Shown: piece after piece, positions 1-64,000 of the stretch
Numbering within the stretch: position 1 is the first letter of the stretch
How the letters are laid out: the number at the start of each line of letters is the position of its first letter
DNA from: Alphaproteobacteria bacterium
Lineage (GTDB): Bacteria; Pseudomonadota; Alphaproteobacteria; UBA7887
Assembly: GCA_965201115.1 (NCBI GenBank)
Contig: OZ241745.1
Coordinates: 258,308-322,307, forward strand
DNA length: 64,000 nt
Reading direction: 5' to 3'
Program-made: the position numbers and the translations under genes
Notes under the pieces: model-generated
The model's database searches: none
Told to the model about the DNA's origin: nothing
What the model saw: only the letters and a program-made list of their open reading frames with translations

Positions 1-387
1 AGCGACACCGGCCCCCGCGCCCGCGCCATGGCCGGGGTCGATATCTCCGACATCGACGTCATCCAGCTCTACGACGCGTTCACGATCAACACCATCGTGT
101 TCCTGGAGGACTTGGGGTTCTGCCCCAAGGGCGAGGGCGGCCGGTTCGTCGAGGGCGGCGCCATCGCGCCCGGCGGGCAGTATGCGGTCAACACCAATGG
201 CGGCGGCCTGTCGTGCTGCCATCCCGGCATGTACGGCATCTTCCCGGTAATTGAGGCCGTGCGCCAGCTGCGCGGCGACGCCGGCGCCCGCCAGCAGCCG
301 GACCCGCAAATCGCCCTGGCCCACGGCAATGGCGGCGTGTTCTCGAGCCAGGTCACGCTGATTCTCGGAACCGAGGCCGCGCTGTAG
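1..387 (+). CDS. thiolase-like protein, C-terminal fragment (gene starts upstream of the window)
   Basis: Frame continues from position 1. NTNGGGLSCCHPGMYGIFPVIEAVRQLRG resembles the thiolase/SCP-x C-terminal domain. Stop at 385-387. Confidence 0.5.
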   Translation, partial: SDTGPRARAMAGVDISDIDVIQLYDAFTINTIVFLEDLGFCPKGEGGRFVEGGAIAPGGQYAVNTNGGGLSCCHPGMYGIFPVIEAVRQLRGDAGARQQPDPQIALAHGNGGVFSSQVTLILGTEAAL

Positions 388-394
388 CCGCGCG

Positions 395-1093
395 ATGGGA
401 GCTGCCGCCATGTGCGATTCCGCTCATTTCGAGGAAGGGGATGCGACCGACGTCGCCTTCGTGTTCTCATGCCCGGGACGGAAAGAAGAAGAAGCACAGC
501 GGCCGGCCAGCGGCGGTACAGGCGTCAATCTGTGCGATCTACTCCGCATACTGGTTGAGAAGCACCGCGATACGGTTGCGAAAATTACCGGCCTCCGGGC
601 GTTCCGTCGGGGATACGTGCGGATAACCAACGCGTGGGCCGGGGTGGAATATGCAGGAAAAAATCCGGAGAAGCCGAACAGGACGGAGGCTGACGACGAC
701 GAGATACTCGATTCCAGCAATCTCGACCGTTTGCAGCGCGATCTGTCGGGAATCGAACACGCGATAATATGCTGTGGAGACAAGGCGTCGCTCGCGGTGG
801 GCGCGTTGCGCGAGAGACAGGAGATAAGCCGAACCGTCGGCGTGTTTTCGATACCGCATCTCGGCAATCGAGTGCTGAATTCGAAGTACCGGAACGATAT
901 GTTTCCCGAAGCACGGAATTCCATGGAAAGGCGCCTCTCTCGTCTCGGACTGGTCGCAGAGTGTTTGAGCCGCGATATCGACTTGTGGTTCGCATCCGAG
1001 GCGCGCCGCCAATCTGCCGTCGTCGCGAACAGCCCTTGGGAACCGGAAGATCAGGCTTTCGTGAACGCCATCTCGGTTTGGAATGAAGAATGA
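395..1093 (+). CDS. hypothetical protein; C-terminal ~65 aa may be a separate antitoxin partner of the downstream toxin
   Basis: Lower-GC patch. ORF overlaps the MazF-like gene by 4 nt (ATGA). The acidic C-terminus (WEPEDQAFVNAISVWNEE) is antitoxin-like, with an internal ATG at 899. No family recognised for the N-terminal 168 aa. Confidence 0.3.
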   Translation: MGAAAMCDSAHFEEGDATDVAFVFSCPGRKEEEAQRPASGGTGVNLCDLLRILVEKHRDTVAKITGLRAFRRGYVRITNAWAGVEYAGKNPEKPNRTEADDDEILDSSNLDRLQRDLSGIEHAIICCGDKASLAVGALRERQEISRTVGVFSIPHLGNRVLNSKYRNDMFPEARNSMERRLSRLGLVAECLSRDIDLWFASEARRQSAVVANSPWEPEDQAFVNAISVWNEE

Positions 1094-1425
1094 AACGAGG
1101 CGAGATATGGATCGTTTCGGGCGGCGGCGACTACACGGGAAAACCGCGCCCTGCTGTCGTTCTTCAAGCCGATGGGTTCGCGGCGACCCACTCCGTTACG
1201 GTGTGTCTCTTTACGAGCAAAGACGCTGGGGCGCCGCTGTTTCGCGTGTGCGTCACACCCGACCCGCAAAACGGGCTGACAACGCCGTCGTACCTCATGG
1301 TCGACAAGATAACGACCGTGCAGAGAAGCAGAATCGGCAAGCGGACAGGATCGCTGAACGACGCGGATATCGACAGGATGGAGCGCGCAGCCGTCCGCTT
1401 CCTGGGGCTCGCCGCCGCGCGGTGA
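1090..1425 (+). CDS. type II toxin-antitoxin system toxin, PemK/MazF family endoribonuclease
   Basis: 111 aa. MKRGEIWIV...GKPRPAVVLQAD...VTVCLFTSK...DKITTVQRSRIGKRTGSL follows the MazF/PemK pattern (RPxVVLS, TVxPxTS, tail ending in a RIGxL motif). Confidence 0.8.
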   Translation: MKRGEIWIVSGGGDYTGKPRPAVVLQADGFAATHSVTVCLFTSKDAGAPLFRVCVTPDPQNGLTTPSYLMVDKITTVQRSRIGKRTGSLNDADIDRMERAAVRFLGLAAAR

Positions 1426-1651
1426 CGGCGGGGCCGATGGCGCGTCCGCCCGCCCGTCGATTTTACTGGCGCCCGCCCGCGCGGTGGGTTATACGACGCA
1501 CAAGGCGACCGCTCACAGGGAGGGAACGGCCATGGCAAGCGATACCGGCGGCAAGGATTACGGCTTGATCGTCACGTGGATCGGCACGCTCGCGTTCGGG
1601 GCGCTGGCGGTCTGGCTCATGTCGGCGCTGCTCGCCTGACGGGGCGGCGCG

Positions 1652-2746
1652 CTACGCCTCGCGCCATTTCTCGATGAACGCCGGGTCGGGTTCGAGCCCC
1701 AGGCCCGGGCCGTCGGGAACGGCTATCGCGCCGTTCTCCGGCGTCAGCGCTCCGCCGTAGAGGTCGTTGTCGAGCGCGACGTAGAAGCGCTCGATCGCCT
1801 CGACCGAATCGTCCGCGGCCAGCAGCTGCAAGGTGGCGAGAAGGCCCGGCCCGAAATACGGCGAATGCGGCGCCAGCGAAACATTGGCGTGCGCGGCCAG
1901 CGCGGCGATCTTCAGAAACTCGCTCACGCCCCCCGCCTTGGTTACGCTCGGCTGCGCGTAATCCACCGCCTCGGCGTCGAGCGCCGCGGCGAACTGCCAC
2001 GAAGTGCAGGCGTTTTCGCCCGACGCGATGGGCGTGGCGCACGATGCGCGCAGCTCCGCCAGCGCCTCGAAATTCTCCGGCGGCCACAGCGGCTCTTCCA
2101 GCCAGTGCAGGGCGTATTCGTCCATCTCGTCCGCCATGCGCCGCGCTTCCTTCGGGCTCCAGACGCAGTTCACGTCGAGCATGATGGGTACGTCGTCGCC
2201 TGCGGTCTTGCGCGCGGCGGCCACCGGGGCGACCGTGCTTTCATGCAGCTTGATCGATTCGTAGCCCGCTTCCAGCGCTTCGCCCGTCAGCCGCGCGACG
2301 AGCGCGGGGTCGCCGTATTTCAGCAGGCTCGCATAAGCCGGGACGGCGTCGCGCGCGGCGCCGCCCGCAAGCCGGGACAGCGGCGCCCCCGCCGCCTTGC
2401 CGACGATGTCCCACAACGCAATGTCGAGGCCGCTCAGCGCGAAGATCGTGACGCCGTAGCGCCCGAATATGTGCAAATCGCGTTGCAGGTCGCGCATGAG
2501 CGGCGCGATGGCGGTCGCGTCGCGCCCCACGGCGAGCGGCGCGACCATTGTTTCGAGCGCCGCCCGCGTCGCCGGGATGGCGTTGTAGCCGAAGGCCTCG
2601 CCCCAGCCCGTCAACCCGCCATCGGTTTCGACGCGCACCAGCAGCGTGCGCATTTCCGTCCACGCGCCGCCGCCCCAGCCCGAGGGCGGGCCGCCGTGGC
2701 GGAAGGGATAGCGCAGCGGTATGGCCTCGACGGACGTTATCTTCAC
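1652..2746 (-). CDS. enolase-superfamily enzyme (mandelate racemase / muconate lactonizing enzyme family dehydratase)
   Basis: 364 aa from a GTG at 2744-2746 with a GAAAGAGGA Shine-Dalgarno 8 nt upstream. Motifs KITSVEAIPLRYPF...GWGEA...KLHE...LDVNCVW...LEEP are typical of the MR/MLE N- and C-terminal domains. Overlaps the upstream SDR gene by 4 nt. Confidence 0.8.
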   Translation of the reverse strand: MKITSVEAIPLRYPFRHGGPPSGWGGGAWTEMRTLLVRVETDGGLTGWGEAFGYNAIPATRAALETMVAPLAVGRDATAIAPLMRDLQRDLHIFGRYGVTIFALSGLDIALWDIVGKAAGAPLSRLAGGAARDAVPAYASLLKYGDPALVARLTGEALEAGYESIKLHESTVAPVAAARKTAGDDVPIMLDVNCVWSPKEARRMADEMDEYALHWLEEPLWPPENFEALAELRASCATPIASGENACTSWQFAAALDAEAVDYAQPSVTKAGGVSEFLKIAALAAHANVSLAPHSPYFGPGLLATLQLLAADDSVEAIERFYVALDNDLYGGALTPENGAIAVPDGPGLGLEPDPAFIEKWREA

Positions 2747-3492
2747 GGCGTTCCTCTTTCGATGGGTTCGACGGCCATGCCGCCGGGCGCCTGTTCGGCG
2801 GCGAAGAGTTCGACGGTCGCGACATGGACGCGCCAAGGCGCGCCGATGGCATACACGGCCGCATCGGCTATGTCTTCCGGTTCGAGCAGCGTGAAGCCCG
2901 ACGCGAGCGCGCGGATCGTTTCCGGGTTGTCGATCGCGGTTTCGAAGAATTCGGTGCGCACCCGGCCGGGGCAGAGCTCGGTGACCCGCACGCCCGAGCC
3001 GAGCAGCTCGATTCGCAAATTCTGCGAGAACAGATGCACGGCCCCCTTCGAAGCGCCGTAGATCGCCGTGAACAGCGGATAGAGCCCGGCCACCGAACCG
3101 ATATTGACGATATGCCCCCGCCGCCGCGCGCGCATTCCGGGAAGCACGGCGCGGGTCGCGTGGACGAGGCCGGCGGCATTGGTGGCGAGGGTCGCGTCGA
3201 GATCCTCCGGCGACGCCTGGAGGAACGATTCCATCCCGCGCCCTGTGCCGGCGCTGTTGACGAGGATGTCGAACTCGCGCCCTTCCAGCGCCGCATATAC
3301 GGCGTCGCGGTCGCGTATGTCGAACGCCAGCTGTTCGCAACCGATCTCTTCGGCGAGTGCGGCCAGCCGGCGGGCGCGGCGCCCCGCCGCCGTTACCTCG
3401 ACTCCGCGCGCGGCGAGCGCGCGGGCGCAGGCGCGCCCGATGCCCGCGGTGGCGCCGGTCACCAGCGCGGTCCGATAGTCTCCGATGGCCAC
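2743..3492 (-). CDS. SDR-family short-chain dehydrogenase/reductase
   Basis: TALVTGATAGIGRA glycine-rich NAD(P) motif; YGASKGAV catalytic YxxxK; 249 aa. Confidence 0.85.
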   Translation of the reverse strand: MAIGDYRTALVTGATAGIGRACARALAARGVEVTAAGRRARRLAALAEEIGCEQLAFDIRDRDAVYAALEGREFDILVNSAGTGRGMESFLQASPEDLDATLATNAAGLVHATRAVLPGMRARRRGHIVNIGSVAGLYPLFTAIYGASKGAVHLFSQNLRIELLGSGVRVTELCPGRVRTEFFETAIDNPETIRALASGFTLLEPEDIADAAVYAIGAPWRVHVATVELFAAEQAPGGMAVEPIERGTP

Positions 3493-3661
3493 GTTTCCCT
3501 CCGGTCCGGCCGGCGTTGGCGCCGCGCAGCCCCGGCGTCCGCCGGAGGATCCGCGTGGCGTCCTCTCCCGCGCCGCCCCGGGGAACCGATCCGCGGCCGG
3601 CCCCGGGAGCGCGGCAAGTTCGGGCGGATTGTCCGCCGGCGTTGCGGCGGCGCGTTTCCCG

Positions 3662-4111
3662 CTACTCGGCGGGGGCTTCGCCGCTTTCCCGCCGCTCGTC
3701 GAGCAGCCCTTCGATCAGGCCGTTCAAAAGACCCTGCCCCTCGGTCAGCCGGATAATCTGCTTCTGGAATTCCGTCATCTGCCTCTGGTACGCTTCCGTC
3801 TGCCTCTGGTACGCCTCCATCTGTCTCTGGAACGCTTCCATCTGTCTCTGGAATGCTTCCCTGTCCGCTCGCGCTTCCGCGCGTATGGCCTCGCGGTCGG
3901 CTTTCGCCTCGACGCGCACGACCTCGCGGTCCGCACGCGCTTCCGTGCGTATGGCCTCGCGGTCGGCCTTCGCCTCGACGCGCACGGCCTCGACCTCCGT
4001 CCGGACACCGCGAATTTCGTTGCGGATATCCGCCGCCACGGAAAGCCCGAGCACCGCCAGCGCGACGCCGACGCCGACAATGGCTATGGTTTCCTGCCTG
4101 AGTTGCGCCAT
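3662..4111 (-). CDS. membrane-anchored coiled-coil repeat protein (hypothetical)
   Basis: Chosen start MAQLRQE (ATG 4109-4111, GGAGG upstream). One N-terminal TM helix, then tandem repeats REAIRTEARADREVVRVEAKAD x2 and EAFQRQM/EAYQRQ x4. The underlying DNA shows 66-bp and 21-bp tandem repeats at 3780-4000. Confidence 0.5.
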   Translation of the reverse strand: MAQLRQETIAIVGVGVALAVLGLSVAADIRNEIRGVRTEVEAVRVEAKADREAIRTEARADREVVRVEAKADREAIRAEARADREAFQRQMEAFQRQMEAYQRQTEAYQRQMTEFQKQIIRLTEGQGLLNGLIEGLLDERRESGEAPAE

Positions 4112-4265
4112 CGGGGCCCCTCCCCTCATGTTGCCAAGGGGCAGTATGGCCCGCGGCCGGCGCGGGCGCAACCCGGCGCGGGCGCGGTGGCGCCGCGGCG
4201 CGGCGGGGGCTACACTGCGCGGCGCACGGGGCGCGAAGCGCCGACCGCAACCGGGGGGAAACGCC

Positions 4266-5525
4266 ATGCTTCGCCGAGTCAGGACAATTGCCGCCGCCGC
4301 GCTGCTGGCGCTGGCGGCGGTCGCGGGCGCGCATTCCGGCGCGCGCGCGGAAGAGCCGATCCGCATCGGGTTCGGGATGGCGTTGACCGGCGCGCTCGCC
4401 GGCGCGGGCAAGGCGGCGCTCATCGCCATCGAGATCTGGGCCGAGGAGACCAACGCCGCCGGCGGGCTGCTCGGGCGGCCCGTCGAGCTCGTCTATTACG
4501 ACGACCAGACCAACCCGTCGAAAGTGCCGGGCATATACACCAAGCTCATCAACATCGACCGCGTCGATCTGATCGTGTCGGGCTACGGTTCGACGACCAT
4601 CGCGCCGGCCATCCCCATCGCCATGAACTACGACATGACGTTCATGTCGCTGTTCGGCCTCGCGACCAATGAGGAGTTCCAGTACGACCGTTATTTTCAG
4701 ATACTTCCGGCGGGCGAGGAGCCGCGGTTGAACTGGTCGCGCGGATTTTTCGAGATCGCGGCGGCGCTCGACCCGAAGCCCCGGCGCGTCGCTCTGGTCG
4801 GCGCCGACGCCGAGTTCCCGCGCAACGCCATGATCGGCGCGCGCATCAACGCCGAGGCGGCCGGGCTGGAGGTTGTGTACGACCGCTCCTACCCCTCGAA
4901 CACGGTCGATTTCACGCCGGTGATCCAGGCCATACGGGCCGCGGAGCCCGACATCGTTTATGTCGCCTCGTACCCGCCCGATTCCGCGGGGATTGTGCGC
5001 ACGGTCAACGAAATCGGCATCGAGGGCGTGGCGTTGTTCGGCGGCGGCATGGTGGGCCTGCAATACGCCAGCCTGATGGAGGCGCTCGGCCCGCAGCTCA
5101 ACGGCATTGTCAATTACGACTTCTGGGTGCCCGAGCCGACCCTGCAATTCCCCGGCATCGAGGCGTTTCTGGAGAAATACCAGGCGCGCGCGGCGGACGC
5201 CGGCGTCGATCCGCTGGGCTACTACCTGCCGCCCTTCGCCTATGCCTACATGCAGATACTCGGCGCGGCGGTCGAAGCCGTCGGCAGCCTCGACCAGGCC
5301 GCGCTGGCCGACCGTATCCGCGCCGCCGAGTTCGACACCATCGTCGGCAAGATACGCTTCGGCCGCAACGGCGAGTGGAAGCGATCGCGCGTTCTCATGG
5401 TGCAGTTCCAGGGCATCGCCGACAACCGGCTCGAAACCTTCGAACGGGCAGGGACCCGAGTGGTGCTGCATCCGCCGGAGTGGCGTTCGGGCGCGCCGAT
5501 CGCGCCGTTCGCGGCGGCGCGCTAG
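4266..5525 (+). CDS. branched-chain amino acid ABC transporter substrate-binding protein (LivK/LivJ family, type I PBP)
   Basis: Signal peptide MLRRVRTIAAAALLALAAVAGAHS; IRIGFGMALTGALAGAG...YDDQTNPSK is typical of the Leu/Ile/Val-binding family. ATG at 4266. Confidence 0.85.
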   Translation: MLRRVRTIAAAALLALAAVAGAHSGARAEEPIRIGFGMALTGALAGAGKAALIAIEIWAEETNAAGGLLGRPVELVYYDDQTNPSKVPGIYTKLINIDRVDLIVSGYGSTTIAPAIPIAMNYDMTFMSLFGLATNEEFQYDRYFQILPAGEEPRLNWSRGFFEIAAALDPKPRRVALVGADAEFPRNAMIGARINAEAAGLEVVYDRSYPSNTVDFTPVIQAIRAAEPDIVYVASYPPDSAGIVRTVNEIGIEGVALFGGGMVGLQYASLMEALGPQLNGIVNYDFWVPEPTLQFPGIEAFLEKYQARAADAGVDPLGYYLPPFAYAYMQILGAAVEAVGSLDQAALADRIRAAEFDTIVGKIRFGRNGEWKRSRVLMVQFQGIADNRLETFERAGTRVVLHPPEWRSGAPIAPFAAAR

Positions 5526-5549
5526 TCAGCGGCGCCGGCGGGCGGCGGC

Positions 5550-6416
5550 GTGGCCGGTCTTCTCGGCGACGCGCTGGTTTCCGGCGCGCTCCTGGGCGGT
5601 TTTTACGCCGCCGTAACGATCGGGCTGACGCTCGCCTTCGGCTACCTGAACATCGTCAACATCGCGCATCCGGCGTTCATCGTTCTGGGATCCTATCTCG
5701 TTTTCGCCTGCAACGCGGCGTGGGGGCTCGACCCGCTGCTCGCCGGCGTTGCGCTGATGCCCGCCTTTTTCCTGCTCGGGGCGCTCGTTTACAGCGTCTA
5801 TAACTGGAGTTTCGAGCGGCGCGAGGACGAATCGCTGCGCGGGCTGGCGTTTTTCTTCGGCCTCATGTTCATCGTCGAGGTCGCGCTGATCCTCGTGTTC
5901 GGGGTCGATTACCGGCTGGTCAACGCGCCTTGGATCGGCGAGACGCTGACCGTCGGGCCGGCGGCGCTGCCGTTGCGCATGGCGTTGCCGTTTTGCGTGT
6001 CGGCAGCGCTCGCGCTGTGCATCTGGCTGTTTCTGTCGCGCACCTTTCCGGGCCGGGCGATACGCGCCGTGGCGCAGGACGCGACCGCGCTGCGCCTGGC
6101 GGGCGCCGACCCGGTGAGCGTGCGCCGCCTGGCTTTCGGCATCGGCGTCGCATCGGCGGGGCTGGCGGGCGCGCTGCTCATCGTCATCGGCCCCGTGGAG
6201 CCCGCCATGGGCCGCCTCTATATCGGCCGCGTGTTCGCCATCGTCGTGCTCGGCGGCATGGGCAGCCTCGGCGGCACGCTGGTCGCGGCGCTGTTGCTCG
6301 GCATGGTCGAGAGCGTGACCGCGGCGCTGGCCGGTCCGTCATGGGCGCCGGCGGTGGCGTTCGGGTTTCTGCTGTTCGCGCTGGCGGCGCGCCCCGCCGG
6401 CCTGTTCGGCCGCTAG
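5550..6416 (+). CDS. livH: branched-chain amino acid ABC transporter permease LivH
   Basis: 288 aa polytopic membrane protein. The GVxxGxxYALxALGxT-like N-terminus and gene order are LivH-like. GTG start. Confidence 0.8.
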   Translation: MAGLLGDALVSGALLGGFYAAVTIGLTLAFGYLNIVNIAHPAFIVLGSYLVFACNAAWGLDPLLAGVALMPAFFLLGALVYSVYNWSFERREDESLRGLAFFFGLMFIVEVALILVFGVDYRLVNAPWIGETLTVGPAALPLRMALPFCVSAALALCIWLFLSRTFPGRAIRAVAQDATALRLAGADPVSVRRLAFGIGVASAGLAGALLIVIGPVEPAMGRLYIGRVFAIVVLGGMGSLGGTLVAALLLGMVESVTAALAGPSWAPAVAFGFLLFALAARPAGLFGR

Positions 6417-6418
6417 TC

Positions 6419-7366
6419 TTGCGCGGCGGCGCGCGCTTCCATGCCGGCGCGGCGGCGGTCCTTGCGCTCGGCTACGCGGCGACGCATCTCGTCGCCAACG
6501 AGTACTATTTCTTCGCCGGATACACGGTCCTGCAATACGTCGTGCTGGCGACCGCGTGGAACATTCTCGGCGGCTATACGGGCTATGTGAATTTCGGCGC
6601 CGCCGGGTTTTTCGCCGTCGGCGCCTACACGGTCGTTGCGCTCGGCAAGTTCACGGGCTGGCCTCTGCCGGCGCTCTTGCCCGCCGCGGCCGCCGTTTCG
6701 GGCCTGCTCGGCCTCGCGGCGGGCTGGCTTACACTGCGCCTGCGCGGCGTCTATTTCGCCATCGCGACGCTGGCGCTCGCCATCGTGCTCGAAACGGCGG
6801 TAACGAACTGGGATTATGTCGGCGGCGCGGCCGGCGCGTTCGTCGTGCGGCCGCGCGAGGCGCCGCTGTTTACGAGCTATATCGCCTGGCTCTTCTGGCT
6901 CATGCTGGCGCTCGCGGTGCTGGCGGTCTGCGCGGCGCGCGCAGTGGAAACCTCGCGCCTGGGGCGCGGCCTGGCCGCGGTCCGCGACGACGAACAGGCG
7001 GCGGAAAGCGCGGGCGTGCCCACCCTGCGGCTCAAACTCGCCGCCGCCGGGCTGAGCGGCATGTTGATGGGCCTCGCCGGCGCGCCGCTGGTCTATTACA
7101 CGTCCTATATCGACCCGCTCTCGGCGTTCAATCTCGAATACGCCGTAAACAGCGTGGCCATGCCGATGATCGGCGGCACGGCGACATGGCTCGGCCCCGT
7201 GGTGGGCGCGGTCCTGATCGGCTCGCTGCAACAGGCGGCGACGGTCACCATCTCGTCGGAGCTCAACCTGTTGATCGTCGGCGCGGTGCTGATCGTTTTC
7301 GTCGTCGCCGCGCCGGAGGGCATTGTCGGCCTGGCGCGGCGGCTGCTCGCGAGGCGCCGGCGATGA
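6419..7366 (+). CDS. livM: branched-chain amino acid ABC transporter permease LivM
   Basis: In frame, downstream of the livH stop. Probable TTG start at 6419 (no in-frame ATG near the N-terminus). Motifs NILGGYTGYVNFGAAGFFAVGAY and TSRLGRGLAAVRDDEQAAESAGV are LivM signatures. Stop overlaps the livG start. Confidence 0.7.
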   Translation: MRGGARFHAGAAAVLALGYAATHLVANEYYFFAGYTVLQYVVLATAWNILGGYTGYVNFGAAGFFAVGAYTVVALGKFTGWPLPALLPAAAAVSGLLGLAAGWLTLRLRGVYFAIATLALAIVLETAVTNWDYVGGAAGAFVVRPREAPLFTSYIAWLFWLMLALAVLAVCAARAVETSRLGRGLAAVRDDEQAAESAGVPTLRLKLAAAGLSGMLMGLAGAPLVYYTSYIDPLSAFNLEYAVNSVAMPMIGGTATWLGPVVGAVLIGSLQQAATVTISSELNLLIVGAVLIVFVVAAPEGIVGLARRLLARRRR

Positions 7367-8088
7367 GCGGCGGCGCGCTCGTCTCGATCGAAAGCGTGAC
7401 CAAGCGGTTCGGCGGCTTCGTCGCGCTCGACGGCGTGTCCCTCGCCGTCGCGCCGGGGGAGCGCGTAGGCCTCATCGGCCCCAATGGATCGGGCAAGACG
7501 ACGTTAATCGACTGCGTCGGCGGCGCGCTGAACGCCGATGCGGGCCGCGTTCTGTTCGACGGCCGCGACGTCACGCGCCTGCCCGCGCACCGCCGCGCGC
7601 GGCTCGGCATTGCGCGCAGTTTCCAGATACCGCGCCCGTTCGCCGGCATGACGTGCCTGGAAAATCTCGCGGTGCCGCTGGAATACGCCGCCGGCATGCG
7701 CGGGCGCGCCGCGGTCGAGCGCGAGGCGCGCGCTGTTCTCGAAAGCGTCGGGCTCGACGCCCGCGCCGACGACGGCGCGGGGGCGCTGACCCAGGTCGAT
7801 ATGCGCAAGCTCGAACTCGCGCGAGCCCTCGCCGCGCGGCCGCGCGTGCTGATCGTCGACGAGGCGATGGCCGGCCTCGCGCCCGCCGAGGTGGACGACA
7901 TCCTCGCGCTGTTGCGCCGCTTCAACGACGACGGCATCGCCATCGTCATGATCGAACACATCATGCGCGCGGTGATGGGCTTTTCCGAGCGCGTGGCGGT
8001 GCTCGACGCGGGCCGGCTGATCGCCGAGGGCGCGCCCGGCGCGGTCATGCGCTCGCCCGACGTGGAAAGGGCGTATCTTGGCGAATAG
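7363..8088 (+). CDS. livG: branched-chain amino acid ABC transporter ATP-binding protein LivG
   Basis: Walker A GPNGSGKTT, Q-loop, LSGGxQ-like signature, Walker B LIVDEAMAGL. Confidence 0.9.
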   Translation: MSGGALVSIESVTKRFGGFVALDGVSLAVAPGERVGLIGPNGSGKTTLIDCVGGALNADAGRVLFDGRDVTRLPAHRRARLGIARSFQIPRPFAGMTCLENLAVPLEYAAGMRGRAAVEREARAVLESVGLDARADDGAGALTQVDMRKLELARALAARPRVLIVDEAMAGLAPAEVDDILALLRRFNDDGIAIVMIEHIMRAVMGFSERVAVLDAGRLIAEGAPGAVMRSPDVERAYLGE

Positions 8089-8812
8089 CCTTCGCGTCGA
8101 GTCGGTCTCCGCGGGCTACGGCGCCGCGCGGGTGCTCGATGACGTCTCGATCTCGGTGGGCGACGGCGAGACCGTCGCGCTGCTCGGCGCCAACGGCAAC
8201 GGCAAGAGCACGCTGCTCAAATGCGTCATGGGGCTGGTGCGCCCGCGCGCCGGGCGCGTCTTCGCCACGCTCGACGGCGAGACCCACGAGCTGACGGGGT
8301 TGCCGCCCGAGCGCATCGTCGGCCTCGGGGTGGTGCTGGCCCCCGAGGGCCGCCGGCTGTTCCCCGATCTGACGGTCGAGGAGAACCTGGCGCTGGGCGC
8401 CTACCGCCGCGCCGCGCGGCGCGACATACGCGCGAACATGGAACTGTGCCTCGACACCTTCCCCGTGCTCGCCGACCGCCGCGGCCAGCGCGCCGGCAGC
8501 ATGAGCGGCGGCGAACAGCAAATGCTGGCCATCGCCCGGGCGCTGATGGCCTCGCCGCGCATACTGATCGTCGATGAGCCGTCGGTGGGCCTCGCGCCCA
8601 TCTTCGTCTCGCGGGTGATGGAGAAGATCGGCGAGCTCAAGCGCGGCCGCGGCCTCACCGTGCTGATGGCCGAGCAGAATTTCCACCAGGCCGCGCGCAT
8701 CGCCGACCGCGGCTACGTCATCGTCGGCGGCCGCATCGCGTTCGAAGGCGACAGCGCCGCCGCCCTGCGCGACAACGAGCTCGTCAAGCGCTACTACCTC
8801 GGCGGCGATTGA
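8078..8812 (+). CDS. livF: branched-chain amino acid ABC transporter ATP-binding protein LivF
   Basis: Walker A GANGNGKST, signature MSGGEQQMLAIARAL, Walker B ILIVDEPSVGLAP. TTG start overlapping the livG end. Confidence 0.9.
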   Translation: MANSLRVESVSAGYGAARVLDDVSISVGDGETVALLGANGNGKSTLLKCVMGLVRPRAGRVFATLDGETHELTGLPPERIVGLGVVLAPEGRRLFPDLTVEENLALGAYRRAARRDIRANMELCLDTFPVLADRRGQRAGSMSGGEQQMLAIARALMASPRILIVDEPSVGLAPIFVSRVMEKIGELKRGRGLTVLMAEQNFHQAARIADRGYVIVGGRIAFEGDSAAALRDNELVKRYYLGGD

Positions 8813-8975
8813 GCGCCCCCGTCCGCCGGGGCACATGAGTGTGGGCGGCGCCGGCCCCGCGAGCGGCAATCCCCGTTTCTCCATTGCGCGCGGTACGATA
8901 CCTTGCACGGCCGTGCCGCGCCGACGCGTCGCCGACGCCGGGTTGCGCGCTTCCTCGCCGGAGCGACCCCGCCCC

Positions 8976-11900
8976 ATGACCACTGGCGACCGGCGCCCGC
9001 AGGGCTCGAAAAGCGACGACCTGTTCGGCGCAATCGAAGGCATGTTGCGGCGCAGGAGGACGGAGCCGCAGGTCAAGCAGGTATTGACCCGCATTTTCGC
9101 GGCCCTTCGCTGCGACGCCGAGCCCGAATACCGGACGCCGGCCGGCCCCGCCGATTTCTACCTGCCCGCGCGGCGCATCGTCGTCGAGGTCAAGCCCACG
9201 GGAAAGGCCGACCCAGCCGCGACCTACGGCGGCGCGGGCGCCGCGGAGACGCAGCTCGAGCAGCTCACGCGCTACGTTCGCTCGGAGGAGACGCGCGAAA
9301 ACCGGTCCGGCGATGTCTCCGCCGGCAACGTTCCGTGGGTAGGGTTCCTGACCGACGGGCGCCAATGGCGGCGCTACGAATATCCGCGCGACGGCGGCCG
9401 GCCCGCGCTCATGGACGGCCCCGCCCCGGTCCGTTTCCATCCGGGACAGGCGGCTGAACTCGTCGGCTGGCTGGAATCCGCGATCGCGCGCTCCGCCGGA
9501 AAACCCTGGGTTCCCCCTCATCCATACGATATCTTCGAACCTTTCGAGCGCAGGCTGCACGGGATTCACGAACGCCATTGGGCGTCCGGAGGTTCGGTCG
9601 GGCGCGGCGTCGAAACGAAATCGGGCATATGGTACGACATGCTGCGCGCGTCGGGGATGGCGCCCCGAAGCGCGCCGCACAGGCATCGGCTTTTCGTGCA
9701 ACATACCGTGCTGGTAAGCGTCGCCCGGGCGGTGGTGGGGGCCATCGCCGGCGGCGAGGCCGAACAGGATCCCGATTACGCGCTCAGGGACGGTTTCGCA
9801 GCATGGCCGCAAGGGACGGCGGACGGACGAGCCTGGCAGCGGGAGATATTCGAAACCGCGTCCCGCTACGATTGGCGCGGCCGGGCCGGCGATGTTCTGA
9901 GGACGTTGTACGAAGACGTAATCCCTTCGGAAGATCGCAAGGCTTACGGCGAGTATTATACGCCCGATTGGCTGGCCGCGATGCTCGCGGACGAAATTCT
10001 CGATGATCGGTGGGCGAACGACAGCGCGTCGCGCGCGCTTGCGCCGGGCGATGACCTGTCGGGATGCGGCGTTCTGGACCCCGCCTGCGGGTCGGGGACG
10101 TTTCTGTACCACGCGGCCCGGAAGGTTCTTCGCGCGCAACCGCTTCGATCCAGGGAGTTGACCGGCACGCAAAAAGCCGATGTCGCGGCGGCTCTTGTAC
10201 ACGGTATCGACGTGCATCCGGTCGCCGTCGAAATTGCGCGGGCGACCCTGCTTCGGGCTCTCCCCGCCGCGCCGAGCGGCGGAACGGCCGCGCTGCGCGT
10301 CTATCAGGGCGATTCGCTGGTCGTCCGGCGGGGGCAAAACCCGCTCCTCGAGGAGGGGGAAGGAAAGTTTACCGTTTTTGCGAAAAGCGGGCAATTCGTC
10401 TTGCCCGGCGCTTTCGTGCGCCGGCCCGATTTCTCCCGGGATATCCGGCGGCTGGTCGAAAGCGCGAGCCAAGGCTCCGATCTGCCCCGCGATCTCGCGA
10501 GCCGGAATACGCGCGGGGAATCCCGACCGATCGAAGAGGCGCACGAGAGCCTGCGGAACATATGCCGGCGCGAAGGCAATTCCGTGTGGGCGTGGCTCGT
10601 TATTAATATCGTCGCTCCCACGCTGCTGGCCGAACGCAAGGTGGATCGGATCGTGGCGAACCCGCCCTGGGTCGTCATGAACGACGTACAAGTGGAGGAT
10701 CGCAAAAGCGAGTTCCAGTCTCTTGCCAGGGAGCTTGGCGTATGGACCGGCGGAAAGGGCGCCGCGCGCGCGGATATCGCCGCCGTGTTCATCTCCCGAT
10801 GCAGCGACTTGTACCTTGGCGAGAATGGGCGGGCGGCATGGCTGGCGAACCGCGCGTCGATCGCAAGCGACAGCTGGAAGGGGTTTCGCGAGGAATGCGG
10901 CGCGCGCATGCGCGAGGTTCTCGATCTATCGGAGATAAGGGAACCGCCGTTTACGGGCGCGGCGTCGTGCGCGTGGATCGAAGACAAATCGCGCCCCGCC
11001 GCCGGAATCGCGCGGCGTATCGTCGGAACGTCCGATAATTCCCGGATACCGCGCGATGCGCACTGGGAAGACATAAAGGGCAAAATCGCGCGGGCCGATC
11101 CCCCGCCGCGGATCCCCGCCGGCCCATCGGGTTACCTCGATCGGCAGGGGAAACCCTTGTTTCGCGCGGGATGCAATCTCTTCCCGCAAAACCTCGTATG
11201 CATCGCGAAAATCCAGCGGCGCGGCGATGGCGCGGCATCTTTCGTCACGCGCGGCGCGCGCCACAAGCCCTGGAAGGACGCCGGCAATCTCCAGGGGGTT
11301 GTCCCCGGCGAGCAGATTGTAGAGGGGATATTGCCCGACGATCTGCTGCCGTTCGCGCTTCGGAATCCGGCGACCGCATGCGTGTTGCCGATTCGAAACG
11401 GAGAACTGTCGGAAGAAGCGTTGCGTTCGGAAAGCTACTGGCGCAAGGCGAGCGCGCTGTACGACGATAACCGCGGCGCCCGCGCGCCGAAAACGCTTGT
11501 CGGACATTTGAATTATCAGGGGAACCTGGCGCGGCAACTCCCGTTGTCCAGGGGCGGGAGATCGGTGGTAATCTACAACGGATCGGGGAAACTCTTGCGC
11601 GCGGCCCGCGGCGACGGGTCCGCTCTGGCCGAACATAAATGCTACTGGCGCAGGTGCGCCGGCGCGGACGAAGCGGCGTATATCGTCGCCTGTCTCAATG
11701 CCGACGCGCTTCAGGCGGCGTTCGGACAGGCGCGAAAGAACGACAGGGATTTCGAAGCGCATTTCTGGAAGGATGTTCCCATACCGCTGTTCGACCGGGA
11801 AGATCCCGCGCATCGGAAGCTGGCGGAGTTGTGCGGGAAAGCGGAGGACGCGGCGAAGCGCGTACGGGACGCGGCGGGACGTTGGCGCGCCGAAACCCAG

Positions 11901-12029
11901 GTAACTCTCTCGCGCGCGATCAGGGAGCGGCTGCGCGCGGAAGGCATTGCCGAAGAAATCGACGCGTGCGTTCGAACGCTCGCGCCGGCCCTGTTTTCGG
12001 CGGCGGACGCGCCGGCCGGTCGTCTGTAG
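8976..12029 (+). CDS. MmeI-family Type IIL restriction-modification enzyme (fused PD-ExK endonuclease + gamma-class N6-adenine methyltransferase + target-recognition domain)
   Basis: N-terminal ADFYLPARRIVVEVK fits the MmeI D-X(9-10)-E-X-K nuclease motif. MTase motifs are GEYYTPDWLAAML (X), LDPACGSGTFL (I) and VANPPWV (IV). About 1018 aa from MTTGD (a GGAG lies 10 nt upstream). The track ORF begins at 8835, but that earlier N-terminus is low-complexity. Confidence 0.7.
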   Translation: MTTGDRRPQGSKSDDLFGAIEGMLRRRRTEPQVKQVLTRIFAALRCDAEPEYRTPAGPADFYLPARRIVVEVKPTGKADPAATYGGAGAAETQLEQLTRYVRSEETRENRSGDVSAGNVPWVGFLTDGRQWRRYEYPRDGGRPALMDGPAPVRFHPGQAAELVGWLESAIARSAGKPWVPPHPYDIFEPFERRLHGIHERHWASGGSVGRGVETKSGIWYDMLRASGMAPRSAPHRHRLFVQHTVLVSVARAVVGAIAGGEAEQDPDYALRDGFAAWPQGTADGRAWQREIFETASRYDWRGRAGDVLRTLYEDVIPSEDRKAYGEYYTPDWLAAMLADEILDDRWANDSASRALAPGDDLSGCGVLDPACGSGTFLYHAARKVLRAQPLRSRELTGTQKADVAAALVHGIDVHPVAVEIARATLLRALPAAPSGGTAALRVYQGDSLVVRRGQNPLLEEGEGKFTVFAKSGQFVLPGAFVRRPDFSRDIRRLVESASQGSDLPRDLASRNTRGESRPIEEAHESLRNICRREGNSVWAWLVINIVAPTLLAERKVDRIVANPPWVVMNDVQVEDRKSEFQSLARELGVWTGGKGAARADIAAVFISRCSDLYLGENGRAAWLANRASIASDSWKGFREECGARMREVLDLSEIREPPFTGAASCAWIEDKSRPAAGIARRIVGTSDNSRIPRDAHWEDIKGKIARADPPPRIPAGPSGYLDRQGKPLFRAGCNLFPQNLVCIAKIQRRGDGAASFVTRGARHKPWKDAGNLQGVVPGEQIVEGILPDDLLPFALRNPATACVLPIRNGELSEEALRSESYWRKASALYDDNRGARAPKTLVGHLNYQGNLARQLPLSRGGRSVVIYNGSGKLLRAARGDGSALAEHKCYWRRCAGADEAAYIVACLNADALQAAFGQARKNDRDFEAHFWKDVPIPLFDREDPAHRKLAELCGKAEDAAKRVRDAAGRWRAETQVTLSRAIRERLRAEGIAEEIDACVRTLAPALFSAADAPAGRL

Positions 12030-12142
12030 CCCGGACCGCGCCGGCGAAACGCCGGCGGCGCCCCCCGGCGGATCGAACGGCGCGGGCGCGCGGCCCGGAA
12101 TGCCGATAATCCTTGGGCATGGCCGCCGCCGCGTCCCGCGGG

Positions 12143-12171
12143 TTGCGGGTTCGCGCGCGGGCGCGTATATT
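12143..12171 (+). promoter_or_regulatory. candidate sigma70 promoter for tRNA-Asn (TTGCGG-N17-TATATT)
   Basis: -35/-10-like hexamers with 17-nt spacing about 70 nt upstream of the mature tRNA 5' end. Coordinates are approximate. Confidence 0.3.
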
Positions 12172-12241
12172 GCGAACGGCGAATCGCGCCGCGCGCTGGC
12201 GCGGCCGCGCGCGCCACGCTACAGTGCGCGGCGGCAAGCGT

Positions 12242-12317
12242 TCCCCGGTAGCTCAGTTGGTAGAGCGGGTGGCTGTTAACCACTAGGTCGCTGGTTCGAG
12301 TCCGGCCCGGGGAGCCA
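12242..12317 (+). tRNA. tRNA-Asn (GTT)
   Basis: TCCCCGGTAGCTCAGTTGGTAGAGC...GGCTGTTAACC...GGTTCGAGTCC...GGGGAGCCA: cloverleaf with a GTT anticodon and CCA end. Confidence 0.9.
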
Positions 12318-12323
12318 CCTTGC

Positions 12324-12494
12324 CTCAGTGTCTGTACCGAAATACTTACCCCGCCGAAGGCGGGGCCCGGGACCGCGGGCATCCTGCCCGCACGTTCCCG
12401 CAAGGCGCGATGTCGGCGGGGAAGCGCGAACGGACAAGACGCCCGCCGGTTCCCACCGTCCCGATAACCGCCGAATTCCGGTACAGACTCTCAG
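12324..12494. mobile_element. MITE-like element (171 bp): IS5/IS427-type terminal inverted repeats flanking a REP-like palindromic core
   Basis: TIR-L ctcagtgtctgtaccgaaat (12324-12343) and TIR-R attccggtacagactctcag (12475-12494) are about 17/20 complementary. A near-identical terminus, atttcggtacagactctgag, closes the IS5 remnant at ~22502. The REP core ccccgccgaaggcggggcccgggaccgcgggcatcctgcccgcacgttcccgcaag lies at 12352-12410 (approx). Confidence 0.5.
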
Positions 12495-13396
12495 CGATTC
12501 GATGTCGAGGGCTCGAACGCAGCCGCGCGTTCGTCGGGGCCGGTCTTGGCGAGCTCGGTCGCCGGATCGCCGGCCACGCGGGTGTGGCGCAGGATGCGGA
12601 TTTCGCCGTAGTCGTAGGGCCGCGCCCGGTGCAGCACGCAGCGGTTGTCCCAGATCGCGGCATCGCCGGGGCGCCACTCGTGCCGCCAAACCCGCGGCGG
12701 GCGGCAGGCCCGATCGACAAGCCCGTCGAGCAGCGCCCGCGCCTCCGCGTCGTCGAGGCCCGGAATCCGGTAGGCGTGCCGGCCGATAAACAGCGATTTG
12801 CGCCCTGTCGCCGGGTGCGTCTTGACCAATGGCCTGAGCGGGGCGCCCTTGGTGTGATAGCCGTAGCCCGCGCCGGTTTCGATCTCGTAGCCCAGTTTCG
12901 CCTGCGACTGATAGAGCGAGTGGTATGCGCTCAGGCCCGAAACCCGCGCGCGCTCATCCGCGTCCAGCGCGTCGTAGGCGGCGCGCATGTCGGCCCACTC
13001 GGTTTCGCCGCCCCACGACGGAACGGTCTGCGCCGACAGCACCGAGGCCTTCGCCGCGAGCGGCATGTACGAACTGTCGGTATGCCAACCCTCGTTGCCG
13101 CGGAGCGTCTTGTAGCGGAACTCGCCGGGGCCGAAGGTTTCGCCGTTGTCCTTGCGGTTGCCGATCGTCACCGCCTTTGCGTCGGGGTCGTCGCGCAGCA
13201 ACTCGAGCTCGCCGAAGCGGCGGGCGAACGCGATCTGCTCGTTCTCGCTCATGTTTTGGCCGGGGAAGATCAGCACGCCGTATTCGTGAAAGGCGTCCTC
13301 GACGGCGCGCCACGCGCCGCCGTCCATGGCGGCGAGCGCGATTCCGGTCACGGTCGCGCCCAGCGTGGCGCCCGTCGGCGTAACGATCGGTTGCAC
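12491..13396 (-). CDS. TauD/TfdA-family alpha-ketoglutarate-dependent dioxygenase (taurine dioxygenase-like)
   Basis: 301 aa. HTD facial-triad context (GWHTDSSY), ...H late in the protein, RxxxR C-terminal motif. GTG start with a GGGAGGA Shine-Dalgarno sequence. The stop codon lies inside MITE TIR-R. Confidence 0.8.
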
Positions 13397-13434
13397 GATG
13401 CGTCCTCCCGGCGGCGCGGCCCGCGCCGTCGAAC

Positions 13435-13510
13435 TGGCGTCCCCTACGGGACTCGAACCCGTGTTTTCGGCGTGAGAGGCCGATGTCCTGGACCGCTAGA
13501 CGAAGGGGAC
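13435..13510 (-). tRNA. tRNA-Glu (CTC)
   Basis: The reverse complement reads GTCCCCTTCGTCTAGCGGTCCAGGACATCGGCCTCTCACGCCGAAAACACGGGTTCGAGTCCCGTAGGGGACGCCA, closely matching the canonical tRNA-Glu architecture with a CUC anticodon. Confidence 0.9.
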
Positions 13511-13735
13511 CCCGTTGGCGTCGCCGCGCAGCATACCGGCCCGGCCGCCCCGCCGCAAGCCCGGCGTTCTTCGCGGCGCGCAAACGCGCCGAAGGCCGCC
13601 ATGAGGGCCGCGCCGCCCGCAACGCCCTGCCGGCGCCGCGCCGCGCGAATCGGGCGGCAGGGTTTGACCGCGCGCGCCGGGCGCGCTACAACGCGCCCCG
13701 CCCGCGGCTGCCGCGGCGCCTCGACGGGAGTACAC

Positions 13736-14350
13736 ATGAGCAAGCGCAGAACCTCGAAATACAAACTCGACCGCCGGCTGGGGGTCAATCTCTGGGGCCG
13801 GGCGAAGAGCCCGATCGACCGCCGCGAATACGGCCCGGGCGAACACGGCCAGCGCCGCCGGAAAATATCGGACTTCGGCGCGCAGCTGCTCGCGAAGCAG
13901 CGGCTCAAGGGCCATTACGGCGAAATCTCCGAGAAACAGTTCCGCCGCATCTACGCCGAGGCCGTGCGGCGGCGCGGCGACACGGTCGAAAACCTGGTCG
14001 GCCTGCTTGAGCGCCGCCTCGACATGGTCGTCTATCGCATGAATTTCGCCCCGACGATCTTCGCCGCGCGCCAGATCGTCAACCACGGGCATATCCACGT
14101 AAACGGCGTGCGGGTCACCGTGCCCAGCTACCGCGTGAGCGACGGCGACACGGTCGAGGTGCGCGCCAAGTCGAAGCAGCACCCGCTCATCATGGACGCG
14201 GCGCAAAACCCCGAACGCGACGTGCCGGACTATTTCGAAGTCGATCCCGACAAGCTCAGGGGCTCGATGCTGCGCCAGCCGCTGTTCGGCGACATCCCCT
14301 ATCCGGTGCAGATGGAGCCGAACCTCGTCATCGAATACTACTCGCGCTAG
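13736..14350 (+). CDS. rpsD: 30S ribosomal protein S4
   Basis: 204 aa. [26 protein letters not shown]...[16 protein letters not shown] is highly conserved S4. GGGAG Shine-Dalgarno sequence; ATG approx 13736. Confidence 0.95.
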
Positions 14351-14371
14351 CGCCGCACCGCGCGCGCGGGT

Positions 14372-14448
14372 TGGTCGGGGCGGCCGGATTCGAACCGGCG
14401 ACCCTCTGCTCCCAAAGCAGATGCGCTGCCAGGCTGCGCCACGCCCCG
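14372..14448 (-). tRNA. tRNA-Pro (TGG)
   Basis: The reverse complement reads CGGGGCGTGGCGCAGCCTGGCAGCGCATCTGCTTTGGGAGCAGAGGGTCGCCGGTTCGAATCCGGCCGCCCCGACCA, with a UGG anticodon. Confidence 0.9.
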
Positions 14449-14807
14449 ACGCGCCCCCAGCAATGACGTAACCCCCCGCGCGCCGCCGCGCAAGCGCAAC
14501 CCGGCGGCGGCGCCCTTCCCGGGGCCGCGGGCGGGCCGCCGAAGCGCGGACAAGACGCCCGCGGTTCCGGGAGGCATTGCGCAACGGCGCGCCGGCACGG
14601 TACGGTGCGCGGTGGCGGCGCGATTCCCGTCGTCCGGCGCGTCCGGAACATTGGCCTTTCGCGCCGAAAAGCATGGGAACGACGCCCGCAAGGGACGCCG
14701 GTTCCGCGGCGCCGTCCGCGCCGCAAGGAGGGCGCATCGTGCAGCCGACCATTGTGCCTCGGAGCGCGGTCGCGACCGGTCCCGCGCGCGCCGGACAAGG
14801 ACTCGTC

Positions 14808-15254
14808 ATGGCGATTCGGAGCTTCGCGCCGGCGGTCGCAATCGTGGTCGCAATCCTGGCCGCGACGGTCCCGGCCCGCGCCGATGGCGAACGACCCGAA
14901 CGCTGGTACGATCCGTCCCGGGTCGAGTCGGGACGGGAAGTCTATGCGCGGAACTGCGCAGTCTGTCACGGCGCACGCGGCGAAGCCGTTTCGGACTGGA
15001 GAAGCAGGGACGCGGACGGGGCGTTTCCCCCGCCGCCGCTCAACGGCAGCGCCCATACGTGGCATCACCCGTTCGGGGTACTCGCGCGGCAGATCAAGTT
15101 CGGCGCGCCCGAGGGGGCGGGAACGATGCCGGCGTTCCAGGGCGAGCTCACCGACGAGGAGATCGTCGACGTCATCGCATGGTTCCAGAGCCTGTGGCCC
15201 GACGAGATCTACGCGCGGTGGTGGGAGATCCAGCAACAGGCGTCACGGCAATGA
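14808..15254 (+). CDS. c-type cytochrome (mono-haem, CxxCH), periplasmic
   Basis: MAIRSFAPAVAIVVAILAATVPARA signal peptide. Single CAVCH haem-binding motif, then GTMPAF with a methionine ligand. AAGGA Shine-Dalgarno sequence. Confidence 0.7.
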   Translation: MAIRSFAPAVAIVVAILAATVPARADGERPERWYDPSRVESGREVYARNCAVCHGARGEAVSDWRSRDADGAFPPPPLNGSAHTWHHPFGVLARQIKFGAPEGAGTMPAFQGELTDEEIVDVIAWFQSLWPDEIYARWWEIQQQASRQ

Positions 15255-15269
15255 GGCGGGAATAGCCGG

Positions 15270-15300
15270 CGCGCCGCTTCTTTCGGGAGTTCCCGAAATG
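15270..15300. terminator. 18-bp perfect palindrome TTTCGGGAGTTCCCGAAA between convergent genes (hairpin or protein-binding site)
   Basis: Inverted repeat tttcggga/tcccgaaa at approx 15281-15298, 27 nt after the cytochrome c stop and upstream of the 3' end of the minus-strand SDR gene. No U-tract follows. Confidence 0.3.
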
Positions 15301-15378
15301 TCCCGGATTCGTTCGCTAGAAACGCCGGACGGCAAGCCGCGCCGAAGACCGCCCGCGGCGCCACGGCGCAAACCTCCG

Positions 15379-16161
15379 TTACGCCGCCGGCGCGCGCGCC
15401 GCGAGGCCGCCGTCGAGCGCATACACCGCGCCGCTGATATACGACGCGCGCGGCGAGGCGAGAAACACCGCGAGATCCGCTACTTCCTCGGGGCGCGCGG
15501 CGCGGCCCAGCGGCAGGTTCGTCGTCAGCTCCCGCCACCGCTCCGCGTCGCCCAGCGTATCCGCGGCGCGCGTGCGCAGCAGCGTGACCATGCGGTCGGT
15601 CTCGACGAACCCGGGATTGACCCCCGCAACGCGCACCCCCTTTTCCAGGCTCGTGGAGCCCAGCGCCCGCGTGAACGCCATCAACCCCGCGTTCGCCGTG
15701 CTACCCGCGATGTAGTTCGCGTCCAGCCGCTCGCCCGCCAGGCCGATGATATTGACGATGACGCCCGCGCCGCGCGCGCTCATGCGCCCGTGGACCGCGC
15801 GGCACAGGTTGATGTAGCCGAAAAGCTTGAGGTCCCACGCTTCGCGCCACCGCGCCTCGTCGATCGCCGCCAGCGGTCCGCCGGGGATCGCGCCCGCGTT
15901 GTTGACGAGAATGTCGATCTCGCCGGCAGCCTCGGCGAGCGCCGCCTGCGCCGCCGATTCGGACAGATCGCACGCATGGACCGTAACCGAAACCTGGTGC
16001 GCCCCCATGATGTCGGCGCGGGTTTTCTCCAGCGCTTCCGCTCCGCGCGCCGCGAGATGAAGGTGGACTCCCTCCGCCGCCAGCGCCAGCGCGACCGCGC
16101 GCCCGATCCCCTTCGACCCGCCGGTAACGAGCGCTGTCTTGCCCGCCAGCTCCAGTTCCAT
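15379..16161 (-). CDS. SDR-family oxidoreductase
   Basis: TALVTGGSKGIGRA, NNAG, and an S...YxxxK-type catalytic region (YIAGSTANAG); 260 aa. Confidence 0.85.
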   Translation of the reverse strand: MELELAGKTALVTGGSKGIGRAVALALAAEGVHLHLAARGAEALEKTRADIMGAHQVSVTVHACDLSESAAQAALAEAAGEIDILVNNAGAIPGGPLAAIDEARWREAWDLKLFGYINLCRAVHGRMSARGAGVIVNIIGLAGERLDANYIAGSTANAGLMAFTRALGSTSLEKGVRVAGVNPGFVETDRMVTLLRTRAADTLGDAERWRELTTNLPLGRAARPEEVADLAVFLASPRASYISGAVYALDGGLAARAPAA

Positions 16162-16270
16162 GACCGCTTCTCCCCCGTTGGCCGGCCGCCAGTTTCGCCC
16201 GTCCCGCCCGCGCGCGCAACCGCCCGCCGGCCCCGGAAGCGCCGGCGCTTCCGGGGGCGCGAATCGGCGG

Positions 16271-16954
16271 CTATCCGCGGCGCGCCCGCTCTCCGTGCAG
16301 CCACGCGATGAACGCGGCCCCCGCGAGCGCCCCCGCCGCCTGCGCCGCGATGAAAGCCGGCGCGTCGATGGGGCGGATGCCCGCGAAACTGTCGGTAAGC
16401 GCGCGCGCCGCCGTCACCGCCGGATTGGCGAAGCAGGTCGACGACGTAAACCAGTAGCCCGCGACGATGAACAGCCCCACGGCCCACGGAACCGCCTCGG
16501 CGCGCGCCTTGAGGCAACCGAAAATCGCCGCCGCCAGCCCGAACGCCGCCACCGCCTCGGCGGCCCACTGGCCGGCGCCGGTGCGCGCCTTGCCGCCGAA
16601 CGCCAGCAGCGGCTCCGAAAACATGAAATGCGCGAGCATGACGCCGACTGCCGCGCCGAGCGTTTGCGCGGCGGCGTAGCACAAGGCGATTCGCGGCCCC
16701 ATCCCGCGCCGCGCCGCAAAGCACAGCGTGATGGCCGGGTTGAAATGCGCGCCCGAAACCGGCCCGAACACCAGTATCAGAACGACCAGTATCGCGCCCG
16801 TGGCGAGCGTATTGCCGAGCAGCGCCACCGCCTCGTTCCCGCCCGCCAGCCGCTCGGCCATGATCCCCGACCCGACGACGCCGGCGAGCAACAGCGCCGT
16901 CCCCGCCCCTTCCGCCGCCAACCGCCGCCGCACCGGTATCGCTTCGCAACCCAT
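16271..16954 (-). CDS. MIP-family channel (aquaporin/glycerol-facilitator-like)
   Basis: Two NPA boxes (HFNPAITL and FANPAVTAAR), six predicted TM helices, 227 aa. Confidence 0.85.
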   Translation of the reverse strand: MGCEAIPVRRRLAAEGAGTALLLAGVVGSGIMAERLAGGNEAVALLGNTLATGAILVVLILVFGPVSGAHFNPAITLCFAARRGMGPRIALCYAAAQTLGAAVGVMLAHFMFSEPLLAFGGKARTGAGQWAAEAVAAFGLAAAIFGCLKARAEAVPWAVGLFIVAGYWFTSSTCFANPAVTAARALTDSFAGIRPIDAPAFIAAQAAGALAGAAFIAWLHGERARRG

Positions 16955-17039
16955 TGCCGCGCCCCTCCTTCATGAGTCCGCCCCTGCATACGCGCCCCGC
17001 GTTACAACGGTGTGAAAGTCTCGATTGGCGGAATGCCCG

Positions 17040-17110
17040 GGCGCCATCGCGCCGCGGGCGCGGACTGCCCGGGACCGCGGGCGTCTCGCCCGCACGTCTC
17101 CGCCGCGCCG
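17040..17110. repeat. REP-like GC-rich palindromic repeat, variant B (gcgcggactgcccgggaccgcgggcgtctcgcccgcacgtctccg)
   Basis: Shares the cccgggaccgcgggc(a/g)tc...cccgcacgt(c/t)(c/t)ccg core with copies at about 29590, 41385, 12352, 20563, 56316-56870 and 62976-63463. Confidence 0.5.
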
Positions 17111-17198
17111 AACGCCGCCGAGAGGGGCGCGGCAGGCGCGCTTTCCGCCAACCCCCCCGGTTTTCCCGCCGCTTGCGCCCGCGCCGCCGCCGCCGTAA

Positions 17199-18437
<1,239 letters not shown>

Positions 18438-18463
18438 CGCCCCGCGACCCGAGGAACGCCGCC

Positions 18464-20542
18464 ATGACCGCCATGCAAACCGCCGCCGCCGGCAACGCCC
18501 CGCCGCCGGGCTTCGCGGGCTCGGCCTGCCCGCACGATTGCCCGAGCACCTGCGCGCTCGACGTGGAAAGGCTTGACGCGCGGACCATCGGGCGGGTGCG
18601 CGGCGCGCCGGGCCAAAGCTACACCGCCGGCGCGGTGTGCGCGAAAGTGGCCCGCTACGCCGAGCGCACACACCACCCCGCCCGCCTGCGCCATCCGCTG
18701 CGGCGCACGCCCGGAGGGCATGAGCGCATCTCGTGGGACGACGCGCTCGACGAGGTGGCGGAAGCCTTCCTCAAGGCCGAACGGCGCGACGGCGCGGAAG
18801 CGGTATGGCCCTATTTCTACGCCGGAACGATGGGGCTGCTCCAGCGCGACGGCATCGAGCGGCTCCGCCACGTCAAGAAATACTCGGGCCAGCACAGCAC
18901 CATCTGCAACACGCTGGTGCGCGCGGGCTGGAACGCCGGCGTCGGCGCGCTGCGCGGCCCCGACCCGCGCGAAATGGCGCGCGCCGACCTCATCGTCTCA
19001 TGGGGCGGCAACCCCGCCTCCACGCAGGTCAACGCGATGACGCACATCCAGCGCGCGCGCAAGACGCGCGGCGCCGAACTCGTCGTCGTCGACCCCTACC
19101 GCACGCGCACCGCGCGCGTGGCCGACATGCACCTGGCGGTGCGCCCCGGAACCGACGGCGCGCTCGCCTGCGCCGTCATGCATGTGTTGTTCCGCGACGG
19201 ATACGCCGACCGCGGCTACATGGCGCGCTATACCGACTGCCCCGGGCGGCTCGAGCGCCACCTGCAAACGCGGACGCCCGCATGGGCAGCGGAGATTACC
19301 GGCCTGCCGGCCGCGGAGATCGAGGCGTTCGCCAAACTCTACGGCGAGACCGAACGCACATATATCCGCGTGGGCTACGGGTTTTCGCGCTCGCGCAACG
19401 GCGCGGCGGCGGTTCACGCCGTGAGCTGCCTGCCGGGCGTGACCGGCGCGTGGCGGCGCGAAGGCGCCGGCGCGTTCTTCTCCAACGGCGACATCTACCA
19501 TTGGGACAAGACGCTCATCGAGGGCCTCGACGCGCGCGACCCCGCCGTGCGCGTGCTCGACATGTCGCGCATCGGGCCGATCCTGACCGGCGACCGCGAG
19601 GCGCTCGGCGATGGCCCGCCGATCGCGGCCATGATCGTCCAAAACACCAACCCGGCCGTCGTGGCGCCCGAATCGGCGCTCGTGAACCGCGGCCTGGCGC
19701 GCGGCGACCTGTTCCTGTGCGTCCATGAGCAGTTCATGACCGATACGGCGAGGCACGCCGACATCGTCCTGCCCGCCACCACATTCGTGGAGCACAACGA
19801 CATCTACCAAGGCGGCGGCCACCAGCACATCGCGCTGGGGCCGAAGATTATCGAGCCGGTGGGGGAGGCGCGGGCCAACCATGCCGTCGTCTGCGCGCTG
19901 GCCCGGCGCCTCGGCGCCGAGCACCCCGGCTTCCGCATGAGCGAAGAGGAGATCATCGACGCGACCCTGCGCGCCTCCGGCCACGGAACCCTTGCGGGGT
20001 TGCGCCGCGCGCGCTGGATCGACTGCCAGCCGGGGTTCGACGAATCGCATTTCCTGAACGGGTTTCCGCAGCCGGGCGGCCGCTTCCGCTTCGCGCCCGA
20101 CTGGCGCGGCCTGGGGCCGGATCACGCCGCGATGCCGGCCCTGCCCGACCATCTCGACAACATCGAGAAGGCCGACGCCGAGCGCCCCTTCCGCCTCGTC
20201 GCCGCCCCGGCGCACAACTACCTCAACAGTTCGTTCACCGAGACGCCGACGTCCATCGGGAAAGAGCGGCGCCCGGCGGTGAAACTGCACCCCCGCGACG
20301 CCGGCGCGCTCGGCATCGCCGGCGGCGGCCTCGTGCGCATGGGCAACCGCCGCGGCGAAATCCGCCTGCACGCCGAGATATTCGACGGCCTGCAACCCGG
20401 CGTCGCGGTGGTGGAAAGCGTATGGCCCAACCGCGCCTTCCCCGGCGGCGCCGGCGTCAACACCCTGCTGGGCGCCGACCCCGGCCCCCCCAACGGCGGC
20501 ATGTGCGTCCACGACACCGCCGTGTGGATCCGCCCCGCATAA
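18464..20542 (+). CDS. molybdopterin-dependent oxidoreductase (bis-MGD family, 4Fe-4S N-terminal domain)
   Basis: CPHDCPSTC...C Fe-S motif, then molybdopterin oxidoreductase and C-terminal MopB barrel-like regions. 692 aa; GAGGA Shine-Dalgarno sequence. Confidence 0.8.
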   Translation: MTAMQTAAAGNAPPPGFAGSACPHDCPSTCALDVERLDARTIGRVRGAPGQSYTAGAVCAKVARYAERTHHPARLRHPLRRTPGGHERISWDDALDEVAEAFLKAERRDGAEAVWPYFYAGTMGLLQRDGIERLRHVKKYSGQHSTICNTLVRAGWNAGVGALRGPDPREMARADLIVSWGGNPASTQVNAMTHIQRARKTRGAELVVVDPYRTRTARVADMHLAVRPGTDGALACAVMHVLFRDGYADRGYMARYTDCPGRLERHLQTRTPAWAAEITGLPAAEIEAFAKLYGETERTYIRVGYGFSRSRNGAAAVHAVSCLPGVTGAWRREGAGAFFSNGDIYHWDKTLIEGLDARDPAVRVLDMSRIGPILTGDREALGDGPPIAAMIVQNTNPAVVAPESALVNRGLARGDLFLCVHEQFMTDTARHADIVLPATTFVEHNDIYQGGGHQHIALGPKIIEPVGEARANHAVVCALARRLGAEHPGFRMSEEEIIDATLRASGHGTLAGLRRARWIDCQPGFDESHFLNGFPQPGGRFRFAPDWRGLGPDHAAMPALPDHLDNIEKADAERPFRLVAAPAHNYLNSSFTETPTSIGKERRPAVKLHPRDAGALGIAGGGLVRMGNRRGEIRLHAEIFDGLQPGVAVVESVWPNRAFPGGAGVNTLLGADPGPPNGGMCVHDTAVWIRPA

Positions 20543-20562
20543 CCCGCCGCCGCCAAGCGACG

Positions 20563-20630
20563 CGCAACCCCGCCGAAGGCGGGGCCCGGGACCGCGGGCA
20601 TCCTGCCCGCATGTTCCCGCAAGCCGCGAT
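20563..20630. repeat. REP-like repeat, variant A (gcaaccccgccgaaggcggggcccgggaccgcgggcatcctgcccgcatgttcccgcaag)
   Basis: Identical, apart from 1-2 substitutions, to the units of the tandem arrays at 56.3-56.9 kb and 62.98-63.46 kb. Lies 90 bp from the IS1380-family end. Confidence 0.6.
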
Positions 20631-20717
20631 GATGGCGGGAGAGGCGCGCCCGCGGCGCCCCGCCCGGCGCCGCCCGCCGAACGACCCGACAGCCATTACC
20701 CCCGCCATAACCGACCG

Positions 20718-21846
20718 TTAGCCAGCATTTCTCATACGGGTGGTTGCCGTGCGGTTTGTGCGGCTTTGGTTGGCGTGTGCGTGCGTATTTTCGTGGTTGG
20801 GGGCCTTGGTGGGCGTTTTCGGAGGCGCGTTGGGGCGGTCCGCCGTTTGGCGGCAGGTCGCGTTCCGGGCTGTTCCTGCGTTGTCGAGGGGAAGGGCGAG
20901 AGGGGCCGCGTTACGCCGTGGCGGCGGATAAGCGCTCGCAGGCGATACGGAACTCGCGCTGGAAGGGATGCGCGGCGTTCATGGCGATCTTGACGCGGCG
21001 CACCGCGACGCGGACCCAAGCGCCGATCTTGAGCGGTTTCAGGCGCAGGCTCCCGCATGTGGCGACCGCCGATGCGGCGCAGTGCGCACAGCAACACATA
21101 AGCCATGGACGCGAACCGCAGGCGCAGCCGGTTGGTCCGCATGGCCCGTGTCGACGTGCGGTCGGCGAACAAGTCGAGTTGGCGCTCCTCGATCCGGTTC
21201 TCCATCTCGCCGCGTTGGCAGTAGAGCCGCGCGTAGAGATGCCGGGCGCGGACCCGATGGGTTGCAATCGAGGTGACGACGAAACGCGGGTTGGCCTTGC
21301 CATGGGTCCACTCGGCCTTGGCGGCGACGCGGCGCGCAGCTCCAACTGTCGCGCGTCCTCCGCATGAAATCCTTGAAGCGGCGTTGCGGCTTGCCCGAAC
21401 CCGCGCTGTGCGCTTGCGCCGCCGCCGGTTCGGTCTCGACTTCCGCCACCGGACGGGGGGGGCCGCGCCAAGCCCAACGGGTAATCGACGCCGTTGGCCT
21501 GGCGCCATAAGTCGCATAAAGCGGAAGATAGCAATAGCCGCCGTAGTAGCCGTGGAAAAAACGACCCTCATGGCGACTGTGAAGCCGATCGTCCGTGGCG
21601 TCGAGATCGATAACCAGACGCGCCGGGGCCGCTTGTGCGCCTCCACAAACAGCGTCAGGAACAAATCCTCAATCGCCGCGCCGTCATGCGCGATCCGGCA
21701 ATACCGCGACGACCCCGCGCCCCCCAATTCAAGGCGGTTCAGCGTCGATTTGTCCGCAAGCGGCGCGCAGTCCGAACGACGCGACGCCAACTTCCCTGCC
21801 AAACGGCCATAACCGGATCGTGACGCAACGCATCATGGTCGTTCAG
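20718..21846 (-). mobile_element. IS1380-family insertion sequence, 3' portion only (right end plus transposase residues ~95 to C-terminus; degraded). Interrupted at 21846 by an IS5 element.
   Basis: Terminal sequence gttagccAgcatttctcatacgggt matches the left end of the intact copy at 63461. The transposase ORF 20732..21802 (MAGKLASRRSDCAPLADKSTLNRLELGGAG...YARLYCQRGEMENRIEERQLDLFADRTS) aligns to the second copy from about residue 95. The C-terminal third is out of frame. Confidence 0.6.
20732..21846 (-). pseudogene. IS1380-family DDE transposase, 5'-truncated by the IS5 insertion and frameshifted near the 3' end
   Basis: Reverse-complement identity with copy 2 (63800-63860) ends abruptly at 21846. 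The downstream translation degenerates into low-complexity R/P-rich sequence. Confidence 0.55.
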
Positions 21847-22522
21847 TGTTTGTATCATAATTCGGTCACTGTGATTTGGCTTTGGCCAGTCGCCTGACGA
21901 GGAGCTGGACGCTGGCGAGGAAGAGCCATGCGCGGGCGCTTTCGATGGCGGTTTCGAAGTCCCTGGCGAGGCGGCGGTTGCGATCGAGCCACGCCAGCGT
22001 GCGCTCGACTACCCAGCGTCTGCGCGGCAGTTCGAAGCCCGACGCGGCGTCGGAGCGCTTGACGATCCCGATTGTCCATTGCCCGCGACTGCGCGGTGCG
22101 GTTTCGAGTTTGGGGCCGGCATAGGCGCCGTCGGCGAAGACATGCCGCAGTTCCGGCCAGGTTGCCTGCGCCGACACCGGCAGGTCGGGCGCGCCATCGC
22201 GGTCCTGTCCATCTGCGGTCCGAACGCGCGCGGCGAGCGGAAAACCCGCGGTATCGGCGACAATATGGCGTTTGCGGCCCTTCACCCGCTTGCCCGCGTC
22301 GTAGCCGCGCGGCCCGCCGCTTTCCGTGGTCTTTACCGAGCGGCATGTCCGACTCGACAAGCCGCCACTCGTCATCGATGAGGTCGCTTGCATACCGCAG
22401 GTGCTTGCGCTCATACTGCGCGCGAGCGATTTCGGTCCACATGCTGTGCCTCGCTGGCTTGCTTCATCGCAACCGGCATACACAACATACTGAAATCACT
22501 CAACTCCATTTCGGTACAGACT
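21847..22522 (-). mobile_element. IS5-family (IS427 group) element with an internal ~230-bp deletion (non-autonomous remnant)
   Basis: OrfA N-terminus MWTEIARAQYERKHLRYASDLIDDEWRLVESDMPLGK runs directly, with a frame jump, into SVKTTESGGPRGYDAGKRVKGRKRHIVADT...ADGAYAGPKL...RRWVVERTLAWL...RLARDFE (OrfB DDE region). The ~75 aa normally between them (TTDLREV...QSVK) is missing. The right terminus atttcggtacagactctgag is at about 22502-22521. Confidence 0.6.
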
Positions 22523-22543
22523 CTGAGAGGCGCGTCGCCCGCA

Positions 22544-24754
22544 TTAATCGCCCGCGGCCAGAGCGCGCCGGGCGGCGGACGCCCTGGAATCGTCCGGTCG
22601 CAGTTCCCAAATCCTGCGGCTTGCCGCCCATTTCATGAATGCGGGAACGTCGAACAGCGCGGCGCAGACGCGTTTGCGGCAGCGTTCGGGAAGCAACGCC
22701 TGGTAGCGTCCGGGCGCGACCGAAGCCTCGATGGATTCATAAAGCGACTTTACCGATTCCCGCAACACGGGCGCGCTGGAGACGGCCCGGCGCAATTCGC
22801 CCTCGCCGGGCCCGCCGCTCATGGCGATGCCGCCGAGCCCGGCCAATGGCCGCGGCGACGGCAGCAGGCTATCGAGAACGGTCTCGTAGGCGCTGCCGCC
22901 GAAATGCAGCCATAGCGGCTCGCCGTCGATAGACAGGATCGGCGCATCGTTGTCGCCGAAACCGAGTCCCCGGCGCACATGCGCCGCATATGCGCGCCCT
23001 GTAGGCGCACCGCGGGCCGTATAGCGGAACCCGCCGCGCAACCGGCCCGACTGTCGCGCCGTCAACAGGATTTCGCCTCGCATTATGCGCGCATCCCACA
23101 CGCGGCCGCCCAGGGCGACCCCCTTCTCGATGCCGGAGGGGGCGGCGACGCGGGCAACGATTTCGCCGGTTCCCGAGTCGACAACGGGTATTCCGGCTGC
23201 CGCCGAATCGAAGTTGTCGTGCATTCCGCGTGCGCCGTCGTCGAAAATATCGGCCCATTGTTCCCCGAGGACCAACCGACCCGGTTTACCCGGTTCGAGA
23301 TAGCCCGATTCGATCAACGCATCCAGAATCTCATCCGCCGTTCGATTCTCCGATTCCGGCCATACATCGTCGGCAAGAGCCAACAAGTCGGACCGGCGCC
23401 TGCCGCGCAAGCCGTTTTGAGCGACGAAACTCGCGGCTTGTTGAACGAAAACCGACCAGCGCCGGGCGTAGCCTTGCTGTTCGAGCAGGCCGTCCCTTGC
23501 CGACAACAGCATGGATGCGAAGGCCGCGACGTCCATTCCGTTGCGCGGCAGCGCGAGGACACGGGTGCGCCCGATGCGGCGGCCGGCGCGGCCGATGCGT
23601 TGGAGCAACGCCCGCGTTCCCGACGGAGCGCCGATCAGGGCGACGAAATCGACGTCTCCGATATCGACGCCGACTTCAAGCGTGGTCGTGGCCACCATGA
23701 CCGCGTCGCGGGACGACGAAAACGTGCGCTCCGCTTCTTCGCGCAAGTCGCGCTCGAGGCTGCCGTGATGCGCAAGCACCGTGACGTCTCGCCGGCGCCG
23801 CAGCCTGCCGCTCAAATATGCCGAAAGCGTGTCGCACAGTTCGCGACTGTGGACGAACACGAGAGCCTTGCGCATGGGCTTCGCTTCGTCCGCCGACATC
23901 GCCTGCCATAGCCGCCGCGCAACGGTCTCGTGCGCATTCGCGTCCCTGGCGACTTCGAGGCGCCGCGCCATCGTCGATACGGTATCGGCGGGCTCGACGA
24001 GCATCCATGCAGCGTTATCGGACGGGCCGAAAACGTCGATCTCCCGTGTGCCCGGAACGGGCGCCGCGACAGCGCCGGCGCCAAGCAGCCGTTCCGCCAG
24101 AGCGTCGGGCTCGCCGACCGTGGCGCTTCCGGCGCACATGCGAAGCTCCCCGCGCGCGCGTCGATCGGGCGGAGCTGTCAGGGCGCGAAGCCTCCGTAAC
24201 CGGCCCAACAACCAGACAAGCTGATCCCCGCGCGCGGTTCCGTCGAACAGATGGGCCTCGTCGATGAATACCGCTCGCACTTCGGCCAGGAGATGATCGA
24301 CGGTCTTGCCTTGTTCGACGACCGTGTCGCGTACCAACATCGAATCGAAGGACTCGGGTGTCGTGATTAGCACGAACGGTTGTTTATGCTTGTCGCGCCG
24401 GTCGCCGGTCTGCCGACCGCACGTCAACCCCATGCGTTCCAGAGGCGTTTCCAATCGAGCCGCGAGATCGTTGACCAATGATCGGGTCGGGGCAACGACA
24501 AGCAACCGAATTCTGCGGGCCGGATCGCCGCCGGCCTCGCGAAGCCGCGCGAGCAGGGGCGCCACAACAGCTTCGGTCTTCCCGGACGCGGTAGCGGACA
24601 CAACGAGCGCATTCTTGCCGGCGAGAATCGGCGCGATAGCGCGCCGCTGAATCTCCGTCAGCCGCCGAAAACTGCCGAAGAAAGCCGGGCCGGCGGAGCC
24701 CAGCCGCTTAACGATGTCAGCGTCGGAAACCATTGAGGCGCACTTTCGTCGCAC
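22544..24754 (-). CDS. Lhr-like DEAH-box superfamily-2 helicase (BrxHI-like); last gene of a five-gene operon
   Basis: 736 aa. Motif I ATASGKTEA, Ia VVAPTRSL, II FIDEAHLF, III, and VI QRIGRAGR. The Lhr-core-like C-terminal extension suggests BrxHI. The start sits 2 nt from the stop of the upstream ATPase gene. Confidence 0.75.
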   Translation of the reverse strand: MRRKCASMVSDADIVKRLGSAGPAFFGSFRRLTEIQRRAIAPILAGKNALVVSATASGKTEAVVAPLLARLREAGGDPARRIRLLVVAPTRSLVNDLAARLETPLERMGLTCGRQTGDRRDKHKQPFVLITTPESFDSMLVRDTVVEQGKTVDHLLAEVRAVFIDEAHLFDGTARGDQLVWLLGRLRRLRALTAPPDRRARGELRMCAGSATVGEPDALAERLLGAGAVAAPVPGTREIDVFGPSDNAAWMLVEPADTVSTMARRLEVARDANAHETVARRLWQAMSADEAKPMRKALVFVHSRELCDTLSAYLSGRLRRRRDVTVLAHHGSLERDLREEAERTFSSSRDAVMVATTTLEVGVDIGDVDFVALIGAPSGTRALLQRIGRAGRRIGRTRVLALPRNGMDVAAFASMLLSARDGLLEQQGYARRWSVFVQQAASFVAQNGLRGRRRSDLLALADDVWPESENRTADEILDALIESGYLEPGKPGRLVLGEQWADIFDDGARGMHDNFDSAAAGIPVVDSGTGEIVARVAAPSGIEKGVALGGRVWDARIMRGEILLTARQSGRLRGGFRYTARGAPTGRAYAAHVRRGLGFGDNDAPILSIDGEPLWLHFGGSAYETVLDSLLPSPRPLAGLGGIAMSGGPGEGELRRAVSSAPVLRESVKSLYESIEASVAPGRYQALLPERCRKRVCAALFDVPAFMKWAASRRIWELRPDDSRASAARRALAAGD

Positions 24755-24755
24755 G

Positions 24756-26153
24756 TCAGGCGTCGGCGCCTTGGGCCGCGATGTCGGGCGCGATATCCAA
24801 CAGCTCCACAGCCTCGCGAACGACGGTTCGCGGTACCGGGCGCTCGATATCGGTCAAGCGGCGCGCGTCGTGGCGTTCGGCGAGGGAATCGAGCTGGCTC
24901 TCGAGCCACTTGCGATCTACCGCCGCGGTGCGCTCCGGGTACGCCTGCCGGTACAAGTCGAAGACGCGTCGTAGCACATCCCGGATCTGCCGAAGGTCGG
25001 GTTCGACCGCCGAAAAGGCGTGCAAGTGCGAATCCTCAAAGCGCCGTTGCACGTCCCGCACGGCGTCCTCCCCGGTCGCCGTTTCGGCGCCCCCGGGCGC
25101 GCCGCCGAACGCAATTACGAGCGGCAGCGGATACCCGGAAACGACAAGGCGGGCCAACGCGGAAAGTAAATCGGCCCGGCGGTTTCGACGACCGGCGATC
25201 GCGGCGGCCCAGCCGGCGGTGCTTGCATATTCGACGTCGAGCTCATCGAGGATGACAAGCAGTCCCTTGGCGCCGACGCGCAACGCGCAAGCGGTCCACG
25301 CCTGAAGCAAATCGCAAAATCTGTCGGTGCGTTCGTGTACCCGGTGCGCCCTGATAGACGGAAGGCGGCCGTGGTACCGATACTTCAGCTGCCTGAACTT
25401 GTCTTGCGCCTGACTTGCGGACAGATCGAGCGTGAAATAATCTTCAAGAACCTGCAACGCCTCGGCGTCAGCCAGTACGCTTCCCGGGATCGTGCGAATT
25501 GCGGACGCAAGCATCTTCTCGCCCCGCGATGTCGGACGCCAGTTCCCGCTGTTCGCGCGTAACGACGGAAGCCACTCGCGCAATCCGCGCGGCGCCGCTT
25601 CGCCCGGCTTTCCGAGGGAACCGAGAAGCCTGCTCATGAGCGCCATGGGATCCGACAGCCGAACGCCCCCGCCGTCGAGAATCAGGGAGCTCGACGCCAT
25701 GCCCTTGCCGGATGCGATTGCGCGAAGCAGGGTCAACAGATGCGTTTTCCCGCTGCCCCATTCGCCTTCGACGAGTACCGCGCCGGCATCGCCGCCGACG
25801 GCGCGCGACACGATGCGCGCCATATCCGCCTCGATTCGCTCCGTTCCCGCGCTGAGCCGGCGAACATGCGCTTCAAGCGGTTGGCCGAGCCTCAACGCCA
25901 GCACGCCCTGGCGCGCTTCGATCTCGCTTTGCGACATGCTGGGCGGCGAGTCGCGTCCGCGCCCGGCGGCGTCGGCGCCTTGTACATCCGGCGCCGGCTC
26001 GGCGTTCGTATCCAGCCCGAGCTCGCGCGCCGGCACCCAATCCTTCATGTAGCCGAAATCGACGCAAGCGCGGGTTTGGGCGCCGCGATTCTCGACCGAA
26101 ACGATTTTACCTGTGCCGAGCGATGGATGCCAAACATCGTCTCCGGCTCTCAT
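24756..26153 (-). CDS. P-loop ATPase paralog 1 (DUF2791/BrxD-like) with an N-terminal UvrD-C-terminal/Tudor-like domain
   Basis: Start taken at MRAGDD, whose ATG overlaps the upstream gene's TGA (ATGA coupling). GDDVWHPSLGTGKIVSVENRG...VDFGYMKDW fits the GxxVxHxxFGxGxV Tudor-like pattern. Walker A GEWGSGKTHLL; Walker B LLVILDELD. Confidence 0.65.
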   Translation of the reverse strand: MRAGDDVWHPSLGTGKIVSVENRGAQTRACVDFGYMKDWVPARELGLDTNAEPAPDVQGADAAGRGRDSPPSMSQSEIEARQGVLALRLGQPLEAHVRRLSAGTERIEADMARIVSRAVGGDAGAVLVEGEWGSGKTHLLTLLRAIASGKGMASSSLILDGGGVRLSDPMALMSRLLGSLGKPGEAAPRGLREWLPSLRANSGNWRPTSRGEKMLASAIRTIPGSVLADAEALQVLEDYFTLDLSASQAQDKFRQLKYRYHGRLPSIRAHRVHERTDRFCDLLQAWTACALRVGAKGLLVILDELDVEYASTAGWAAAIAGRRNRRADLLSALARLVVSGYPLPLVIAFGGAPGGAETATGEDAVRDVQRRFEDSHLHAFSAVEPDLRQIRDVLRRVFDLYRQAYPERTAAVDRKWLESQLDSLAERHDARRLTDIERPVPRTVVREAVELLDIAPDIAAQGADA

Positions 26154-27457
26154 GGCTCGACGCCCTCGTTCTCGGCGCGCTGGAGTTCGCCGAACGAGCC
26201 CGCGTAACGCTCGGACAGCTCGTTGTCGGTAAATCGTTTCTCGCCATTGTTCTTTTGATACTCCAGCAACCCGGCCCAGCATTTGACATAAAGACGACGG
26301 GCATCTACGTCGAGGTTACGCTGCGAGGCTACGGCGGCAAGAGCGGTTGCGTTGGCCGACTGCATTCCGGCGTCGAATTCGTGTCCTGTAGCGTCCCGAC
26401 CGACGTCGATCAACTTGTGCCCGATATCGACAAGCAGCGTGCGCCGATCCTGGATATGCGCCAAATGCAACTGTGGCGCATAATCGTTATTCTCGTGGAA
26501 CGCCGAGCCCGACACCGCAAGTCGCATTTGCAACGCCGGGTAGCGAGGAAGTTCGTCCAGAATTTCGGAGGTCGCGGCGAAGATGCCGAATAACGGGATA
26601 CCGCCCTCGATTCCCGGCGCGTCGATCAGTACCCTCATTGCCGCCAAAACGCGCTGCAAAGCCCTGCCTCTGACATTGGTGAGGGTTTCGACTTCGTCCA
26701 GCAACAACGCCAGCCCATGAACGCCCGCCTGCGGCGCGAATCGATTCAGGGACCATAACATGTCTCTGCCGAAACGCTTTCTGTCGCCCGCTGTTATTCC
26801 GGCAAGCTTGAGCTCCGAACGCTCCTGTCTGTCGAGTGTGTCGATCTCGCCATCCAGCCATCGTATCGCGGCCTCGCCTCCGGGCGAATCCTCGTCGTCC
26901 TTCGCTTCCCGCAGCGCCGCGGCCATGACGCGACCGAATGTGCGCTCCGGATACGTTGTCTTTCCGACACTTGCGATCCACCTGTCGAGCGCGACCTCCG
27001 GGTCAGGAACGCCGCGTTCGGAAATTTCCTGTCGCTTCGTATGCAGAACCCGATGGAGCAGCCCGCGCAGCCCCGGATTCGAATATCCGGGCAGGGACAA
27101 TTGTTGGACCGTCTTGCCGTAGAGAGCGAAGGGATCGTCAACGCTGACCCCCGGCGCGCAGGCGACGTACGACACCGCAAAATTTTCGCGCAGCGCGCGT
27201 GCGCCGAGCGCCAGAAGAAAATGGGTCTTTCCGCCGCCGTAGGGCGCCAGGACGAGCTTGAAGTGCGCCGCCGAACGGCACAAATCGCGCAGATAGCGCT
27301 CAGTCAAGCGGTCCAGCCAGCCGTCGATGCCGACGGAATAGCGGGGAAGGGTATTCGAGGCGTCGGCGATGCCGCCGGGCGGCTTGCCGTTGGCCGCCAG
27401 GGTAGCCCATAGCTGGCGGGCTTGCGCCGCAGCCGTCTCGCGCTGTCCGTCAGGCAT
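26150..27457 (-). CDS. P-loop ATPase paralog 2 (DUF2791/BrxD-like)
   Basis: Walker A APYGGGKTHFL, Walker B LLLDEVE, 435 aa. The N-terminal WATLAANGKPP...SVGIDGWLDRL block is shared with paralog 3. 8-nt overlap with the upstream gene. Confidence 0.65.
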   Translation of the reverse strand: MPDGQRETAAAQARQLWATLAANGKPPGGIADASNTLPRYSVGIDGWLDRLTERYLRDLCRSAAHFKLVLAPYGGGKTHFLLALGARALRENFAVSYVACAPGVSVDDPFALYGKTVQQLSLPGYSNPGLRGLLHRVLHTKRQEISERGVPDPEVALDRWIASVGKTTYPERTFGRVMAAALREAKDDEDSPGGEAAIRWLDGEIDTLDRQERSELKLAGITAGDRKRFGRDMLWSLNRFAPQAGVHGLALLLDEVETLTNVRGRALQRVLAAMRVLIDAPGIEGGIPLFGIFAATSEILDELPRYPALQMRLAVSGSAFHENNDYAPQLHLAHIQDRRTLLVDIGHKLIDVGRDATGHEFDAGMQSANATALAAVASQRNLDVDARRLYVKCWAGLLEYQKNNGEKRFTDNELSERYAGSFGELQRAENEGVEP

Positions 27458-28607
27458 GGTTCGCGATCCTTTCCAACGCGCCGCCGGCCGCCATTTTGAT
27501 ATAGTCGCGTACCCGGCCTTGATGTATGTCTGTTGCGTACTCGTTTGCGCGCGCGTCCAGGCGCTCCAGCAAGCCTGCCCGCGCGTCGGAAGGCATGCCG
27601 GCCTCGGCGCCGATGTCCGCGATGCGGGCGGCGATTTCGCGGTAGAACAGGGGGTCGTCGGGCCCGGGATCGGTCAGCTCGTCCAACGCTACCCAGATCG
27701 CGCGCGGATTCGGAGGGGGCGGCGGCGTCGCTCGTTCGATACGCTGCCTCAAAGCGCCGAGATAGCCGCCGGTGGTTTCGATGAAGTCTTCCGCCGCCGC
27801 ATAGTAGACGACGCAACCGCCGATAGCGCCGACCGCCATGTAATCGACGAAAGTTCGGAGATGTGCCAGGCGGCGCAGTATTCGTGTGCGCCCGCCCCTG
27901 TTCAGCGCCGTCTCGGTTTCGTCGAACAGCACGACGAGGCCGGAATAGCCGAGCGCGCGCGGTAGCGACAACAGGGATCGCAACCAGGCGCCCGCGTTCT
28001 TCTGCATAAGCTTGCCGAGGGGCCGCGGCAACCAACGGTGTTGCCGGCACAGGCGCCCCGGCGCCGCGTTATGCCCGCGGGCCGCCTCCAACAGCGCCGC
28101 GAGCGAGTCGCACAGCTCGTCTTCGTCCGTCAGGGCGGCGGCCGCATACGACCGCGCCAGATTGCGGTAGTCGGGCGCCAGCGTCTTGTCGGCGCAAAGG
28201 CGCTCGCTCGCCGGGGCGTTTGCGATAACGCGAACCACGCCGGCGTCGCCGACGGACGTCGGTTTCCCCGGAGGTTTCATACGATGCGCGATCGAGCGAT
28301 AAGTCTCGTCCAGAGTGTCGAACGGGCTTCTGTCCAGGCAATCGACGTATGCAGTAACGAAGCCGTATTCGCACGCGCGGTGTTCCACGGCGCGGAGGAA
28401 ATGCGTTTTCCCGCGTCCGTACGGCGCATGGATAAACTGCATCTCGCCCCCGCCGGCGGCAGCGAAGGGAAGGGTCTCTTCGGCGATACGCCGGAGCGCG
28501 CCATCGATGCCGGCAGACAGGCGGATCGTTGTTTCGCCGTCTGCCGGAGCGACGCCGTTCGCCGCCAAGGCGGCCAGGATATGCCTCGGGTTCATGGCGC
28601 GGCTCAT
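27450..28607 (-). CDS. P-loop ATPase paralog 3 (DUF2791/BrxD-like)
   Basis: Start taken at MSRAMNPRHIL (ATGA overlap with the upstream stop). Walker A APYGRGKTHFL, Walker B VVLFDETE, about 385 aa. Confidence 0.6.
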   Translation of the reverse strand: MSRAMNPRHILAALAANGVAPADGETTIRLSAGIDGALRRIAEETLPFAAAGGGEMQFIHAPYGRGKTHFLRAVEHRACEYGFVTAYVDCLDRSPFDTLDETYRSIAHRMKPPGKPTSVGDAGVVRVIANAPASERLCADKTLAPDYRNLARSYAAAALTDEDELCDSLAALLEAARGHNAAPGRLCRQHRWLPRPLGKLMQKNAGAWLRSLLSLPRALGYSGLVVLFDETETALNRGGRTRILRRLAHLRTFVDYMAVGAIGGCVVYYAAAEDFIETTGGYLGALRQRIERATPPPPPNPRAIWVALDELTDPGPDDPLFYREIAARIADIGAEAGMPSDARAGLLERLDARANEYATDIHQGRVRDYIKMAAGGALERIANHA

Positions 28608-29416
28608 TGCATCTTCTCGATCCACAGCGATGCCAGCTGATGGCCGAGCCCCCCTTGCGCCAGGTTGGGCAAGGTAAGCGCGGCGCCGCGGCCGATGGCC
28701 GCCATGTTCGGCGTCTGGCTCGCCAGGCGTTCATGGTCGTTCGCATACCAGCCGCCGCGCCCGAAACGGGCCATGTCGTATATGAACTGGCACATCGAAT
28801 AGTCCTTGAATTTCTTTCTGTTGGGTTGCTTCCTGAACGCGCTGTCGCGATACTGGCGCTCAAGCACGACGTGCAGATACAGCGTTCGGATGGGGGTCTT
28901 GCCGCCGCGGTCCTCGCCGCGCGCCCGCGCACACCCCAAGGCGTTCTTGACCGTCGCGAAAAACTCGTCGCGCGCAAACGGCGCGCCGTCGAGTTTCTCC
29001 TTCGCATCCCGGATACGGGCGAACAGGCGCGCGCCATCGGTCTCGTCGAACATGTCCAGCTTCTCGCTGCCGAGATACAACGTCACGCGCGCAAGGCGGT
29101 ACTGGACCTTGAAGCAATCGACCCAGTCGTAATTCTGCAACCTGCGCGTCGGCCATCCCGCGTCGCCCGCGGCGTTGTGCAGCGCTTCCCTGCGCTTCGC
29201 GAGTTTGTCTTCGACGCGGCGCTTGAGCGCGTCCCGGCGCTTTTCGAGGGTTTCGACCAACCCGCTCTCCGAAACCTCGCGTACGGCGTCGATGGTCTTG
29301 TCGATCAAAGACAGCAAGGGCAGGTCGTCGTCCGGCTTGGCGCGCGACAAGGCATCGGTCGTGCGCTTTGCCTTGGCGACGCCCTTCTTTATGGCCTGAA
29401 TTTCGTCGTCGAGCAC
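28604..29416 (-). CDS. hypothetical protein, first gene of the ATPase-helicase operon (coiled-coil N-terminus, no recognisable domain)
   Basis: GTG start with a GGGAGG Shine-Dalgarno 8 nt upstream. The track ORF extends to 29773 but that extension runs through a REP element and is R/P-rich junk. About 270 aa, with WVDCFKVQYRLARVTLYLGSEKLDMFDETDG...YLHVVLERQYRDSAF. Confidence 0.5.
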   Translation of the reverse strand: MLDDEIQAIKKGVAKAKRTTDALSRAKPDDDLPLLSLIDKTIDAVREVSESGLVETLEKRRDALKRRVEDKLAKRREALHNAAGDAGWPTRRLQNYDWVDCFKVQYRLARVTLYLGSEKLDMFDETDGARLFARIRDAKEKLDGAPFARDEFFATVKNALGCARARGEDRGGKTPIRTLYLHVVLERQYRDSAFRKQPNRKKFKDYSMCQFIYDMARFGRGGWYANDHERLASQTPNMAAIGRGAALTLPNLAQGGLGHQLASLWIEKMQ

Positions 29417-29579
29417 CGGGCGCCTCCCATGCGGCGGTCCAGCGGGTAACGCGCGCGTTCCGCCGTTGCAGCGCCGACGATAGCGGCCGCCGCGCGCCGC
29501 GCAACCCTGTCGCCGGGGGCGCGATGCGGTGGAGGGGGGCGGCCGGGCAACCGGTCGGCATCGTTCCGCCCGCGCAGTG

Positions 29580-29660
29580 GCGCTGTCGGCGAGACGCCCG
29601 CGCCGAAGGCGCGGACTGCCCGGGACCGCGGGCGTCCCCGCCCGCACGTCCCGACCGTCC
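29580..29660. repeat. REP-like repeat, variant B, in the divergent promoter region between the defense-like operon and kefB-like gene
   Basis: gacgcccgcgccgaaggcgcggactgcccgggaccgcgggcgtccccgcccgcacgtcccgaccgtcccg. Confidence 0.5.
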
Positions 29661-29915
29661 CGAACGAGGCCGGGCAGGGCGCGTCGCCGGCGCGCGCGCC
29701 CGGACTGCCGGTCGTCTGGACAACCCGCGGATATATTTCTATAATGTTCCCATGACCGCCGCCTCCCGCGCAACCTCCGCCCGCGCCGCCGCTCGGCGGG
29801 CGCCCGGCGCGCCGGCCCGGGCGGGAGCCCCGCAGAGCCCCGCGGATCCCCGCAACGCCCTTGCCCGCCCGGCGCCGCGCGTCGCGCGGCGGGGATATGC
29901 TATGTTCGGCGGGGC

Positions 29916-31541
29916 GTGACGCAGACACTTTACATACTTGCCGCCTATCTGGTTTTCGCCGGGCTGTTCATGCGGTTGCGGGTGGGGCCGGTGGTGGGGC
30001 TGCTGGTGGCCGGCGCGGCCATCGGGCCGTTCGGCGCCGGGCTGGTGAGCGACGTCGAGGCGGTCTCGACCCTCGCCGAGCTCGGCATCCTGTTCCTGCT
30101 GTTCAACGTCGGGCTCGAGATCAAGTTCGAGCGCCTGCGGCTGTTCGGGTGGCGCGTCTATGCGCTCGCGGTGGGGCAGGTGGCGCTCACGGCGGTCGCG
30201 TTCGCGCTGGCGGCGCGGGGGCTGGGGCTGGCCCCGGAAGCCTCGGCGCTCGTCGGCGGCGCGCTGGCGCTGTCCTCCACCGCCGTGGCGCTGCAGGTCC
30301 TGGCCGACCTGGGGCGGATGCTCACGCAGCTCGGCCGCCTCGCCATCGCCACGCTGCTCGTCCAGGACCTCGCGGTGGGGCCGCTGCTCGCGGCGGCGAA
30401 TGTGCTGGCCGCGGGCGAGGACATCCGCGAATCGCTGTTGCACATGGCCGTGGGCGGCGCGATCGCGGTGGCGGCGGTCGTGGCGCTGACGCGGTTCGCC
30501 CTGCCGCGCGCCATTCGGCTGGTGGGTTCGCTCGGCGGGGGCGAGCTGTTTCTCGGCCTCGTGCTGCTGGCGGTGTTGGGCGCCAGTCAGGCGACCGAAC
30601 ATGCAGGGCTTTCCGCCGGCCTGGGCGCGTTTCTCGCCGGGCTCCTGGTGGCGGACACCGAATACCGCCACCAGATCGCGGCGGATATCGCGCCGTTCCG
30701 CGGGCTTCTGCTCGGGTTGTTCTTCATGGCGGTGGGCATGAGCACCGACCTGACGCTGGCGCTCGACCGCATTGGCGCGGTGGCGGCGATAGCCGGCGCG
30801 CTTCTGTTCGGCAAGGCGGCCCTGCTTGTCGCGATCGCGCTGGCGCTCGGCTATTCGCTGCGGCTCGCGCTTCAGCTCGGCGTGTTGCTCGGGCAGGGAA
30901 GCGAGTTCTCGTTCGTGATCGTGGCGGCCGCCATGGCCGGCGGGCTGCTGACCGACGGTCTCGGCGATACCCTGACCGTGGCGATCGCGCTGTCGATGCT
31001 GGCGGCGCCGCTGGCCGCCGCGGCGGCGCGGCGATTTCTCGACCGCGTGGAGGGCGCCGCGGCGAGCCCGCTCTCGGACATCGACTCCGACACCGCCGCG
31101 CTGCGCGGCCACGTGGTGATCGTCGGGTTCGGGCAGGTAGGCAAGGCGCTGGCGCGCCATCTGATCGGGCTCGGCGTGTCGGTGGTGGTGCTCGACGCCG
31201 ATTCGCAGCGGGTCCGCGACGCGCGCAAGCGGGGGCTGCCGGTATATTTCGGCAACGCGGCGCGCACCGATGTGTTGCGCGCGGTTCATGTCGATCGCGC
31301 GCGGCTGGCGGTGCTGGCGCTCCCCGACGGCGATCTGACCGCGCGCGTGCTGGCGACGATCCGGCGCATCGCCCCCCGCACGCGCCTCGTCGCCCGCGCC
31401 CCGCACGACACCGACGCCGACATGCTGCGCCGCGCCGGCGCCGAGACCATCGTTGTCGACAGTTTGGGCACCGCGGTAGAACTGGCCGAACGCTCGATCG
31501 TGCTGCTCGACCTCCCTGCCGAAGCGCGCACGGCGGCATGA
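29916..31541 (+). CDS. CPA2-family monovalent cation:proton antiporter with C-terminal RCK/TrkA-N domain (KefB/KefC-like)
   Basis: 541 aa. 12-13 TM helices, then HVVIVGFGQVGKALARHL (Rossmann GxGxxG) and an RCK domain. GTG start. Confidence 0.85.
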   Translation: MTQTLYILAAYLVFAGLFMRLRVGPVVGLLVAGAAIGPFGAGLVSDVEAVSTLAELGILFLLFNVGLEIKFERLRLFGWRVYALAVGQVALTAVAFALAARGLGLAPEASALVGGALALSSTAVALQVLADLGRMLTQLGRLAIATLLVQDLAVGPLLAAANVLAAGEDIRESLLHMAVGGAIAVAAVVALTRFALPRAIRLVGSLGGGELFLGLVLLAVLGASQATEHAGLSAGLGAFLAGLLVADTEYRHQIAADIAPFRGLLLGLFFMAVGMSTDLTLALDRIGAVAAIAGALLFGKAALLVAIALALGYSLRLALQLGVLLGQGSEFSFVIVAAAMAGGLLTDGLGDTLTVAIALSMLAAPLAAAAARRFLDRVEGAAASPLSDIDSDTAALRGHVVIVGFGQVGKALARHLIGLGVSVVVLDADSQRVRDARKRGLPVYFGNAARTDVLRAVHVDRARLAVLALPDGDLTARVLATIRRIAPRTRLVARAPHDTDADMLRRAGAETIVVDSLGTAVELAERSIVLLDLPAEARTAA

Positions 31542-31655
31542 ATGCCAAGGGCTATCGATATCGACCGCCCCGGGACGCGCCGAACCGCCCCGGTGGCCAA
31601 CCGCCCCGGTTCGGGCTATAATCGCGTATCGGCGCCGGAATAACGGGGAAGTCGC

Positions 31656-32963
31656 ATGTTGCTGCGTTTCGGCGTGTCGAACCATCTGTCGATCCGCGAC
31701 TTTCAGGCACTGCTGCTGACGCCTGCCGCGTTGCGGGAACCGGCGGAGGGGTTGATCTCGTGCCCGCCCGCGCCCGGAGGCAAACTGCTTCCCGCCGCCG
31801 TCATCTACGGCGCCAACGCGTCCGGCAAGACGAATTGCATCCACGCCATGCATTTCATGCGCCATCTGGTGTTGGGTTCTCATGCCCACGGGAAGCCGGG
31901 CGAGAATGTCCCGCGCTATCCTTTCAAACTCGATCCGGCCTGCATCGATACGCCGTCGCGCTTCGAAATCGATTTCGTCCTCGACGACGGCGTGCGCTAC
32001 CATTACGGTTTCGAGGCGTCCGACAAGGCGTTCGAATCGGAATGGTTGTACGCCTTCCCCAAGGCGCGCCGCCGGATATTGTTCGAGCGCGACGGAAGCG
32101 ACTATCGTTTCGGCCGCTGGTTGGCAGGCAAAAACGAGATCGTTCGGGGCTTGACCAGACCCAACAGCCTGTACGTTTCGGCGGCGGCGCAGAACGGGCA
32201 TGAGCAGCTGTCCGGTATCTTCGGGTACTTCGAAGCGCTTCATGGCGTTGGCGCTACCGACGTTACGGGCGTGGAGGGCATATTACGGTTCGCCGGAGAC
32301 GAACCGGACCGTCGAACGATCGATTTTCTCGAGCATGTCGGCATTGCGGTATCGGGATACAGAAAAAAGAAAGACGATATGTACGCCAGGATCGGGAACG
32401 ATATGAAAAAAATCGGGGCCATGACCGGCATTCCCGAGGGAGCGGCGGCGTCCGAAGCGTTGCATGACCGCTTTGCGATACTGGCGAGGGACGGGGAACT
32501 GCAACTCGCTCATCGCAGCTGGGCGGGCAACGACGTTTACCTTGAGCTGGAACGGGAAAGCGCGGGCACGCGGCGGCTGCTTCTCGTATTGCGCGAGACG
32601 TATCGTGCGCTGGACAAGGGCTTGCCGTTGGCGATCGACGAACTGGACGCCAGCTTGCACACTCAGGCCGCCAAATCGGTGCTCGGCCTGTTTTGCTCTC
32701 ATGAGACGAATCCGAACGGCGCGCAACTGATCGCGACGACTCACGATACCAACCTGATGAAGGTCCGGATGTCGACGCGGGACCGGATTCTGAGGCAGGA
32801 TCAAATCTGGTTCGCGGAGCAGGGGCGGGATGGCGAGACGACCCTGTATCCGCTTACCGATTACCGGACTCGCAAGGGCGATAATATCGAGAGGGAGTAC
32901 TTGCAGGGCCGTTACGGCGCGACGCCTCTCGATGATATTGTCACGGGCCATGGCGCGGCGTAG
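31656..32963 (+). CDS. AAA_21/AAA_15-type ABC-like ATPase (AbiLi-like abortive-infection ATPase)
   Basis: Walker A at the N-terminus (IYGANASGKTN); D-loop/Walker B LAIDELDASLH; H-loop ATTHDTNL. 435 aa. Confidence 0.75.
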   Translation: MLLRFGVSNHLSIRDFQALLLTPAALREPAEGLISCPPAPGGKLLPAAVIYGANASGKTNCIHAMHFMRHLVLGSHAHGKPGENVPRYPFKLDPACIDTPSRFEIDFVLDDGVRYHYGFEASDKAFESEWLYAFPKARRRILFERDGSDYRFGRWLAGKNEIVRGLTRPNSLYVSAAAQNGHEQLSGIFGYFEALHGVGATDVTGVEGILRFAGDEPDRRTIDFLEHVGIAVSGYRKKKDDMYARIGNDMKKIGAMTGIPEGAAASEALHDRFAILARDGELQLAHRSWAGNDVYLELERESAGTRRLLLVLRETYRALDKGLPLAIDELDASLHTQAAKSVLGLFCSHETNPNGAQLIATTHDTNLMKVRMSTRDRILRQDQIWFAEQGRDGETTLYPLTDYRTRKGDNIEREYLQGRYGATPLDDIVTGHGAA

Positions 32964-33621
32964 CCGCAAGGACGGCCGCGGCGATCCGATAGCGTTCGAA
33001 CGCCGTCGTTCCGTTCGGGATCGGAGGCGGCGCTTCGTTCTGTTTTGCGAAGGCCGCAACACGGAACCGGGGTACTTCGGAGCGGTTCGGCGGTTCTGCG
33101 CGGGAGGCGCCGTCGCCATACGGATTGTGCAAGGTCTCGGCGTGCCGATGGCGGTTGCGGAGCGCGCCGCGGATGAAAGCAGGCAACTTCGTGCAAGGGG
33201 CGCGGGTCGCGGCGGGGACCGGATCTGGGCGGTGTTCGACCGTGACAGCCACCCGGAATATGAGGAAGCGGCGGTGCTTTGCGAGCGGCACGGGGTCGAA
33301 GTCGCGCGTTCGGACCCGTGCTTCGAGCTCTGGTTGATTCTCCATATCGAGAAATACGACAAGGCGTGCGGCAATAGCGACGTGCAAAGGCGTCTTGAGA
33401 CGCTGCGCCCCGAATACGATCGCAAAGGCGCCAAGACGGCGGACTTTACCGGCTTGATTCGCTGTGCAGAGGATGCGGAAGAACGCGCGGCCATGCAATT
33501 GCGTTTGCGCGAACGGGAAGGAAAGCCGTTCGGCAATCCTTCGACCACGGTCGGGAATTTAACCCGCGCCATTCGCGAGGCGAACGGGCAAGCGCGTTGG
33601 AGCGCGCCGCCCGCCCGATAA
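32950..33621 (+). CDS. RloB-like protein (AbiLii-like; predicted Toprim/OLD-type nuclease partner)
   Basis: FVLFCEGRNTEPGYF matches the RloB N-terminal signature (xLIVCEGEKTEPxYF). Conserved DRD and E motifs (WAVFDRDSHPEYEE, CFELWLILH). Overlaps the ATPase stop by 14 nt. Confidence 0.7.
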   Translation: MARRSRKDGRGDPIAFERRRSVRDRRRRFVLFCEGRNTEPGYFGAVRRFCAGGAVAIRIVQGLGVPMAVAERAADESRQLRARGAGRGGDRIWAVFDRDSHPEYEEAAVLCERHGVEVARSDPCFELWLILHIEKYDKACGNSDVQRRLETLRPEYDRKGAKTADFTGLIRCAEDAEERAAMQLRLREREGKPFGNPSTTVGNLTRAIREANGQARWSAPPAR

Positions 33622-33686
33622 TCCGAACCGCCGCCGGGGCGTACCGGGCCCGACATTCGATTTCCGCGCAGGCGAACCCCGCTCGG

Positions 33687-34307
33687 TCACGGCCGGCGCG
33701 CGCGCGCCGCGCCGATCATGCTGTCGCGGCTCACGAGGCGGGCCAGTTCGGGCTCGGGCCAACCCGCTGTTCCCGCGGGACGTTCGGGGACAACGAGATA
33801 GCGCATGTCGGCGGTCGAATCGTGGACGCGGACCTCGACGCCGGACGGCAGCTCCGTGCCGAATTCGCGCAGGACGGCGCGCGGCTCGCGAATCGCGCGG
33901 CGGCGGTAGGCGGCGGACTTGTACCACCGCGGCGGCAGGCCGAGCAGCGCGCGCGGATAGCATGAACACAGCGTGCAGACGACCAGATTATGGACGCGCG
34001 GCGTATTGGCGACCGCGACCAGCGGCGTTCCGTCGGTGGCGATGTCGAGCTCCTCGGCCGCCGCGGCGGCGTCTGCCAGCAGGCGCGCGGCATAGGCGGG
34101 GTCGGTCCACGCGCGGGCAACGATGCGCGCGCCGCGGGCGGGGGTGCGGGCGTCCATCGCCGCGACCTGCGCCGCGTGCTCCGCCGCCGTGAAGACGCCG
34201 TTCTCGACGAGCAGCTCCTCCACGGCGAGAGCGAGCCGGCGGTAATGCGGGTCGCCGGTCGGCGGCGGGCCGTGGGCGTGTTCGCGCGGCGCGCGCTCTC
34301 GCGTCAT
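33687..34307 (-). CDS. nitrile hydratase alpha-subunit-like protein (Co-type CTLCSC metal site); could be a thiocyanate hydrolase gamma-like subunit
   Basis: VVCTLCSCYP is the post-translationally oxidised cysteine cluster of NHase alpha. 206 aa. Confidence 0.75.
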   Translation of the reverse strand: MTRERAPREHAHGPPPTGDPHYRRLALAVEELLVENGVFTAAEHAAQVAAMDARTPARGARIVARAWTDPAYAARLLADAAAAAEELDIATDGTPLVAVANTPRVHNLVVCTLCSCYPRALLGLPPRWYKSAAYRRRAIREPRAVLREFGTELPSGVEVRVHDSTADMRYLVVPERPAGTAGWPEPELARLVSRDSMIGAARARRP

Positions 34308-34627
34308 GGGCGGGCCTCCTCGCCGGGTCCGGCGGGTTCGAGCCAGTGTTCGTGGATTTCGACCTCGGCGGCGTCGCCGGGTGCGCCGGCGTAACCGGGC
34401 CACAGAAGCGCCTGCCGGAAACGCACGCGGTAGAGCGGCCGGCGCGGCAGGCCGTCGCCGCCGTAAGCGAGCGTTTCCGGATTGCGGAACGCGCCGCATA
34501 TGCGCTCGATCTCGCCGATCTTGCCGCGGACATAGTGCGGCGTGCGGATATGCGGCTTGCGCGGCCCGGCGGGCGGGCGGCTTTCCGCGACGCGCACACG
34601 GTCGCCGGCGGCGTAGCGCGGCGTCAC
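34304..34627 (-). CDS. nitrile hydratase beta-subunit C-terminal-half homolog (SH3-like domain)
   Basis: RYAAGDRVRV...PHYVRGKIGEIERICGAF...LYRVRF...LWPG...VEIHEHWLEP parallels the NHase beta C-terminus. Confidence 0.65.
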   Translation of the reverse strand: MTPRYAAGDRVRVAESRPPAGPRKPHIRTPHYVRGKIGEIERICGAFRNPETLAYGGDGLPRRPLYRVRFRQALLWPGYAGAPGDAAEVEIHEHWLEPAGPGEEARP

Positions 34628-34929
34628 GGCGCGCCTTCCCCGTCATGCGCGCCGCGCGCGGCGATTGCGGCCATCCGGGCCTCCAGGGCGGCGCGGTCGA
34701 GCACGCCCTTCTCGATCAGGATTTCGGCGATGGACGCGATCCAGCGCTCGTAATAAAGCAGGCGGTCGTACAGGTCCGGCGCGAGGGCCTCGATGCCGCG
34801 GCGCAGTTCATCGACGCGCATGACCTTCTTGTCGCGCACGAGCAGCGTCATGATGGCGTCGATGCGCTTTTCCCAAGGCGCGTAATCGTGCTCCTCGGCG
34901 GCAACGGGGCCGGCGGGCAGGCCGCCCAT
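34624..34929 (-). CDS. nitrile hydratase beta-subunit N-terminal-half homolog
   Basis: MGGLPAGPV...YAPWEKRI...YYERWIASIAEILIEKGVL resembles the NHase beta N-terminal helical domain. The track ORF's upstream extension is discarded. Confidence 0.6.
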   Translation of the reverse strand: MGGLPAGPVAAEEHDYAPWEKRIDAIMTLLVRDKKVMRVDELRRGIEALAPDLYDRLLYYERWIASIAEILIEKGVLDRAALEARMAAIAARGAHDGEGAP

Positions 34930-34946
34930 GTCGTGGTGGGCGCGGG

Positions 34947-35831
34947 TCACGGGTCGAGGCCGTCCACGAAGGCGGCCAGCGCGGCGCCGATCTCGTGCGG
35001 CGAATCTTCCTGGATGAAGTGCGTTCCGGCGACCGCGACCTCGGTCTGATTGGGCCACGAGCGGCAGAACTCGCGCTGCGCGCCGACGAGGATGGTCCCC
35101 GGATTCGCGTCGATAAACAGTTTGGGCGTCGGGGTTGCGGCCATCCACGCCGCCCATTCCTCGGCGAGCGCGACGACATCCGCCGGTTCGCCGCCGACCG
35201 GGATTTCGCGCGGCCAGGCGAGGGTAGGGCGGCGCGATTCGCCGGGCTCGCGGAACGGCCGGCGATAGGCCTCCATCTCGGCTTCGCCCAGCCCGCGAAT
35301 CACCGACGCGGGGAGCAGGCGCTCAACGAACAGGTTGCGCTCCAGAACCATCTTCTCGCCGTCCGGCGAGCGCAGGGACTGGAAGAACTTGCGCGCGGGC
35401 GCCGGCCATTCGTCCCACGTCACCGGGCGCACGAGCGCCTCCATATACGCGATGCCCGCCACGCGCCCGGGGTTGCGGCGCGCCCAGTGGAAGCCGAGCG
35501 CCGAACCCCAGTCATGCACGACAAGCACGGCGTTGCGCACATCGACCGCGTCGAACCAGGCGTCGAGACAGCGCGCGTGATCGGCGAAGCGGTAGCCGCT
35601 CGACGACGGCCCCGATTCGCCCATGCCGGCCAAATCGGGCGCGAGGCAGCGGCCGCGATCGGCCACATGCGGGATGACGTTGCGCCAGAGATACGACGAG
35701 GTGGGGTTGCCGTGCAGGAACACGATATCGCGCCCCGCGGCGGAGTCGCCGGTATCGACATAGGCGATTTCGGTGCCGGCGGCGGCGATGCGCTTGCGCG
35801 GATGCGGGTCGGCGGCGGAGATTTCGGGCAT
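34947..35831 (-). CDS. haloalkane dehalogenase-like alpha/beta hydrolase
   Basis: IVFLHGNPTSSYLWRNVIPH; nucleophile elbow VVHDWGSALG; 294 aa. Confidence 0.8.
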   Translation of the reverse strand: MPEISAADPHPRKRIAAAGTEIAYVDTGDSAAGRDIVFLHGNPTSSYLWRNVIPHVADRGRCLAPDLAGMGESGPSSSGYRFADHARCLDAWFDAVDVRNAVLVVHDWGSALGFHWARRNPGRVAGIAYMEALVRPVTWDEWPAPARKFFQSLRSPDGEKMVLERNLFVERLLPASVIRGLGEAEMEAYRRPFREPGESRRPTLAWPREIPVGGEPADVVALAEEWAAWMAATPTPKLFIDANPGTILVGAQREFCRSWPNQTEVAVAGTHFIQEDSPHEIGAALAAFVDGLDP

Positions 35832-35913
35832 GGCGAACCCCTGCTTCGGCGACGGTTGACGCGCAGCATGGGCCGGCTATCGTTTCCGCGCAACCTTTTG
35901 CGGGGAGGGCGCG

Positions 35914-36684
35914 ATGGGGCGGCTGGCGGGCAAGGCGGCGCTGATTACCGGCGGCGCGTCGGGAATCGGCAGGCGAACCGCCGAGCGCATGGCCGGCGAG
36001 GGCGCGCGCGTGGCCATCGCCGATATCGATACCGAGGCCGGCGAGGCGGCGGCCGCCGAAATCGGCGTCGCCTTCGCGGCGCTCGACGTGACCGACGAGG
36101 CGGGCTGGCGCGAGGCGATAGCCGCGGTGCTGGCGCGCTTCGGGCGGCTTGACGCGCTGGTGAACTCCGCCGGTATCGGCACGATGGGCACGGTCGAGGA
36201 AACCTCGTTCGCCGACTGGAAGCGCGTCATGGCCGTGAACGCCGACGGCGTGTTCCTGGGCTGCAAATACGGCGTCGAGGCGATCAAGCGCACCTCGCGC
36301 GAGCCCGGCGCGGGCGGCTCCATCGTGAATATCTCGTCGGTGTCGGGCCTCATCGGCGGCCACAACCTCGCCGCCTACAACGCCAGCAAGGGCGCGGTGC
36401 GCCTGCTGACGAAATCGGTCGCGCTGCACTGCGCGCGGCAGGGCTACGACATCCGCTGCAACTCGGTCCATCCGACATTCATCGACACGCCGATGGTGCG
36501 CGCCATGTACGAACGCGCCCCGGAGCCCGGCGCCATCAAGGCCAAGCTCGAACGCCAGGTCCCCCTCCGCCGCCTCGGCGAGCCCGACGACATTGCCTGG
36601 GGCATCGTGTACCTGGCGTCGGAAGAGTCGAAATTCATGACCGGCGCCGAATTCGTCGTCGACGGCGGCATCACGGCGATGTAA
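35914..36684 (+). CDS. SDR-family oxidoreductase
   Basis: ALITGGASGIGR; NSAG; S...YNASKGAV catalytic tetrad. Confidence 0.85.
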   Translation: MGRLAGKAALITGGASGIGRRTAERMAGEGARVAIADIDTEAGEAAAAEIGVAFAALDVTDEAGWREAIAAVLARFGRLDALVNSAGIGTMGTVEETSFADWKRVMAVNADGVFLGCKYGVEAIKRTSREPGAGGSIVNISSVSGLIGGHNLAAYNASKGAVRLLTKSVALHCARQGYDIRCNSVHPTFIDTPMVRAMYERAPEPGAIKAKLERQVPLRRLGEPDDIAWGIVYLASEESKFMTGAEFVVDGGITAM

Positions 36685-36931
36685 AATGAGATGCGTCGTG
36701 GGTATGTTCGTATCATCGCACGAATGGGCCGTCGTTTCGGCTGACGATTCTGCGCAGGCCCTGTTCCCCGTCGGCAGTGCTGCTGGCGAACGCGGCGCGG
36801 GCGCACCGACGGCGGGCGGTGAGTTTACGCCACTGCGAAGCATCGATCGTCCGGACGACCGTACCCGTGGGGCAGATTCGGTATCGAGCTGTACTCTGTA
36901 AACTCGCTGCCCGACCGCTGGAGGCTATCGA

Positions 36932-38827
36932 ATGAAATACCTGTCGGACGCCGCAATACGGTGGGCTATCGACCGGTTGCGAAAAGGGTCGCACCCGTTT
37001 CTCGGCATCACCTTTCTGGCGTGCAAATCGGCAGGCTTGCCTGTCGGTTCGACCGCGCGCGTGCGCCTGGACCGGGTGACGCGGGAGCATCTCGACCGCC
37101 ACCACCGTTTGGCGCCGCAAAGCGACTGTTATTTTCAGCCGTTCGGCGGGAAGAAGGCGTGGGTGGGGCCAAAGTACCCATCGAAGGGGCTCCAGCCTTT
37201 TAATACGGGAAAATTCGCGCGCGCATTCCGGCATCCCGGGGGAACACAGGAATGGGGTTTCGTCGAGAACTACGTCGATGAGATTGCCGACGTCGGGCGA
37301 TACGCCTTGGATCTTCAAGCTGTATCGGTATGGGTGCTGAAGGATCGGAAGTGGTCCGACCGCGACTCCTTGGAAACGGTGATCGATTGTTTTCTCGAGT
37401 CGTACAGAATTACAAAATACGAGCGTGACAATCTGTTCTCCATGGATGGGTTTGGAATGGCGGATGAATTGGCAAACGAGGATGTATCGCATTGCGGTAT
37501 ATTCGACGAGCGCCCGCCGGATTTGAGAGGTATCGCATTTCGATACGGCGCCCCGCCGGATAACAAGGTCGACAAGAAGCGCTCTCGACTGCTTCGTTTG
37601 GCGCTGTCGGATGTCGGACCGTCCAAAAGACTAAGCATGGATTTGGGGAAACGTCTAACGCTAATTGCAGGCGACAACGGTTTGGGGAAATCGTTTATTC
37701 TGGATGTTATATGGTGGGCAATAACAGGAAATTGGCTCGGACGGCCCGCGTTGCCTTTCGACGTGTTAGAGAATGGCTGCAACAAGGTCGCAGCAACGAT
37801 AGAGTTTAAGGTTGCGATGGATGAGGCGCCGAGTGTAACAGCGAAGGGTTATTTTCATCGGGATACCCATTCGTGGAACATGGACAGCGAAAGACCCCGG
37901 TTATCTTCCTTGTGTATTTTCGTCAGGGTCGATGGTTCGTTTGCGGTCGCCGATGAAATGCGAGCCAGATTTGGGAACGGCAATCGATCCGGCATCGGTT
38001 ATTTTACGAGGGCCGAAGTATGGGATGGCAAACCGGGGGAGATCGAGGGTATGGTTCGGGACTGGATCGCCTGGCAGCTGTCTCCCGACCGCGAGACATT
38101 CTCGAAATTGGAGAAAGTTCTTGCCTGCTTGTCCCCGGAAGATCTAGGGCGTATAAAGCCGGGGGATCCGGCGCGGCTTCCCGGAGACCCGCGGCAAATA
38201 CCGACTATCGTTCATCCCTACGGGACTGTCCCTGTCGTGTTCTCGTCCGCCGGCGTTCAGAGTATTCTTCTTCTGACATATATGATGACATGGGTATGGC
38301 ATGAACACAAGATCGCCGCCCGGCAGCTGGGCGAGGAGCCGTTTGGAAGGATGACAATAATCCTGGACGAAGTAGAGGCCCACCTGCACCCGCGATGGCA
38401 GAGGACTGTTTTGCCTGCGTTGATGGGAATCGGCGATCTTTTGCAGAAAGATATAGCGGTGCAGGTCGTTGCTTCTACGCACTCCCCTATGGTGTTGGCG
38501 TCCATGGAGACGATGTTCTCGCATGGCAGCGATGTACTGTATCATCTGCTTCTAAAGGATTCGGCGGTGGTATTGGAGGAAATCGAGTTTCAAAAATACG
38601 GTGATGTATCGGCGTGGCTGATGTCTTCGGTTTTCGGGCTGCGGCATGCGCGCTCGCGCGAGGCAGAGGAGGCGATAGAGGCAGCAAAAAAAGCGCAGCT
38701 GTCGAGCATGGATGATAAATCGGAGGTAGAGAATATATCCAATAAATTGAAACGTGCATTGGCGGGCGACGATCCGTTTTGGCCGCGGTGGATATTCTTT
38801 GCGGAAGAAAGGGGGGTATCGTTATGA
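36932..38827 (+). CDS. AAA_15/21-type ATPase (Septu PtuA-like) with an additional ~240-aa N-terminal domain of unknown function; located in a low-GC island
   Basis: Walker A LIAGDNGLGKSF sits at about residue 245 rather than at the N-terminus. Walker B/D-loop MTIILDEVEAHLHP; H-loop VVASTHSP. 631 aa. Local GC is markedly lower than flanking DNA. Confidence 0.65.
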   Translation: MKYLSDAAIRWAIDRLRKGSHPFLGITFLACKSAGLPVGSTARVRLDRVTREHLDRHHRLAPQSDCYFQPFGGKKAWVGPKYPSKGLQPFNTGKFARAFRHPGGTQEWGFVENYVDEIADVGRYALDLQAVSVWVLKDRKWSDRDSLETVIDCFLESYRITKYERDNLFSMDGFGMADELANEDVSHCGIFDERPPDLRGIAFRYGAPPDNKVDKKRSRLLRLALSDVGPSKRLSMDLGKRLTLIAGDNGLGKSFILDVIWWAITGNWLGRPALPFDVLENGCNKVAATIEFKVAMDEAPSVTAKGYFHRDTHSWNMDSERPRLSSLCIFVRVDGSFAVADEMRARFGNGNRSGIGYFTRAEVWDGKPGEIEGMVRDWIAWQLSPDRETFSKLEKVLACLSPEDLGRIKPGDPARLPGDPRQIPTIVHPYGTVPVVFSSAGVQSILLLTYMMTWVWHEHKIAARQLGEEPFGRMTIILDEVEAHLHPRWQRTVLPALMGIGDLLQKDIAVQVVASTHSPMVLASMETMFSHGSDVLYHLLLKDSAVVLEEIEFQKYGDVSAWLMSSVFGLRHARSREAEEAIEAAKKAQLSSMDDKSEVENISNKLKRALAGDDPFWPRWIFFAEERGVSL

Positions 38828-39447
38828 TTCCGGTGCGGCGTCAGCCGGAGTATCGGGAGTTCGATAAGGAAGTTCGTCAACCGGGTCTGCGATTTCTGAA
38901 AGCAAATCCACGGCCGAATAGCAGGGAGTTCGCGGAACATGAGTACTGGCGGAAGGCGCACTCCCAATTAAGGCATGTATATGGGGGCTTGTGCGCATAC
39001 ACATCGCGTTACATCGTCGACGTCGGCGAGGGATCTGTCGACCATTTTCATCCGAAAAGCAAGTTTCCTGATCTTGCGTATGAGTGGTGTAACTATCGGC
39101 TCGCAAGACGGAAAGTTAATAATTATAAAGGCGACAAAATTGGAATAATAGATCCGTTCGTAGTGCAATCGTCGTGGTTTATACTTGAGTTTCCGGGCTG
39201 TTTGGTACGGTCGGGGATCGATCTCGATGAGAAAACGGAGAATCGTGTGGAAAAATCGATAGAAGTATTGCGATTGAACAAGGACGACAGGTTGGTTCAG
39301 GAGAGATACAACCATTTGAGAGACTATGTGTCCGGAAACTTGACATTGGACTACCTTGACCGCCGTTACCCGTTCCTGTCGAAAGAGATCGGAAGACAAG
39401 GATTGAGCAAGAAAAAGTTGCGGGAAATGTTCAAACGTCCGAAATAA
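38824..39447 (+). CDS. HNH endonuclease (Septu PtuB-like, retron-type small HNH)
   Basis: GLCAYTSRYIV...VDHFHPKSKFPDLAYEWCNYRLARRKVNNYKGD gives the HNH layout C...C...DH...N...C. 207 aa. 4-nt overlap with the ATPase gene. Confidence 0.65.
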   Translation: MIPVRRQPEYREFDKEVRQPGLRFLKANPRPNSREFAEHEYWRKAHSQLRHVYGGLCAYTSRYIVDVGEGSVDHFHPKSKFPDLAYEWCNYRLARRKVNNYKGDKIGIIDPFVVQSSWFILEFPGCLVRSGIDLDEKTENRVEKSIEVLRLNKDDRLVQERYNHLRDYVSGNLTLDYLDRRYPFLSKEIGRQGLSKKKLREMFKRPK

Positions 39448-39487
39448 ATTCGATCGCGCGGTGGAGAGCCGATAAAAACGGCTTTCG

Positions 39488-40357
39488 TCACGCGGTCGTT
39501 GCCGTCCTGATCGGCGTGTCCGGGCGGGCGGCCCATTCGGCCCAGGAGCCGTCATAGACGGCCCAGTCGCGTTTGCCGGCGCGGTCCATGGCCAGGGCGA
39601 GGATGCAGGCGCTGACGCCGGAGCCGCAGCTGGCGATCACGGGGCGCGTCCAGTCGGCGCCGGCGGCTTCGAAACGGGCGCGGGTTTCATCGGCGCCGGG
39701 CATCCAGACCCCATCGGTCAGGAGTTTCTCCCAGGGGAGCGAGACCGCGCCGGGCATGTGGCCGCCCGAGCGGATTTGAGGATAGGGGTCGGTTTCGCGG
39801 CCCGAGAAACGCGCGGCGTTGCGGGCGTCGACGATCTGGAGGTTCGGGTCGCGCAGGGCGGCATGGACGTCGCGCCAGTTGCGCACCGATTCGCGGCGCG
39901 GCGGGCGCGCCTCGTAAGCGCGCGGTTCGGGCGCGGCGGCGCCGCTTTCGGTTTCGCCGCCGGCGGCGCGCCACGCGGGCAGGCCGCCGTCGAGCACCGA
40001 GACGCGGTCATGGCCGAAGACGCGGAACATCCACCAGACGCGCGCCGCGCTATAGAGGCCGCGCGTATCGTAGGCGATAACATGGCTTGCGCGGGATATG
40101 CCGAGCGCGCCGACCTTCGCGGCGAAGGTTTCGGCGTCGGGCAGCATGTGGTCGAGCGGCCCCCACGGCTCGGGGTCGGCAACGTCGTCGATATCGAAAT
40201 AAGCCGCGCCGGGGATATGCGCCTCGCGGTATTCGGCGCCGGCGTCGCGGCCCAGCACCGGCAGATGATACGTCGCGTCCACGACCGCCAGCGAGGCGGC
40301 GGCGAGGTTTTCCTTCAACCAGGCGGCGGAAACGACGGCGGGCGCCGATTCGTTCAT
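39488..40357 (-). CDS. 3-mercaptopyruvate/thiosulfate sulfurtransferase (tandem rhodanese domains, SseA-like)
   Basis: Two rhodanese domains, with active-site CGSGVSAC in the second. 289 aa from MNESAP. Confidence 0.8.
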   Translation of the reverse strand: MNESAPAVVSAAWLKENLAAASLAVVDATYHLPVLGRDAGAEYREAHIPGAAYFDIDDVADPEPWGPLDHMLPDAETFAAKVGALGISRASHVIAYDTRGLYSAARVWWMFRVFGHDRVSVLDGGLPAWRAAGGETESGAAAPEPRAYEARPPRRESVRNWRDVHAALRDPNLQIVDARNAARFSGRETDPYPQIRSGGHMPGAVSLPWEKLLTDGVWMPGADETRARFEAAGADWTRPVIASCGSGVSACILALAMDRAGKRDWAVYDGSWAEWAARPDTPIRTATTA

Positions 40358-41223
40358 GGTCCTGTCTCCACGGGCGTGTCGGCGCGGCCGCCCCAATCGG
40401 TCCACGAGCCGTCATAGACAGCAACCCGGTCGTGGCCGATGAGGTGCAGGCCGAGGGCGAGATTGCAGGCGGTGACGCCGGACCCGCAGGAGGTAATGAC
40501 CGGGCGGTCGGTATCGATTCCCGCGCCGCGGAAGAGCGCGGCGAGGGCATCGGCCCCTTTCATCGTTCGGGTATCGGCGTCGTAGAGTTCGAGAAACGGA
40601 AGGTTGCGCGAGCCGGGTATGCGGCCGCCGCGCAGCCCCGGGCGGGGTTCGGGTTCGGTCCCGGCGAAGCGGCCGCGCGTGCGCGCGTCGAGTATCCGTT
40701 CGGCGCCCGATTCGGCGGCGGCGCGCACCTCGCCGCGGCTACGAACCAGTTGCGGCGCCGGCGGGACGGGGTACGAAGCCGGCGCGGGCCGCGCGGCGCC
40801 GCTCTCGACGGGCCGGCCCTCGGCGCGCCATTTCGGCAGGCCGCCGTCGAGCACCGAAACCCGTTCGTGGCCGAAAGCCCGGAACATCCACCATGCGCGC
40901 GCAGCGCTGCCGACGCCGGTCGCGTCGTAACAGACAACGTGCGAATCGGCGGCGACGCCGAGCGCCCCCGCCTTTTCCGCGAAGGTTTCCGCGTCCGGCA
41001 GCATGTGCGGAAGCGGATTCGCCGCATCGGCGATGTCGTCGATGTCGAAGAAGACCGCGCCGGGAATATGGGCCTCGGCGAACTCGGCGCGCGGGTCGCG
41101 TTGCAGCGCCGGCATGTGCCACGAGGCGTCGATAACGCGGATTCCCGGGGCGGGCGCCGCCGGTCCCGCGCGCGCGGCGAGCCACGCGGTGGATACGAGC
41201 GCGCCGGGGTTGGCATAGGCCAT
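40354..41223 (-). CDS. 3-mercaptopyruvate/thiosulfate sulfurtransferase paralog (SseA-like)
   Basis: Active-site CGSGVTAC; about 45% identical to the downstream paralog. Start taken at MAYANPGAL. Confidence 0.8.
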   Translation of the reverse strand: MAYANPGALVSTAWLAARAGPAAPAPGIRVIDASWHMPALQRDPRAEFAEAHIPGAVFFDIDDIADAANPLPHMLPDAETFAEKAGALGVAADSHVVCYDATGVGSAARAWWMFRAFGHERVSVLDGGLPKWRAEGRPVESGAARPAPASYPVPPAPQLVRSRGEVRAAAESGAERILDARTRGRFAGTEPEPRPGLRGGRIPGSRNLPFLELYDADTRTMKGADALAALFRGAGIDTDRPVITSCGSGVTACNLALGLHLIGHDRVAVYDGSWTDWGGRADTPVETGP

Positions 41224-41374
41224 GTCGTTCTCCCGTGTCATGGCGGCAGCTATCGATGTCGACCGAGCCGCGCCCATGTTTTCATGCCCGTCGAGGCTGT
41301 TTCCCGGCGGTCGCGGCGAGGCGACATCGATAGCCCTCGATACCATACCGACGGTTGTCGGAATCGGCACGTTT

Positions 41375-41415
41375 TACGGGACCGCGGGCGTCCCCGCCCG
41401 CACGTCCCGACATGC
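41375..41415. repeat. REP-like repeat, variant B (partial), downstream of the autotransporter stop
   Basis: cgggaccgcgggcgtccccgcccgcacgtcccgac. Confidence 0.4.
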
Positions 41416-41521
41416 GCAAACGCCGCCGCGCCGGGCGCGACGATCGCCGCTCCCCGGCAACAGCGCGGCCCGCGGCAACGTGCGGGCGAGACGCCCGCGC
41501 GCCCGGGAAGCGCGCCCGCGA

Positions 41522-44500
41522 TCAGAACCGCACGGTGAGTGCGGCGCTGCCGCTGAAGTCGCGGTTGCCGTTGCGGGCGGCGGCGTAGGCGGCGTTGGCG
41601 CGCAGCGCTATGCGGCCGTCGGCCCATTCATGGGCGGCGCCCAGGCCGAGGCGGGCCCATGTCGCTTCCGCTTCGGCCTTGAAGGGCGGCCTGTCTTCCG
41701 CCGTCGCCTCCATTGCGCCCGACAGTTCGCGCTCCAGGTCCAGCGTTGCGAACATGGCGCCGGCGCCGCCGGGGAGGGCGGCGGACTCGGCGCGCACGCC
41801 CGCGCGCGCCGTAATCCGTCGACCGGCGTCCAGAGACACGCGCTCGCCCATCGCGTCCGTGAACGACGACATCTCCACCATCGACCAATCGGCGCCCGCG
41901 CGCGGCGTCAGCGCCACGCGGCCCAGGTCGAGCCGCCGCCCGATCTCCACGCCGGCGGCGTAGCCGCGGCCCGAAAGATCGCGCGCAAGCGCGCCCTCGA
42001 GCGCCGCATCCGAATCGAGGTCCGCCTCGTACAGCGTCGCCGCGGCATGGCCGCTCACATAGACGTTCTCCGCCGGCAGCCACGCGCCCGATATGCGCGC
42101 CCCCGTGCCGGTTATCTCGATGCGGCCGCCGCCCGCCTCGGTGTCCGCGTCCGCCTCCACATCCGCGCGGCCGCGCACATGATGAACGGAGACAGCGAAC
42201 ACGCCGCGCTCGCCCGCCGCGCCCTCTATCCCCGCCTCGAACCCGAAGCGGCGATAGTCGTGGCGCGCCGCCGCCGTCGAGGAGGCCGGATGGCGCTCGC
42301 CGCCGCCGGCGTCGAGACGCGCGAACGCCCCCCGCGGCGCGCCCGCGGCGGCGAACCGGTCGCCGTGGGCGGGCAGCGCGTTCAGCGCCAGCAGCGCCGA
42401 AGGCAGCGCCTCGTACACGCGATGCCGCGGCGCAGGCCCGACCTCGATACGCTCGTCGCCGGTTATCCGGAGCATCGAATCGGCGCGGCCCTCGCGCTCG
42501 AGGACGATGGTGGCGCCGCCGGCCTCGATGCGTCCGCCGCCGACGCGCAGCACGGCGTCTTCGTCCGATTCGCCCGCGGCGGCCTTCACTGTCACCGCGG
42601 CCGCGCCGGCGATGGGCTCCTCGATGCGTCCGTTCTCGCCCACCGTCACCGCGCCGCGGGGCGCATCGACGCTCTTCACCGCGCCGTTCACCTCGACCGT
42701 GCTGCCGGTCCCCGCCAGCGTGACCCGGCCGTCGATTTCGCCGCCGGCCCCCACCGTCACGGTCGAAGCGGCGCCGGCGTCGCGCGCCTCCACGGCGCCT
42801 TCCACCATGCCATCGACCGTCATGCTCAGCGCGCCGGTTTCGGCGACGACCGCAACGCGCCGGCCCTGCGCGTCTTCCGCGCCCACGAGTTCGCCGCCCG
42901 CGGCAACCTCGACCTTGCCGCCGGCGGGAACATGCAACATGCCTTCCGCATCCCCGGCCATGGCGATGAACTCGACGCCCCGGACGTTCCCCCTGAACTC
43001 CGCGCCGGACGCCACCGTCAGCCGATGCGCGCCGCCGCCGCCGCCGATGACGTCGCCCGTCAGCGCGTTCGCGACCGCCACCGTCAGCGCCCCGGGGCCC
43101 AGGTCCTCGATGCTGCCCACGACATTGCCGTTCACCATCACCGTCAGGTCGCCGCGGGCGTTGCGCACCGCCCGCCCGTCGAGGCCCGATATGCGCCCCC
43201 CGGAACTCACCTCGACCGTTCCGCCGCGGTCGAACTGCACGCTCGCGGCCGCGCCATCGACCGTAACCTTGCTGGCCGCGAGGCGGATGAGACCCTCGAC
43301 CGATCCGCCCGATTTCACATGAACGTCGTGTTCGCCGCCGCCGAGGCCGAATATCCCGCCCTCGACGGTTCCGCTCACATCCACGTCCAGGTCGCCCTCG
43401 CCCTCGCCGCGGATGGCGCCCGTCACGGTCGCCCGCGCCGCCACGTCCACCGTCAGATCGCCCGCCGCGCTCCGGATCGCCTCGCGACCGCGGTCCGACG
43501 TATCGATGCCCGTTACCGCGCCGCCGGACGCAACCGTGACCGAGCCGCCGTTGTCGTAGAGTACGCGCCCCACGCGGCCCGCCACTGTCATCGCGCTCGT
43601 CGGCAGATGCACCGTGCCTGTCACCGCGCCGCCGGCCATCGCTGCAACCGTGTGCGAACCCGCGCCTGTCCCGCCGATGTCGCCTTCGACCGTCCCGCTC
43701 ACTTCCACGTCCAGGTCGCCGTCGCCCGCGCCGCGGATATCGCCGGTCACGGTCGCCCGCGCCGCAACATCCACCTCCAGATCGCCCGCCGCGCTGCGTA
43801 TCGCTTCGCGACCGCCGTCCCCGGTCTCGACGCCGGCAATACTCCCCGTCGCCGCAACCATCACCGATCCGCCATTGTCGTAAAGCACCCGCCCCACGCG
43901 GCCCGCAATCGTCATCGCGCTTGTCGGAAGATGCACGGTCCCCGTCACCGCGCCGCCGGCCATCACCGCAACCGTGTGCGAACCCGCGCCCATGCCGCGA
44001 ATGCCGCCGGTAACCGTCCCCGTCACCGTCGCCGTCAAATCCCCCGCGCCGCGCTCCTCGATGTCGCCCGTCACGCGGCCCGCCACCGATGCAACCAGAT
44101 CGCCGGCCTCCATATCCACGATATCGCCCGTCACCATGCCGCCGGACGCGACCGTAACCTCGTGCTTGCCGGCGCCCTTGCCGTGGATGGCGCCCGTCAC
44201 CGCGCCGCCCACATTCACGGTCATGGCGCCCGCGCCGCGCCCCTCGATGCGGCCCATGACCGCCCCGCCGGACGCAACCGACACCGTCAGGTCCCCCGCG
44301 TCGGCGCGAATCGCCTCGCCGCCGACGCCGGCGATGCGGCCCGTCGCCGCAACCGTCAACGCGCCGCCGTTGTCGAACAGGACGCGCCCCGCAGCGCCGC
44401 GGATCGTCGTCCCGCTCTTCGGGTTATGCACCGTCCCCAACACCCGCGCCTTCTCAGCGATCTCGATGGTATGCACGCCGCCGCCGCGACCGAAAATCTC

Positions 44501-47500
44501 CCCGTTAATCGTGCCGGTCTCCGACACCGTCACCGTCAGGTCGCCATCGCCGCGCGCCTCGATATTGCCCGCGACCGTCCCGTGAACGGTGACCGCCAAA
44601 TCGCCCGCGTCGCCGCGGATCGCCTCCTTCGTTCCGTCGATATCGAGGCCCGTAATCTCGCCGCTGGCGTTGACCGTAACCGCGCCCCCGTTGTCGTAGT
44701 GGACGCGCCCGACATCGCCCGAGACCGTCAGCGCCGCGCCTGTCGGCAGGCGCACCGTTCCGGCAATGGCGCCCGACGACGCCACCGTAACCGTGTGTTC
44801 GCCCGCGCCCTCGCCGGTAACGCCGCCCGTCACCGTTCCGGCGACCGTGACGTCCAGGTCGCCCGCGCCGCGCTCGGCGATATCGCCCGTCACCGCGCCG
44901 GCGACGTCGACCTCGAGATCGCCGCCGCCGCGGCCCTCGACGAGGCCCGTGACCGCGCCATTGGCCGCGACCGTGACGTCGAGATCGCCCGCGTCGGCGC
45001 GAATCGCCTCGGTCGTTCCATCGTTATCGACGCCCGTTACCGCGCCGCCGCCGGCGACCGTAACCGTCCCGCCGTCGTCGTAGAGAATGCGCCCGGCGCT
45101 GCCGCGCACGGTCGTCGGACTCGCGGGGTTGCGTATCGTGCCCGTCACGACGCCGCCGGCCATGACGTTCGCCGTCAACGCGCCGTCGCCGGAGGGGCGA
45201 AGACCGCCCTCGATCCGGCCCGCTACCGTGACGGAAAGATCGCCCGACACGGCGCGAATCGTCTCGGTCGCGCCGTCGATCGCGATGCCCGTAATCGCAC
45301 CGCCCCTGGCGACCGTAACTGTCCCCCCGCCGGCATAGAGAATACGTCCGACGCTGCCGCCCACGGTCATCGGACTCGCGGGGTTGTGTATCGTGCCCGT
45401 CACCGCGCCGCCGGCGTTGACGGTTGCCGTCAGCGTGCCGCCCGACTTGACGTCGCCCTCGACGCGGATCCCGTCGTTCACCGTGACGGTCAGCGCGCCG
45501 GCCGCGCTCTCGATGGCCACGCCCTCGACGCCGGTCAGCGTCCCGCTCCCGGACACCGTCACCGTCCCGCCGCTGGCGTAAAGAATGCGCCCGATGCTGC
45601 CCGCGACTGCAAGCGCGGTCTGCGGGTCGTGTATCGTCCCCGTCACGACGCCGCCGTCCATGACATTCGCCGTCAACGAGCCGCCGCCATCGACGCGGAT
45701 GTCGCCCGTGACCCGCCCCGAAACGGTGGCCGTCAGAGCGCCGCCGCCGTCGCCGAGGATGGCGACGCCCGATGTTGCGCTCACCTCGCCGTCCGCGCCC
45801 ACGGTCACCGCGCCGCCGCCGAACAGATGCACGCCCGCGCCGGTTCCGCCCATCGCGGCCCCGTGTACCGTCACCTGCTGGTTGCGCACGCCGCTTGTGA
45901 CGCCCGCGCCGCGGACATAAATGCCCTTCGCCCCGCCGGTAACCCGCGCGCCCGCCGCAACCGTCACCGCGATGGCGCCGTTGCTGGCATGCGGAACGAC
46001 GTAAAGCGCCTCCACGCCGTTCCCCTCGGCGTCGATGGCGCCGCCGGTCACGTCCACATGGATGTCGCCGGCGTTGTAGGTCAGCGCGTGTTGCCGGACC
46101 GCGTTCTTCCAGTCGGCGTCGTAGGCAGCGTCGGGAAGGGCGGTCAGCGCCGCCTCCAGATCGGTCCCCGACCCCTTCGTCAACACGGCCGTCAGCGCCG
46201 CGCGCTCAGCGGTCGAAAGCGCGTCGCCGGCGCGGACACGATCGGCGATCGCCGTGTGCGACAGCGCCATGGCGCGAACGCCCGCGCTCGAAAGGCCCAA
46301 AATCTCCTCCGCCGCCGCGTGCGCCAGCGGGCCGTCGCCGGTCGCCGCGGCGGCCGCCGCGGCGCGCTTGCGCCGGAGATCCTCCGCCTCCGCCTTCCAG
46401 GCGGCGTCGTAAGAAGCCGGGAGCGCCGCCAGCGCCGTCGTCAGCGCGCTCGAATCGTTCGCCGTTATCGCCGCAAGCACGGCCTGTTCCGCCGCCGACA
46501 GCGTCTCGTCGGCGCCCGCGATCCGGCCCCGGATGAAAGCCTCCGTCACCGGCGCGCCCACCATGATGCTTCCGCTCGACGTAACGTGGATCATCGGCGT
46601 CGTCCGCGCCGCGTCGTCCGCCGTCGTGGCGCCCGCGCCCATCGTGTGGCCGCTCGACCGCGGGGCCCACGCGAGAACGCCGGCATCCCGCGCCTCGACC
46701 GCGCCCCCATGCGTGACCGCGATGCGCCCCGTGGCGCTCGCGTTGTTCGTAAGCCGCCCCTCCATGCCGATGGAGAACGGCGACGCGATCTTCGCCGGCG
46801 CCGCCGTCGTCATAGCGACCGAGCCGAGGTTCAGGGAGTGCGTCAGAATGCCCTTGGCGTCCAGCCCCTCCACCGCGATGCTGCCGCCGGTCACGGCAAT
46901 GGGAACCGTCTTGCCGGCCGCGAGGGCGGAGAACACCCCCACAACGCCGTGGGCGTTGTCCTGCTCCGTCACGATGGAGCCGCCCGACATGCGGAAGGAG
47001 TGGTTGCCGGGCCCGTTGCCGCGCTCCATGACAACCCCATGGGCGGAGAACCCGAAGGAGGACCCGCCCCGCGTGCGGATCGCGCCGCCCTCGACGATGA
47101 CGGTTATGTCGCCTGCCCCCGTGCCGTTGGAAAGGGCCAGGACGCCATAGCTGCCAGCTCCCGTCGTCTCGACCGAGCCGTCTGCCATGCGGATGGAGAG
47201 GTTGCCCGTCCCGTTGTTTTGGCCGTGGATGGCGTAATTGAAGTTGCCCGCCGCCTTGATGACGGCGTTGCCGGAGACGACGATGGATGCGTTGCCCGAC
47301 CCGCCGCTGAGTATTTGGGCGACGAGTTTGCCGGCGAGGGAGCCGCCGCTCATGCTGGCGGAGACGTTGCCCGCCCACATTCTCCCGCCGGTGACGGAGG
47401 CGTTGCCCGTGAGGGAGGCGCCCGTTATGCCGATGGCGCCGTTGCCCGACCCGAGCGCCCGGACTACAACGCTCAGGCCGCCCGACCCTGTGAGTGTGGC

Positions 47501-47737
47501 GCCGGACTTTACGCTGACGGTTACGTTGCCGGAGCCGCTGTGCTCGGCGTCGATGCGCGGGATGTTGACGCTTCCCGGGTCGACGACGATGTGGGCGCTG
47601 CTGCCGGCGGCTTCGGTGCAGGAAATGCTCGCGCTGCCCGTATGCGCGCCGCCGCGGCACTCGGTCTGCGCCGCCGCCTCCCCGGCCCACAAGGCGAGCG
47701 CGAGAACCAGCCCCGGCGCGAGCGCCCGGACGCTCAT
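41522..47737 (-). CDS. giant autotransporter adhesin (type Va secretion; beta-helical repeat passenger + C-terminal beta-barrel translocator)
   Basis: Signal peptide MSVRALAPGLVLALALWAGEAAAQ. Dozens of ~70-aa G/T/V-rich repeats (GGAVTGTIHNPASPMTVGGSVGRILY...). The C-terminal ~280 aa have an autotransporter barrel signature ending ...SAALTVRF. 2071 aa. Confidence 0.85.
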   Translation of the reverse strand: MSVRALAPGLVLALALWAGEAAAQTECRGGAHTGSASISCTEAAGSSAHIVVDPGSVNIPRIDAEHSGSGNVTVSVKSGATLTGSGGLSVVVRALGSGNGAIGITGASLTGNASVTGGRMWAGNVSASMSGGSLAGKLVAQILSGGSGNASIVVSGNAVIKAAGNFNYAIHGQNNGTGNLSIRMADGSVETTGAGSYGVLALSNGTGAGDITVIVEGGAIRTRGGSSFGFSAHGVVMERGNGPGNHSFRMSGGSIVTEQDNAHGVVGVFSALAAGKTVPIAVTGGSIAVEGLDAKGILTHSLNLGSVAMTTAAPAKIASPFSIGMEGRLTNNASATGRIAVTHGGAVEARDAGVLAWAPRSSGHTMGAGATTADDAARTTPMIHVTSSGSIMVGAPVTEAFIRGRIAGADETLSAAEQAVLAAITANDSSALTTALAALPASYDAAWKAEAEDLRRKRAAAAAAATGDGPLAHAAAEEILGLSSAGVRAMALSHTAIADRVRAGDALSTAERAALTAVLTKGSGTDLEAALTALPDAAYDADWKNAVRQHALTYNAGDIHVDVTGGAIDAEGNGVEALYVVPHASNGAIAVTVAAGARVTGGAKGIYVRGAGVTSGVRNQQVTVHGAAMGGTGAGVHLFGGGAVTVGADGEVSATSGVAILGDGGGALTATVSGRVTGDIRVDGGGSLTANVMDGGVVTGTIHDPQTALAVAGSIGRILYASGGTVTVSGSGTLTGVEGVAIESAAGALTVTVNDGIRVEGDVKSGGTLTATVNAGGAVTGTIHNPASPMTVGGSVGRILYAGGGTVTVARGGAITGIAIDGATETIRAVSGDLSVTVAGRIEGGLRPSGDGALTANVMAGGVVTGTIRNPASPTTVRGSAGRILYDDGGTVTVAGGGAVTGVDNDGTTEAIRADAGDLDVTVAANGAVTGLVEGRGGGDLEVDVAGAVTGDIAERGAGDLDVTVAGTVTGGVTGEGAGEHTVTVASSGAIAGTVRLPTGAALTVSGDVGRVHYDNGGAVTVNASGEITGLDIDGTKEAIRGDAGDLAVTVHGTVAGNIEARGDGDLTVTVSETGTINGEIFGRGGGVHTIEIAEKARVLGTVHNPKSGTTIRGAAGRVLFDNGGALTVAATGRIAGVGGEAIRADAGDLTVSVASGGAVMGRIEGRGAGAMTVNVGGAVTGAIHGKGAGKHEVTVASGGMVTGDIVDMEAGDLVASVAGRVTGDIEERGAGDLTATVTGTVTGGIRGMGAGSHTVAVMAGGAVTGTVHLPTSAMTIAGRVGRVLYDNGGSVMVAATGSIAGVETGDGGREAIRSAAGDLEVDVAARATVTGDIRGAGDGDLDVEVSGTVEGDIGGTGAGSHTVAAMAGGAVTGTVHLPTSAMTVAGRVGRVLYDNGGSVTVASGGAVTGIDTSDRGREAIRSAAGDLTVDVAARATVTGAIRGEGEGDLDVDVSGTVEGGIFGLGGGEHDVHVKSGGSVEGLIRLAASKVTVDGAAASVQFDRGGTVEVSSGGRISGLDGRAVRNARGDLTVMVNGNVVGSIEDLGPGALTVAVANALTGDVIGGGGGAHRLTVASGAEFRGNVRGVEFIAMAGDAEGMLHVPAGGKVEVAAGGELVGAEDAQGRRVAVVAETGALSMTVDGMVEGAVEARDAGAASTVTVGAGGEIDGRVTLAGTGSTVEVNGAVKSVDAPRGAVTVGENGRIEEPIAGAAAVTVKAAAGESDEDAVLRVGGGRIEAGGATIVLEREGRADSMLRITGDERIEVGPAPRHRVYEALPSALLALNALPAHGDRFAAAGAPRGAFARLDAGGGERHPASSTAAARHDYRRFGFEAGIEGAAGERGVFAVSVHHVRGRADVEADADTEAGGGRIEITGTGARISGAWLPAENVYVSGHAAATLYEADLDSDAALEGALARDLSGRGYAAGVEIGRRLDLGRVALTPRAGADWSMVEMSSFTDAMGERVSLDAGRRITARAGVRAESAALPGGAGAMFATLDLERELSGAMEATAEDRPPFKAEAEATWARLGLGAAHEWADGRIALRANAAYAAARNGNRDFSGSAALTVRF

Positions 47738-47761
47738 GGCGCGTTTCCCGAGGCGGGCCGC

Positions 47762-47781
47762 GGGGGGGGGGGGGGGGGGGG
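47762..47781. repeat. homopolymeric G20 (C20 on the coding strand) tract about 25 nt upstream of the autotransporter start codon
   Basis: cg-g(20)-tacg read directly from the sequence; lies in the promoter/5'UTR of the 6.2-kb adhesin gene. Confidence 0.8.
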
Positions 47782-48016
47782 TACGTTTAATTGCACGGCA
47801 AGCGCGGGCGCGGGCGCAAGCCCGTTGTACGGAAGGGGCATTGTCATGACGAAGCGCTCCTCGGCGGAATCGGATGCCACGCGGGCGCCGCCGCTATGCC
47901 ACGCGCCGCGCGCGCGCGCAACCGTCCCGGGGCGCGCCGCGCTTCCCGGGATGGCGGGCGCGTCCGCGACGCGCCGGCGCTCGCGGAAAACGAGTCGACA
48001 TCGGCGCCTCTTGCGA

Positions 48017-48694
48017 TCAAGCGCCGAACACGATGTTGACGCGGCGGTTGCGGCGGCCCTTGTTCTCGATCTTCGACACGCGGACGGGGCCGATCTCGCC
48101 CGTGCGCGCGACATGCGTGCCGCCGCATGCCTGTAGATCGACGCCTTCCACCTCGATCAGCCGCACCGTTCCGGCGCCCCGCGGCGGCGCGACCGACATG
48201 GTCTTCACCAGCGTCGGGTCGGCGTCGAGCTCGGCCTCGGCGACGACGCGCGGCGTAACGGGCAGGTCGCGCGCGATGAGCGCGTTGAGCGATTCGGTCA
48301 GCGCGGCCTTGTCGGGCCGCTCGCCGTCGAGATCGAAATCGAGCCGGCTCTTCTCCTCGCCGACCTGCCCGCCGGTAACGGCGCCGGGCACAAGCGCCGA
48401 CAGCAAATGCAGGCAGGTGTGCATGCGCATCAGGCGGTGGCGGCGCGGCCAGTCGATTGCGGCCGACACCGCCGTTCCGGGCGCGAAAGCGGCGAGGTCC
48501 GCGCCGGCGGCGGGAATATGCAGGATAGCGCCATCCTCGCCCCGCACCGTGTCGGCGATGGCGATTCGCGCGCCGCCGGCCGCGAGCGTTCCGCGGTCGC
48601 CGGGCTGGCCGCCGCCGCGCGGATAAAAGACAGTCCGGTCGAGCCGCACGCCGCGCGAATCGACCGCAACCGCCGCGGCGTCGCAGCCGCGCAT
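48017..48694 (-). CDS. AlaX-M-like alanyl-tRNA editing protein (Ser/Ala-tRNA(Ala) hydrolase)
   Basis: FYPRGGGQPGDRG, then zinc motif HTCLHLL...CGGTHV. About 225 aa from MRGCDAA. Start uncertain: a GTG 11 codons upstream would give 236 aa. Confidence 0.6.
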   Translation of the reverse strand: MRGCDAAAVAVDSRGVRLDRTVFYPRGGGQPGDRGTLAAGGARIAIADTVRGEDGAILHIPAAGADLAAFAPGTAVSAAIDWPRRHRLMRMHTCLHLLSALVPGAVTGGQVGEEKSRLDFDLDGERPDKAALTESLNALIARDLPVTPRVVAEAELDADPTLVKTMSVAPPRGAGTVRLIEVEGVDLQACGGTHVARTGEIGPVRVSKIENKGRRNRRVNIVFGA

Positions 48695-48719
48695 ATACGG
48701 ATCGGCGCGGAACAGCGGC

Positions 48720-49742
48720 TCAGACACCGGAAACGGGCGCGCGGTCGAGCCATTCCGGAACGGGAAGGTTCTTCGACCGCAGGAATTCCGGGTTGTAGAG
48801 CTTGCTCGTATAGCGGCTGCCATAATCGCACAGCACGGTGACGATGGTGTGGCCCGGCCCCATTGCGCGCGCCATGCGGATCGCGCCGGCGATGTTGACG
48901 CCGGTCGAGCCGCCCATGACCAACCCCTCCTCGGCGGCGAGCGCGAACACGGCGTCGACCGCTTCGCCGTCGGCAACCTGCTGCGCGTCGTCGATGGGCG
49001 CGCCCTCGACATTCCCCGTAATGCGGCCCTGGCCGATTCCCTCGGTAATCGATTCGCCTTCCAGCGGCGCCTTGCCCGGCGCAAGCAACGAGATCATCCC
49101 GGCGCCCTGCGGGTCGGTGGCCCACACCTGCACATCGGGCTTGCGCTCCTTCAGCGCGATGGCGGCGCCCGCCAGCGTGCCCCCGGTGCCGATCGCGCAG
49201 GTAAAGCCGTCGATGCGGCCCCCCGTCTGCGCCCATATCTCCGGGCCGGTGCCTTCGACATGGGCCTGGCGGTTGGCCGTATTGTCGAACTGATTCGCCC
49301 ATACCGCGCCGTTGGGCTCCGTGCGGTTCAGCTCTTCGGCCAGGCGGCCCGAATACTTCACGTAGTTGTTCGGGTCCTTGTAGGGAACGGCGGGCACAAG
49401 GCGCAGATCGGCGCCGCACAGGCGCAGCATGTCCTTCTTTTCTTGGCTTTGCGTTTCCGGCAGCACAATGACCGTGCGGTAGCCGAGCGCGTTGCCCACC
49501 AGCGCAAGGCCGATGCCGGTATTGCCCGCGGTGCCCTCGACGACCGTTCCGCCGGGCCGCAAGGCGCCGCGCCGCTCGGCGTCGCGCACGATGTAGAGCG
49601 CGGCGCGATCCTTGACCGACTGGCCGGGGTTGAGGAACTCGCACTTGCCGAGGATTTCGCAGCCCGTGCTTTCCGACGCGCGCCGCAGGCGGACGAGCGG
49701 CGTTCTGCCGATGAGGTCGATAAAGCCGTTCGCAAGCGCCAT
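48720..49742 (-). CDS. cysteine synthase / PLP-dependent CBS-family enzyme (CysK/CysM-like)
   Basis: PLP lysine motif NPGQSVKDRAAL; TAGNTGIGLA; GTGGT. 340 aa; GGAGG Shine-Dalgarno sequence. Confidence 0.85.
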   Translation of the reverse strand: MALANGFIDLIGRTPLVRLRRASESTGCEILGKCEFLNPGQSVKDRAALYIVRDAERRGALRPGGTVVEGTAGNTGIGLALVGNALGYRTVIVLPETQSQEKKDMLRLCGADLRLVPAVPYKDPNNYVKYSGRLAEELNRTEPNGAVWANQFDNTANRQAHVEGTGPEIWAQTGGRIDGFTCAIGTGGTLAGAAIALKERKPDVQVWATDPQGAGMISLLAPGKAPLEGESITEGIGQGRITGNVEGAPIDDAQQVADGEAVDAVFALAAEEGLVMGGSTGVNIAGAIRMARAMGPGHTIVTVLCDYGSRYTSKLYNPEFLRSKNLPVPEWLDRAPVSGV

Positions 49743-49795
49743 GCGGCTGCCTCCGCGGTATCGGGGCCGGGGTTCGGGACGAATGCGGGCGCCGG

Positions 49796-50629
49796 CTATC
49801 CGCCGCGCGGCCCGCGGCGCACGAAACCGCGCTGCGGGTCGTAACCGAGGATGGCCCCGACGAGAAACACAACCGTGCAGCCCACGACGACCGCGGCGCC
49901 GAGTGCGTGGAACTGCCCCTCGCTCGCGTAGCGGATCAGCTGCACGCCGTGCGTGAACGGGTTGACGTTCGCCAGCCAATACACCGCATCGGCCCCGCCT
50001 TCGATCAGATACCACAGCGGGAACAGCGCCGGCGAGATGAAAAACATGGGGAAAATCACGAAGTTCATCGTGCCCGCGAAATTCTCCAGCTGCTTGATGT
50101 GAACGGAGAGCAACAGGCCCAGCGCGCCGAGCGCCATGCCCGTAAGGAACAGCGCCGGAAACACATAGAGCCACGCCCACGGATCGTTGAACGCCACGTG
50201 CAAGCCCGTAAACAGGTCGAACGGCAGGCAGATGAGCAGGAACGCATACGCCTGCACCACCGAGATGAACGTGCCCGACAGCAGTTTCGCCGTGAGCAGA
50301 TACCAGCGCGGCAACGGCGCGGTGAGCAGCAGCCGCATCATGCCCATCTCGCGGTCGTACACCATCGACAGCGACGACTGCATGCCGCTGAACAGCAGCA
50401 CCATGCCCGCCAGCCCGGGCAGGATGTAATACTCGTAATCGACATTGCGCTGCGCATAAGGCTCGCCCGCATCGACCCCATAGACGCCCCGAAACCCGAC
50501 CGCGAACACGAACAGCCACAGCGCCGGACGCACGAACGCCGAGAACAGCCGCCCCTTCTGTTGCAGGAACTTGACGACTTCGCGGCGGCTGAGCGCGTCG
50601 AGGGCGGCGGCGGCGTGGTAGAGGTTCAT
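49796..50629 (-). CDS. ABC-2 type transporter permease
   Basis: 277 aa, 6 TM helices. Resembles the permease of quinoprotein-dehydrogenase-associated ABC systems. Confidence 0.75.
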   Translation of the reverse strand: MNLYHAAAALDALSRREVVKFLQQKGRLFSAFVRPALWLFVFAVGFRGVYGVDAGEPYAQRNVDYEYYILPGLAGMVLLFSGMQSSLSMVYDREMGMMRLLLTAPLPRWYLLTAKLLSGTFISVVQAYAFLLICLPFDLFTGLHVAFNDPWAWLYVFPALFLTGMALGALGLLLSVHIKQLENFAGTMNFVIFPMFFISPALFPLWYLIEGGADAVYWLANVNPFTHGVQLIRYASEGQFHALGAAVVVGCTVVFLVGAILGYDPQRGFVRRGPRGG

Positions 50630-50662
50630 GCGGGGCTCCGGGCAGGGGGGCAGCGCGGGCGG

Positions 50663-51862
50663 TCAGTCGAATCGGCAGGTCGTGTCGCGCTCTTCGTAGC
50701 CGAGCGTGTCGAGATCGGTGACGCGGTGGCGAAACCCCTCGATCGGCGCGCGCGCAACGACCCATTCGGGCGTGGCCAGCATAATGGGCTGGCGCAGCTG
50801 GTTGTTCCACGTCCGCAGGCTCATGCCCGGCCCCTTGCTGCCGTCGATTCGCATCGTACCGGCGCGCAGAAACTCGAGCAGCGCCGCGGGCTCGGCGGTT
50901 TTCGCGCGCGCCACCGCGTTGCCGATGATTTTCATCGCCACCCACGCGCCCCAGTCCGCTTCGCCCATCCGCCGCCCGTGCATGCGCTCGAACCGCCCAT
51001 GCACCTGCGGCGCGCCGTGGCGCAGATACGACCAATGCCATACGCGCGCCACAAGCCCCCCCGCGCCGACTACCGGCGCCGGAAGCTGCGTCGCATAGGG
51101 CGCGCCGAGCGCGAACTCGCCATGCGCGTCGGCGACGAACACGGCGTCGTAATCCGCCGAACCGGTCAGGAAATCGAGATCGTTGCGCTCGCGCGCCGTC
51201 GGGTCGCTGCCGAGTACGAAATCCCGGATATCCACGATGTCGACGCCGAACAGTTCCGCCGAGCGTTCGAACGCGCGGATGGTTTCGGCGTCTTCGGGCA
51301 GGGGGCCGCGCAGCGCCAGCGCTTCGTCCCATTTCCGCGCCTTGAGATATTGCGCCAGCGCGTCGGTCTTCATGCCGCGGCTGGCCGCCGTGTGAAACAG
51401 GTGCGGCTGGCAGAACTCGTTGCGCAGCCCGTCGCCCGTCGCGGCGACGTTAAACAGGATCGCGCCGGCGCCGGCCGTGCGCGCCGCGACTTCGGCCACG
51501 GTCGCGTCGTCGGCGTCGAGAAGAAACAGCGCCGCGCCGCCCGCAAGCATGTCGCCGATCGCGGCGACCGCTTCCGCCGATCCGCCGACCGTCCGCCGCT
51601 CCAGCGCGAACCGCGCCTTGGCGATGCGGGTAAACCGCTCGAGCTCCTCGATGCCCAGCGCGGCGCCCGCCCACGCGCGGCGATCGACGATGGCGGTCGC
51701 CGAGCGGATATCGACGGGATGGACGCCCCACTCGTCGTAGCGCGGGTCCGCGGCCAGGTCGATAAAGCCGATCCCGACGGTGGGCGGCTCGTCCCGCGCC
51801 GCCGCCGGCGCAAGCGCCGAAAACAGGCAGGCGGCGAGCGCCGCAAACAGCCGCGCGCGCAT
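50663..51862 (-). CDS. periplasmic substrate-binding protein (quinoprotein-dehydrogenase-associated ABC SBP-like)
   Basis: Signal peptide MRARLFAALAACLFSALAPAAA. Type I PBP-like fold. Lies in a cluster with a YVTN propeller and an ABC ATPase/permease. Confidence 0.65.
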   Translation of the reverse strand: MRARLFAALAACLFSALAPAAARDEPPTVGIGFIDLAADPRYDEWGVHPVDIRSATAIVDRRAWAGAALGIEELERFTRIAKARFALERRTVGGSAEAVAAIGDMLAGGAALFLLDADDATVAEVAARTAGAGAILFNVAATGDGLRNEFCQPHLFHTAASRGMKTDALAQYLKARKWDEALALRGPLPEDAETIRAFERSAELFGVDIVDIRDFVLGSDPTARERNDLDFLTGSADYDAVFVADAHGEFALGAPYATQLPAPVVGAGGLVARVWHWSYLRHGAPQVHGRFERMHGRRMGEADWGAWVAMKIIGNAVARAKTAEPAALLEFLRAGTMRIDGSKGPGMSLRTWNNQLRQPIMLATPEWVVARAPIEGFRHRVTDLDTLGYEERDTTCRFD

Positions 51863-51865
51863 CGC

Positions 51866-52882
51866 TCAGTCGTCGATGCGCACGGTGTGCGGCGTGCGCC
51901 CCACCGACACCGCGCGCACCGCCACGCGGCGCTCGGTATCGATGATGCTCACATCGTCGCTCGCGCCGTTGGTCACGACGAGGAACTTCTCATCCGCCGT
52001 GAGCGCCGCGCCCCAGACGCGGTCGCCGGCCAGTATGTAGTCCTCGATCTCGCGCGTCGCGACGTCGACCACCGCGACATGGCGCGCGCGGCCGAGCGTG
52101 ACATAGGCGGTGGCGCCGTCGCGCGTCATGGCGAAATCCACCGGGTTGATCTCTTCCGGGCGCATGCCGCGCCGCTCGAAAAACAACTGCTCGAGCGGCT
52201 CGAAGGTTTGCGCGTCGAGTATCGAGACCGAGCCGTCGAGCTCGTTGGTAACCCAGTATTCGGCGTCGTCCGGCGTGACGACGCCGCGCCGCGGGCGGAT
52301 GCCCACCAGCGCTTCGTCGAGTATTTCCCCGGCCCACGGATCGATAACGAACACCGAGTTCGTGACCTCCGAGGTGACGAACACCACCTTGCCGTCGCCG
52401 CGGAAGGTAATCCCCTCGGGCTCGATGCCGACATCCTCGACGACCCGCAGCCGTTCGCCCGTGGCGACATCGGTCACCGTCGCCTCGTTGTCGTCTTCGT
52501 TGGCGGCGACGAGGATGGTCCCCGTCGGGTCGAGCTGGAATATCTCCGGATCCTCGCCGGCGTCGAGCGCGCCGACGATGCTCAGCGATTCGACGTCGAG
52601 AACCTCGATGCGATCGTCTCCGCTGGCGGCGATCAGCAATTGCGTCTTGCCGGCGTTCCAGCGCATGTCGCGCGGACGCTGCCCCGTGGGCACGGTGCGA
52701 ATCGTCTCGAACGTCTCGCCGTCGAGCACCGTGACCGTATCGTCGCCTTCGTTGCTCACGAAGATATAGCCGGTTCCCGCGGCCCCCGCCGCGCCGGCGG
52801 CGAGCAGCGCCGCCGCGAGCGCAAGCCCGGAAAACCTGCGCCCCGGCGCGCGAAAAAGCGATTCGGGCATGAATGTCTCCAT
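51866..52882 (-). CDS. YVTN-family beta-propeller repeat protein (PQQ-dependent catabolism-associated type)
   Basis: Signal peptide, then repeated YVTNE/GDDTVTV/VTNGASDDVSIID beta-propeller blades. 338 aa. Confidence 0.75.
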   Translation of the reverse strand: METFMPESLFRAPGRRFSGLALAAALLAAGAAGAAGTGYIFVSNEGDDTVTVLDGETFETIRTVPTGQRPRDMRWNAGKTQLLIAASGDDRIEVLDVESLSIVGALDAGEDPEIFQLDPTGTILVAANEDDNEATVTDVATGERLRVVEDVGIEPEGITFRGDGKVVFVTSEVTNSVFVIDPWAGEILDEALVGIRPRRGVVTPDDAEYWVTNELDGSVSILDAQTFEPLEQLFFERRGMRPEEINPVDFAMTRDGATAYVTLGRARHVAVVDVATREIEDYILAGDRVWGAALTADEKFLVVTNGASDDVSIIDTERRVAVRAVSVGRTPHTVRIDD

Positions 52883-52910
52883 TCGTTGGCGTTCGGCCGC
52901 CGCGCCGCGC

Positions 52911-53672
52911 TCAGGCGTCCGAAACGCCGGTCATCGCGACGAAAGCGTCGTGGAGGTCGGGCTCGCCGGTTTGCGCGACCAGTTCCGCCGGCGCGCCGTC
53001 GGCAATCGCCTTGCCGCGGTGCAGAACCACGACCCGGTCGGCCTGTTCCGCCTCGTCCACCAGGTGCGTGGCCCACAATATCGCCATGGCGCGGCTGTCG
53101 CGCAGGGCCAGCACATGATCCAGCAGGTCGCGCCGGCTGGCGGGGTCCAGCCCGACCGTGGGCTCGTCCATCAGCAGCAATTTCGGCTCGTGGACCAGCG
53201 CGCGCGCAAGCTCGACGCGCCGCCGCTGGCCGCCGCTCAACCCCCGCGCGCGGCCGCCGGCGCGGTCCGCCAGTTTCAGGCGCTCGAGGCACTCGGCGAT
53301 TCGCCGCGCCGCGCGCCCCCCCGTCAGCCCGTGCAGGCTGGCGTGAAAGCGCAAATTGCCGCCCACCGTCATGTCGAGATCGAGCGTGGGTTGCTGGAAC
53401 ACGACGCCCAGCCCCGCCAGCGCCGGTACGGCGTTGCGGCGGATATCGCGCCCGTCCACCGCGATGGCGCCGCCGTCGGGAACGAACAGCCCGGTGAGCA
53501 GCTGAAAAAGCGTGGTCTTGCCGGCGCCGTTCGGCCCCAGCAGCGCGACGAACTCCCCCGCGCCGACGCGAATGTCCGCGCCGTCGAGCGCCTTGCGCGG
53601 CCCATAGGCCTTCATCACGCCCGCGACGTCGAGAACCGTCTCGCGCCGGCGATCGTCCGCCGCTTCGTTCAC
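52911..53672 (-). CDS. ABC transporter ATP-binding protein
   Basis: GTG start with a GGGAGG Shine-Dalgarno sequence. Walker A GPNGAGKTT, signature LSGGQRRRV, Walker B LLLMDEPTVGLD. The track ORF 52911..55544 continues into the next three genes and is not one protein. Confidence 0.8.
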   Translation of the reverse strand: MNEAADDRRRETVLDVAGVMKAYGPRKALDGADIRVGAGEFVALLGPNGAGKTTLFQLLTGLFVPDGGAIAVDGRDIRRNAVPALAGLGVVFQQPTLDLDMTVGGNLRFHASLHGLTGGRAARRIAECLERLKLADRAGGRARGLSGGQRRRVELARALVHEPKLLLMDEPTVGLDPASRRDLLDHVLALRDSRAMAILWATHLVDEAEQADRVVVLHRGKAIADGAPAELVAQTGEPDLHDAFVAMTGVSDA

Positions 53673-54454
53673 TTCGCGCCTCCCGCTGGCCGCTCGCCTT
53701 CGCCGCCCGCAAGCCCATGCAACAATGAGCGGTTGCCGGTCAAGAGCGTTGCCCGGAAACGCTCGATTTCCGGGTCTTCCGGGTCGCGCGGGCGGCGGAT
53801 CGGAACCTCGGCGTCCAGTATCGCCCGCGACGGCGCGCGCGACAGAAACAGGATGCGGTCGCCCAGGTAAATCGCCTCGCGCAGGTCGTGGGTCACGAAC
53901 AATACGGTAGTCGGGCGCGCGCGCCAAAGGTCCAGCAACATGCCGCGCAGGCGGTTCGCCGCCGGCCCGTCGAGCGACACGAAAGGTTCGTCGAGAAGCA
54001 ACAGGCTCGGTTCGGTCACGAAAGCGCGGGCCAGCGCGACGCGGCGCTGCATCCCCCCCGACAGGCGGTTGGGGAACTCGTCGAGCGCATCGCCCAGCCC
54101 CATGCGGCGCAGCAGCTCCTCGCCGCGCCCCTCGCGCGCCCCCTCCGGCGGCAGCACGAGGTTCACATTGTCGCGCACCGTCGCCCACGGCAGCAGGCGC
54201 GGCGTCTGAAACATGTACGAGACCCGAGCGCCGCCCGCCATGGCGATCTCGGCGTCGGCGTCCGCGTCGAGGCCGCCGACGATGTTGAGCATCGTCGTCT
54301 TGCCGCAGCCCGACGGCCCCACGAAGCACACGAACTGCCCCGCGGGCGCGGCGAACTCCAGCCCCTCGATCGCCAGCCGCTCCCCGTCGCCCGACCCCTT
54401 GCGGTAGGCCTTGCGGGCGATTCGGACGCGCAGTGCGCCCCCGTCGCCGCTCAT
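53669..54454 (-). CDS. ABC transporter ATP-binding protein (NitT/TauT family; SsuB/TauB-like)
   Basis: Walker A GPSGCGKTT, signature LSGGMQRRVALARA, Walker B LLLLDEPFVSLD. Confidence 0.85.
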   Translation of the reverse strand: MSGDGGALRVRIARKAYRKGSGDGERLAIEGLEFAAPAGQFVCFVGPSGCGKTTMLNIVGGLDADADAEIAMAGGARVSYMFQTPRLLPWATVRDNVNLVLPPEGAREGRGEELLRRMGLGDALDEFPNRLSGGMQRRVALARAFVTEPSLLLLDEPFVSLDGPAANRLRGMLLDLWRARPTTVLFVTHDLREAIYLGDRILFLSRAPSRAILDAEVPIRRPRDPEDPEIERFRATLLTGNRSLLHGLAGGEGERPAGGAK

Positions 54455-55228
54455 CTATTTGCGCCACCGCGTGAGCCGCCGCTCCAGCGGCTCCACCAGC
54501 GCAACCTCCACCGCCAGCATCACGATCACGAACGCGAACATGTAGGCCAGCACCCCGGCGATGTCGAAATACTGGAAAAACAGCTGCATCTTGTGGCCGA
54601 CGCCGCTGTCGCCCGCGAGCAACTCGACGACCAGCACGATCTTCCAGATCAGCGCGACCCCCGAGCGCCCCGCGGCCATCAGATAGGGGTAGAGCTGCGG
54701 CAGGAAAAAACGGAAAAACGTGCGCGCGCGGCCGACCCGGAACACCTGCGCCACCTGCAGAAGGTCGCGGTCGATGGCGCGCGCGCCCTCGCGCACCGTC
54801 ACCACCACGTTCGGAAACTTGTTGAGCGCCACCGCGAGTATCATCGCCGCCTCGTTGATGCCCATCCACACGAGGCAAAGGATGATGGTCACCAGCGCCG
54901 GCACGTTGAGCAGCACCACAAGCCAGCCGTCGAACATGTGATCGAACGACCGCCGCAGCCCCATGACGATGCCGATCGCCGCGCCCGCGGCCATCGCCAG
55001 CGCAAACGCCGCGATCACCCGGAACAGCGTGATCCCCAAATCGGCGAGCAGCGAATCCTCGGTCAGCTCGACCCGGAACTTGGCGGCGACCGTCGAGACG
55101 TCGGGCAGCGTGCGCACTTGCAGGCTCTGCGCGGCGATCTCCCAGATCGCGACCAGCGCCAGAATCGACAGCGCGCGCAGGGCGGCGGGGCCCGGCGCGC
55201 GCAGCAGCGCCGCGGCGGCCGCGGTCAC
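54455..55228 (-). CDS. ABC transporter permease (NitT/TauT family; SsuC/TauC-like)
   Basis: 6 TM helices with an EAA-like loop. GTG start at approx 55226-55228, overlapping the stop of the SBP gene. Confidence 0.75.
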   Translation of the reverse strand: MTAAAAALLRAPGPAALRALSILALVAIWEIAAQSLQVRTLPDVSTVAAKFRVELTEDSLLADLGITLFRVIAAFALAMAAGAAIGIVMGLRRSFDHMFDGWLVVLLNVPALVTIILCLVWMGINEAAMILAVALNKFPNVVVTVREGARAIDRDLLQVAQVFRVGRARTFFRFFLPQLYPYLMAAGRSGVALIWKIVLVVELLAGDSGVGHKMQLFFQYFDIAGVLAYMFAFVIVMLAVEVALVEPLERRLTRWRK

Positions 55229-56217
55229 GGTTCGGCGCGCCACACGGTCCCGGGCGCCAGCTCCGTCGCCGAACCCACCAGCGCGCGCCCGCCGAGCCGG
55301 GCGACAATGGCGTAAGCCTCGCGAATCGCCGCCTCGTGCTCGTCCGGCGTCCCCGTCGGCGCGCCCTCGCGGTAGCCCTCGCGCAGCGCCGCCAGCGTCG
55401 CGTCGTCCTCGGCGCGGACCAGAGGGCGCAGCAGCTCCCATTCCGCGTCCGATTCGAGCATGATCCGGCGCGCCGCCGCCGAAGCCGCGAGAAAACCGTC
55501 GAGCGCCGCGCGGTTGGCCCGCGCCCACTCCTCGCCGAACACATACCCGATCAGCGGCAGCCGGCCCGGAACGCCCAGCGCCGGCATGATGTCCTGGACG
55601 CGAATCAGCTCGCGCATCCCCGCCGCCCGCAGCCGCGCGGCGTAGTTCCAAAAATTCAGCACGCCGTCGAACTCGCCCTGCGCGAACTTCTCCTGCAGCA
55701 GCGGCGGCGCGCCATGCACCGAGCGCACCGCGCCGTCGAGATCGCGGCCCAGGCGCTCGATCGCATACGCGCGCAGGAGCAGCCAGCTCTTGTCCACCGG
55801 GCCGCCGGCCACGCCGATCGTGCGGCCGTCCAGATCGGCCAGCGCCTCGACCCCGCCGCCCGGATGAACCATCAGCGAGCCCGCCGCCGTGGAGTAGGGA
55901 ACGAACGCATAGTCGAACCCCGCGTCGCGCTGGCGCGAAACCCACATCCAGTCGCTCACGATAACGTCGGCCTCGCCCGCGTTGAGCGCGATGGCGGCCG
56001 CGTTCTTCGTCGCCACGCGCCGCACGTCGAGCGCCGCGCCGTGCGCCGCGTCGAGGCCGCGCCGCACGATGACGTCGATCTCCCACGCCACCGTGCCGAA
56101 CTGAAGTATCGCGAGCCGCACCGCCGGCGCCGCGCCGGCCGCCGGCGCGACCGCCCCGGCAAGCAGAACGAACAGCGCGGCCGCAACCGCGCGCCCGCCC
56201 AAACGCCCAAGCGCCAT
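55225..56217 (-). CDS. ABC transporter substrate-binding protein (NMT1/SsuA/TauA-like)
   Basis: Signal peptide MALGRLGGRAVAAALFVLLAGAVAPAAGAA. 330 aa. The track ORF extends to 57363 through the REP array and 16S start; that extension is spurious. Confidence 0.75.
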   Translation of the reverse strand: MALGRLGGRAVAAALFVLLAGAVAPAAGAAPAVRLAILQFGTVAWEIDVIVRRGLDAAHGAALDVRRVATKNAAAIALNAGEADVIVSDWMWVSRQRDAGFDYAFVPYSTAAGSLMVHPGGGVEALADLDGRTIGVAGGPVDKSWLLLRAYAIERLGRDLDGAVRSVHGAPPLLQEKFAQGEFDGVLNFWNYAARLRAAGMRELIRVQDIMPALGVPGRLPLIGYVFGEEWARANRAALDGFLAASAAARRIMLESDAEWELLRPLVRAEDDATLAALREGYREGAPTGTPDEHEAAIREAYAIVARLGGRALVGSATELAPGTVWRAEP

Positions 56218-56315
56218 CTGCGTAACCCCTTGCGAAACCCCGGCGCCCGCGCAACCCCCGCGCGCCCCCGGACACCGATCCCTGTCGCCCCATACCCTAT
56301 ACGCCCCGCGCCCCG

Positions 56316-56870
56316 CCGCAACCCCGCCGCAGGCGGCCCCGCCTGGGCGCGCGGGCGTCCCCGCCCGCACGCCTTCGCCGCAACCCCGCCGAAGGCGGGG
56401 CCCGGGACCGCGGGCATCCTGCCCGCACGTTCCCGCAATGCGCGACGCCGCCGGGAAGGGCGCAGCGGTGCCGCAACCCCGCCGAAGGCGGGGCCCGGGA
56501 CCGCGGGCATCCTGCCCGCACGTTCCCGCAATGCGCGACGTCGCCGGGAAGGGCGCGCCGCCGCCGCAACCGCCGCAACCCCGCCGAAGGCGGGGCCTGG
56601 GACCGCGGGCATCCTGCCCGCACGTTCCCGCCAAGCGCGATGTCGCCGGGAAGGGCGCGCCGCACTTCCTGGGTGCGCGGGCGTCCCCGCCCGCACGTCG
56701 CCGCAATGCGCGATGTCGCCGGGAAGGGCGCAGCGCCGCCGCAACCGCCGCAACCCCGCCGAAGACGGGGCCTGGGACCGCGGGCATCCTGCCCGCACGT
56801 CGCCGCAATGCGCGACGTCGCCGGGAAGGGCGCACCGCCGCCAAAACCGCCGCCAACCCCGCCGCCGGCC
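56316..56870. repeat. tandem array of REP-like units (about 5 full units, 95-110-bp period) directly upstream of the rRNA operon
   Basis: Repeated gcaaccccgccgaaggcggggcc(c/t)gggaccgcgggcatcctgcccgcacgt(t/c)(c/g)ccgcaatgcgcgacg(c/t)cgccgggaagggcgc, separated by short GC-rich linkers. One unit is the variant-B form. Confidence 0.8.
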
Positions 56871-56943
56871 GCCCCGCACAGCCCGCCACCCCGCCCGCGC
56901 CCCCGCCTAACCCATTGATACAACACAACCAACAACCCCACGC

Positions 56944-57014
56944 AAAATTTTTCCCCAATTCCCGCAATTTTCTCGCACACCCCGTTGACACCGCCCCCCT
57001 CCCCCGCCTATAAC
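56944..57014 (+). promoter_or_regulatory. rRNA operon promoter: AT-rich UP-like element, TTGACA -35, 18-nt spacer, TATAAC -10
   Basis: aaaatttttccccaattcccgcaattttctcgc, then gTTGACAccgcccccctcccccgccTATAACa, about 290 nt upstream of the 16S 5' end. Confidence 0.55.
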
Positions 57015-57303
57015 ACTGTTCCCGCGCGCTGGCGGCGCGCCGGGGCGGCCCATGTCGGCCCTGCGCATGGCGCAGGCGGCGGGGCGGCGCGGTGTTTGAT
57101 ATCGTGAAACGGGAAGGGATTCGTGGGCGGCGGCGCGCCGGGGCTCCGGCGCGGCGGCGCACGCGAAATCTTGAACGCATGACCTCGTTCGGGCCGCGGC
57201 GGCAACACGCCGCCGCGGCCCCGAGTTCTTGAGTTCGCTTTGCGTTGCGCCGGGACAAGCCGGCCGGAGCGCCCTCGGGCGCGCCGCGCCGGCCTCGAAC
57301 CCT

Positions 57304-58816
<1,513 letters not shown>

Positions 58817-59000
58817 CGCGCCCCCCGCGGGCCAGCCCGCAAAGGCGCGTCGCCTCAACATACCCCGCCGCCGGCGGCGCAAGCCCCGGGCGGCGGACCG
58901 GCGCCCGAAGCCCCCGCGCCGCCGCCTGCGTATCCCTTCCCCGGAGCCGAAGCGCAGCGCCCCGCAACGATGGCGCCGCAACGCGCCGGCCGCGCGGAGC

Positions 59001-59077
59001 GGGCCTGTAGCTCAGTCGGTCAGAGCGCACGCCTGATAAGCGTGAGGTCGGTAGTTCGAGTCTACCCAGGCCCACCA
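59001..59077 (+). tRNA. tRNA-Ile (GAT) in the 16S-23S spacer
   Basis: GGGCCTGTAGCTCAGTCGGTCAGAGCGCACGCCTGATAAGCGTGAGGTCGGTAGTTCGAGTCTACCCAGGCCCACCA. Confidence 0.95.
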
Positions 59078-59118
59078 CGGCCCATGCGCGGCGCAACTTG
59101 CGCCGCAAACGCCGAATC

Positions 59119-59194
59119 GGGGGCGTAGCTCAGTCGGGAGAGCGCCTGCTTTGCAAGCAGGAGGTCATCGGTTCGATTCCGTTCGCCTCCACCA
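59119..59194 (+). tRNA. tRNA-Ala (TGC) in the 16S-23S spacer
   Basis: GGGGGCGTAGCTCAGTCGGGAGAGCGCCTGCTTTGCAAGCAGGAGGTCATCGGTTCGATTCCGTTCGCCTCCACCA, with a G3:U70 identity pair. Confidence 0.95.
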
Positions 59195-59401
59195 CGGCGG
59201 CGCGCGAAACGGCTCGGGAAGATAACCATTCCGCGCCCCCTCGGGCCCACGGCCCGGGCGGCGCGGCGTTTTGACATCGTGAAGAGGTCTGGCGTTGGAC
59301 CTGCGCGCAACCGCCCCCCAACGGGCGGCGGCGCAAGGGTCCGACGGGCTGAGTATCGCGGAACGACGCGGCGGGCTCGCGCCCGCGCACGGAATCCGCG
59401 G

Positions 59402-62257
<2,856 letters not shown>

Positions 62258-62335
62258 GCAACCCCGTGCCCGGGCGCGAACCCGCCGCACAAACCCGCGA
62301 TACACAGCCCACCCGCCCCCGCGGCGGGGCCCGGC

Positions 62336-62454
62336 AGACCCGGTGGTCATAGCGAGGGGCATGTACCCGATCCCATCCCGAACTCGGCCGTGAAGACCCT
62401 CAGCGCCGATGGTACTGCGTCCCAAGACGTGGGAGAGTAGGTCGCCGCCGGGTC
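62336..62454 (+). rRNA. rrf: 5S ribosomal RNA
   Basis: ...CGGTGGTCATAGCGAGGGGCATGTACCCGATCCCATCCCGAACTCGGCCGTGAAGACCCTCAGCGCCGATGGTACTGCGTCCCAAGACGTGGGAGAGTAGGTCGCCGCCGGGTCT. Ends approximate. Confidence 0.85.
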
Positions 62455-62506
62455 TCCCCGGCCCCGCCCCCCAACGCCAGCCCTCTGAAACCGATGCAAA
62501 CGCACA

Positions 62507-62583
<77 letters not shown>

Positions 62584-62626
62584 CCCGCAACCACCCCCCC
62601 CCCCCCGCACCGAAGACGCAAACTCC

Positions 62627-62655
62627 CCGAAGAGAAACCGCCGCCGAATTTCGGC
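62627..62655. terminator. bidirectional intrinsic-terminator-like hairpin between the rRNA operon (+) and a convergent small gene (-)
   Basis: aaccgccgccgaatttcggcggcggtt forms a perfect 12-bp stem. TTCTCTT follows on the minus strand. The plus strand has only a weak U-rich tract. Confidence 0.5.
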
Positions 62656-62667
62656 GGCGGTTCCGGG

Positions 62668-62856
62668 TTATCGGCTTGTTGCCTTGGGTTGGTTATTGTC
62701 CCGGCCCTTGCCGGAAGGGTTGCCCGTTGTGCTCGGCAAACCGGCGCTCTGTTTGCCGCCGCCTTGTTTCCCGCTTCCAGCCTTGCCGCCGCCGTGCTTC
62801 GCAGCGCCGCCGCGGCTGCCGCCGCCACGGCCGCCGCCGCCTCGTTTGCCAGCCAT
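62668..62856 (-). CDS. small glycine/lysine-rich KGG-repeat protein (stress-induced YciG-like)
   Basis: 62 aa: MAGKRGGGGRGGGSRGGAAKHGGGKAGSGKQGGGKQSAG.... Strong AAGGAG Shine-Dalgarno 7 nt upstream of the ATG, in a GC-rich genome. Confidence 0.55.
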   Translation of the reverse strand: MAGKRGGGGRGGGSRGGAAKHGGGKAGSGKQGGGKQSAGLPSTTGNPSGKGRDNNQPKATSR

Positions 62857-62975
62857 GCCTGCTTAACTCCTTTCCGGCTCGGTGTCGTCGCGCGAGGATC
62901 CGCGCCAAGGGCATATGGGCCGCCCGCAAGGCAGTTGCAACCCCACGTCGATCCCGTCGCCCCACCCGTCGGCAT

Positions 62976-63463
62976 AACCCCGCCGAAGGCGGGGCCCGGG
63001 ACCGCGGGCATCCTGCCCGCACGTTCCCGCAAGGCGCCCCCCCCGGCGCGTAAGCGCGCCGCCGGCTTGCGCAAGACGCAACCCCGCCGAAGGCGGGGCC
63101 CGGGACCGCGGGCATCCTGCCCGCACGTTCCCGCAAGCCGCGCCCCCGGCATGTAAGCGCGCGCCGGCTTGCGCAAGACGCAACCCCGCCGAAGGCGGGG
63201 CCCGGGACCGCGGGCATCCTGCCCGCACGTTCCCGCAAGGCGCACGCCCGGCATGTAAGCGCGCCGCCGGCTTGCGCAGGACGCAACCCCGCCGAAGGCG
63301 GGGCCCGGGACCGCGGGCATCCTGCCCGCACGTTCCCGCAAGGCGCGCCCCCGGCATGTTAGCGCGCCGCCGGCTTGCGCAAGACGCAACCCCGCCGAAG
63401 GCGGGGCCCGGGACCGCGGGCATCCTGCCCGCACGTTCCCGCAAGCCGCACGCCCCGCGTGTT
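62976..63463. repeat. tandem array of five REP-like units (102-103-bp period) downstream of the rRNA operon, abutting the IS1380-family left end
   Basis: Five copies of (g)caaccccgccgaaggcggggcccgggaccgcgggcatcctgcccgcacgttcccgcaag(g/c)cgc...ccggcatgt(a/t)agcgcgccgccggcttgcgcaagac. The last unit is cut at ...gttagcc by the IS. Confidence 0.85.
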
Positions 63464-64000
63464 AGCCCGCATTTCTCATACGGGTTTGGGGCATCGGGGC
63501 TCTGTGTGCGATATAGTGTTGTTGAGTATGCACATATCGCGGCACGGAGGTGTTCCCCGATGCAGACGGAGTGTAGCACGGCGCTGGGCGGTTTTCAACC
63601 GGTCGACGGTCGCGCGGTTGTGGCGGCGTTCGACGGCGGGACGGTGACGTCGGACGCGGGGGCATTGTTGCCTGGCCGGGCGGATGCGGCGGTGGGTCTG
63701 GTCGATCGGTTTGCGGCCTGTTTCACCGATGGGCGTGCGCGTCATCTTGTCGAGCACGATGTTCGGACGCTGGTCATGCAGCGCGTGTTCGGGATCGCAT
63801 TGGGATATGAGGACCTGAACGACCACGATGCGTTGCGTCACGATCCGGTCATGGCCGTGTTGGCGGGGAAGTTGGCGTCGCGTCGTTCGGACTGTGCGCC
63901 GCTTGCGGGCAAATCGACGCTGAACCGCCTTGAGTTGGGGGGCGCGGGGCCGTCGCGGTATTGCCGGATCGCGCATGACGGCTCGGCGATTGAGGATTTG
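63461..64000 (+). mobile_element. IS1380-family insertion sequence, left end and 5' part of transposase (continues beyond the window)
   Basis: Terminus gttagcccgcatttctcatacgggt, the same as the inverted end at 20718-20742. Transposase CDS runs 63560 to beyond 64000 (MQTECSTALGGFQPVDGRAVVAAFDGGTVTSDAGALL...LRHDPVMAVLAGKLASRRSDCAPLAGKSTLNRLE), with a GGAGG Shine-Dalgarno sequence. Confidence 0.75.

Follow-up and report, generated by a model that had tools for sequence, protein, structure and literature searches.

A putative single-chain Type IIG restriction-modification enzyme, distantly related to MmeI, encoded between a liv operon and a tRNA-Asn gene

A long open reading frame separates a liv-type ABC transporter operon from a tRNA-Asn gene in the 64,000-nucleotide stretch of alphaproteobacterial DNA analyzed here (hereafter, the window). 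[quoted passage not shown] The locus therefore raises two questions: whether this protein is likely to restrict and modify DNA on its own, and whether it belongs to the MmeI family. Sequence comparison and structure prediction together make it quite likely that the product is a self-contained, single-chain Type IIG restriction-modification enzyme that has the domain order of MmeI and DrdV and a predicted nuclease activity. Judged by its sequence, this is a bacterial anti-phage enzyme of an ordinary kind, from a little-studied family that is distantly related to MmeI.

The gene and its locus

The open reading frame extends on the plus strand from an ATG at 8835 to a stop codon at 12027-12029. 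The start codon at 8976, which yields a protein of 1017 aa, was also chosen by an independent gene call on a contig that is nucleotide-identical to the window (L089), and a homolog that is 95% identical (P0001) likewise has 1017 aa. Third-position GC periodicity identifies the plus frame as the coding frame, and marks an antisense ORF of 635 aa (8784-10691) as a high-GC artefact. A chance ORF is ruled out because the protein database contains more than 4000 homologs of the enzyme; below three near-identical matches, the 117 others listed are 37-43% identical to the query and cover 80-99% of it. The AlphaFold model of the whole chain has a pLDDT of 86.5 and a pTM of 0.80. Compared with a relative (L001), dN/dS is 0.18 overall, 0.24 in the nuclease domain and 0.09 in the connector that follows it, and the enzyme is under purifying selection. 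The gene is intact, and its product has the domain order of MmeI, in five parts (Table 1). The single polypeptide of the sequence-only reading is thus present, at 1017 aa, and when the coordinates were checked all of its motifs (D60-X10-E71-V-K73, GEYYTP, LDPACGSGTFL and NPPW) were found where they had been placed.

Table 1. Positions of the enzyme gene, its parts and the adjoining features, counted from the first nucleotide of the window
Feature	Residues	Nucleotides	Strand	Basis
Gap of 163 bp, livF-like stop to enzyme start codon		8813-8975	+	sequence
Whole gene, putative single-chain restriction-modification enzyme	1-1017	8976-12029	+	ORF, L089 gene call, homologs, AlphaFold, dN/dS
Probable PD-(D/E)xK-type nuclease domain	1-175	8976-9500	+	conservation, predicted topology, MmeI-family alignment
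Putative catalytic residues	E30; D60; E71; K73	9063-9065; 9153-9155; 9186-9188; 9192-9194	+	conservation
Further conserved nuclease-domain residues	Q96 and Y100	9261-9275	+	conservation
Helical spacer/connector	181-300	9516-9875	+	model, MmeI-family alignment, dN/dS 0.09
Gamma-class N6-adenine DNA methyltransferase domain	301-650	9876-10925	+	Pfam, PADLOC, motifs
Motif X, GEYYTP	325-330	9948-9965	+	sequence
Motif I, LDPACGSGTFL	367-377	10074-10106	+	sequence
Motif IV, NPPW	562-565	10659-10670	+	sequence
Target recognition domain	651-940	10926-11795	+	model, Foldseek, VPIP
VPIP at the end of the TRD	934-937	11775-11786	+	V934, P935, I936 and P937 at least 90% conserved
C-terminal helical region	941-1017	11796-12026	+	three helices in the model
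tRNA-Asn (GTT), downstream neighbor, outside the enzyme		12242-12317	+	ARAGORN, Rfam
MITE-like element, 171 bp, 20-nt terminal inverted repeats, outside the enzyme		12324-12494	.	inverted-repeat search

The setting is as first described, with the liv operon (a binding protein, two permeases and two ATPases) upstream on the same strand and tRNA-Asn downstream; the flanking genes are the liv transporter genes, tRNAs, TauD and rpsD. A consensus scan of the gap between the livF-like gene and the enzyme gene revealed no sigma-70-like site and no terminator, so it is possible that the enzyme gene is read through from the liv operon. The corresponding gap in L001 measures only 35 bp, its livF-like gene ending at 7965 and the enzyme starting at 8001. 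The standalone layout proposed earlier was confirmed, in that no partner gene is adjacent and no second methyltransferase flanks the gene.

An integration hotspot had also been proposed at this position. The adjacency to a tRNA gene and a MITE-like element is real, but the hotspot itself found no support: no integrase was found, and the only att-like direct repeats around the gene were short GC-rich chance matches. The repeat of the MITE-like element recurs at 22508-22527, at the end of an IS5-type transposase remnant. We searched for an empty site by scanning genome contigs with the livF-like protein, which returned liv loci of at most 68% identity, none of them near tRNA-Asn, TauD or rpsD, and thus revealed no syntenic empty site; an exact-protein look-up yielded a single contig, L089, identical to the window, and a look-up of TauD for further contigs gave no match. 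In a relative, the gene, whose product is 87.5-88% identical, occupies the corresponding position. The GC3 of the window gene is 0.76, versus 0.87-0.94 in the neighboring genes. From its composition and position, the gene looks horizontally acquired yet long-resident at this locus.

The putative nuclease domain and the remainder of the chain

The N-terminal domain is probably a PD-(D/E)xK-type nuclease in which the putative catalytic residues are conserved. Its nuclease motif, DFYLPARRIVVEVK (nt 9153-9194), carries D60, E71 and K73 in the arrangement D-X10-E-V-K. Among 27 nuclease-bearing homologs, the distant ones being 25-39% identical to the window sequence, D60, K73, Q96 and Y100 do not vary, and E30, E71 and G76 are conserved in at least 90%. 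The predicted structure of the domain (pLDDT 85) has the topology a-a-b-b-b-a-b-b-a; D60 opens strand 2 or lies within it, E71 belongs to strand 3, and K73 directly follows that strand. This arrangement agrees with the published account of the MmeI nuclease (PMC2731913).

Loss of the D/E/K residues upon alignment with MmeI, which the sequence-only reading had named as the outcome that would speak against it, is not what was observed. When the family profile was aligned with six verified MmeI-family proteins using hhalign (probability 96.9%, E = 1.6e-10, 349 columns), D60, E71, K73, G76, Q96 and Y100 fell on the MmeI-family residues D65, E75, K77, G80, Q89 and Y93, respectively. Positions D65, E75 and K77 of this MmeI-family alignment (A3) correspond to D70, E80 and K82 of MmeI itself, and mutation of this triad abolishes cleavage by MmeI (PMC2731913). 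The match of the triad belongs to the whole-profile alignment; aligned alone, the nuclease domain kept the same register with an hhalign probability of 1.6%, which is not significant.

The window protein had no match reaching Pfam MmeI_N or any other nuclease model. Of 44 family members, 8 reached MmeI_N, and the scores of two exceeded the cut-off (best score, 27.7 bits). The weak PDB sequence matches of the domain profile were PD-(D/E)xK nucleases only, aligned on the same D...ExK. A Foldseek search with the isolated nuclease-domain model gave no significant structure match; the top entry was AbaSI (E = 0.06), and other PD-(D/E)xK nucleases appeared lower in the list, none of them significant. 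Since no independent nuclease match was significant, the assignment is based on the conserved motif, the topology and the collinear alignment.

These results bear on whether the protein could instead be an orphan (solitary) N6-adenine methyltransferase, serving epigenetic regulation or anti-restriction protection, whose N-terminal domain is a noncatalytic relic or a DNA-binding or regulatory module. Such an identity would suit the absence of a significant nuclease match for the isolated domain in Pfam, PDB sequence-profile and Foldseek searches, the name 'N-6 DNA methylase' under which databases list the family, and the stable inheritance of the gene at a chromosomal site beside housekeeping genes. 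It is nevertheless very improbable, given the retention of D60, K73, E30 and E71 among homologs of such low identity, their alignment with a triad that MmeI requires for cleavage, and the dN/dS of the nuclease domain. The relatives argue against it as well. Nuclease-bearing distant homologs (n = 4) stand alone among unrelated housekeeping genes, with no Brx, Pgl or second methyltransferase gene as a neighbor, whereas a subclade without the nuclease domain sits directly behind the gene for a 1092-aa PLD+SNF2 protein, a separate PLD-nuclease/helicase partner. A pattern of this kind is what one would predict were the nuclease function provided by the N-terminal domain. Together with the conserved and aligned catalytic residues and the low dN/dS, it makes a self-contained Type IIG enzyme, which probably both methylates and cuts DNA, the best reading of the locus.

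The rest of the chain is consistent with a Type IIG enzyme, which by definition carries restriction and modification domains in one polypeptide, as the predicted domain content does here. The connector is all-helical in the model and falls inside the stretch that hhalign aligns with the MmeI-family spacer. The methyltransferase domain matches Pfam N6_Mtase, MmeI_Mtase, UPF0020 and Eco57I, and its best match in the defense library is PADLOC REase_MTase_IIG (E = 1e-46, aa 302-662). Motifs X, I and IV are invariant in the 44-sequence family alignment, and sequence and model together give the order X, I ... IV, then a TRD and a helical tail, which is the order expected of the MmeI family and of Type IIL enzymes. 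The TRD is modeled as mixed beta/alpha, and 5 of the 44 homologs match TaqI_C. The VPIP motif that closes it may correspond by position to the 'FPFP' motif of MmeI (PMC2731913). Conserved helices are also described for the equivalent C-terminal region of MmeI, where their function is not known (PMC2731913).

Relation to MmeI and other known systems

The MmeI family (MmeI, NmeAIII, CstMI and others) resembles the window protein in several respects: its members are single polypeptides of about 900-1200 aa without a partner gene; the order is PD-ExK nuclease, helical spacer, gamma-class m6A methyltransferase, TRD and helical C terminus; the nuclease D, E-x-K, G, Q and Y positions align; and a short proline motif closes the TRD of MmeI. 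Membership, however, has been defined by E < 1e-20 with similarity throughout the entire length (PMC2731913). In a phmmer comparison with MmeI (PDB 5HR4), the window protein gave E = 5e-4 over aa 290-412 only; the family profile reached E = 4e-6 over the same stretch, and the hhalign alignment with the six verified members extends no further than aa 425, short of the remaining methyltransferase and the TRD. Among the MmeI Pfam domains (PF20464, PF20465, PF20473, PF20466 and PF20467), only MmeI_Mtase was matched, and only in part (27.9 bits versus a cut-off of 27, profile positions 17-83 of 259), whereas MmeI_N, MmeI_hel, MmeI_TRD and MmeI_C had no match in the window protein. Three full-length MmeI-family controls, drawn from plasmid records, matched all five domains at 69-303 bits (69-255 on the other four). 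A search of a 5.8-billion-protein database with a 131-aa MmeI fragment returned short fragments only and no full-length MmeI relatives. The family label of the sequence-only reading was therefore not supported: by sequence, the enzyme falls outside the MmeI family and is a remote homolog of MmeI through its nuclease, connector and first part of the methyltransferase.

A true but diverged member, Type IIL in the strict sense, would be expected to methylate one strand and to cleave about 20/18 nt away. The collinear domain order and matching nuclease residues could be read in this manner, as could the partial MmeI_Mtase match just above the cut-off, a Foldseek TM-score of 0.57 (normalized on the target) for MmeI, and the conserved VPIP where MmeI has FPFP. 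We regard this as highly improbable, because at profile level no similarity extends beyond the N-terminal 425 residues, the full-length definition and four of the Pfam domains are missed, and Foldseek scores for DrdV, PglX, CamA and Type ISP enzymes are as good as those for MmeI. Differences in detail are a D-to-E spacing of X10 rather than X9, an insertion of 11 residues between K73 and Q96, and a TRD that cannot be aligned by sequence.

In whole-chain Foldseek searches, the best matches were PglX/BrxX, DrdV, MmeI, CamA, M.BseCI, LlaGI/LlaBIII and BpuSI (E = 1e-13 to 3e-15). DrdV, a Type IIL enzyme of 1029 aa (PDB 7LO5, 7LVV), is nearly equal in length and has the same four-part architecture (E = 3e-15 over about 1110 alignment columns). 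Its sequence-profile similarity is marginal (E = 0.08), and its TM-score is 0.40-0.42, as expected of flexible multi-domain chains.

BREX PglX/BrxX (PDB 8Q56, 8C45, 9EWZ), with a related methyltransferase-TRD module, was the top Foldseek match (E = 3e-15), and BREX-2 PglX was the best NCBIfam match, although at 41 bits versus a cut-off of 400. PglX works only together with PglZ, BrxC and other BREX genes. It had been stated earlier that neither PglZ nor BrxC is nearby. The first part stands, in that the ORFs scanned across the window did not include a PglZ, but the second does not: three BrxC_BrxD-domain ATPase genes and a BrxHI-like helicase gene lie at 22544-28625, 10.5-16.6 kb downstream, and share the low GC3 of the enzyme gene. 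These genes give some substance to the idea of a Type IIG enzyme in need of a distant partner, as a PglX-like part of a dispersed BREX-like system using the BrxD/BrxHI-like genes or, in the manner of Eco57I, with a methyltransferase for the second strand, to which a weak Pfam Eco57I match (21.6 bits versus a cut-off of 25.3) would also point. Such dependence seems very improbable. The PglX models are missed about tenfold in score; tRNA genes, rpsD, a cytochrome c gene, a short-chain dehydrogenase, a molybdopterin oxidoreductase and IS remnants separate the two loci; and neither the window gene nor the four distant homologs have a Brx, Pgl or second methyltransferase neighbor. To our knowledge, PglX proteins lack a PD-ExK nuclease, whereas such a domain is conserved here. 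We rejected the enzyme as the PglX of a BREX system, since it neither passes the NCBIfam models nor is clustered with PglZ and BrxC/PglY.

[quoted passage not shown] Type ISP enzymes, however, carry a helicase/translocase between nuclease and methyltransferase, where the window protein has the short helical connector; Pfam and PADLOC revealed no helicase domain in it. With no helicase or ATPase domain and no such neighbor, the protein would be expected to cleave at a fixed distance and not to translocate. Eco57I/BpuSI-type Type IIG enzymes share the fusion of an N-terminal nuclease to a gamma-class methyltransferase and TRD, and BpuSI is among the Foldseek matches. Many enzymes of this type require a second, companion methyltransferase, whereas none is adjacent here.

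Proposed mode of action and significance

If the gene encodes a self-contained Type IIG enzyme, then, by analogy with MmeI and DrdV, the TRD and methyltransferase would bind a short, probably asymmetric site, and adenine in host sites would be methylated with S-adenosyl-methionine. The enzyme may possibly methylate one strand only, the Type IIL property. On unmethylated foreign DNA, the helical connector would hold the single nuclease site (E30, D60, E71 and K73) at a fixed distance, such that cleavage would occur at a fixed offset from a specific recognition sequence. A double-strand break would be made only once several DNA-bound molecules assemble, because each chain has one nuclease active site. 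DrdV methylates slowly at single sites, and its cleavage is licensed once several DNA-bound molecules have assembled (bioRxiv 10.1101/2021.01.06.425610).

The enzyme is best placed in a family of its own, which comprises about 300 clusters at 50% identity and whose only annotation is 'N-6 DNA methylase'. We would tentatively suggest that this family is a sister lineage of MmeI without biochemical characterization, in which the nuclease domain occurs only at the N terminus of proteins of about 1000 aa, with a TRD architecture and possibly a cleavage geometry of its own, and in which the nuclease module has been exchanged between clades. If so, one methyltransferase-TRD chassis would switch between fixed-distance, Type IIL-like cutting, in a clade with a built-in PD-ExK domain, and ATP-driven, Type ISP/DISARM-like restriction, in a clade without one that is paired with a PLD+SNF2 nuclease-helicase. 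This latter subclade illustrates the swapping of nuclease modules.

Conceptually, these observations add nothing new to restriction-modification biology. Their value lies in annotation and use: a sizeable family labeled only 'N-6 DNA methylase' deserves annotation as putative Type IIG/IIL restriction-modification enzymes, and from this gene an m6A methylation motif and a barrier to incoming DNA are to be expected in the source genome. As recognition, methylation and cleavage would reside in one protein, further families of this kind can be a source of new cutting specificities, and single-chain enzymes are tractable for specificity engineering; the specificity of MmeI has been engineered. In a tblastn search of plasmids, relatives were only 24-28% identical, and no characterized enzyme was identified among the matches listed. 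Among the 15 plasmid records listed, the annotation was 'N-6 DNA methylase' in ten and 'restriction endonuclease BseRI' in one.

A probable stand-alone, single-chain enzyme

The open reading frame around the enzyme gene has its first ATG at 8835. Read from the ATG at 8976, the product is 1017 aa long; the same start was chosen when genes were called independently on L089, a metagenomic contig of identical nucleotide sequence, and a 95%-identical homologue (P0001) has this length too. Codon-position GC identifies the forward frame as coding and an antisense ORF at 8784-10691 as a high-GC artefact. Every motif quoted in the sequence-only reading was found in place, and its interpretation of the gene as a stand-alone single-chain restriction-modification enzyme was largely correct: the product is an intact, selected enzyme of this kind.

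Features of the enzyme and its surroundings (window nucleotides unless marked aa or assigned to another contig)
Feature	Position	Strand	Remark
liv binding-protein gene	within ORF 3357-5525	+	
liv permeases	5550-6416; 6413-7366	+	
liv ATPases	7363-8088; 8078-8812	+	
Enzyme gene	8976-12029	+	stop 12027-12029
Nuclease motif DFYLPARRIVVEVK	9153-9194	+	D60, E71, K73; coordinates checked
GEYYTP	aa 325-330	+	coordinates checked
LDPACGSGTFL	aa 367-377	+	coordinates checked
NPPW	aa 562-565	+	coordinates checked
N-terminal domain, mixed alpha/beta	aa 1-175		AlphaFold2 model
Connector, all-helical	aa 181-300		AlphaFold2 model
Methyltransferase	aa 301-650		AlphaFold2 model
Recognition domain, beta-rich	aa 651-940		AlphaFold2 model
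Three terminal helices	C-terminal of aa 940		AlphaFold2 model
tRNA-Asn	12242-12317		downstream of enzyme gene
MITE-like element, 171 bp	12324-12494		downstream of tRNA-Asn
IS remnant, DDE_Tnp_1_4 fragment	20732-21802	-	
IS remnant, IS5-type DDE_Tnp_1 transposase	21866-22483	-	
IS5-type terminal repeat	22508-22527		
Lhr-type helicase	22544-24754	-	PADLOC BrxHI 5e-76, SngC 6e-59
Three consecutive BrxC_BrxD-domain ATPases	24756-26282; 26150-27457; 27450-28625	-	BrxD/SngB-like
ORF, 389 aa	28604-29773	-	
AbiLi	31656-32963	+	PADLOC 1.4e-82; Pfam AAA_21/AAA_15
AbiLii	32830-33621	+	PADLOC 1.2e-22
ATPase, 631 aa	36932-38827	+	AAA_21, AAA_15, AAA_23
ORF, 2071 aa	41522-47737	-	GC3 0.88
rRNA operon	57304-62593	+	complete
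P0072 + PLD+SNF2 pair	L007 4631-11288; L008 832-7489		

Purifying selection acts on all parts of the enzyme. Against a relative on contig L001 (87.5% identical by tblastn; P0002, 88% by BLASTP), dN/dS was 0.18 overall, with values of 0.24 for the nuclease, 0.09 for the connector, 0.16 for the methyltransferase, 0.19 for the target recognition domain (TRD) and 0.29 for the tail.

A search of 5.8 billion proteins returned more than 4000 homologues. Below three near-identical ones, 117 listed homologues (901-1159 aa) show 37-43% identity at 80-99% query coverage, and the few named homologues among the matches listed are labelled 'N-6 DNA methylase'. When 1.84 billion representative proteins were scanned in full, a profile of the N-terminal domain matched 308 clusters at E <=0.001 and 230 at <=1e-10. 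Among the 150 matches listed, nearly all begin no later than residue 50; the proteins that carry them are either full-length (about 900-1055 aa) or shorter and possibly partial. The family is distinct, moderately sized and under-annotated, and is remotely related to MmeI.

The surroundings of four distant nuclease-bearing homologues (P0046, P0077, P0018 and P0064) are unrelated to one another and consist mostly of housekeeping genes; no common partner gene was found at these four loci. Just downstream of P0046, on the opposite strand, lies a gene for a 93-aa HTH_3 protein (L003 11104-11385, -) that could be a controller (C) protein; the window contains no equivalent. In one subclade (P0047, P0055, P0072, P0110 and P0114), the N-terminal domain is replaced by unrelated sequence without D...ExK. 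The one member looked up, P0072 (1095 aa), is encoded immediately behind the gene for a PLD+SNF2 protein of 1092 aa, which matches the PADLOC model 'HKD+Snf2' (1.6e-53) and is also DrmD-like. The pair resembles a form of the system that is split over two genes and probably depends on ATP. Absence of the N-terminal domain together with such a neighbour is to be expected if that domain serves as the nuclease in the stand-alone forms.

The predicted nuclease domain and the relationship to MmeI

All Pfam matches of the enzyme fall within aa 306-620: N6_Mtase, UPF0020, a partial MmeI_Mtase (27.9 bits, cut-off 27) and a sub-threshold Eco57I. Among PADLOC models, that for a Type IIG restriction enzyme-methyltransferase ranked first, covering aa 302-662 at E 1e-46. 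NCBIfam matches were weak: BREX-2 PglX scored highest, with 41 bits where the cut-off is 400. In a family alignment of 44 sequences (A1), no variation was seen in methyltransferase motifs X, I and IV. The AlphaFold2 model built on A1 is confident (pLDDT 86.5, pTM 0.80), and Foldseek matched it to PDB entries for PglX/BrxX, DrdV, MmeI (TM 0.57, normalised to MmeI), CamA, M.BseCI, LlaGI/LlaBIII (Type ISP) and BpuSI with near-equal scores (E 3e-15 to about 3e-13, identity 9-14%). By fold, the modelled enzyme thus falls into the wide group of methyltransferase-TRD proteins that includes MmeI, DrdV, PglX and the Type ISP enzymes.

The N-terminal consensus of the nuclease-bearing homologues is E..V...L..L...LG.D.E.EY.T..GPAD.YLP.RR..IETK..G.A.P ... 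ETQ.EQL.RY ... PW.GILTDG..WW.W. Across 27 such sequences, the distant ones 25-39% identical to the enzyme, D60, K73, Q96, Y100, W121, T126, D127 and W131 are invariant, and E30, E71, G57 and G76 are conserved in at least 90%. In a model of this domain by itself (pLDDT 85), helices and strands follow one another as a-a-b-b-b-a-b-b-a. D60 is predicted inside the second strand in this model and just ahead of it in the full-length one, E71 in the third strand with K73 directly after, and E30 where the second helix begins. This placement agrees with the published MmeI layout, in which D starts strand 2, E and K end strand 3, and a conserved Glu lies just before helix 2 (PMC2731913).

As controls, six genuine MmeI-family genes were taken from plasmids and aligned (A3); three were scanned with Pfam, and all five MmeI domains matched (69-303 bits). 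Profile alignment of A1 with A3 by hhalign gave a probability of 96.9% (E 1.6e-10, 349 columns, query 31-425, template 27-425), with D60/E71/K73/G76/Q96/Y100 on the invariant D65/E75/K77/G80/Q89/Y93, of which D65/E75/K77 correspond to MmeI D70/E80/K82. The putative catalytic residues, whose loss in such an alignment had been named as evidence against the MmeI reading, are thus retained. MmeI_N was matched at E <=1 by 8 of the 44 family members and its cut-off passed by P0029 and P0040 (27.7 bits, cut-off 27); the window protein itself did not reach it. The N-terminal profile alone kept the same register against A3 but was not significant (probability 1.6%). Against PDB sequences it matched, weakly, only PD-(D/E)xK nucleases, with the D...ExK residues in line (3K93, E 0.011; EcbAgaN, E 0.32), and the isolated domain model gave no significant Foldseek match. 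Conservation, predicted topology and collinear alignment, rather than an independent significant domain match, make a PD-(D/E)xK-type nuclease a well-supported assignment for the N-terminal domain.

Membership of the MmeI family, as proposed from sequence alone, did not hold. The published definition combines E<1e-20, whole-length similarity and aligned D/E/K (PMC2731913), and the enzyme shows only the last: phmmer against MmeI gave E 5e-4 over aa 290-412, the profile alignment ends at aa 425, and Pfam detected no MmeI_hel, MmeI_TRD or MmeI_C. A conserved VPIP (aa 934-937) stands where MmeI has FPFP, at the end of the TRD, as an analogy only. We therefore filed the enzyme as Type IIG, possibly of the IIL kind that methylates one strand only; it probably works like MmeI or DrdV but is a remote homologue outside the MmeI family. 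By analogy with those enzymes (bioRxiv 10.1101/2021.01.06.425610; PMC2731913), the TRD and methyltransferase would read a short target and place a methyl group on an adenine, the helical connector would hold the one nuclease active site at a set distance, and double-strand cleavage of unmethylated DNA would need several DNA-bound molecules to assemble.

Genomic setting and neighbouring candidate defence genes

The enzyme gene follows a liv-type ABC transporter operon on the same strand. No promoter-like or terminator-like site was found between livF and the gene, so read-through transcription from the operon is possible. Beyond the tRNA-Asn and the 171-bp element lie TauD (-), tRNA-Glu (-), rpsD (+) and tRNA-Pro (-). 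GC3 is 0.76 in the enzyme gene against 0.87-0.94 in its neighbours, which suggests a horizontal origin; a relative keeps the liv-then-enzyme order at a dS of 0.40 from the enzyme gene, so the acquisition is old. The proposed integration hotspot had only adjacency to the tRNA and MITE behind it, and neither an integrase nor an att-like repeat was found near the gene. At both ends of the 171-bp element stand 20-nt terminal inverted repeats that match the IS5-type terminal repeat beside the transposase remnant, and the internal sequences are unrelated; the element is therefore probably a MITE derived from this IS5-type family.

Adjoining the IS remnants, 10.5-20.8 kb downstream of the enzyme gene, is an operon-like cluster (22544-29773, -) whose GC3 (0.72-0.78) is low like that of the enzyme gene. 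The sequence-only reading had placed neither PglZ nor BrxC nearby; PglZ was indeed found in none of the window ORFs scanned, but the cluster encodes three BrxC_BrxD ATPases and a BrxHI-like helicase. Because tRNAs, rpsD and metabolic genes intervene, and homologues elsewhere lack Brx-type neighbours, we consider a functional link with the enzyme very improbable. One possibility is that the cluster, with its triplicated ATPase, forms a defence system, Shango-like or otherwise uncharacterised.

Further downstream is an AbiL abortive-infection pair (31656-33621), of which AbiLi, with a GC3 of 0.76, was probably also horizontally acquired. The 631-aa protein belongs to the OLD/Gabija/Septu-like ATPase class and may be a further defence gene. 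The 2071-aa ORF has native codon bias, a signal-peptide-like N-terminus, Gly/Ala/Val/Thr-rich composition and no match in Pfam or PADLOC; it may be a large secreted protein of the adhesin or autotransporter-like kind. In the genome collection, the closest liv-operon relatives, from uncultured Rhodospirillales and other Alphaproteobacteria, reach only 64-68% protein identity, and the source is probably an alphaproteobacterium without a close representative there. The rRNA operon comprises 16S, tRNA-Ile, tRNA-Ala, 23S, 5S and tRNA-Met.

Follow-up and report, generated by a model that had tools for sequence, protein, structure and literature searches.

Shango, which comprises a TerB protein, an ATPase and a DEAD/DEAH helicase, has been shown experimentally to act against phages (10.1101/2022.11.11.516204, 10.1101/2022.05.11.491447). 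In BREX, the ATPase BrxD, classed among the ORC/Cdc6-clade AAA+ ATPases, has been proposed to load or activate the helicase BrxHI, and the BrxD-BrxHI dyad has otherwise been reported as specific to BREX type 2 (PMC12839542). In MANTIS, a system related to BREX, the AAA+ ATPase MtsA loads DNA onto its partner enzyme (10.64898/2026.09.23.753747).

We analysed a five-gene operon within a 64,000-nucleotide stretch of alphaproteobacterial DNA (the window). The cassette, which encodes a leader protein, three ATPases (A, B and C) and a helicase, is best read as an undescribed relative of Shango and of the BrxD-BrxHI anti-phage modules. A preliminary description had proposed that the architecture was new; indeed, no description of it was found in the literature searched, and there is no PADLOC v2 model for it.

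Organization of the operon

The five open reading frames, read from the window, follow one another in the same direction on the minus strand between 22544 and 29416 (Table 1). The leader and ATPases A, B and C are exact protein calls of a public contig of 3,674,140 bp. In three of the four junctions the stop codon of one gene overlaps the start of the next, by ATGA between the leader and ATPase A (28604-28607), by the 8 nt ATGCCTGA between A and B (27450-27457), and again by ATGA between B and C (26150-26153). These overlaps, read directly, bear out the suggested translational coupling of the five genes. The gap before the helicase gene, previously given as 2 nt, is instead 1 nt if translation starts at GTG 24754 and 22 nt if it starts at ATG 24733; alignments of helicase orthologues begin near residue 8. 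No nuclease, methylase or toxin was found among the five genes.

Table 1. Positions of the operon genes and of neighbouring features in the window
Feature	Position	Strand	Description	Basis
Leader	28604-29416	-	270 aa, GTG start	ORF call
Shine-Dalgarno-like GGGAGG	29423-29428	-	6 nt 5' of leader GTG	Read from sequence
ATPase A	27450-28607	-	385 aa, BrxD-like P-loop/AAA+	ORF, PF10923
ATPase B	26150-27457	-	435 aa, BrxD-like	ORF, PF10923
ATPase C	24756-26153	-	465 aa, N-terminal Tudor, variable linker, BrxD-like ATPase	ORF, PF10923, profile
Tudor region of ATPase C	26019-26153		About residues 1-45
Helicase	22544-24754	-	736 aa, SF2 DEAH, BrxHI/SngC/Lhr-like core then lineage-specific C-terminal region
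DDE_Tnp_1 fragment	21866-22483
DDE_Tnp_1_4 fragments	20732-21802		Frameshifted
Type IIG RM enzyme	8835-12029
AbiLi/AbiLii	31656-33621
PtuA/PtuB	36932-39447

The leader had been said to have no recognisable domain, and it matched no Pfam, NCBIfam or PADLOC model (Pfam and PADLOC at E<=0.1). Its predicted structure consists of an N-terminal three-helix bundle (approximately residues 1-85) followed by a beta-meander and a winged-helix-like domain (86-270), and contains no enzyme fold. The model suggests that the leader is a novel DNA-binding-like protein; it forms a private family that is always accompanied by the rest of the cassette.

Three ATPases, a Tudor domain and a helicase

All three ATPases belong to PF10923 (BrxC_BrxD, formerly DUF2791), passing its gathering threshold of 22.2 bits with 78.0 bits for A (9e-22), 92.4 bits for B (4e-26) and 52.8 bits for C (4e-14), and orthologues in related loci are likewise annotated PF10923. 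The PADLOC BrxD model matched A, B and C at 1e-23, 2e-23 and 4e-10, whereas the Shango model SngB was weaker in each case (1.5e-6, 8.3e-9 and 7.4e-5). Scores against the NCBIfam BrxD equivalog NF033438 (84.3, 85.0 and 36.7 bits, respectively) did not reach the cut-off of 350.

The motifs quoted in the preliminary description are present in the sequence, including its Walker strings: YGRGKTH and LFDETE in ATPase A, YGGGKTH and LLDEVE in B, and WGSGKTH and ILDELDVE in C (Walker A and Walker B, respectively). They are conserved in 14-15 orthologues per paralog. The motifs of ATPase A are kept in 16 sequences, with one exception at the last Walker B position (FDETG, locus L020); Walker A and the D-E pair of Walker B are retained across all paralogs and orthologues. 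The ATPases are also mutually divergent, as had been claimed, with identities of 32% between A and B (301 aligned positions), 36% between B and C (92) and 29% between A and C (63). The best conserved is B, which has at least 301 homologues; among the matches listed, 120 of 120 were at least 50% identical. Sequence and profile searches detected no PDB relative of any of the ATPases, B included. In a tree, A, B and C each formed their own clade, and internal branching was similar across the clades, as expected if the cassette is inherited as one unit.

On profile evidence, the N-terminus of ATPase C appears to be a Tudor domain of the UvrD/PcrA type. It has the motif GDxVxHxxxGxGxI...VxF of that type, and a profile of 12 orthologues matched six solved structures, 9dqs (2.5e-5), 7egs (1.6e-4), 6yi2 (2.6e-4), 4c2t, 9dci and 5dma; of the nine matches listed, eight were UvrD/PcrA proteins, and E-values ran from 2.5e-5 to 2.4e-3. 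With PF21196 (PcrA_UvrD_tudor), the single window sequence scored 17.2 bits, below the cut-off of 23.9, and 7 of the 12 orthologues matched at E<=1, all below the gathering cut-off. The preliminary description had noted a Tudor-like module on one of the ATPases but had placed it on the first; its bearer is the third in transcription order. The domain here begins an AAA+/P-loop ATPase, in contrast to UvrD/PcrA, where it ends an SF1 helicase. In those proteins the Tudor domain binds RNA polymerase (PMC5397179, PMC8318588) and is used in transcription-coupled repair and R-loop suppression (PMC8318588).

The helicase had been described as an SF2 DEAH enzyme with an Lhr-core-like C-terminus. The Lhr likeness is demonstrable only for the core: residues 25-418 find their closest solved match in Lhr (5v9x, 1.8e-25; 7lhl, 4.6e-25) and share with it motifs I, II (DEAH), III and VI, which are invariant in 15 orthologues. 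Beyond the core, where Lhr has a characteristic winged helix and domain 4, there was no Pfam match past residue 393, and the C-terminal 300 residues gave no Lhr match by sequence. A profile of this region aligned co-linearly, though weakly, with the C-terminus of SngC (hhalign E=1.6e-4, probability 50%), and more weakly still, also co-linearly, with that of BrxHI (E=5.7e-3). In PADLOC the helicase matched BrxHI at 5e-76 and SngC at 6e-59. Its scores against the NCBIfam models of Lhr type, DEXH_lig_assoc (162.6 bits, cut-off 850) and PRK13767 (147 bits, cut-off 849), fall far short of the cut-offs, and, unlike Lhr, it lies within an ATPase operon rather than in a repair context. By HMM, the ATPases fall into PF10923 and the helicase groups with BrxHI, SngC and Lhr; neither assignment is to a housekeeping family.

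Some of these features would also suit an accessory, horizontally acquired genome-maintenance module, in which an RNA-polymerase-associated ATPase-helicase resolves R-loops, stalled transcription or DNA damage. Among solved structures the closest to the helicase is a mycobacterial Lhr, its top NCBIfam match is named 'ligase-associated DNA damage response DEXH box helicase', the Tudor domain is of the type that serves UvrD/PcrA in repair (PMC8318588), neither nuclease nor toxin is encoded, and several loci lie among metabolic genes. However, the repair-helicase match reaches 163 bits of the 850 called for, the BrxHI and SngC models score higher, and the module is not linked to any ligase or repair gene. 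We regard such a role as unlikely.

Comparison with Shango and BREX

Shango, overlooked in the preliminary description, is the closest stand-alone analogue of the cassette. Both combine, as stand-alone units, a non-enzymatic leader with a BrxD-like ATPase and a BrxHI/Lhr-like helicase and have no nuclease or methylase; the SngC match of the helicase, the weak SngB matches of the ATPases and the weak alignment with the SngC C-terminus are further likenesses. The differences from Shango (reference locus L027) are that the leader lacks a TerB domain and showed no similarity by BLAST to SngA, the TerB-N protein of Aeromonas, that there are three ATPases (two in a four-gene variant) instead of one, and that one of them carries a Tudor domain, which SngB does not. 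In addition, the BrxD and BrxHI models outscore SngB and SngC, and identity to SngB and SngC is 28-30%. We rejected membership in Shango because a TerB/TerB-N leader is missing and five genes with three ATPases do not make a three-gene operon.

The same scores, with BrxD best for the ATPases and BrxHI best for the helicase, raise the question of whether the operon is a detached accessory of BREX type 2 or 6 whose core genes PglX, PglZ and BrxC lie elsewhere in the genome. The window covers 64 kb of a 3.67-Mb chromosome, the dyad is otherwise reported as BREX-2-specific (PMC12839542), and in BREX-2 (reference locus L026), as here, the ATPase gene is directly upstream of the helicase gene. Against this, PADLOC found no PglZ among the scanned window proteins, no PglZ Pfam family occurred among cassette neighbours, and tblastn with Streptomyces PglZ and with PglY was negative in the window and within 10 kb of the cassette at 25 related loci. 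A search for PglX matched only the methyltransferase domain of the type IIG enzyme, which scored 1.4e-46 as type IIG and 1.8e-12 as PglX; other loci do not share this enzyme. The earlier statement that no other BREX genes are present thus stands for PglZ, PglY/BrxC and PglX in the window and the 25 loci; PglW, too, is missing here. Moreover, the BrxD equivalog cut-off was missed widely (85 versus 350 bits), the ATPases are 23-30% identical to BrxD and the helicase, in its core only, is 34% identical to BrxHI, and the canonical BREX-2 locus has a single BrxD with no Tudor domain. The triplicated ATPase, the Tudor fusion and the extra leader gene with its private co-occurring family mark out a separate lineage. 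A detached BREX accessory is, in our judgement, highly improbable, and we rejected membership in BREX type 2 or 6 on the missing PglZ, BrxC/PglY and PglX and the NF033438 score. As flanks vary and PglZ/BrxC is present at none of these loci, the cassette appears to be an autonomous module and not a BREX fragment.

Distribution, neighbourhood and proposed role

By tblastn, the order leader-A-B-C-helicase was strict at 18 of 20 loci, from Alpha-, Beta- and Gammaproteobacteria, Vicinamibacterales/Acidobacteriota and Verrucomicrobiae; the other two loci are short contigs. Only the leader and ATPase A were found in Syntrophobacteraceae (Desulfobacterota), and only the leader, on a short contig, in Planctomycetaceae (Planctomycetota). 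Further loci showed the same order by gene call. Co-occurrence was thus confirmed, with five genes in fixed order at every locus with a long enough contig, across six phyla. Identity to the window proteins was 35-58% for the leader, 39-57% for A, 41-57% for B, 29-48% for C and 41-63% for the helicase. The five-gene operon is real and horizontally spread. It is also rare: the leader motif occurs in at least 13 of 185,579 species representatives. Plasmids and viral contigs are frequent vehicles of defence systems; the cassette was absent from the 72,556 plasmids and from the IMG/VR viral contigs searched. A winged-helix origin-binding protein, ORC/Cdc6-like initiator ATPases and a helicase could also serve a mobile element, so far unrecognised, in its replication or maintenance, a reading that we consider quite improbable.

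In the window, the reported graveyard of insertion sequences beside the operon is real, with DDE_Tnp_1 and DDE_Tnp_1_4 fragments at 20732-22483. The AbiL and Septu modules of the proposed defence island are real as well, but the island is a loose one, as housekeeping genes separate the AbiL from the PtuA/PtuB genes. The type IIG enzyme lies 10 kb from the cassette. Elsewhere the flanks vary from locus to locus, and the distribution is patchy and insertion-like. The cassette sits within an ABC transporter cluster of oligopeptide type, flanked by two of its permease genes and with McrBC nearby (L001); directly downstream of SspF, SspG and DndH (Thiocapsa); directly upstream of HEC-01 with an IS91-family transposase also near (L024); or in the company of type I RM genes, with an insertion of IS21/integrase type (L023). 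Four loci (L003, L004, L005 and L007) share one spot, with UxuA on one side and MR_MLE on the other, and L004 has a Schlafen/AlbA_2 ATPase as a neighbour. Flanks are purely metabolic or unrelated at L003, L005, L007, L021, L022 and L029.

This pattern argues against genome maintenance: occurrence is very rare and patchy, the sites occupied vary, IS elements sometimes interrupt the module, and restriction or abortive-infection systems often adjoin it. Rare, patchy occurrence at variable, defence-adjoining sites is typical of defence cargo and not of repair genes. We therefore lean towards an autonomous, horizontally transferred module, kin of Shango and the BREX-2 dyad, that probably acts against phages or mobile elements. 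The domain assignments, co-linearity, the separate paralog clades with their intact Walker motifs, coupling, the Tudor profile matches, patchy distribution, defence and mobile neighbours and the precedents of Shango, BrxD and MtsA speak for this reading; the lack of an encoded nuclease, toxin or modification enzyme, the metabolic flanks, the sub-threshold Pfam scores of the Tudor domain and the absence from the plasmids and viral contigs searched speak against it.

If the cassette is a defence module, ATPases A, B and C, predicted to be catalytically intact, might form a hetero-oligomeric ATP-driven complex with the winged-helix-like leader, which the Tudor domain of ATPase C would tether to RNA polymerase or to a helicase-interaction-motif partner. 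Once it recognises nucleic acid that is foreign or aberrant, the complex would load or activate the Lhr/BrxHI-like 3'-5' helicase, which could disrupt replication or transcription of the invader, or expose DNA to host nucleases. The four-gene variant, with two ATPases, likewise has its Tudor domain on the helicase-proximal ATPase, and its first gene encodes a remote relative of the leader.

The operon and its subunits

The leader, the three ATPase genes and the helicase gene lie head to tail on the minus strand and, as the preliminary description had claimed, are translationally coupled. Direct reading of the sequence gives an ATGA overlap between the leader and ATPase A (28604-28607), an 8-nt overlap between A and B (27450-27457), and a second ATGA overlap between B and C (26150-26153). 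The 2-nt gap formerly given before the helicase was incorrect; this gene starts either at a GTG 1 nt past the stop codon of ATPase C, or, after 22 nt, at an ATG at 24733. Translations of the leader, A, B and C are identical to the products called on the public 3,674,140-bp contig, and the boundaries of these four genes are thus independent of our own reading. GGGAGG stands 6 nt 5' of the leader GTG, while a promoter and terminator scan of 22-30 kb returned sites not above shuffled expectation and did not locate a promoter. The GC content of the operon (0.63-0.68) is slightly under that of most of its surroundings (~0.70-0.72).

Features of the window and of the four-gene variant loci
Feature	Position	Strand	Remarks
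Leader	28604-29416	minus	270 aa, GTG start
ATPase A	27450-28607	minus	385 aa
ATPase B	26150-27457	minus	435 aa
ATPase C	24756-26153	minus	465 aa
Helicase	22544-24754	minus	736 aa
Two decayed DDE transposase genes			directly downstream of operon
Kef-type K+/H+ antiporter	29916-31541	divergent	upstream of operon
AbiLi/AbiLii	31656-33621	plus	1.4e-82 and 1.2e-22; Pfam AAA_21 and RloB
Septu PtuA/PtuB	36932-39447	plus	2e-211 and 2e-63
Type IIG restriction-methyltransferase	8835-12029		1064 aa; 1.4e-46
Three tRNA genes	12242-12314, 13438-13510, 14375-14448		after type IIG enzyme
Four-gene variant	L025:1824-7805
Four-gene variant	L029:9001-15038

All three ATPases exceed the gathering score of the Pfam family PF10923 (BrxC_BrxD; 22.2 bits), with 78 (A), 92 (B) and 53 (C) bits. 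Their best PADLOC model is BrxD, SngB of Shango matching more weakly, and the NCBIfam BrxD equivalog gives them at most 85 bits against a cut-off of 350. A and B are 32% identical, B and C 36% over 92 aligned positions, and the similarity of A to C is barely detectable. Walker A (GxGKT/S) and the D-E pair of Walker B are retained in all orthologues of A, B and C, so none of the subunits is degenerate. In a neighbour-joining tree the paralogs form three separate clades, and canonical BrxD and SngB are no farther from them than they are from each other. Motifs, identities and tree thus uphold the earlier view of three mutually divergent P-loop ATPases. The internal branching of the clades is similar. 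From the tree it follows that the triplication is ancient and that the operon has been inherited as a block. At least 301 homologues of ATPase B were found, of which the 120 listed all reach 50% identity or more; a profile search recovered no PDB relatives of this protein.

A small conserved domain, MxxGDxVxHxxxGxGxI...VDFGY, occupies the first ~45 residues of ATPase C. A profile of 12 orthologues matched solved C-terminal Tudor domains of UvrD/PcrA (9dqs, 2.5e-5; 7egs, 1.6e-4; 6yi2, 2.6e-4; further 4c2t, 9dci and 5dma), and eight of the nine listed matches were UvrD/PcrA proteins. The commonest Pfam match among the orthologues, though under cut-off, was PcrA_UvrD_tudor, followed by two related models, CarD/TRCF RID and MutS2-associated SH3. 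The UvrD/PcrA-type module noted previously at an ATPase N-terminus is therefore probably present, on ATPase C, the third ATPase in order of transcription; BrxD and SngB, in contrast, lack it. In PcrA/UvrD the Tudor domain binds RNA polymerase (PMC5397179, PMC8318588), and by analogy RNA polymerase is a possible partner of ATPase C.

The leader matched nothing in Pfam, PADLOC or NCBIfam, in line with the earlier statement that it has no recognisable domain. Its structure model is confident (pLDDT 86.7, pTM 0.76) and shows, in order, a three-helix bundle, a beta-meander and an alpha/beta domain. A Foldseek search of the model against the PDB found nothing (best E=0.94), and a domain-only model gave weak winged-helix matches, from which we infer that the leader may be a DNA-binding or adaptor subunit. 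The idea that it is an effector nuclease was dropped, because these searches recovered no nuclease or other enzyme fold.

The last gene encodes an SF2 DEAH helicase, as had been described, whose motifs I, II (DEAH), III and VI are invariant across 15 orthologues. Over residues 29-504 it matches the PADLOC models BrxHI (5e-76) and SngC (6e-59), and among solved structures the mycobacterial Lhr core comes closest (1.8e-25, residues 25-418). BLAST detects no similarity of the C-terminal third to BrxHI or SngC; a profile of this part aligns co-linearly but weakly with the C-termini of SngC (E=1.6e-4, probability 50%) and BrxHI (E=5.7e-3).

Conservation and variants of the cassette

The module is rare. 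A leader-motif scan of 185,579 species-representative genomes yielded at least 13 loci, in Alphaproteobacteria, Gammaproteobacteria, Methylobacillus, Vicinamibacterales and other Acidobacteriota, Syntrophobacteraceae, Planctomycetaceae and Verrucomicrobiae, and the one cultured carrier is the gammaproteobacterium Thiocapsa imhoffii DSM 21303, whose copy lies at ~116.7-123.8 kb of NRSD01000007.1. A first, k-mer-filtered search had returned 17 leader relatives, an underestimate of the family size; each one with a readable contig belongs to the same cassette, whose flanks differ from locus to locus. A leader HMM scan of 1.84 billion representatives gave 197 clusters at E<=1e-3, of which 59 reached E<=1e-30. 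Using tblastn with the five window proteins, we recovered the order leader-A-B-C-helicase wherever a locus offered enough sequence, and each window paralog best matched the gene in the same position; the five genes thus co-occur in fixed order. The closest cassette, in the Alphaproteobacteria MAG OZ241350.1, has a leader just 58% identical to that of the window.

Remote leader relatives (HMM E ~1e-8 and 2e-5) head a four-gene variant composed of the leader, two BrxD-like ATPases, the second of them longer (535-567 aa), and the helicase. The leader family is thus linked to the BrxD-like ATPase-helicase pairing in every readable locus. In the variant, the helicase-proximal ATPase carries the same Tudor motif at one locus (L029) and a similar N-terminal extension at the other (L025), where the leader is preceded by an uncharacterised gene of 593 aa that is truncated at the end of the contig.

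Several copies are incomplete. In a damaged one (L023:3250-8925) an IS21/phage-integrase element interrupts ATPase C at 157 aa, with type I RM genes beyond it; another (L011) ends inside ATPase B, after ~12640; and in a third a frameshift splits ATPase A (L009:5383-6466).

Relation to BREX and Shango, and a proposed function

The preliminary description had seen no other BREX genes, and Pfam lists together with tblastn, using a Streptomyces BREX-2 set as queries, bear this out: PglZ, PglY/BrxC and PglW did not turn up in the window, nor less than 10 kb from the cassette at any of the loci. The sole PglX-like signal is the methyltransferase domain of the type IIG enzyme. We therefore rejected the idea of a BREX fragment, and that the cassette is a detached BREX accessory appears very improbable, more so than the repair function considered below, even though its ATPase-helicase pairing is that of BREX-2. 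The canonical BREX-2 locus (L026) has one BrxD with no N-terminal extension, in contrast to the three ATPases of the cassette, one with a Tudor domain. MANTIS/Gao_RL was likewise rejected, as its DUF499 ATPase, DUF3780, methyltransferase and helicase-nuclease are unmatched in the cassette.

A 2026 survey of BREX describes the BrxD-BrxHI dyad as type-2-specific, with no mention of a stand-alone or triplicated form, and proposes that BrxD loads or activates BrxHI (PMC12839542). In the BREX-related MANTIS system it is the AAA+ ATPase, MtsA, that loads DNA onto a partner enzyme (10.64898/2026.09.23.753747), and Shango protects against phages (10.1101/2022.11.11.516204; 10.1101/2022.05.11.491447). 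The cassette has its outline in common with Shango but lacks a TerB partner; it shares the pairing of both systems, yet is stand-alone and more elaborate, without methylase, phosphatase or TerB partners. Our literature search found no description of a stand-alone or triplicated BrxD-BrxHI module, and PADLOC v2 has no model for the leader, in agreement with the earlier claim of an undescribed architecture. The building blocks are already known; what is new is the co-evolution of three paralogs, the fusion to a Tudor domain, a leader family private to the module, and the independence from BREX.

We consider the cassette to be probably an autonomous, defence-type ATPase-helicase module. Translational coupling would allow A, B and C to be made stoichiometrically and to form, with the leader, a hetero-oligomeric ATPase, which the Tudor domain of C might bring to RNA polymerase or to some comparable partner; recognition, dependent on ATP, would then load or activate the Lhr-like helicase on invader nucleic acid. 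If the cassette is anti-phage, it would represent a new type of system, with three co-evolving paralogous ATPases and no nuclease, and a tractable model for the control of Lhr-like helicases by BrxD-type ATPases.

The main weakness of this defence reading is the missing effector, as the cassette contains no nuclease or toxin. The Tudor domain would also suit its main rival, a non-immune, transcription-associated repair module, which we regard as unlikely but worth keeping in mind; if the cassette does not serve defence, it would belong to genome maintenance associated with transcription, as an accessory module not recognised so far. Somewhat more doubtful still is a nuclease-free immune machine. 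In it, the UvrD-type Tudor domain would hold an ORC-like heterotrimer of paralogous AAA+ ATPases on RNA polymerase, and this heterotrimer, with the help of a Cdt1-like winged-helix subunit, would load the Lhr-type helicase onto R-loops or the DNA of the invader; immunity would be transcription-coupled and achieved by unwinding, not cutting. If true, this would provide the first mechanistic handle on BrxD-BrxHI (BREX-2) and SngB-SngC (Shango).

Genomic setting

Defence genes lie near the cassette at several related loci. In T. imhoffii (L002:1-9937, NRSD01000007.1) a phosphorothioation-dependent restriction module stands directly upstream, made up of a PAPS-reductase gene and of three large genes that match SspF (1e-25), SspG (2e-17) and DndH/SspH (6.5e-58). 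McrBC lies 7 kb away in L001, a Schlafen/AlbA_2 ATPase is near the cassette in L004, and HEC-01 is directly downstream in L024, with an IS91-family transposase nearby. No defence neighbours were found in L003, L005, L007, L021, L022 or L029. Overall, the pattern of neighbours would fit mobile defence cargo.

Four metagenomic contigs (L003, L004, L005 and L007) carry the cassette at the same spot of a sugar-acid cluster, between UxuA-type and MR_MLE-type genes, which suggests that one lineage has a site of recurrent integration. In L003 and L007, either errors in the long-read assembly or decay has broken up several genes. In L001 (8925-18522) the cassette stands exactly between two permease genes (BPD_transp_1 and OppC_N/BPD_transp_1) of a cluster for an oligopeptide-type ABC transporter. 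Spacers of just 96 and 228 bp flank it and no mobility gene is present, as if it had been inserted cleanly into an operon.

That the cassette is the replication module of a mobile element is improbable, and we rank it below the repair rival. The cassette was not found on 72,556 plasmids or in IMG/VR. Plasmid matches to ATPase B had 27-29% identity and belonged to ordinary BrxD, to Shango or to other ATPases.

In the window, the two decayed transposase genes account for the IS graveyard reported beside the operon. The defence island proposed there holds in part: AbiL and Septu genes are present, but housekeeping genes are interspersed, and only the antiporter gene separates the AbiLi/AbiLii pair from the operon. 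The Septu pair lies in a low-GC patch (0.575-0.608 versus ~0.70), consistent with recent acquisition. The region of the type IIG enzyme and the tRNA genes (8835-14448) is a possible integration hotspot; a long ORF overlapping the tRNAs (12320-14350) has no matches and is probably not a gene. An ORF of 2071 aa at 41522-47737 (minus strand), whose GC3 of 0.88 is a strong sign of coding sequence, has no Pfam or PADLOC match. A complete rRNA operon at 57304-62453, in a plus-strand stretch (57304-62590) with 16S, two tRNAs, 23S, 5S and one tRNA, shows the window to be chromosomal.

Follow-up and report, generated by a model that had tools for sequence, protein, structure and literature searches.

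A probable AbiL-family anti-phage module on an inserted 2.1-kb cassette in an alphaproteobacterial genome

The locus and its insertion site

We analyzed a 64,000-nucleotide window from an alphaproteobacterial genome (GenBank assembly GCA_965201115.1, contig OZ241745.1), in which an ATPase gene is followed on the plus strand by a gene for an RloB-family, nuclease-like protein. Sequence profiles make it very likely that the two genes form an AbiL-family module, which we refer to as abiLi and abiLii. The features discussed here, in positions of the window, are the following:

8835..12029: methyltransferase-like ORF, 1064 aa
21866..22483, minus strand: DDE_Tnp_1 transposase ORF (E 9e-24), 9 kb upstream of AbiL
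29916..31541: KefB-like gene (Na_H_Exchanger and TrkA_N)
31542..33686, plus strand: inserted accessory segment of 2,145 bp, from the KefB stop codon to the stop codon of nitrile hydratase alpha
31594..31622, plus strand: promoter-like site of abiLi, TGGCCA-17 nt-TATAAT, a consensus match
31645-31651, plus strand: ribosome-binding site GGGGAAG upstream of abiLi
31656..32963, plus strand: abiLi, 435-aa ABC-type ATPase (AAA_21/AAA_15, SMC/Rad50-like)
32950..33621, plus strand: abiLii, 223-aa RloB-family protein (longest ORF from 32830)
32950..33033, plus strand: Arg-rich N-terminal tail of AbiLii, 28 residues including 12 Arg, ahead of the Pfam RloB match
33400..33689, plus strand: mosaic patch, comprising the abiLii C-terminal helical module (codons about 150-223) and the 3' intergenic spacer
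33687..35157, minus strand: nitrile hydratase alpha and split beta subunits
36932-39447: Septu (PADLOC; PtuA 2e-211, PtuB 1.9e-63)

A preliminary description of this DNA had placed two plus-strand open reading frames here, at 31656..32963 (435 aa) and 32830..33621 (263 aa, the longest ORF), and we recovered both. It was also right that the second gene overlaps the first, but its start at 32830 gives way to the ATG at 32950. This is most likely the start codon, since the gene calls of the nearest relatives (L001 and L002) lie at the equivalent position and homologues begin M-A/P-R-R; abiLii would then overlap the end of the ATPase gene, whose stop codon is at 32961-32963, by 14 nt. We discount a long antisense ORF (32283..33656, minus strand, 457 aa) as a product of high GC content, since its codon-position GC is flat (GC3 0.67 versus GC1 0.64) and nothing else speaks for it.

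The pair is flanked, as previously described, by a KefB-like transporter and a nitrile hydratase cluster, and its neighbors also include a hydrolase and an SDR gene. In the sister genomes L004, L009, and L010, KefB is followed within about 100 bp by the convergent nitrile hydratase alpha gene, without AbiL, and in L005 a different insert, of 430 bp, occupies the same site. Because KefB abuts nitrile hydratase in related alphaproteobacterial genomes, we regard the AbiL pair as a 2,145-bp insertion of lower GC content, at 62.7% compared with 72-73% in the flanking genes. The whole AbiL cassette is carried within this segment, which is accessory and probably horizontally acquired. When the edges of the insertion were examined for direct or inverted repeats and for a target-site duplication, only short, chance-level matches came up. 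The cassette has its own putative promoter; the site upstream of abiLi is the sole sigma-70-like match in 31300-33900, a region for which shuffled sequences predict 0.5. Downstream of it, a GGGGAA-N-ATG stretch is kept in other AbiL leaders, and a comparison of the leaders of five AbiL loci found only the ribosome-binding-site region in common and no conserved operator.

The statement that the pair is free of mobile-element markers does not hold at a slightly wider scale, given the DDE transposase 9 kb upstream. Moreover, AbiL sits between two other acquired defense modules, namely a Brx-type cluster, in which a BrxHI/SngC-like helicase accompanies three BrxD paralogues, and Septu.

The ATPase and its RloB-family partner

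The family assignment made in the preliminary description, an AbiL-like module of an ATPase and an RloB protein, is supported by Pfam and PADLOC models for both genes. The first gene matches PF13304 (AAA_21; 121.5 bits, E 1e-34, cut-off 27) and PF13175 (AAA_15; E 1.6e-10), and its best PADLOC model is AbiLi (E 1.4e-82), with only a weak match to NsnB (2.5e-5). The motifs that had been quoted for it are all present, with GANASGKTN at residues 52-60, IDELDASLH at 327-335, and ATTHD at 360-364. Across 36 homologues, the invariant positions comprise Walker A (G52-N60), Q179, the signature E301-S302-x-G304-x-R306, Walker B (D328-E329), the D-loop D331, and the H-loop H363. An AlphaFold2 model of low confidence (pLDDT 59) matches SMC, Rad50, PtuA, and AriA heads (E 4e-7 to 1e-3), and a PDB profile search finds SMC3 heads (E 2e-4). 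SMC_N itself scores 24.7 bits, under its cut-off of 40. AbiLi also has a variable helical insertion at about residues 236-283 and a seven-residue insertion, VRMSTRD, that is confined to the lineage of the window.

AbiLii passes the Pfam RloB model (PF13707) along its full length, with 103.8-104.5 bits against a cut-off of 31.5 (E 1.1e-29 to 1.7e-29) and a match that spans profile positions 1-194 of 195; its best PADLOC model is AbiLii (E about 1.2e-22 to 4.4e-22). The N-terminal stretch noted previously, FVLFCEGRNTEPGYF, lies at residues 69-83 of the 263-aa ORF, which are residues 29-43 of the 223-aa protein, and the DRD motif at residues 97-99 of the latter. In an alignment of 37 sequences, the invariant residues are C33-E34-G35, T38-E39-P40, D97/D99, H101, S121/P123-C124-F125-E126, and G195/P197-S198-T199-T200; in 54 more divergent sequences, D97, D99, P123, C124, and E126 remain invariant, and E34 nearly so. 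The Arg-rich tail is predicted to be disordered (pLDDT < 50 over residues 1-23); R18 is invariant, and the basic consensus of the tail is kept across the clade. Searches of the two proteins against NCBIfam matched zero models, and a PHROGs search returned families of unknown function only.

The preliminary description had gone further and proposed that AbiLii is an OLD-type Toprim nuclease. Motifs, predicted topology, and published analyses support this assignment, whereas fold and profile searches gave no significant match. RloB has been placed in the Toprim superfamily, characterized by a Glu after beta1 and a DxD after beta3 (PMC12065111), and in the AlphaFold2 model of AbiLii (pLDDT 68) a strand at residues 27-33 ends at E34 and another at 91-96 ends at D97-R98-D99, so that both elements directly follow predicted strands. 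However, a Foldseek comparison of this model with the PDB returned no Toprim or OLD structure, only PTS-EIIA and Rossmann-like folds (E about 0.01, TM about 0.3), and PDB profile searches based on two RloB alignments turned up no relative of solved structure. The best profile matches were at chance level (myosin light chain, DnaJ, and RNase P protein; E 0.23-0.5); the RNase P protein match, which involves the basic tail and the CEG strand of AbiLii, was not significant and is not relied on. Alignment of RloB profiles with P2 Old by hhalign gave probabilities of 0.5%, 0.7%, and 5%, with the E and DxD motifs in register in the deepest RloB profile only (probability 5% or less). The last search for OLD-Toprim homologues gave 5 hits, and two viral scans yielded nothing but P2-like sequences and two others with 30% identity. 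When 37 AbiLii homologues were scanned leniently with Pfam and PADLOC models, none matched Toprim_OLD (PF20469), DUF4435, DUF4276, or AriB.

Relatives of the pair and a mosaic C-terminus

The two genes form an obligate pair: an AbiLi-type ATPase gene lies directly upstream, on the same strand, in 82 of the 82 independent RloB loci with enough upstream sequence for the comparison. The overlapping arrangement recurs in L001, L002, L003, L171, and L172, and AbiL pairs also occupy other positions in sister genomes. The family is large, with 9,653 cluster representatives at E <= 1e-3, and its homologues are found on 28 IMG/VR viral contigs and on 180 plasmids, some of them small, mobilizable, and annotated abiLI. 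The pair described here is an ordinary new copy within this very common and already known family. Since such modules are already caught by standard defense-system finders, a single additional copy matters little in itself.

Several known systems are comparable. AbiL of the Lactococcus lactis plasmid pND861 has the same order, an ATPase followed by an RloB-type gene, the same co-directional arrangement, and the same AAA_21 and RloB domains; the lactococcal system is plasmid-borne, whereas the pair described here is chromosomal in a high-GC alphaproteobacterial host, and the Arg-rich tail of its AbiLii, upstream of the RloB match, may be a further difference. Identity to the enterobacterial plasmid-borne abiLI genes is only about 25-28%. 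The same two families are paired in the same way in the Clostridium algidicarnis TOPRIM_OLD(D44, RloB-like):AAA(D29) system (NetFlax), which differs in its Firmicute source and in that toxin neutralization, rather than phage defense, was demonstrated. Campylobacter RloA and RloB likewise combine the Pfam RloB family with an AAA ATPase, embedded there between hsd genes. [quoted passage not shown] GajA models match only weakly (E 1.5e-4 or weaker), and similarity to P2 Old is not significant at either the sequence or the profile level. In Menshen, a three-gene system, RloB is the C-terminal domain of NsnC variants and a predicted nuclease effector beside an ATPase (PMC12065111), whereas here it stands alone. 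Septu differs in that PtuA pairs with the HNH nuclease PtuB.

PARIS, composed of the ABC ATPase AriA and the DUF4435 TOPRIM nuclease AriB, shares the division into an ATPase and a Toprim-type effector. Its trigger is Ocr, and its substrate is tRNA-Lys. AbiLii is smaller than AriB (223 aa compared with about 300), and Pfam and PADLOC scans of 37 homologues revealed no DUF4435 (PF14491) or AriB match even at E <= 10, which makes the pair AbiL and not PARIS. Burman et al. placed AbiL in the same AAA15/21 tree as PARIS, grouped with ATPase and TOPRIM systems (PMC11464382). The two systems likely share the logic of a sensor ATPase that restrains a toxic nuclease. In published models, however, AbiLii overlays poorly on AriB (PMC13064643), so the parallel with PARIS may break down in its details.

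Purifying selection acts on both genes, with a dN/dS of 0.15 for abiLi (relative to L001) and 0.31 for the abiLii core, and their dS equals the value for the genes on either side. Neither ORF is truncated: coverage of the homologues is 100%, and every conserved motif is intact. Against this background, one sharply bounded region stands out. Identity to L001 is 91-100% per 100 bp over 29.9-35.9 kb and falls to 48-74% in the mosaic patch, which has been replaced relative to the nearest relative. P0002 combines a core 98% identical to that of P0001 with a C-terminus 95% identical to that of P0006, a protein with only 58% identity in the core. A rather doubtful reading takes the C-terminal module (from about residue 150) as an interchangeable specificity cassette, passed by recombination among distantly related AbiL systems, which jointly with the conserved Arg-rich tail could select the nucleic acid or the ATPase partner of the nuclease.

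Proposed function and alternatives

Taken together, we consider the locus likely to be an intact two-gene anti-phage module of the AbiL family on a horizontally acquired 2.1-kb cassette. As to mechanism, the reading that we favor, with moderate confidence, is that AbiLi senses the phage and restrains its partner, with the RloB-family nuclease as the toxic effector of abortive infection. This proposal is drawn by analogy with PARIS and with the validated toxin/antitoxin pair of Clostridium algidicarnis, the only experimental evidence that an RloB-type toxin is neutralized by its ATPase (PMC10440598). AbiLi, the proposed sensor and restraint subunit, would oligomerize and keep AbiLii inactive until its variable helical insertion (about residues 236-283) senses a phage-derived cue; coupling of this event to ATP binding or hydrolysis would release or activate AbiLii, the proposed Toprim-like nuclease effector, which would cut nucleic acid through a putative Toprim-type metal center formed by E34, D97, D99, and E126. 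Translation would then stop and the infection would be aborted. Tentatively, we judge RNA (tRNA or mRNA) to be a somewhat likelier target than DNA. Lactococcal AbiL works at a stage after phage transcription (PMC13064643).

The same Clostridium pair raises the alternative that the genes are primarily a toxin-antitoxin addiction module, which would stabilize its DNA segment and have no dedicated anti-phage role. An RloB-type protein and an AAA ATPase do behave as toxin and antitoxin in E. coli, a related AAA-neutralized pair gave zero hits in a coliphage screen (PMC10440598), and homologues are common on small plasmids. We nevertheless find this unlikely, because AbiL was originally recovered as a determinant of phage resistance (Deng 1999, as cited in PMC13064643) and because the cassette described here is chromosomal, lying beside core genes and between two other defense systems. 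Since PARIS is both, addiction and defense are in any case not exclusive.

The origin of the RloB name in type I restriction-modification loci (PMC10440598, PMC13064643) suggests instead an RloA/RloB-type accessory that cooperates with a restriction enzyme, as in the Campylobacter hsd loci, and in L172 the AbiL pair indeed adjoins two N6_N4 methyltransferases and a ResIII helicase. The window contains a methyltransferase-like ORF of its own, but no hsdR, hsdM, or hsdS gene or other restriction-modification gene comes closer than 19 kb to the pair. Moreover, the pair has unrelated neighbors in L003 and L171 and occurs on plasmids of 3.5-6.5 kb, and thus behaves as an autonomous unit, making a restriction accessory very improbable here.

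It is even less probable that we are looking at the remnant of a defense system that has lost its function and is decaying. The C-terminal third of abiLii is strongly unlike that of its nearest relative and the VRMSTRD insertion of AbiLi is lineage-specific, as decay might produce, but the divergent C-terminus is shared with P0001 as a clean, in-frame allele, and the complete ORFs, intact motifs, and dN/dS values of 0.15 and 0.31 argue against decay. Finally, the idea that the two proteins are housekeeping factors for DNA repair or chromosome maintenance (RecF/SMC/OLD-like), prompted by the weak SMC_N match and by the SMC3 and SMC/Rad50 heads found in profile and fold searches, is already largely refuted and the least credible of all, since SMC_N is under its cut-off while AAA_21 is far over its own, four sister genomes lack the genes at the syntenic site, the segment has lower GC, and homologues reside on plasmids and viral contigs.

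For the organism, the AbiL cassette represents a clean, well-bounded defense insertion at a conserved core-genome junction, with empty sites in sister genomes, and the three independently acquired modules (the three BrxD genes with a BrxH-like helicase, AbiL, and Septu) mark a defense hot spot in an uncultured alphaproteobacterial lineage. For the family, the sharply bounded swap of the AbiLii C-terminus hints at where AbiL specificity may reside. If this reading is true, the alleles of the window and of L001, set on backgrounds that are 91-100% identical, would provide a ready-made dissection of AbiL target or trigger specificity.

The abiL pair and its family

The cassette at the centre of this analysis consists of two overlapping genes and an upstream promoter-like site.

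Features of the abiL cassette (window positions)
31594-31622, + strand: sigma-70-like site TGGCCA-17-TATAAT, a sequence match upstream of abiLi
31656..32963, + strand: abiLi ORF, 435 aa
32830..33621, + strand: longest ORF of abiLii, 263 aa

Since independent gene calls in the closest relatives use the codon equivalent to ATG 32950, and homologues open with M-A/P-R-R, this ATG is most likely the abiLii start, which would give a protein of 223 aa. From there, abiLii overlaps abiLi by 14 nt (abiLi TAG, 32961-32963), an arrangement that suggests translational coupling, which would balance AbiLi against AbiLii levels. The ribosome-binding site GGGGAAG lies directly ahead of the abiLi ATG; abiLii is convergent with a nitrile hydratase alpha gene, and no intrinsic terminator was found 3' of it.

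The preliminary description of this locus as an AbiL-like module, comprising an AAA_21 ATPase and an RloB-like protein, is borne out by both Pfam and PADLOC. AbiLi matches AAA_21 (E 1e-34, 121.5 bits) and AAA_15 (1.6e-10), AbiLii matches RloB (PF13707) end to end (E 1.7e-29, profile 1-194/195), and the best PADLOC models are AbiLi for the first protein (1.4e-82) and AbiLii for the second (1.2e-22). The score of AbiLi against SMC_N, 24.7 bits, falls below the cut-off of 40, which argues against an SMC/RecF housekeeping ATPase. The motifs quoted at the outset are all present, GANASGKTN at residues 52-60, IDELDASLH at 327-335 and ATTHD at 360-364 of the ATPase, and FVLFCEGRNTEPGYF and DRD in the second protein. 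No NCBIfam model matched either protein, and the PHROGs matches were to families of unknown function only.

The pair differs from related systems in several respects: it lacks the DUF4435 that defines PARIS, its genes are separate and without UvrD, in contrast to the fused ATPase-Toprim and UvrD of OLD/Gabija, its ATPase has no HNH partner as in Septu, it is not embedded in an hsd locus as RloAB can be, and it has two genes rather than the three of Menshen. The locus agrees with AbiL in every sequence-level feature that could be examined, and its sequence identifies it as a new member of a known, very common kind, one that PADLOC and similar standard tools would pick up.

Database matches to the ATPase exceed 5,500 at E <= 1e-10, and RloB gave 416 in a word-indexed search. 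An exhaustive RloB profile search retrieved 9,653 cluster representatives at E <= 1e-3, the best 150 of which are nearly all stand-alone proteins of about 200-230 aa. We searched six-frame ORFs, with HMMs built from our own alignments, in 80 metagenomic and 28 IMG/VR viral loci encoding RloB relatives (21-50% identity). An AbiLi-like ATPase lies directly upstream on the same strand in all 82 loci whose upstream sequence reaches 1,300 nt or more, and the loci without one are all cut off by a contig end. The overlapping arrangement recurs in the nearest relative locus, L001, and in four further loci (L002, L003, L171 and L172). abiLi and abiLii are thus an obligate module.

Across 36 AbiLi homologues, the Walker A residues G52..K58..N60, Q179 of the Q-loop, the signature E301-S302-x-G304-x-R306, Walker B D328-E329, D331 of the D-loop and H363 of the H-loop are invariant, and conservation is lowest in a helical insertion at about residues 236-283. 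In a 37-sequence AbiLii alignment, C33-E34-G35, T38-E39-P40, D97, D99, H101, S121/P123-C124-F125-E126 and G195/P197-S198-T199-T200 are invariant; the 54 sequences of a more divergent set all keep D97, D99, P123, C124 and E126, and at least 90% of them keep E34. Compared with the nearest relative, abiLi has a dN/dS of 0.15 and the core of abiLii one of 0.31, indicating that selection maintains both genes; their dS, about 0.10-0.13, is similar to that of flanking core genes.

Two further features of the proteins were noted. Just past the H-loop, AbiLi carries a seven-residue insertion, VRMSTRD (residues 371-377, window 32766-32786), found only here and in a 96% identical relative and missing from all 34 other aligned homologues. 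AbiLii opens with an N-terminal tail (residues 1-28, window 32950-33033) that precedes the Pfam RloB domain, is predicted to be disordered and has 12 Arg in 28 residues; R18 is invariant, and the basic character is kept across the clade. A likeness of this tail to the RNase P protein N-terminus was at chance level (E 0.35) and is not significant.

An acquired cassette among defence genes

A KefB scan of species-representative genomes yielded four uncultured sister alphaproteobacteria (KefB 76-80% identical), none of which has AbiL at the KefB/nitrile hydratase junction. In three of them the convergent nitrile hydratase alpha gene lies within about 100 bp of KefB, so the 2,145 bp that separate the stop codons of KefB (31541) and nitrile hydratase (33687) are an insertion. 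The inserted DNA has 62.7% GC, compared with 72-73% for the flanks, and a search for terminal repeats found none. The fourth genome (locus L005, 11600-12030) holds a different 430-bp insert, which indicates a recurrent insertion site; that insert encodes a small ORF whose N-terminus is hydrophobic. Two sister genomes carry AbiL pairs of 54-57% identity elsewhere on the chromosome, and homologues occur on 180 plasmid records, including mobilisable plasmids of 3.5-6.5 kb (some annotated abiLI), and in a Klebsiella phage. The window itself is chromosomal, with a complete rRNA operon at 57.3-62.5 kb.

Neighbouring features (window positions)
21866..22483, - strand: DDE_Tnp_1 transposase ORF, at the far end of the BrxD/BrxH cluster
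22544..29416, - strand: BrxHI/SngC-like helicase, three BrxD/DUF2791 paralogues and an unmatched protein (PADLOC/Pfam), upstream of AbiL
33687-35157, - strand: nitrile hydratase-like cluster, alpha with a CTLCSC metal-binding motif, beta split into N- and C-terminal ORFs
36932..39447, + strand: complete Septu, PtuA 631 aa (PADLOC 2e-211) and PtuB HNH 222 aa (PADLOC 1.9e-63)

The helicase of the upstream cluster is of the DEAD type (PADLOC BrxHI 5e-76, SngC 6e-59), and the three ATPase paralogues are consecutive. The fifth protein, of about 270 aa (longest ORF from 29773, 389 aa), has no Pfam or PADLOC match, and no BREX core genes lie near. Conserved in L001 and absent from the four sister genomes, the cluster could be a defence module of the Shango-like or orphan BrxD/BrxH kind, incompletely described by existing models. 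The transposase ORF at its far end shows that the reported lack of mobile-element markers holds for the immediate flanks only. Septu has a GC content of 53%, against 68% for the window, and its absence from the sister genomes makes it a separate acquisition. The BrxD/BrxH cluster and Septu, both missing from the sister genomes, flank the conserved block that houses AbiL; the AbiL pair is an acquired cassette within a defence hot spot.

Other genes of the surroundings merit mention. An alpha/beta hydrolase follows the nitrile hydratase cluster, and the sister genomes share this block as conserved core synteny. A 1064-aa ORF (8835-12029, + strand), beside tRNA-Asn (12242-12317), has weak N6_Mtase (7.8e-8) and MmeI_Mtase (1.8e-6) matches and may be a type IIG/IIL restriction-modification or PglX-like enzyme. 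A very long ORF of 2071 aa (41522-47737, - strand) has a coding-like GC3 of 0.88 and no Pfam match at E <= 1e-5. In L172, a sister-genome locus, the AbiL pair directly adjoins two N6_N4 methyltransferase genes and a ResIII helicase gene (10176-16392, type III-like restriction-modification), a second example of AbiL set among other defence genes.

Possible Toprim fold and proposed mode of action

RloB has been related to OLD_TOPRIM by HHpred (PMC10440598). Another study counts it as a new member of the Toprim superfamily, its Glu following beta1 and its DxD following beta3 (PMC12065111), and lactococcal AbiLii, as modelled by AlphaFold, can be superimposed on the OLD nuclease 6NJV (PMC13064643). 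In our AF2 model of AbiLii (pLDDT 68), beta strands and alpha helices alternate through the core; E34 comes at the end of strand 27-33, and D97-x-D99 at the end of strand 91-96. This placement agrees with the published Toprim motif, so the earlier reading of the DRD/E motifs holds at the level of the catalytic-type motifs. The motif order CEGxxTE / DRD / CFE also parallels VEGKTE / DCD / TFE of P2 Old; hhalign against P2 Old gave a probability of at most 5% (P 0.0075), with the E and DxD motifs aligned in register. Foldseek against the PDB returned generic alpha/beta folds only (E about 0.01), the best BFVD match was another RloB-like protein (E 3.4e-7), and sequence searches of the PDB found no solved AbiLii relative. 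The low-confidence AbiLi model (pLDDT 59) retrieves SMC/Rad50, PtuA and AriA heads (E 4e-7 to 1e-3), matches that are consistent with the Pfam assignment.

By analogy with two systems, we propose how the pair could act. The Toprim nuclease of PARIS is kept on a scaffold formed by an ABC ATPase; once a phage protein causes it to be set free, it cuts tRNA (PMC11464382). The C. algidicarnis pair, in E. coli, combines an RloB-type toxin with an AAA ATPase that neutralises it (PMC10440598). AbiLi oligomers would sequester AbiLii, and a phage cue, sensed via the variable helical insertion and tied to the ATPase cycle, would free or activate the AbiLii nuclease; metal-dependent nucleic acid cleavage would then halt the infected cell. 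The target is the weakest step of this proposal: RNA seems slightly more likely than DNA, given the PARIS precedent, the Arg-rich tail and the lactococcal phenotype, in which AbiL acts after phage transcription (PMC13064643).

A purely addictive (TA) role would be compatible with the same biochemistry, and we regard it as improbable. It is also unlikely that the pair is a restriction-modification accessory of the RloAB type, as no restriction-modification genes adjoin it here and it travels alone. Service as housekeeping repair factors is contradicted by its accessory distribution and the sub-threshold SMC_N score, and decay of the cassette by intact motifs and purifying selection on both genes.

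The AbiLii C-terminal module

Over 6 kb, the window and L001 share 91-100% DNA identity per 100 bp, except for a patch with sharp boundaries, 33400-33689, where identity drops to 48-74%. It spans the part of abiLii that encodes the C-terminal helical module, together with the 3' spacer. The L001 AbiLii allele has a core 98% identical to that of one homologue, P0001, and a C-terminus 95% identical to that of another, P0006, whose core is only 58% identical. Such segment-wise phylogenetic discordance indicates that distant AbiL lineages have exchanged the C-terminal module by recombination. This module swap is one feature of the locus that goes beyond the routine, and the C-terminal module of AbiLii may be a specificity determinant.

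Follow-up and report, generated by a model that had tools for sequence, protein, structure and literature searches.

What is known of homopolymer contingency loci comes mainly from a small number of cultured pathogens. Some act as promoter spacers, as at Bordetella fim and Neisseria meningitidis porA and opc, and at Haemophilus influenzae lic1A and lic2A the number of tetranucleotide repeats picks the in-frame start and yields more than two expression levels, with all starts upstream of the repeat and no downstream start or overlapping stop known. In the PmpG family of Chlamydia, autotransporter paralogs number 2–12 per genome and carry polyG or polyC tracts of 8–24 nt whose lengths do not track phylogeny, and in-frame and out-of-frame copies are intermixed, which has been read as slipped-strand on/off switching (PMC6740158). 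At N. meningitidis NalP/MspA and Moraxella catarrhalis Mid/Hag, the frame set by a tract of 6–13 nt decides whether the full-length protein is made from the upstream start, a simple on/off switch (PMC3723659, PMC7302503). The G(n) tract of M. catarrhalis uspA1 lies 29 bp upstream of the ORF and acts on the mRNA level, giving graded expression (PMC7302503), and homopolymer tracts are also described in Bordetella (PMC1891110). Upstream ribosome-binding sites and upstream ORFs (uORFs) that overlap or abut the main ribosome-binding site can raise output through coupling or lower it through occlusion, as reported for Sinorhizobium meliloti (PMC13285730). Here, we describe a long homopolymer in front of a giant autotransporter gene of an uncultured bacterium, which from sequence comparison is very probably a slippage-prone expression switch, that is, a contingency element of a surface-protein gene. 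The general kind of switch is already known from Chlamydia PmpG, NalP/MspA and UspA1/Hag, and the features that appear new are the protein family and its organisms, the great length of the tracts, and the arrangement of ribosome-binding sites and start codons flanking the tract with a conserved NTGA overlap. We give a probability of roughly 60% to the reading that a slippage-prone contingency tract controls production of the giant autotransporter, most likely through translation and not through promoter spacing.

The window, meaning the whole 64,000-nt stretch of DNA that was analysed, has a GC content of 68.3%, and homopolymer runs longer than 8 nt are otherwise avoided. The initial annotation had reported a run of 20 G about 25 nt 5′ of the start codon of a 2071-aa autotransporter. 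The run is there (Table 1), as C20 on the coding strand, and the gap to the ATG counts exactly 24 nt. It is far beyond chance: an i.i.d. model predicts 4e-5 runs of 20 nt or more for the whole window, and searching with G12 hits 2 sites, in 11 overlapping matches, where dinucleotide-preserving shuffles lead one to expect 0.04. The initial annotation also took it for the sole long homopolymer of the window, which is incorrect: a second run, C13, lies at 62594–62606, directly 3′ of a tRNA-Met at the end of an rRNA operon. At 20 uninterrupted bases the tract is well within the range in which homopolymers slip (~8 nt or more), and since long-read consensus at a 20-nt homopolymer can miss by 1 nt, the assembled state of n = 20 is itself uncertain.

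The identification of the product as an autotransporter is supported by sequence. The ORF begins with a predicted Sec signal peptide, called by eye, and ends with a PF03797 barrel, which together make up the layout of a type Va (classical) autotransporter; the C-terminus reads ...LTVRF, with Phe as the last residue. The predicted signal peptide and outer-membrane barrel also fit the surface or host-interaction products of contingency loci. The initial annotation's 'adhesin' is a putative functional label, and its 'autotransporter' is borne out, although automated searching barely detects the family: the full-length 2071-aa protein gave zero matches against Pfam and NCBIfam, and the PF03797 match (E=1.1e-25) came when the last 380 aa were scanned alone. 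A PDB sequence search with the autotransporter found no relative. The passenger is repeat-rich and Gly/Val/Thr-rich, likewise with no Pfam or PDB sequence match, and the family is defined by a mid-module that is present in 119 of 120 homologs at 54–88% identity. Runs of Pro in the mature protein do not exceed 2. An opposite-strand ORF of 2304 aa (41222–48136, + strand) was set aside as a GC-rich shadow ORF that has no family matches and overlaps an alaX-like gene.

Table 1 Features of the autotransporter locus, in window positions
Feature	Position	Strand	Remarks
Giant autotransporter gene	41522..47737	(-)	2071 aa plus stop
Autotransporter beta-barrel domain PF03797, C-terminal	41591..42304	(-)	E=1.1e-25, 91 bits, cut-off 26
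Mid-module, ~300 aa, residues 316-616	45890..46792	(-)	no Pfam match; family-defining
Predicted Sec signal peptide, MSVRALAPGLVLALALWAGEAAA followed by Q	47669..47737	(-)	sequence inspection; motif in >50 homologs
Leader stop TGA	47734-47736	(-)	overlaps the gene's ATG as ATGA
Start2, the autotransporter ATG as called	47735..47737	(-)	next base A, making the leader's overlapping TGA
SD2-like element, weak, GGGAAA	47744..47749	(-)	6 nt before start2
Homopolymer tract	47762..47781	(-)	C20 on the coding strand (G20 on +); poly-Pro whichever frame
Leader ORF, MTMPLPYNGLAPAPALAVQLNVPPPPPPPRPASGNAP then stop	47734..47847	(-)	37 codons; start1 ATG 47845-47847; tract inside
SD1, GAGGAG	47857..47862	(-)	9 nt before the upstream ATG

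The tract is preceded as well as followed by start signals. Read along the coding strand, the order is SD1, ATG1, 22 codons, C20, 24 nt with the weak SD2, ATG2 and the signal peptide. We simulated the frame outcomes on the window sequence for n=14–27. At n=20 the upstream start opens a 37-aa leader whose TGA overlaps ATG2, an overlap that also arises at 17 and 23. One more C (n=21; also 18 and 24) puts the leader in frame with the gene as a 2108-aa fusion, the N-terminus of which resembles the called N-terminus of a paralog (P0006), and one C fewer (n=19; also 22) gives 546 codons out of frame that run across ATG2. A change of one unit therefore alters the frame relation of leader and gene in silico, as at a contingency locus. 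Poly-C encodes Pro in all frames, so that the leader peptide itself stays largely the same when a C is gained or lost.

The tract is characteristic of the family. The exact protein was found once, on a contig of 3,674,140 bp that holds 9 paralogs among the matches listed, and the tracts of these paralogs in the window's own genome are known from called protein N-termini. Four of them (P0002, P0003, P0006 and P0035) are called with N-termini that run through poly-Pro into the signal peptide, for example MTMPRPYRGF...PPP...MSVRAL in P0002 and MTMPCSYRGF...PPPPPPP...VSARAF in P0006, both with the leader fused in frame; the called P0006 sequence shows this readthrough as MTMPCSYRGFAPAPALAVQINVPPPPPPPAAGERGVSARAF. 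Roughly two dozen homologs in other assemblies follow this pattern. Scanning a single genome for each species yielded 63 loci, all in chromosome-level MAGs that are mostly labelled Alphaproteobacteria, and a tract of C9–C32 (median 16) stands at the equivalent position in at least 25 giant autotransporter genes, paralogs or orthologs, of related chromosome-level MAGs. Tracts directly 5′ of the signal-peptide codons include C32 (L002), C30 (L017), C26 (L001), C25 (L008), C23 (L009 and L020), C22 (L014), C20 (L005 and L018) and C19 (L011), among others. In 1.63 Mb of related loci we counted 56 homopolymers of at least 10 nt, every one of them G or C; 32 of the 56 lie at the 5′ end of a gene with the family mid-module, and about 10 of the others precede other signal-peptide or autotransporter-like ORFs. 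The tract is kept pure and in the same position across proteins that are 45–66% identical, in at least a dozen genomes, and it is shared through common ancestry among copies; decayed or interrupted versions also exist (CCCCCCTCCTCCCCCC in L065, ..PPFSP.. in P0050). Two JGI metagenome scans for relatives gave none in one case and a single remote match, at 29% identity, in the other.

Comparison of close relatives provides strong evidence, at the sequence level, that the tract is hypermutable in this family. Three copies carry C14 (L066), C22 (L014) and C23 (L020), whereas a single SNP and one 18-bp duplication are all that separate ~520 nt of aligned flanks, and 3′ of the tract 600 nt are 100% identical among the three. 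Two of these (L014 and L020) are copies within one MAG (OZ241738), and the other comes from an independent ENA assembly. A pair of paralogs on one ENA contig (L064 and L069), which share the upstream DUF1499 gene and the leader, differ as C16 versus C22. Length polymorphism between otherwise identical sequences is thus seen in relatives, and because the copies are 6–9 nt apart in tract length, consensus error cannot explain the difference. The suggestion in the initial annotation that the tract is hypermutable and tied to a surface gene is supported by its recurrence at the at least 25 related genes and by these length differences, and is almost certainly right. The window gene is represented by a single assembly, and its switching within a population would follow by extrapolation from the relatives.

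The start signals around the tract are conserved to a greater degree than the leader between them. Every tract-bearing relative that we examined has a strong SD and an ATG or GTG upstream, opening an ORF into the tract; the equivalents of SD1 are GGAGGAG, GGGAGAGG, GGAGGAGAGAAGCCC and similar, and the upstream SD and ATG/GTG are kept across at least 4 unrelated leader sequences. The leader peptide sequence is unconserved, with indels of lengths not divisible by 3 between related leaders. Beyond the tract, at a distance of 19–34 nt, come another SD (GAGGAG or AGGGAG) and another start, with which the signal peptide begins. This second start is ATG, GTG or TTG followed by A in 27 of 27 cases among relatives (NTGA overlap), against a background in which 21% of the gene's codons begin with A and AGY makes up 39% of its Ser codons. 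A tandem family gene in L001 (position 15952) has neither leader nor tract and keeps GAGGAGcgcgtcATGAGC, corresponding to SD2-ATGAGC. Start2 can hence act alone, and the out-of-frame 'off' states may be leaky. At 23 loci, 12 tracts leave the leader fused to the gene, 7 end it at the overlapping stop and 4 put it out of frame. The departure from a uniform distribution is not significant (chi-square p=0.12, with 23 non-independent loci), and the excess of in-frame copies is marginal (one-sided p=0.048, the loci again being non-independent). A static poly-Pro linker was rejected as the role of the tract, given that leader and gene do not share a frame at 11 of the 23 loci and that Pro runs above 2 are absent from the mature protein.

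Set beside the known systems, the locus appears closest in design to the Chlamydia PmpG family, followed by the tracts at the 5′ end of the NalP/MspA and Mid/Hag ORFs and by uspA1. Like the PmpG genes, these genes form a multi-copy autotransporter family (at least 10 paralogs here) with G/C tracts in mixed frames. They differ in that most Chlamydia tracts lie deep inside the ORF, whereas here the tract sits in a leader before the signal peptide with a second start after it, and in the host lineage, which here consists of uncultured Alphaproteobacteria-labelled MAGs of ~68% GC. The resemblance is one of design, not of homology: the Pmp repeat PF02415 and the Pmp middle domain PF07548 are absent from the window protein in Pfam searches, and PF03797 is the only domain in common. 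NalP/MspA (PMC3723659) and Mid/Hag (PMC7302503) are alike in having an autotransporter ORF with a G/C homopolymer close to its 5′ end, but no downstream ribosome-binding site and start with an overlapping stop is described there, the tracts here are longer (9–32 nt), and protein may still be made in two of the three frames. The spacing at uspA1 is similar, with a homopolymer ~25–30 nt upstream of the annotated autotransporter start (24 nt here), but no upstream ribosome-binding site and start are reported for it, unlike the conserved SD and ATG before the tract here. As at lic1A and lic2A, repeat number sets the start-codon frame, and the difference is that here the tract is followed by a further start, which a stop overlaps. 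Unlike the fim, porA and opc switches, the window tract has no following -10, is longer than a workable spacer and lies downstream of an SD and ATG; their design is matched by other autotransporter genes in related MAGs, such as L054, and not by the window gene. The uORFs of S. meliloti are genetically fixed, whereas here a hypermutable tract would toggle a single uORF between fusion, coupling and occlusion.

For the window gene we favour control through translation. Ribosomes started at ATG1 would arrive at ATG2 in a frame set by tract length, making a three-way switch. With n=21 (18, 24), a 2108-aa fused pre-protein would be made from the strong upstream ribosome-binding site. With n=20 (17, 23), the assembled state, the leader would end at ATGA, a geometry suited to termination-reinitiation coupling, and with n=19 (22) out-of-frame ribosomes crossing ATG2 should occlude start2 and give the lowest output. 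Coupling by uORFs and occlusion of ribosome-binding sites are both documented in an alphaproteobacterium, S. meliloti (PMC13285730). From the conservation of SD and start codon we infer that the leader is translated, and the three frames would then differ in protein output. With tracts this long, slippage by RNA polymerase could make the frame states less distinct. The fullest version, a novel three-state leader-ORF switch (fusion, NTGA termination-reinitiation and occlusion) that is additionally tuned by polyproline stalling (EF-P) and/or Rho loading, is put forward tentatively, as a possibility that we would not bet on.

The two mechanisms named in the initial annotation, a change of promoter spacing or of UTR structure, are unlikely for the window gene. 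A promoter scan of 47500–48200 found none, and no -10-like hexamer lies 3′ of the tract, so that the tract is not placed as a promoter spacer; by itself it already exceeds 17 nt, and family tracts of up to 32 nt exceed a -35/-10 spacer. Promoter-like elements in relatives lie well upstream of the tract, as with TTGTCT-18-TATAAT in L004, which ends 54 nt before it. A promoter on the + strand (G20 followed by TACGTT/TTTAAT) was likewise rejected, having no -35, a tract longer than a spacer and no downstream gene on that strand. The leader RNA folds into less structure than shuffled controls (z=+2.1), with the poly-C predicted to be unpaired, and an Rfam search of the leader gave no match; together these results lead us to reject a riboswitch or structured-UTR model. 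We also discarded a G-quadruplex or i-motif as a general mechanism, since family tracts of C9–C12 are too short to form either.

In related genomes, sister autotransporter families place their G tracts between promoter elements, as spacers, or within the codons of the signal peptide. In these more distant autotransporter genes the tract can be an exact promoter spacer, as in TTGCAA-c-G16-TATATT at L054 (spacer 17), with spacers of 17 at L057, L026 and L047, 18 at L061, 16 at L024 and 12–15 at L062, L025, L012 and L048. Promoter-spacer switching is therefore a real design in related genomes, albeit one that does not fit the window gene. At L023 and L007 the G tract lies within signal-peptide codons, at L038 and L052 it adjoins the start codon, and L050 repeats the dual-start leader layout of the window gene. 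Recurrent tracts in several mechanistic placements argue for selection for switching rather than neutral expansion.

Of the other explanations, we regard a switch of the uspA1 type as rather unlikely. The tract would then be untranslated or promoter-proximal and would change transcript level, stability or UTR conformation, with ATG1 and SD1 irrelevant. The distance of 24 nt to the called start does resemble that of the uspA1 G(n), 29 bp upstream and altering the mRNA level (PMC7302503), and both the lack of conservation in the leader peptide and the ability of start2 to function alone with its own SD would fit. It leaves unexplained why an SD and start codon are kept upstream of the tract in divergent leaders and why NTGA recurs at start2 in 27/27, and it is further at odds with the absence of a -10 after the tract and of any promoter match, with lengths of 9–32 that do not fit a core-promoter spacer, and with a leader RNA that is less structured than shuffles and has no Rfam match. 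An unlikely account, although one that draws on plausible graded effects through polyproline stalling or Rho access, is a rheostat in which EF-P-dependent stalling on poly-Pro and/or Rho loading on poly-C lets tract length grade termination or access to SD2. Poly(C) RNA is a strong ligand of Rho, and in a variant of this account slippage by RNA polymerase could give mRNAs in mixed frames whatever the DNA length. When ribosomes stall on polyproline, translation becomes uncoupled from transcription and rut sites are exposed to Rho (PMC5021804). The tracts (median 16, maximum 32) are much longer than a frame switch requires, the poly-C stretch is Pro in all frames and it is predicted to be unpaired, all of which would suit such a rheostat. 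The account is drawn by inference and does not explain the conserved NTGA overlap, and other subfamilies use poly-G, at equivalent or different positions, which encodes poly-Gly and is no Rho ligand, so C chemistry is not general.

That the tract is a non-functional by-product seems improbable. It would be a neutrally expanding homopolymer, tolerated as start2 is autonomous and inherited by gene duplication, and its sharing via common ancestry, the decayed or interrupted copies (L065 and P0050) and the lone functioning of start2 in L001 are all compatible with this. Neutral expansion is hard to square with pure tracts at a fixed position in proteins 45–66% identical from at least a dozen genomes, in sequence where runs above 8 are otherwise avoided, or with the independent placing of G/C tracts at further autotransporter genes, among them textbook -35/G(n)/-10 spacers of 12–18 nt in total. 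An assembly or sequencing artefact is very improbable indeed. Long homopolymers are error-prone, all sources are metagenome assemblies and the length may be off by ~1 nt, but at least 15 independent assemblies have the same feature at the same position, a short-read scaffold with an interrupted version among them, and differences of 6–9 nt between copies are beyond consensus noise.

Translational control by a slippage-prone tract would place the contingency strategy, at large scale, in uncultured high-GC MAGs labelled Alphaproteobacteria, where a 3.7-Mb genome has ~10 giant autotransporter paralogs (6–7.7 kb), each carrying a separate C9–C32 tract. Such a pattern suggests that the cell surface is under strong, fluctuating selection, from host, phage or grazers, in organisms that cannot yet be grown. 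The finding also bears on annotation, given that gene callers place the starts inconsistently and full-length Pfam searches miss the domain, so that the family and its switches are invisible in routine analysis. As a design for a translational switch with three states or graded output, the dual ribosome-binding-site leader with its conserved NTGA can be tested directly. If the three-state or tuned switch is true, at least 10 giant paralogs per genome under such control would give uncultured host-associated bacteria a combinatorial and graded surface repertoire.

The full-length 2071-aa autotransporter (41522-47737, minus strand) has no match in Pfam or NCBIfam; when its last 380 aa are searched alone, the autotransporter beta-domain PF03797 is recovered at 1e-25. 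Precomputed Pfam domains are likewise absent from many of its homologs. The passenger, rich in repeats, apparently hides this domain from full-length searches, and the family therefore escapes routine annotation. A 2304-aa open frame antisense to the autotransporter (41222-48136, plus strand), longer than the real gene and reaching into the adjoining alaX-like gene, has no family matches and was rejected as a GC-rich shadow ORF.

Within the passenger, two long intragenic tandem duplications could serve as sites of recombination that varies the protein's size or antigenicity. The ~300-aa module shared by the family has no Pfam match and holds two Ala-rich segments, AEQAVLAAIT...ALPASYDAAWKAEA and ERAALTAVLT...ALPDAAYDADWKNAV, both of which are probably helical. 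Such helical-looking segments are unusual for an autotransporter passenger.

Family genes occur in tandem arrays at L001/L002 (OZ241870.1), L006, L016 and L066, loci from other assemblies. At L001 position 15952 a family gene directly follows the stop of the preceding gene, without a leader or tract of its own, and the next gene in the L066 array encodes a product of 7378 aa. Some carriers (L007, L035 and several other loci) are titled Gammaproteobacteria or Nitrospirales in their records, and GC is 56-62% in L007 and L035. Behind these labels lies either a MAG taxonomy that is too coarse or a family that has spread horizontally among phyla sharing a habitat.

Feature coordinates in the window and in related loci (L-prefixed)
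Feature	Location	Detail
Passenger tandem duplication	43357-43990	324 nt x 2.0, 84% identity
Passenger tandem duplication	44965-45440	255 nt x 1.9, 82% identity
~300-aa module	45890-46792	residues 316-616; 119/120 homologs, 54-88% identity
tRNA-Met(CAT)	62517-62593	
C13 homopolymer	62594-62606	second long homopolymer of the window
~110-nt tandem unit	~62940-63200	contains ccccgccgaaggcggggcccgggaccgcgggcatcctgcccgcacgttcccgcaag; downstream of rRNA operon
C8 in one ~110-nt copy	63037-63044	C5 in next copy
C14-GTAGC-G14	L044 12366-12398	two 14-nt homopolymers, perfect inverted repeat
Poly-G between TTGnnn/TAnnnT	L054 8117-8145	
Poly-G between TTGnnn/TAnnnT	L057 8073-8086	
Poly-G between TTGnnn/TAnnnT	L026 9765-9779	
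Poly-G between TTGnnn/TAnnnT	L047 8087-8098	
Poly-G between TTGnnn/TAnnnT	L061 8629-8641	
Poly-G between TTGnnn/TAnnnT	L024 15736-15751	
Poly-G between TTGnnn/TAnnnT	L062, L025, L012, L048	
Other G tract	L023 9663-9674	
Other G tract	L007 5503-5519	
Other G tract	L038 8347-8364	
Other G tract	L052 8308-8324	

Elsewhere in the window, the C13 run begins at the base immediately after tRNA-Met(CAT), with a 5S rRNA-like stretch upstream of both and, on its 3' side, a terminator-like GC hairpin, gccgccgaatttcggcggc. The difference between C8 and C5 in adjacent ~110-nt copies marks a second C run of variable length in the window. The paired homopolymers of L044 do not adjoin any family gene.

Among relatives, a 5'UTR block is conserved upstream of SD1, the Shine-Dalgarno sequence ahead of the leader tract (L006 ~9760-9820, L011, L014, L018, L020, L021). 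It lies between a promoter-like region and SD1 and carries a duplicated CATTCGGGAGC motif on both sides of a GC hairpin GCCCGCCGCCGCGACGGGC. The block, which the window's own leader lacks, is a possible regulatory RNA element.

Poly-G tracts also accompany more distant autotransporter genes in related MAGs. At L023 and L007 the tract is within the signal-peptide coding region, giving poly-Gly ahead of the hydrophobic core; in an alternative placement at L038 and L052, G17/G18-c-ATG/GTG, the tract ends 1 nt short of the start codon and may itself serve as the ribosome-binding site. At further genes, poly-G fills the exact gap between TTGnnn and TAnnnT hexamers and the whole spacer measures 12-18 nt, the textbook design for promoter-spacer phase variation.
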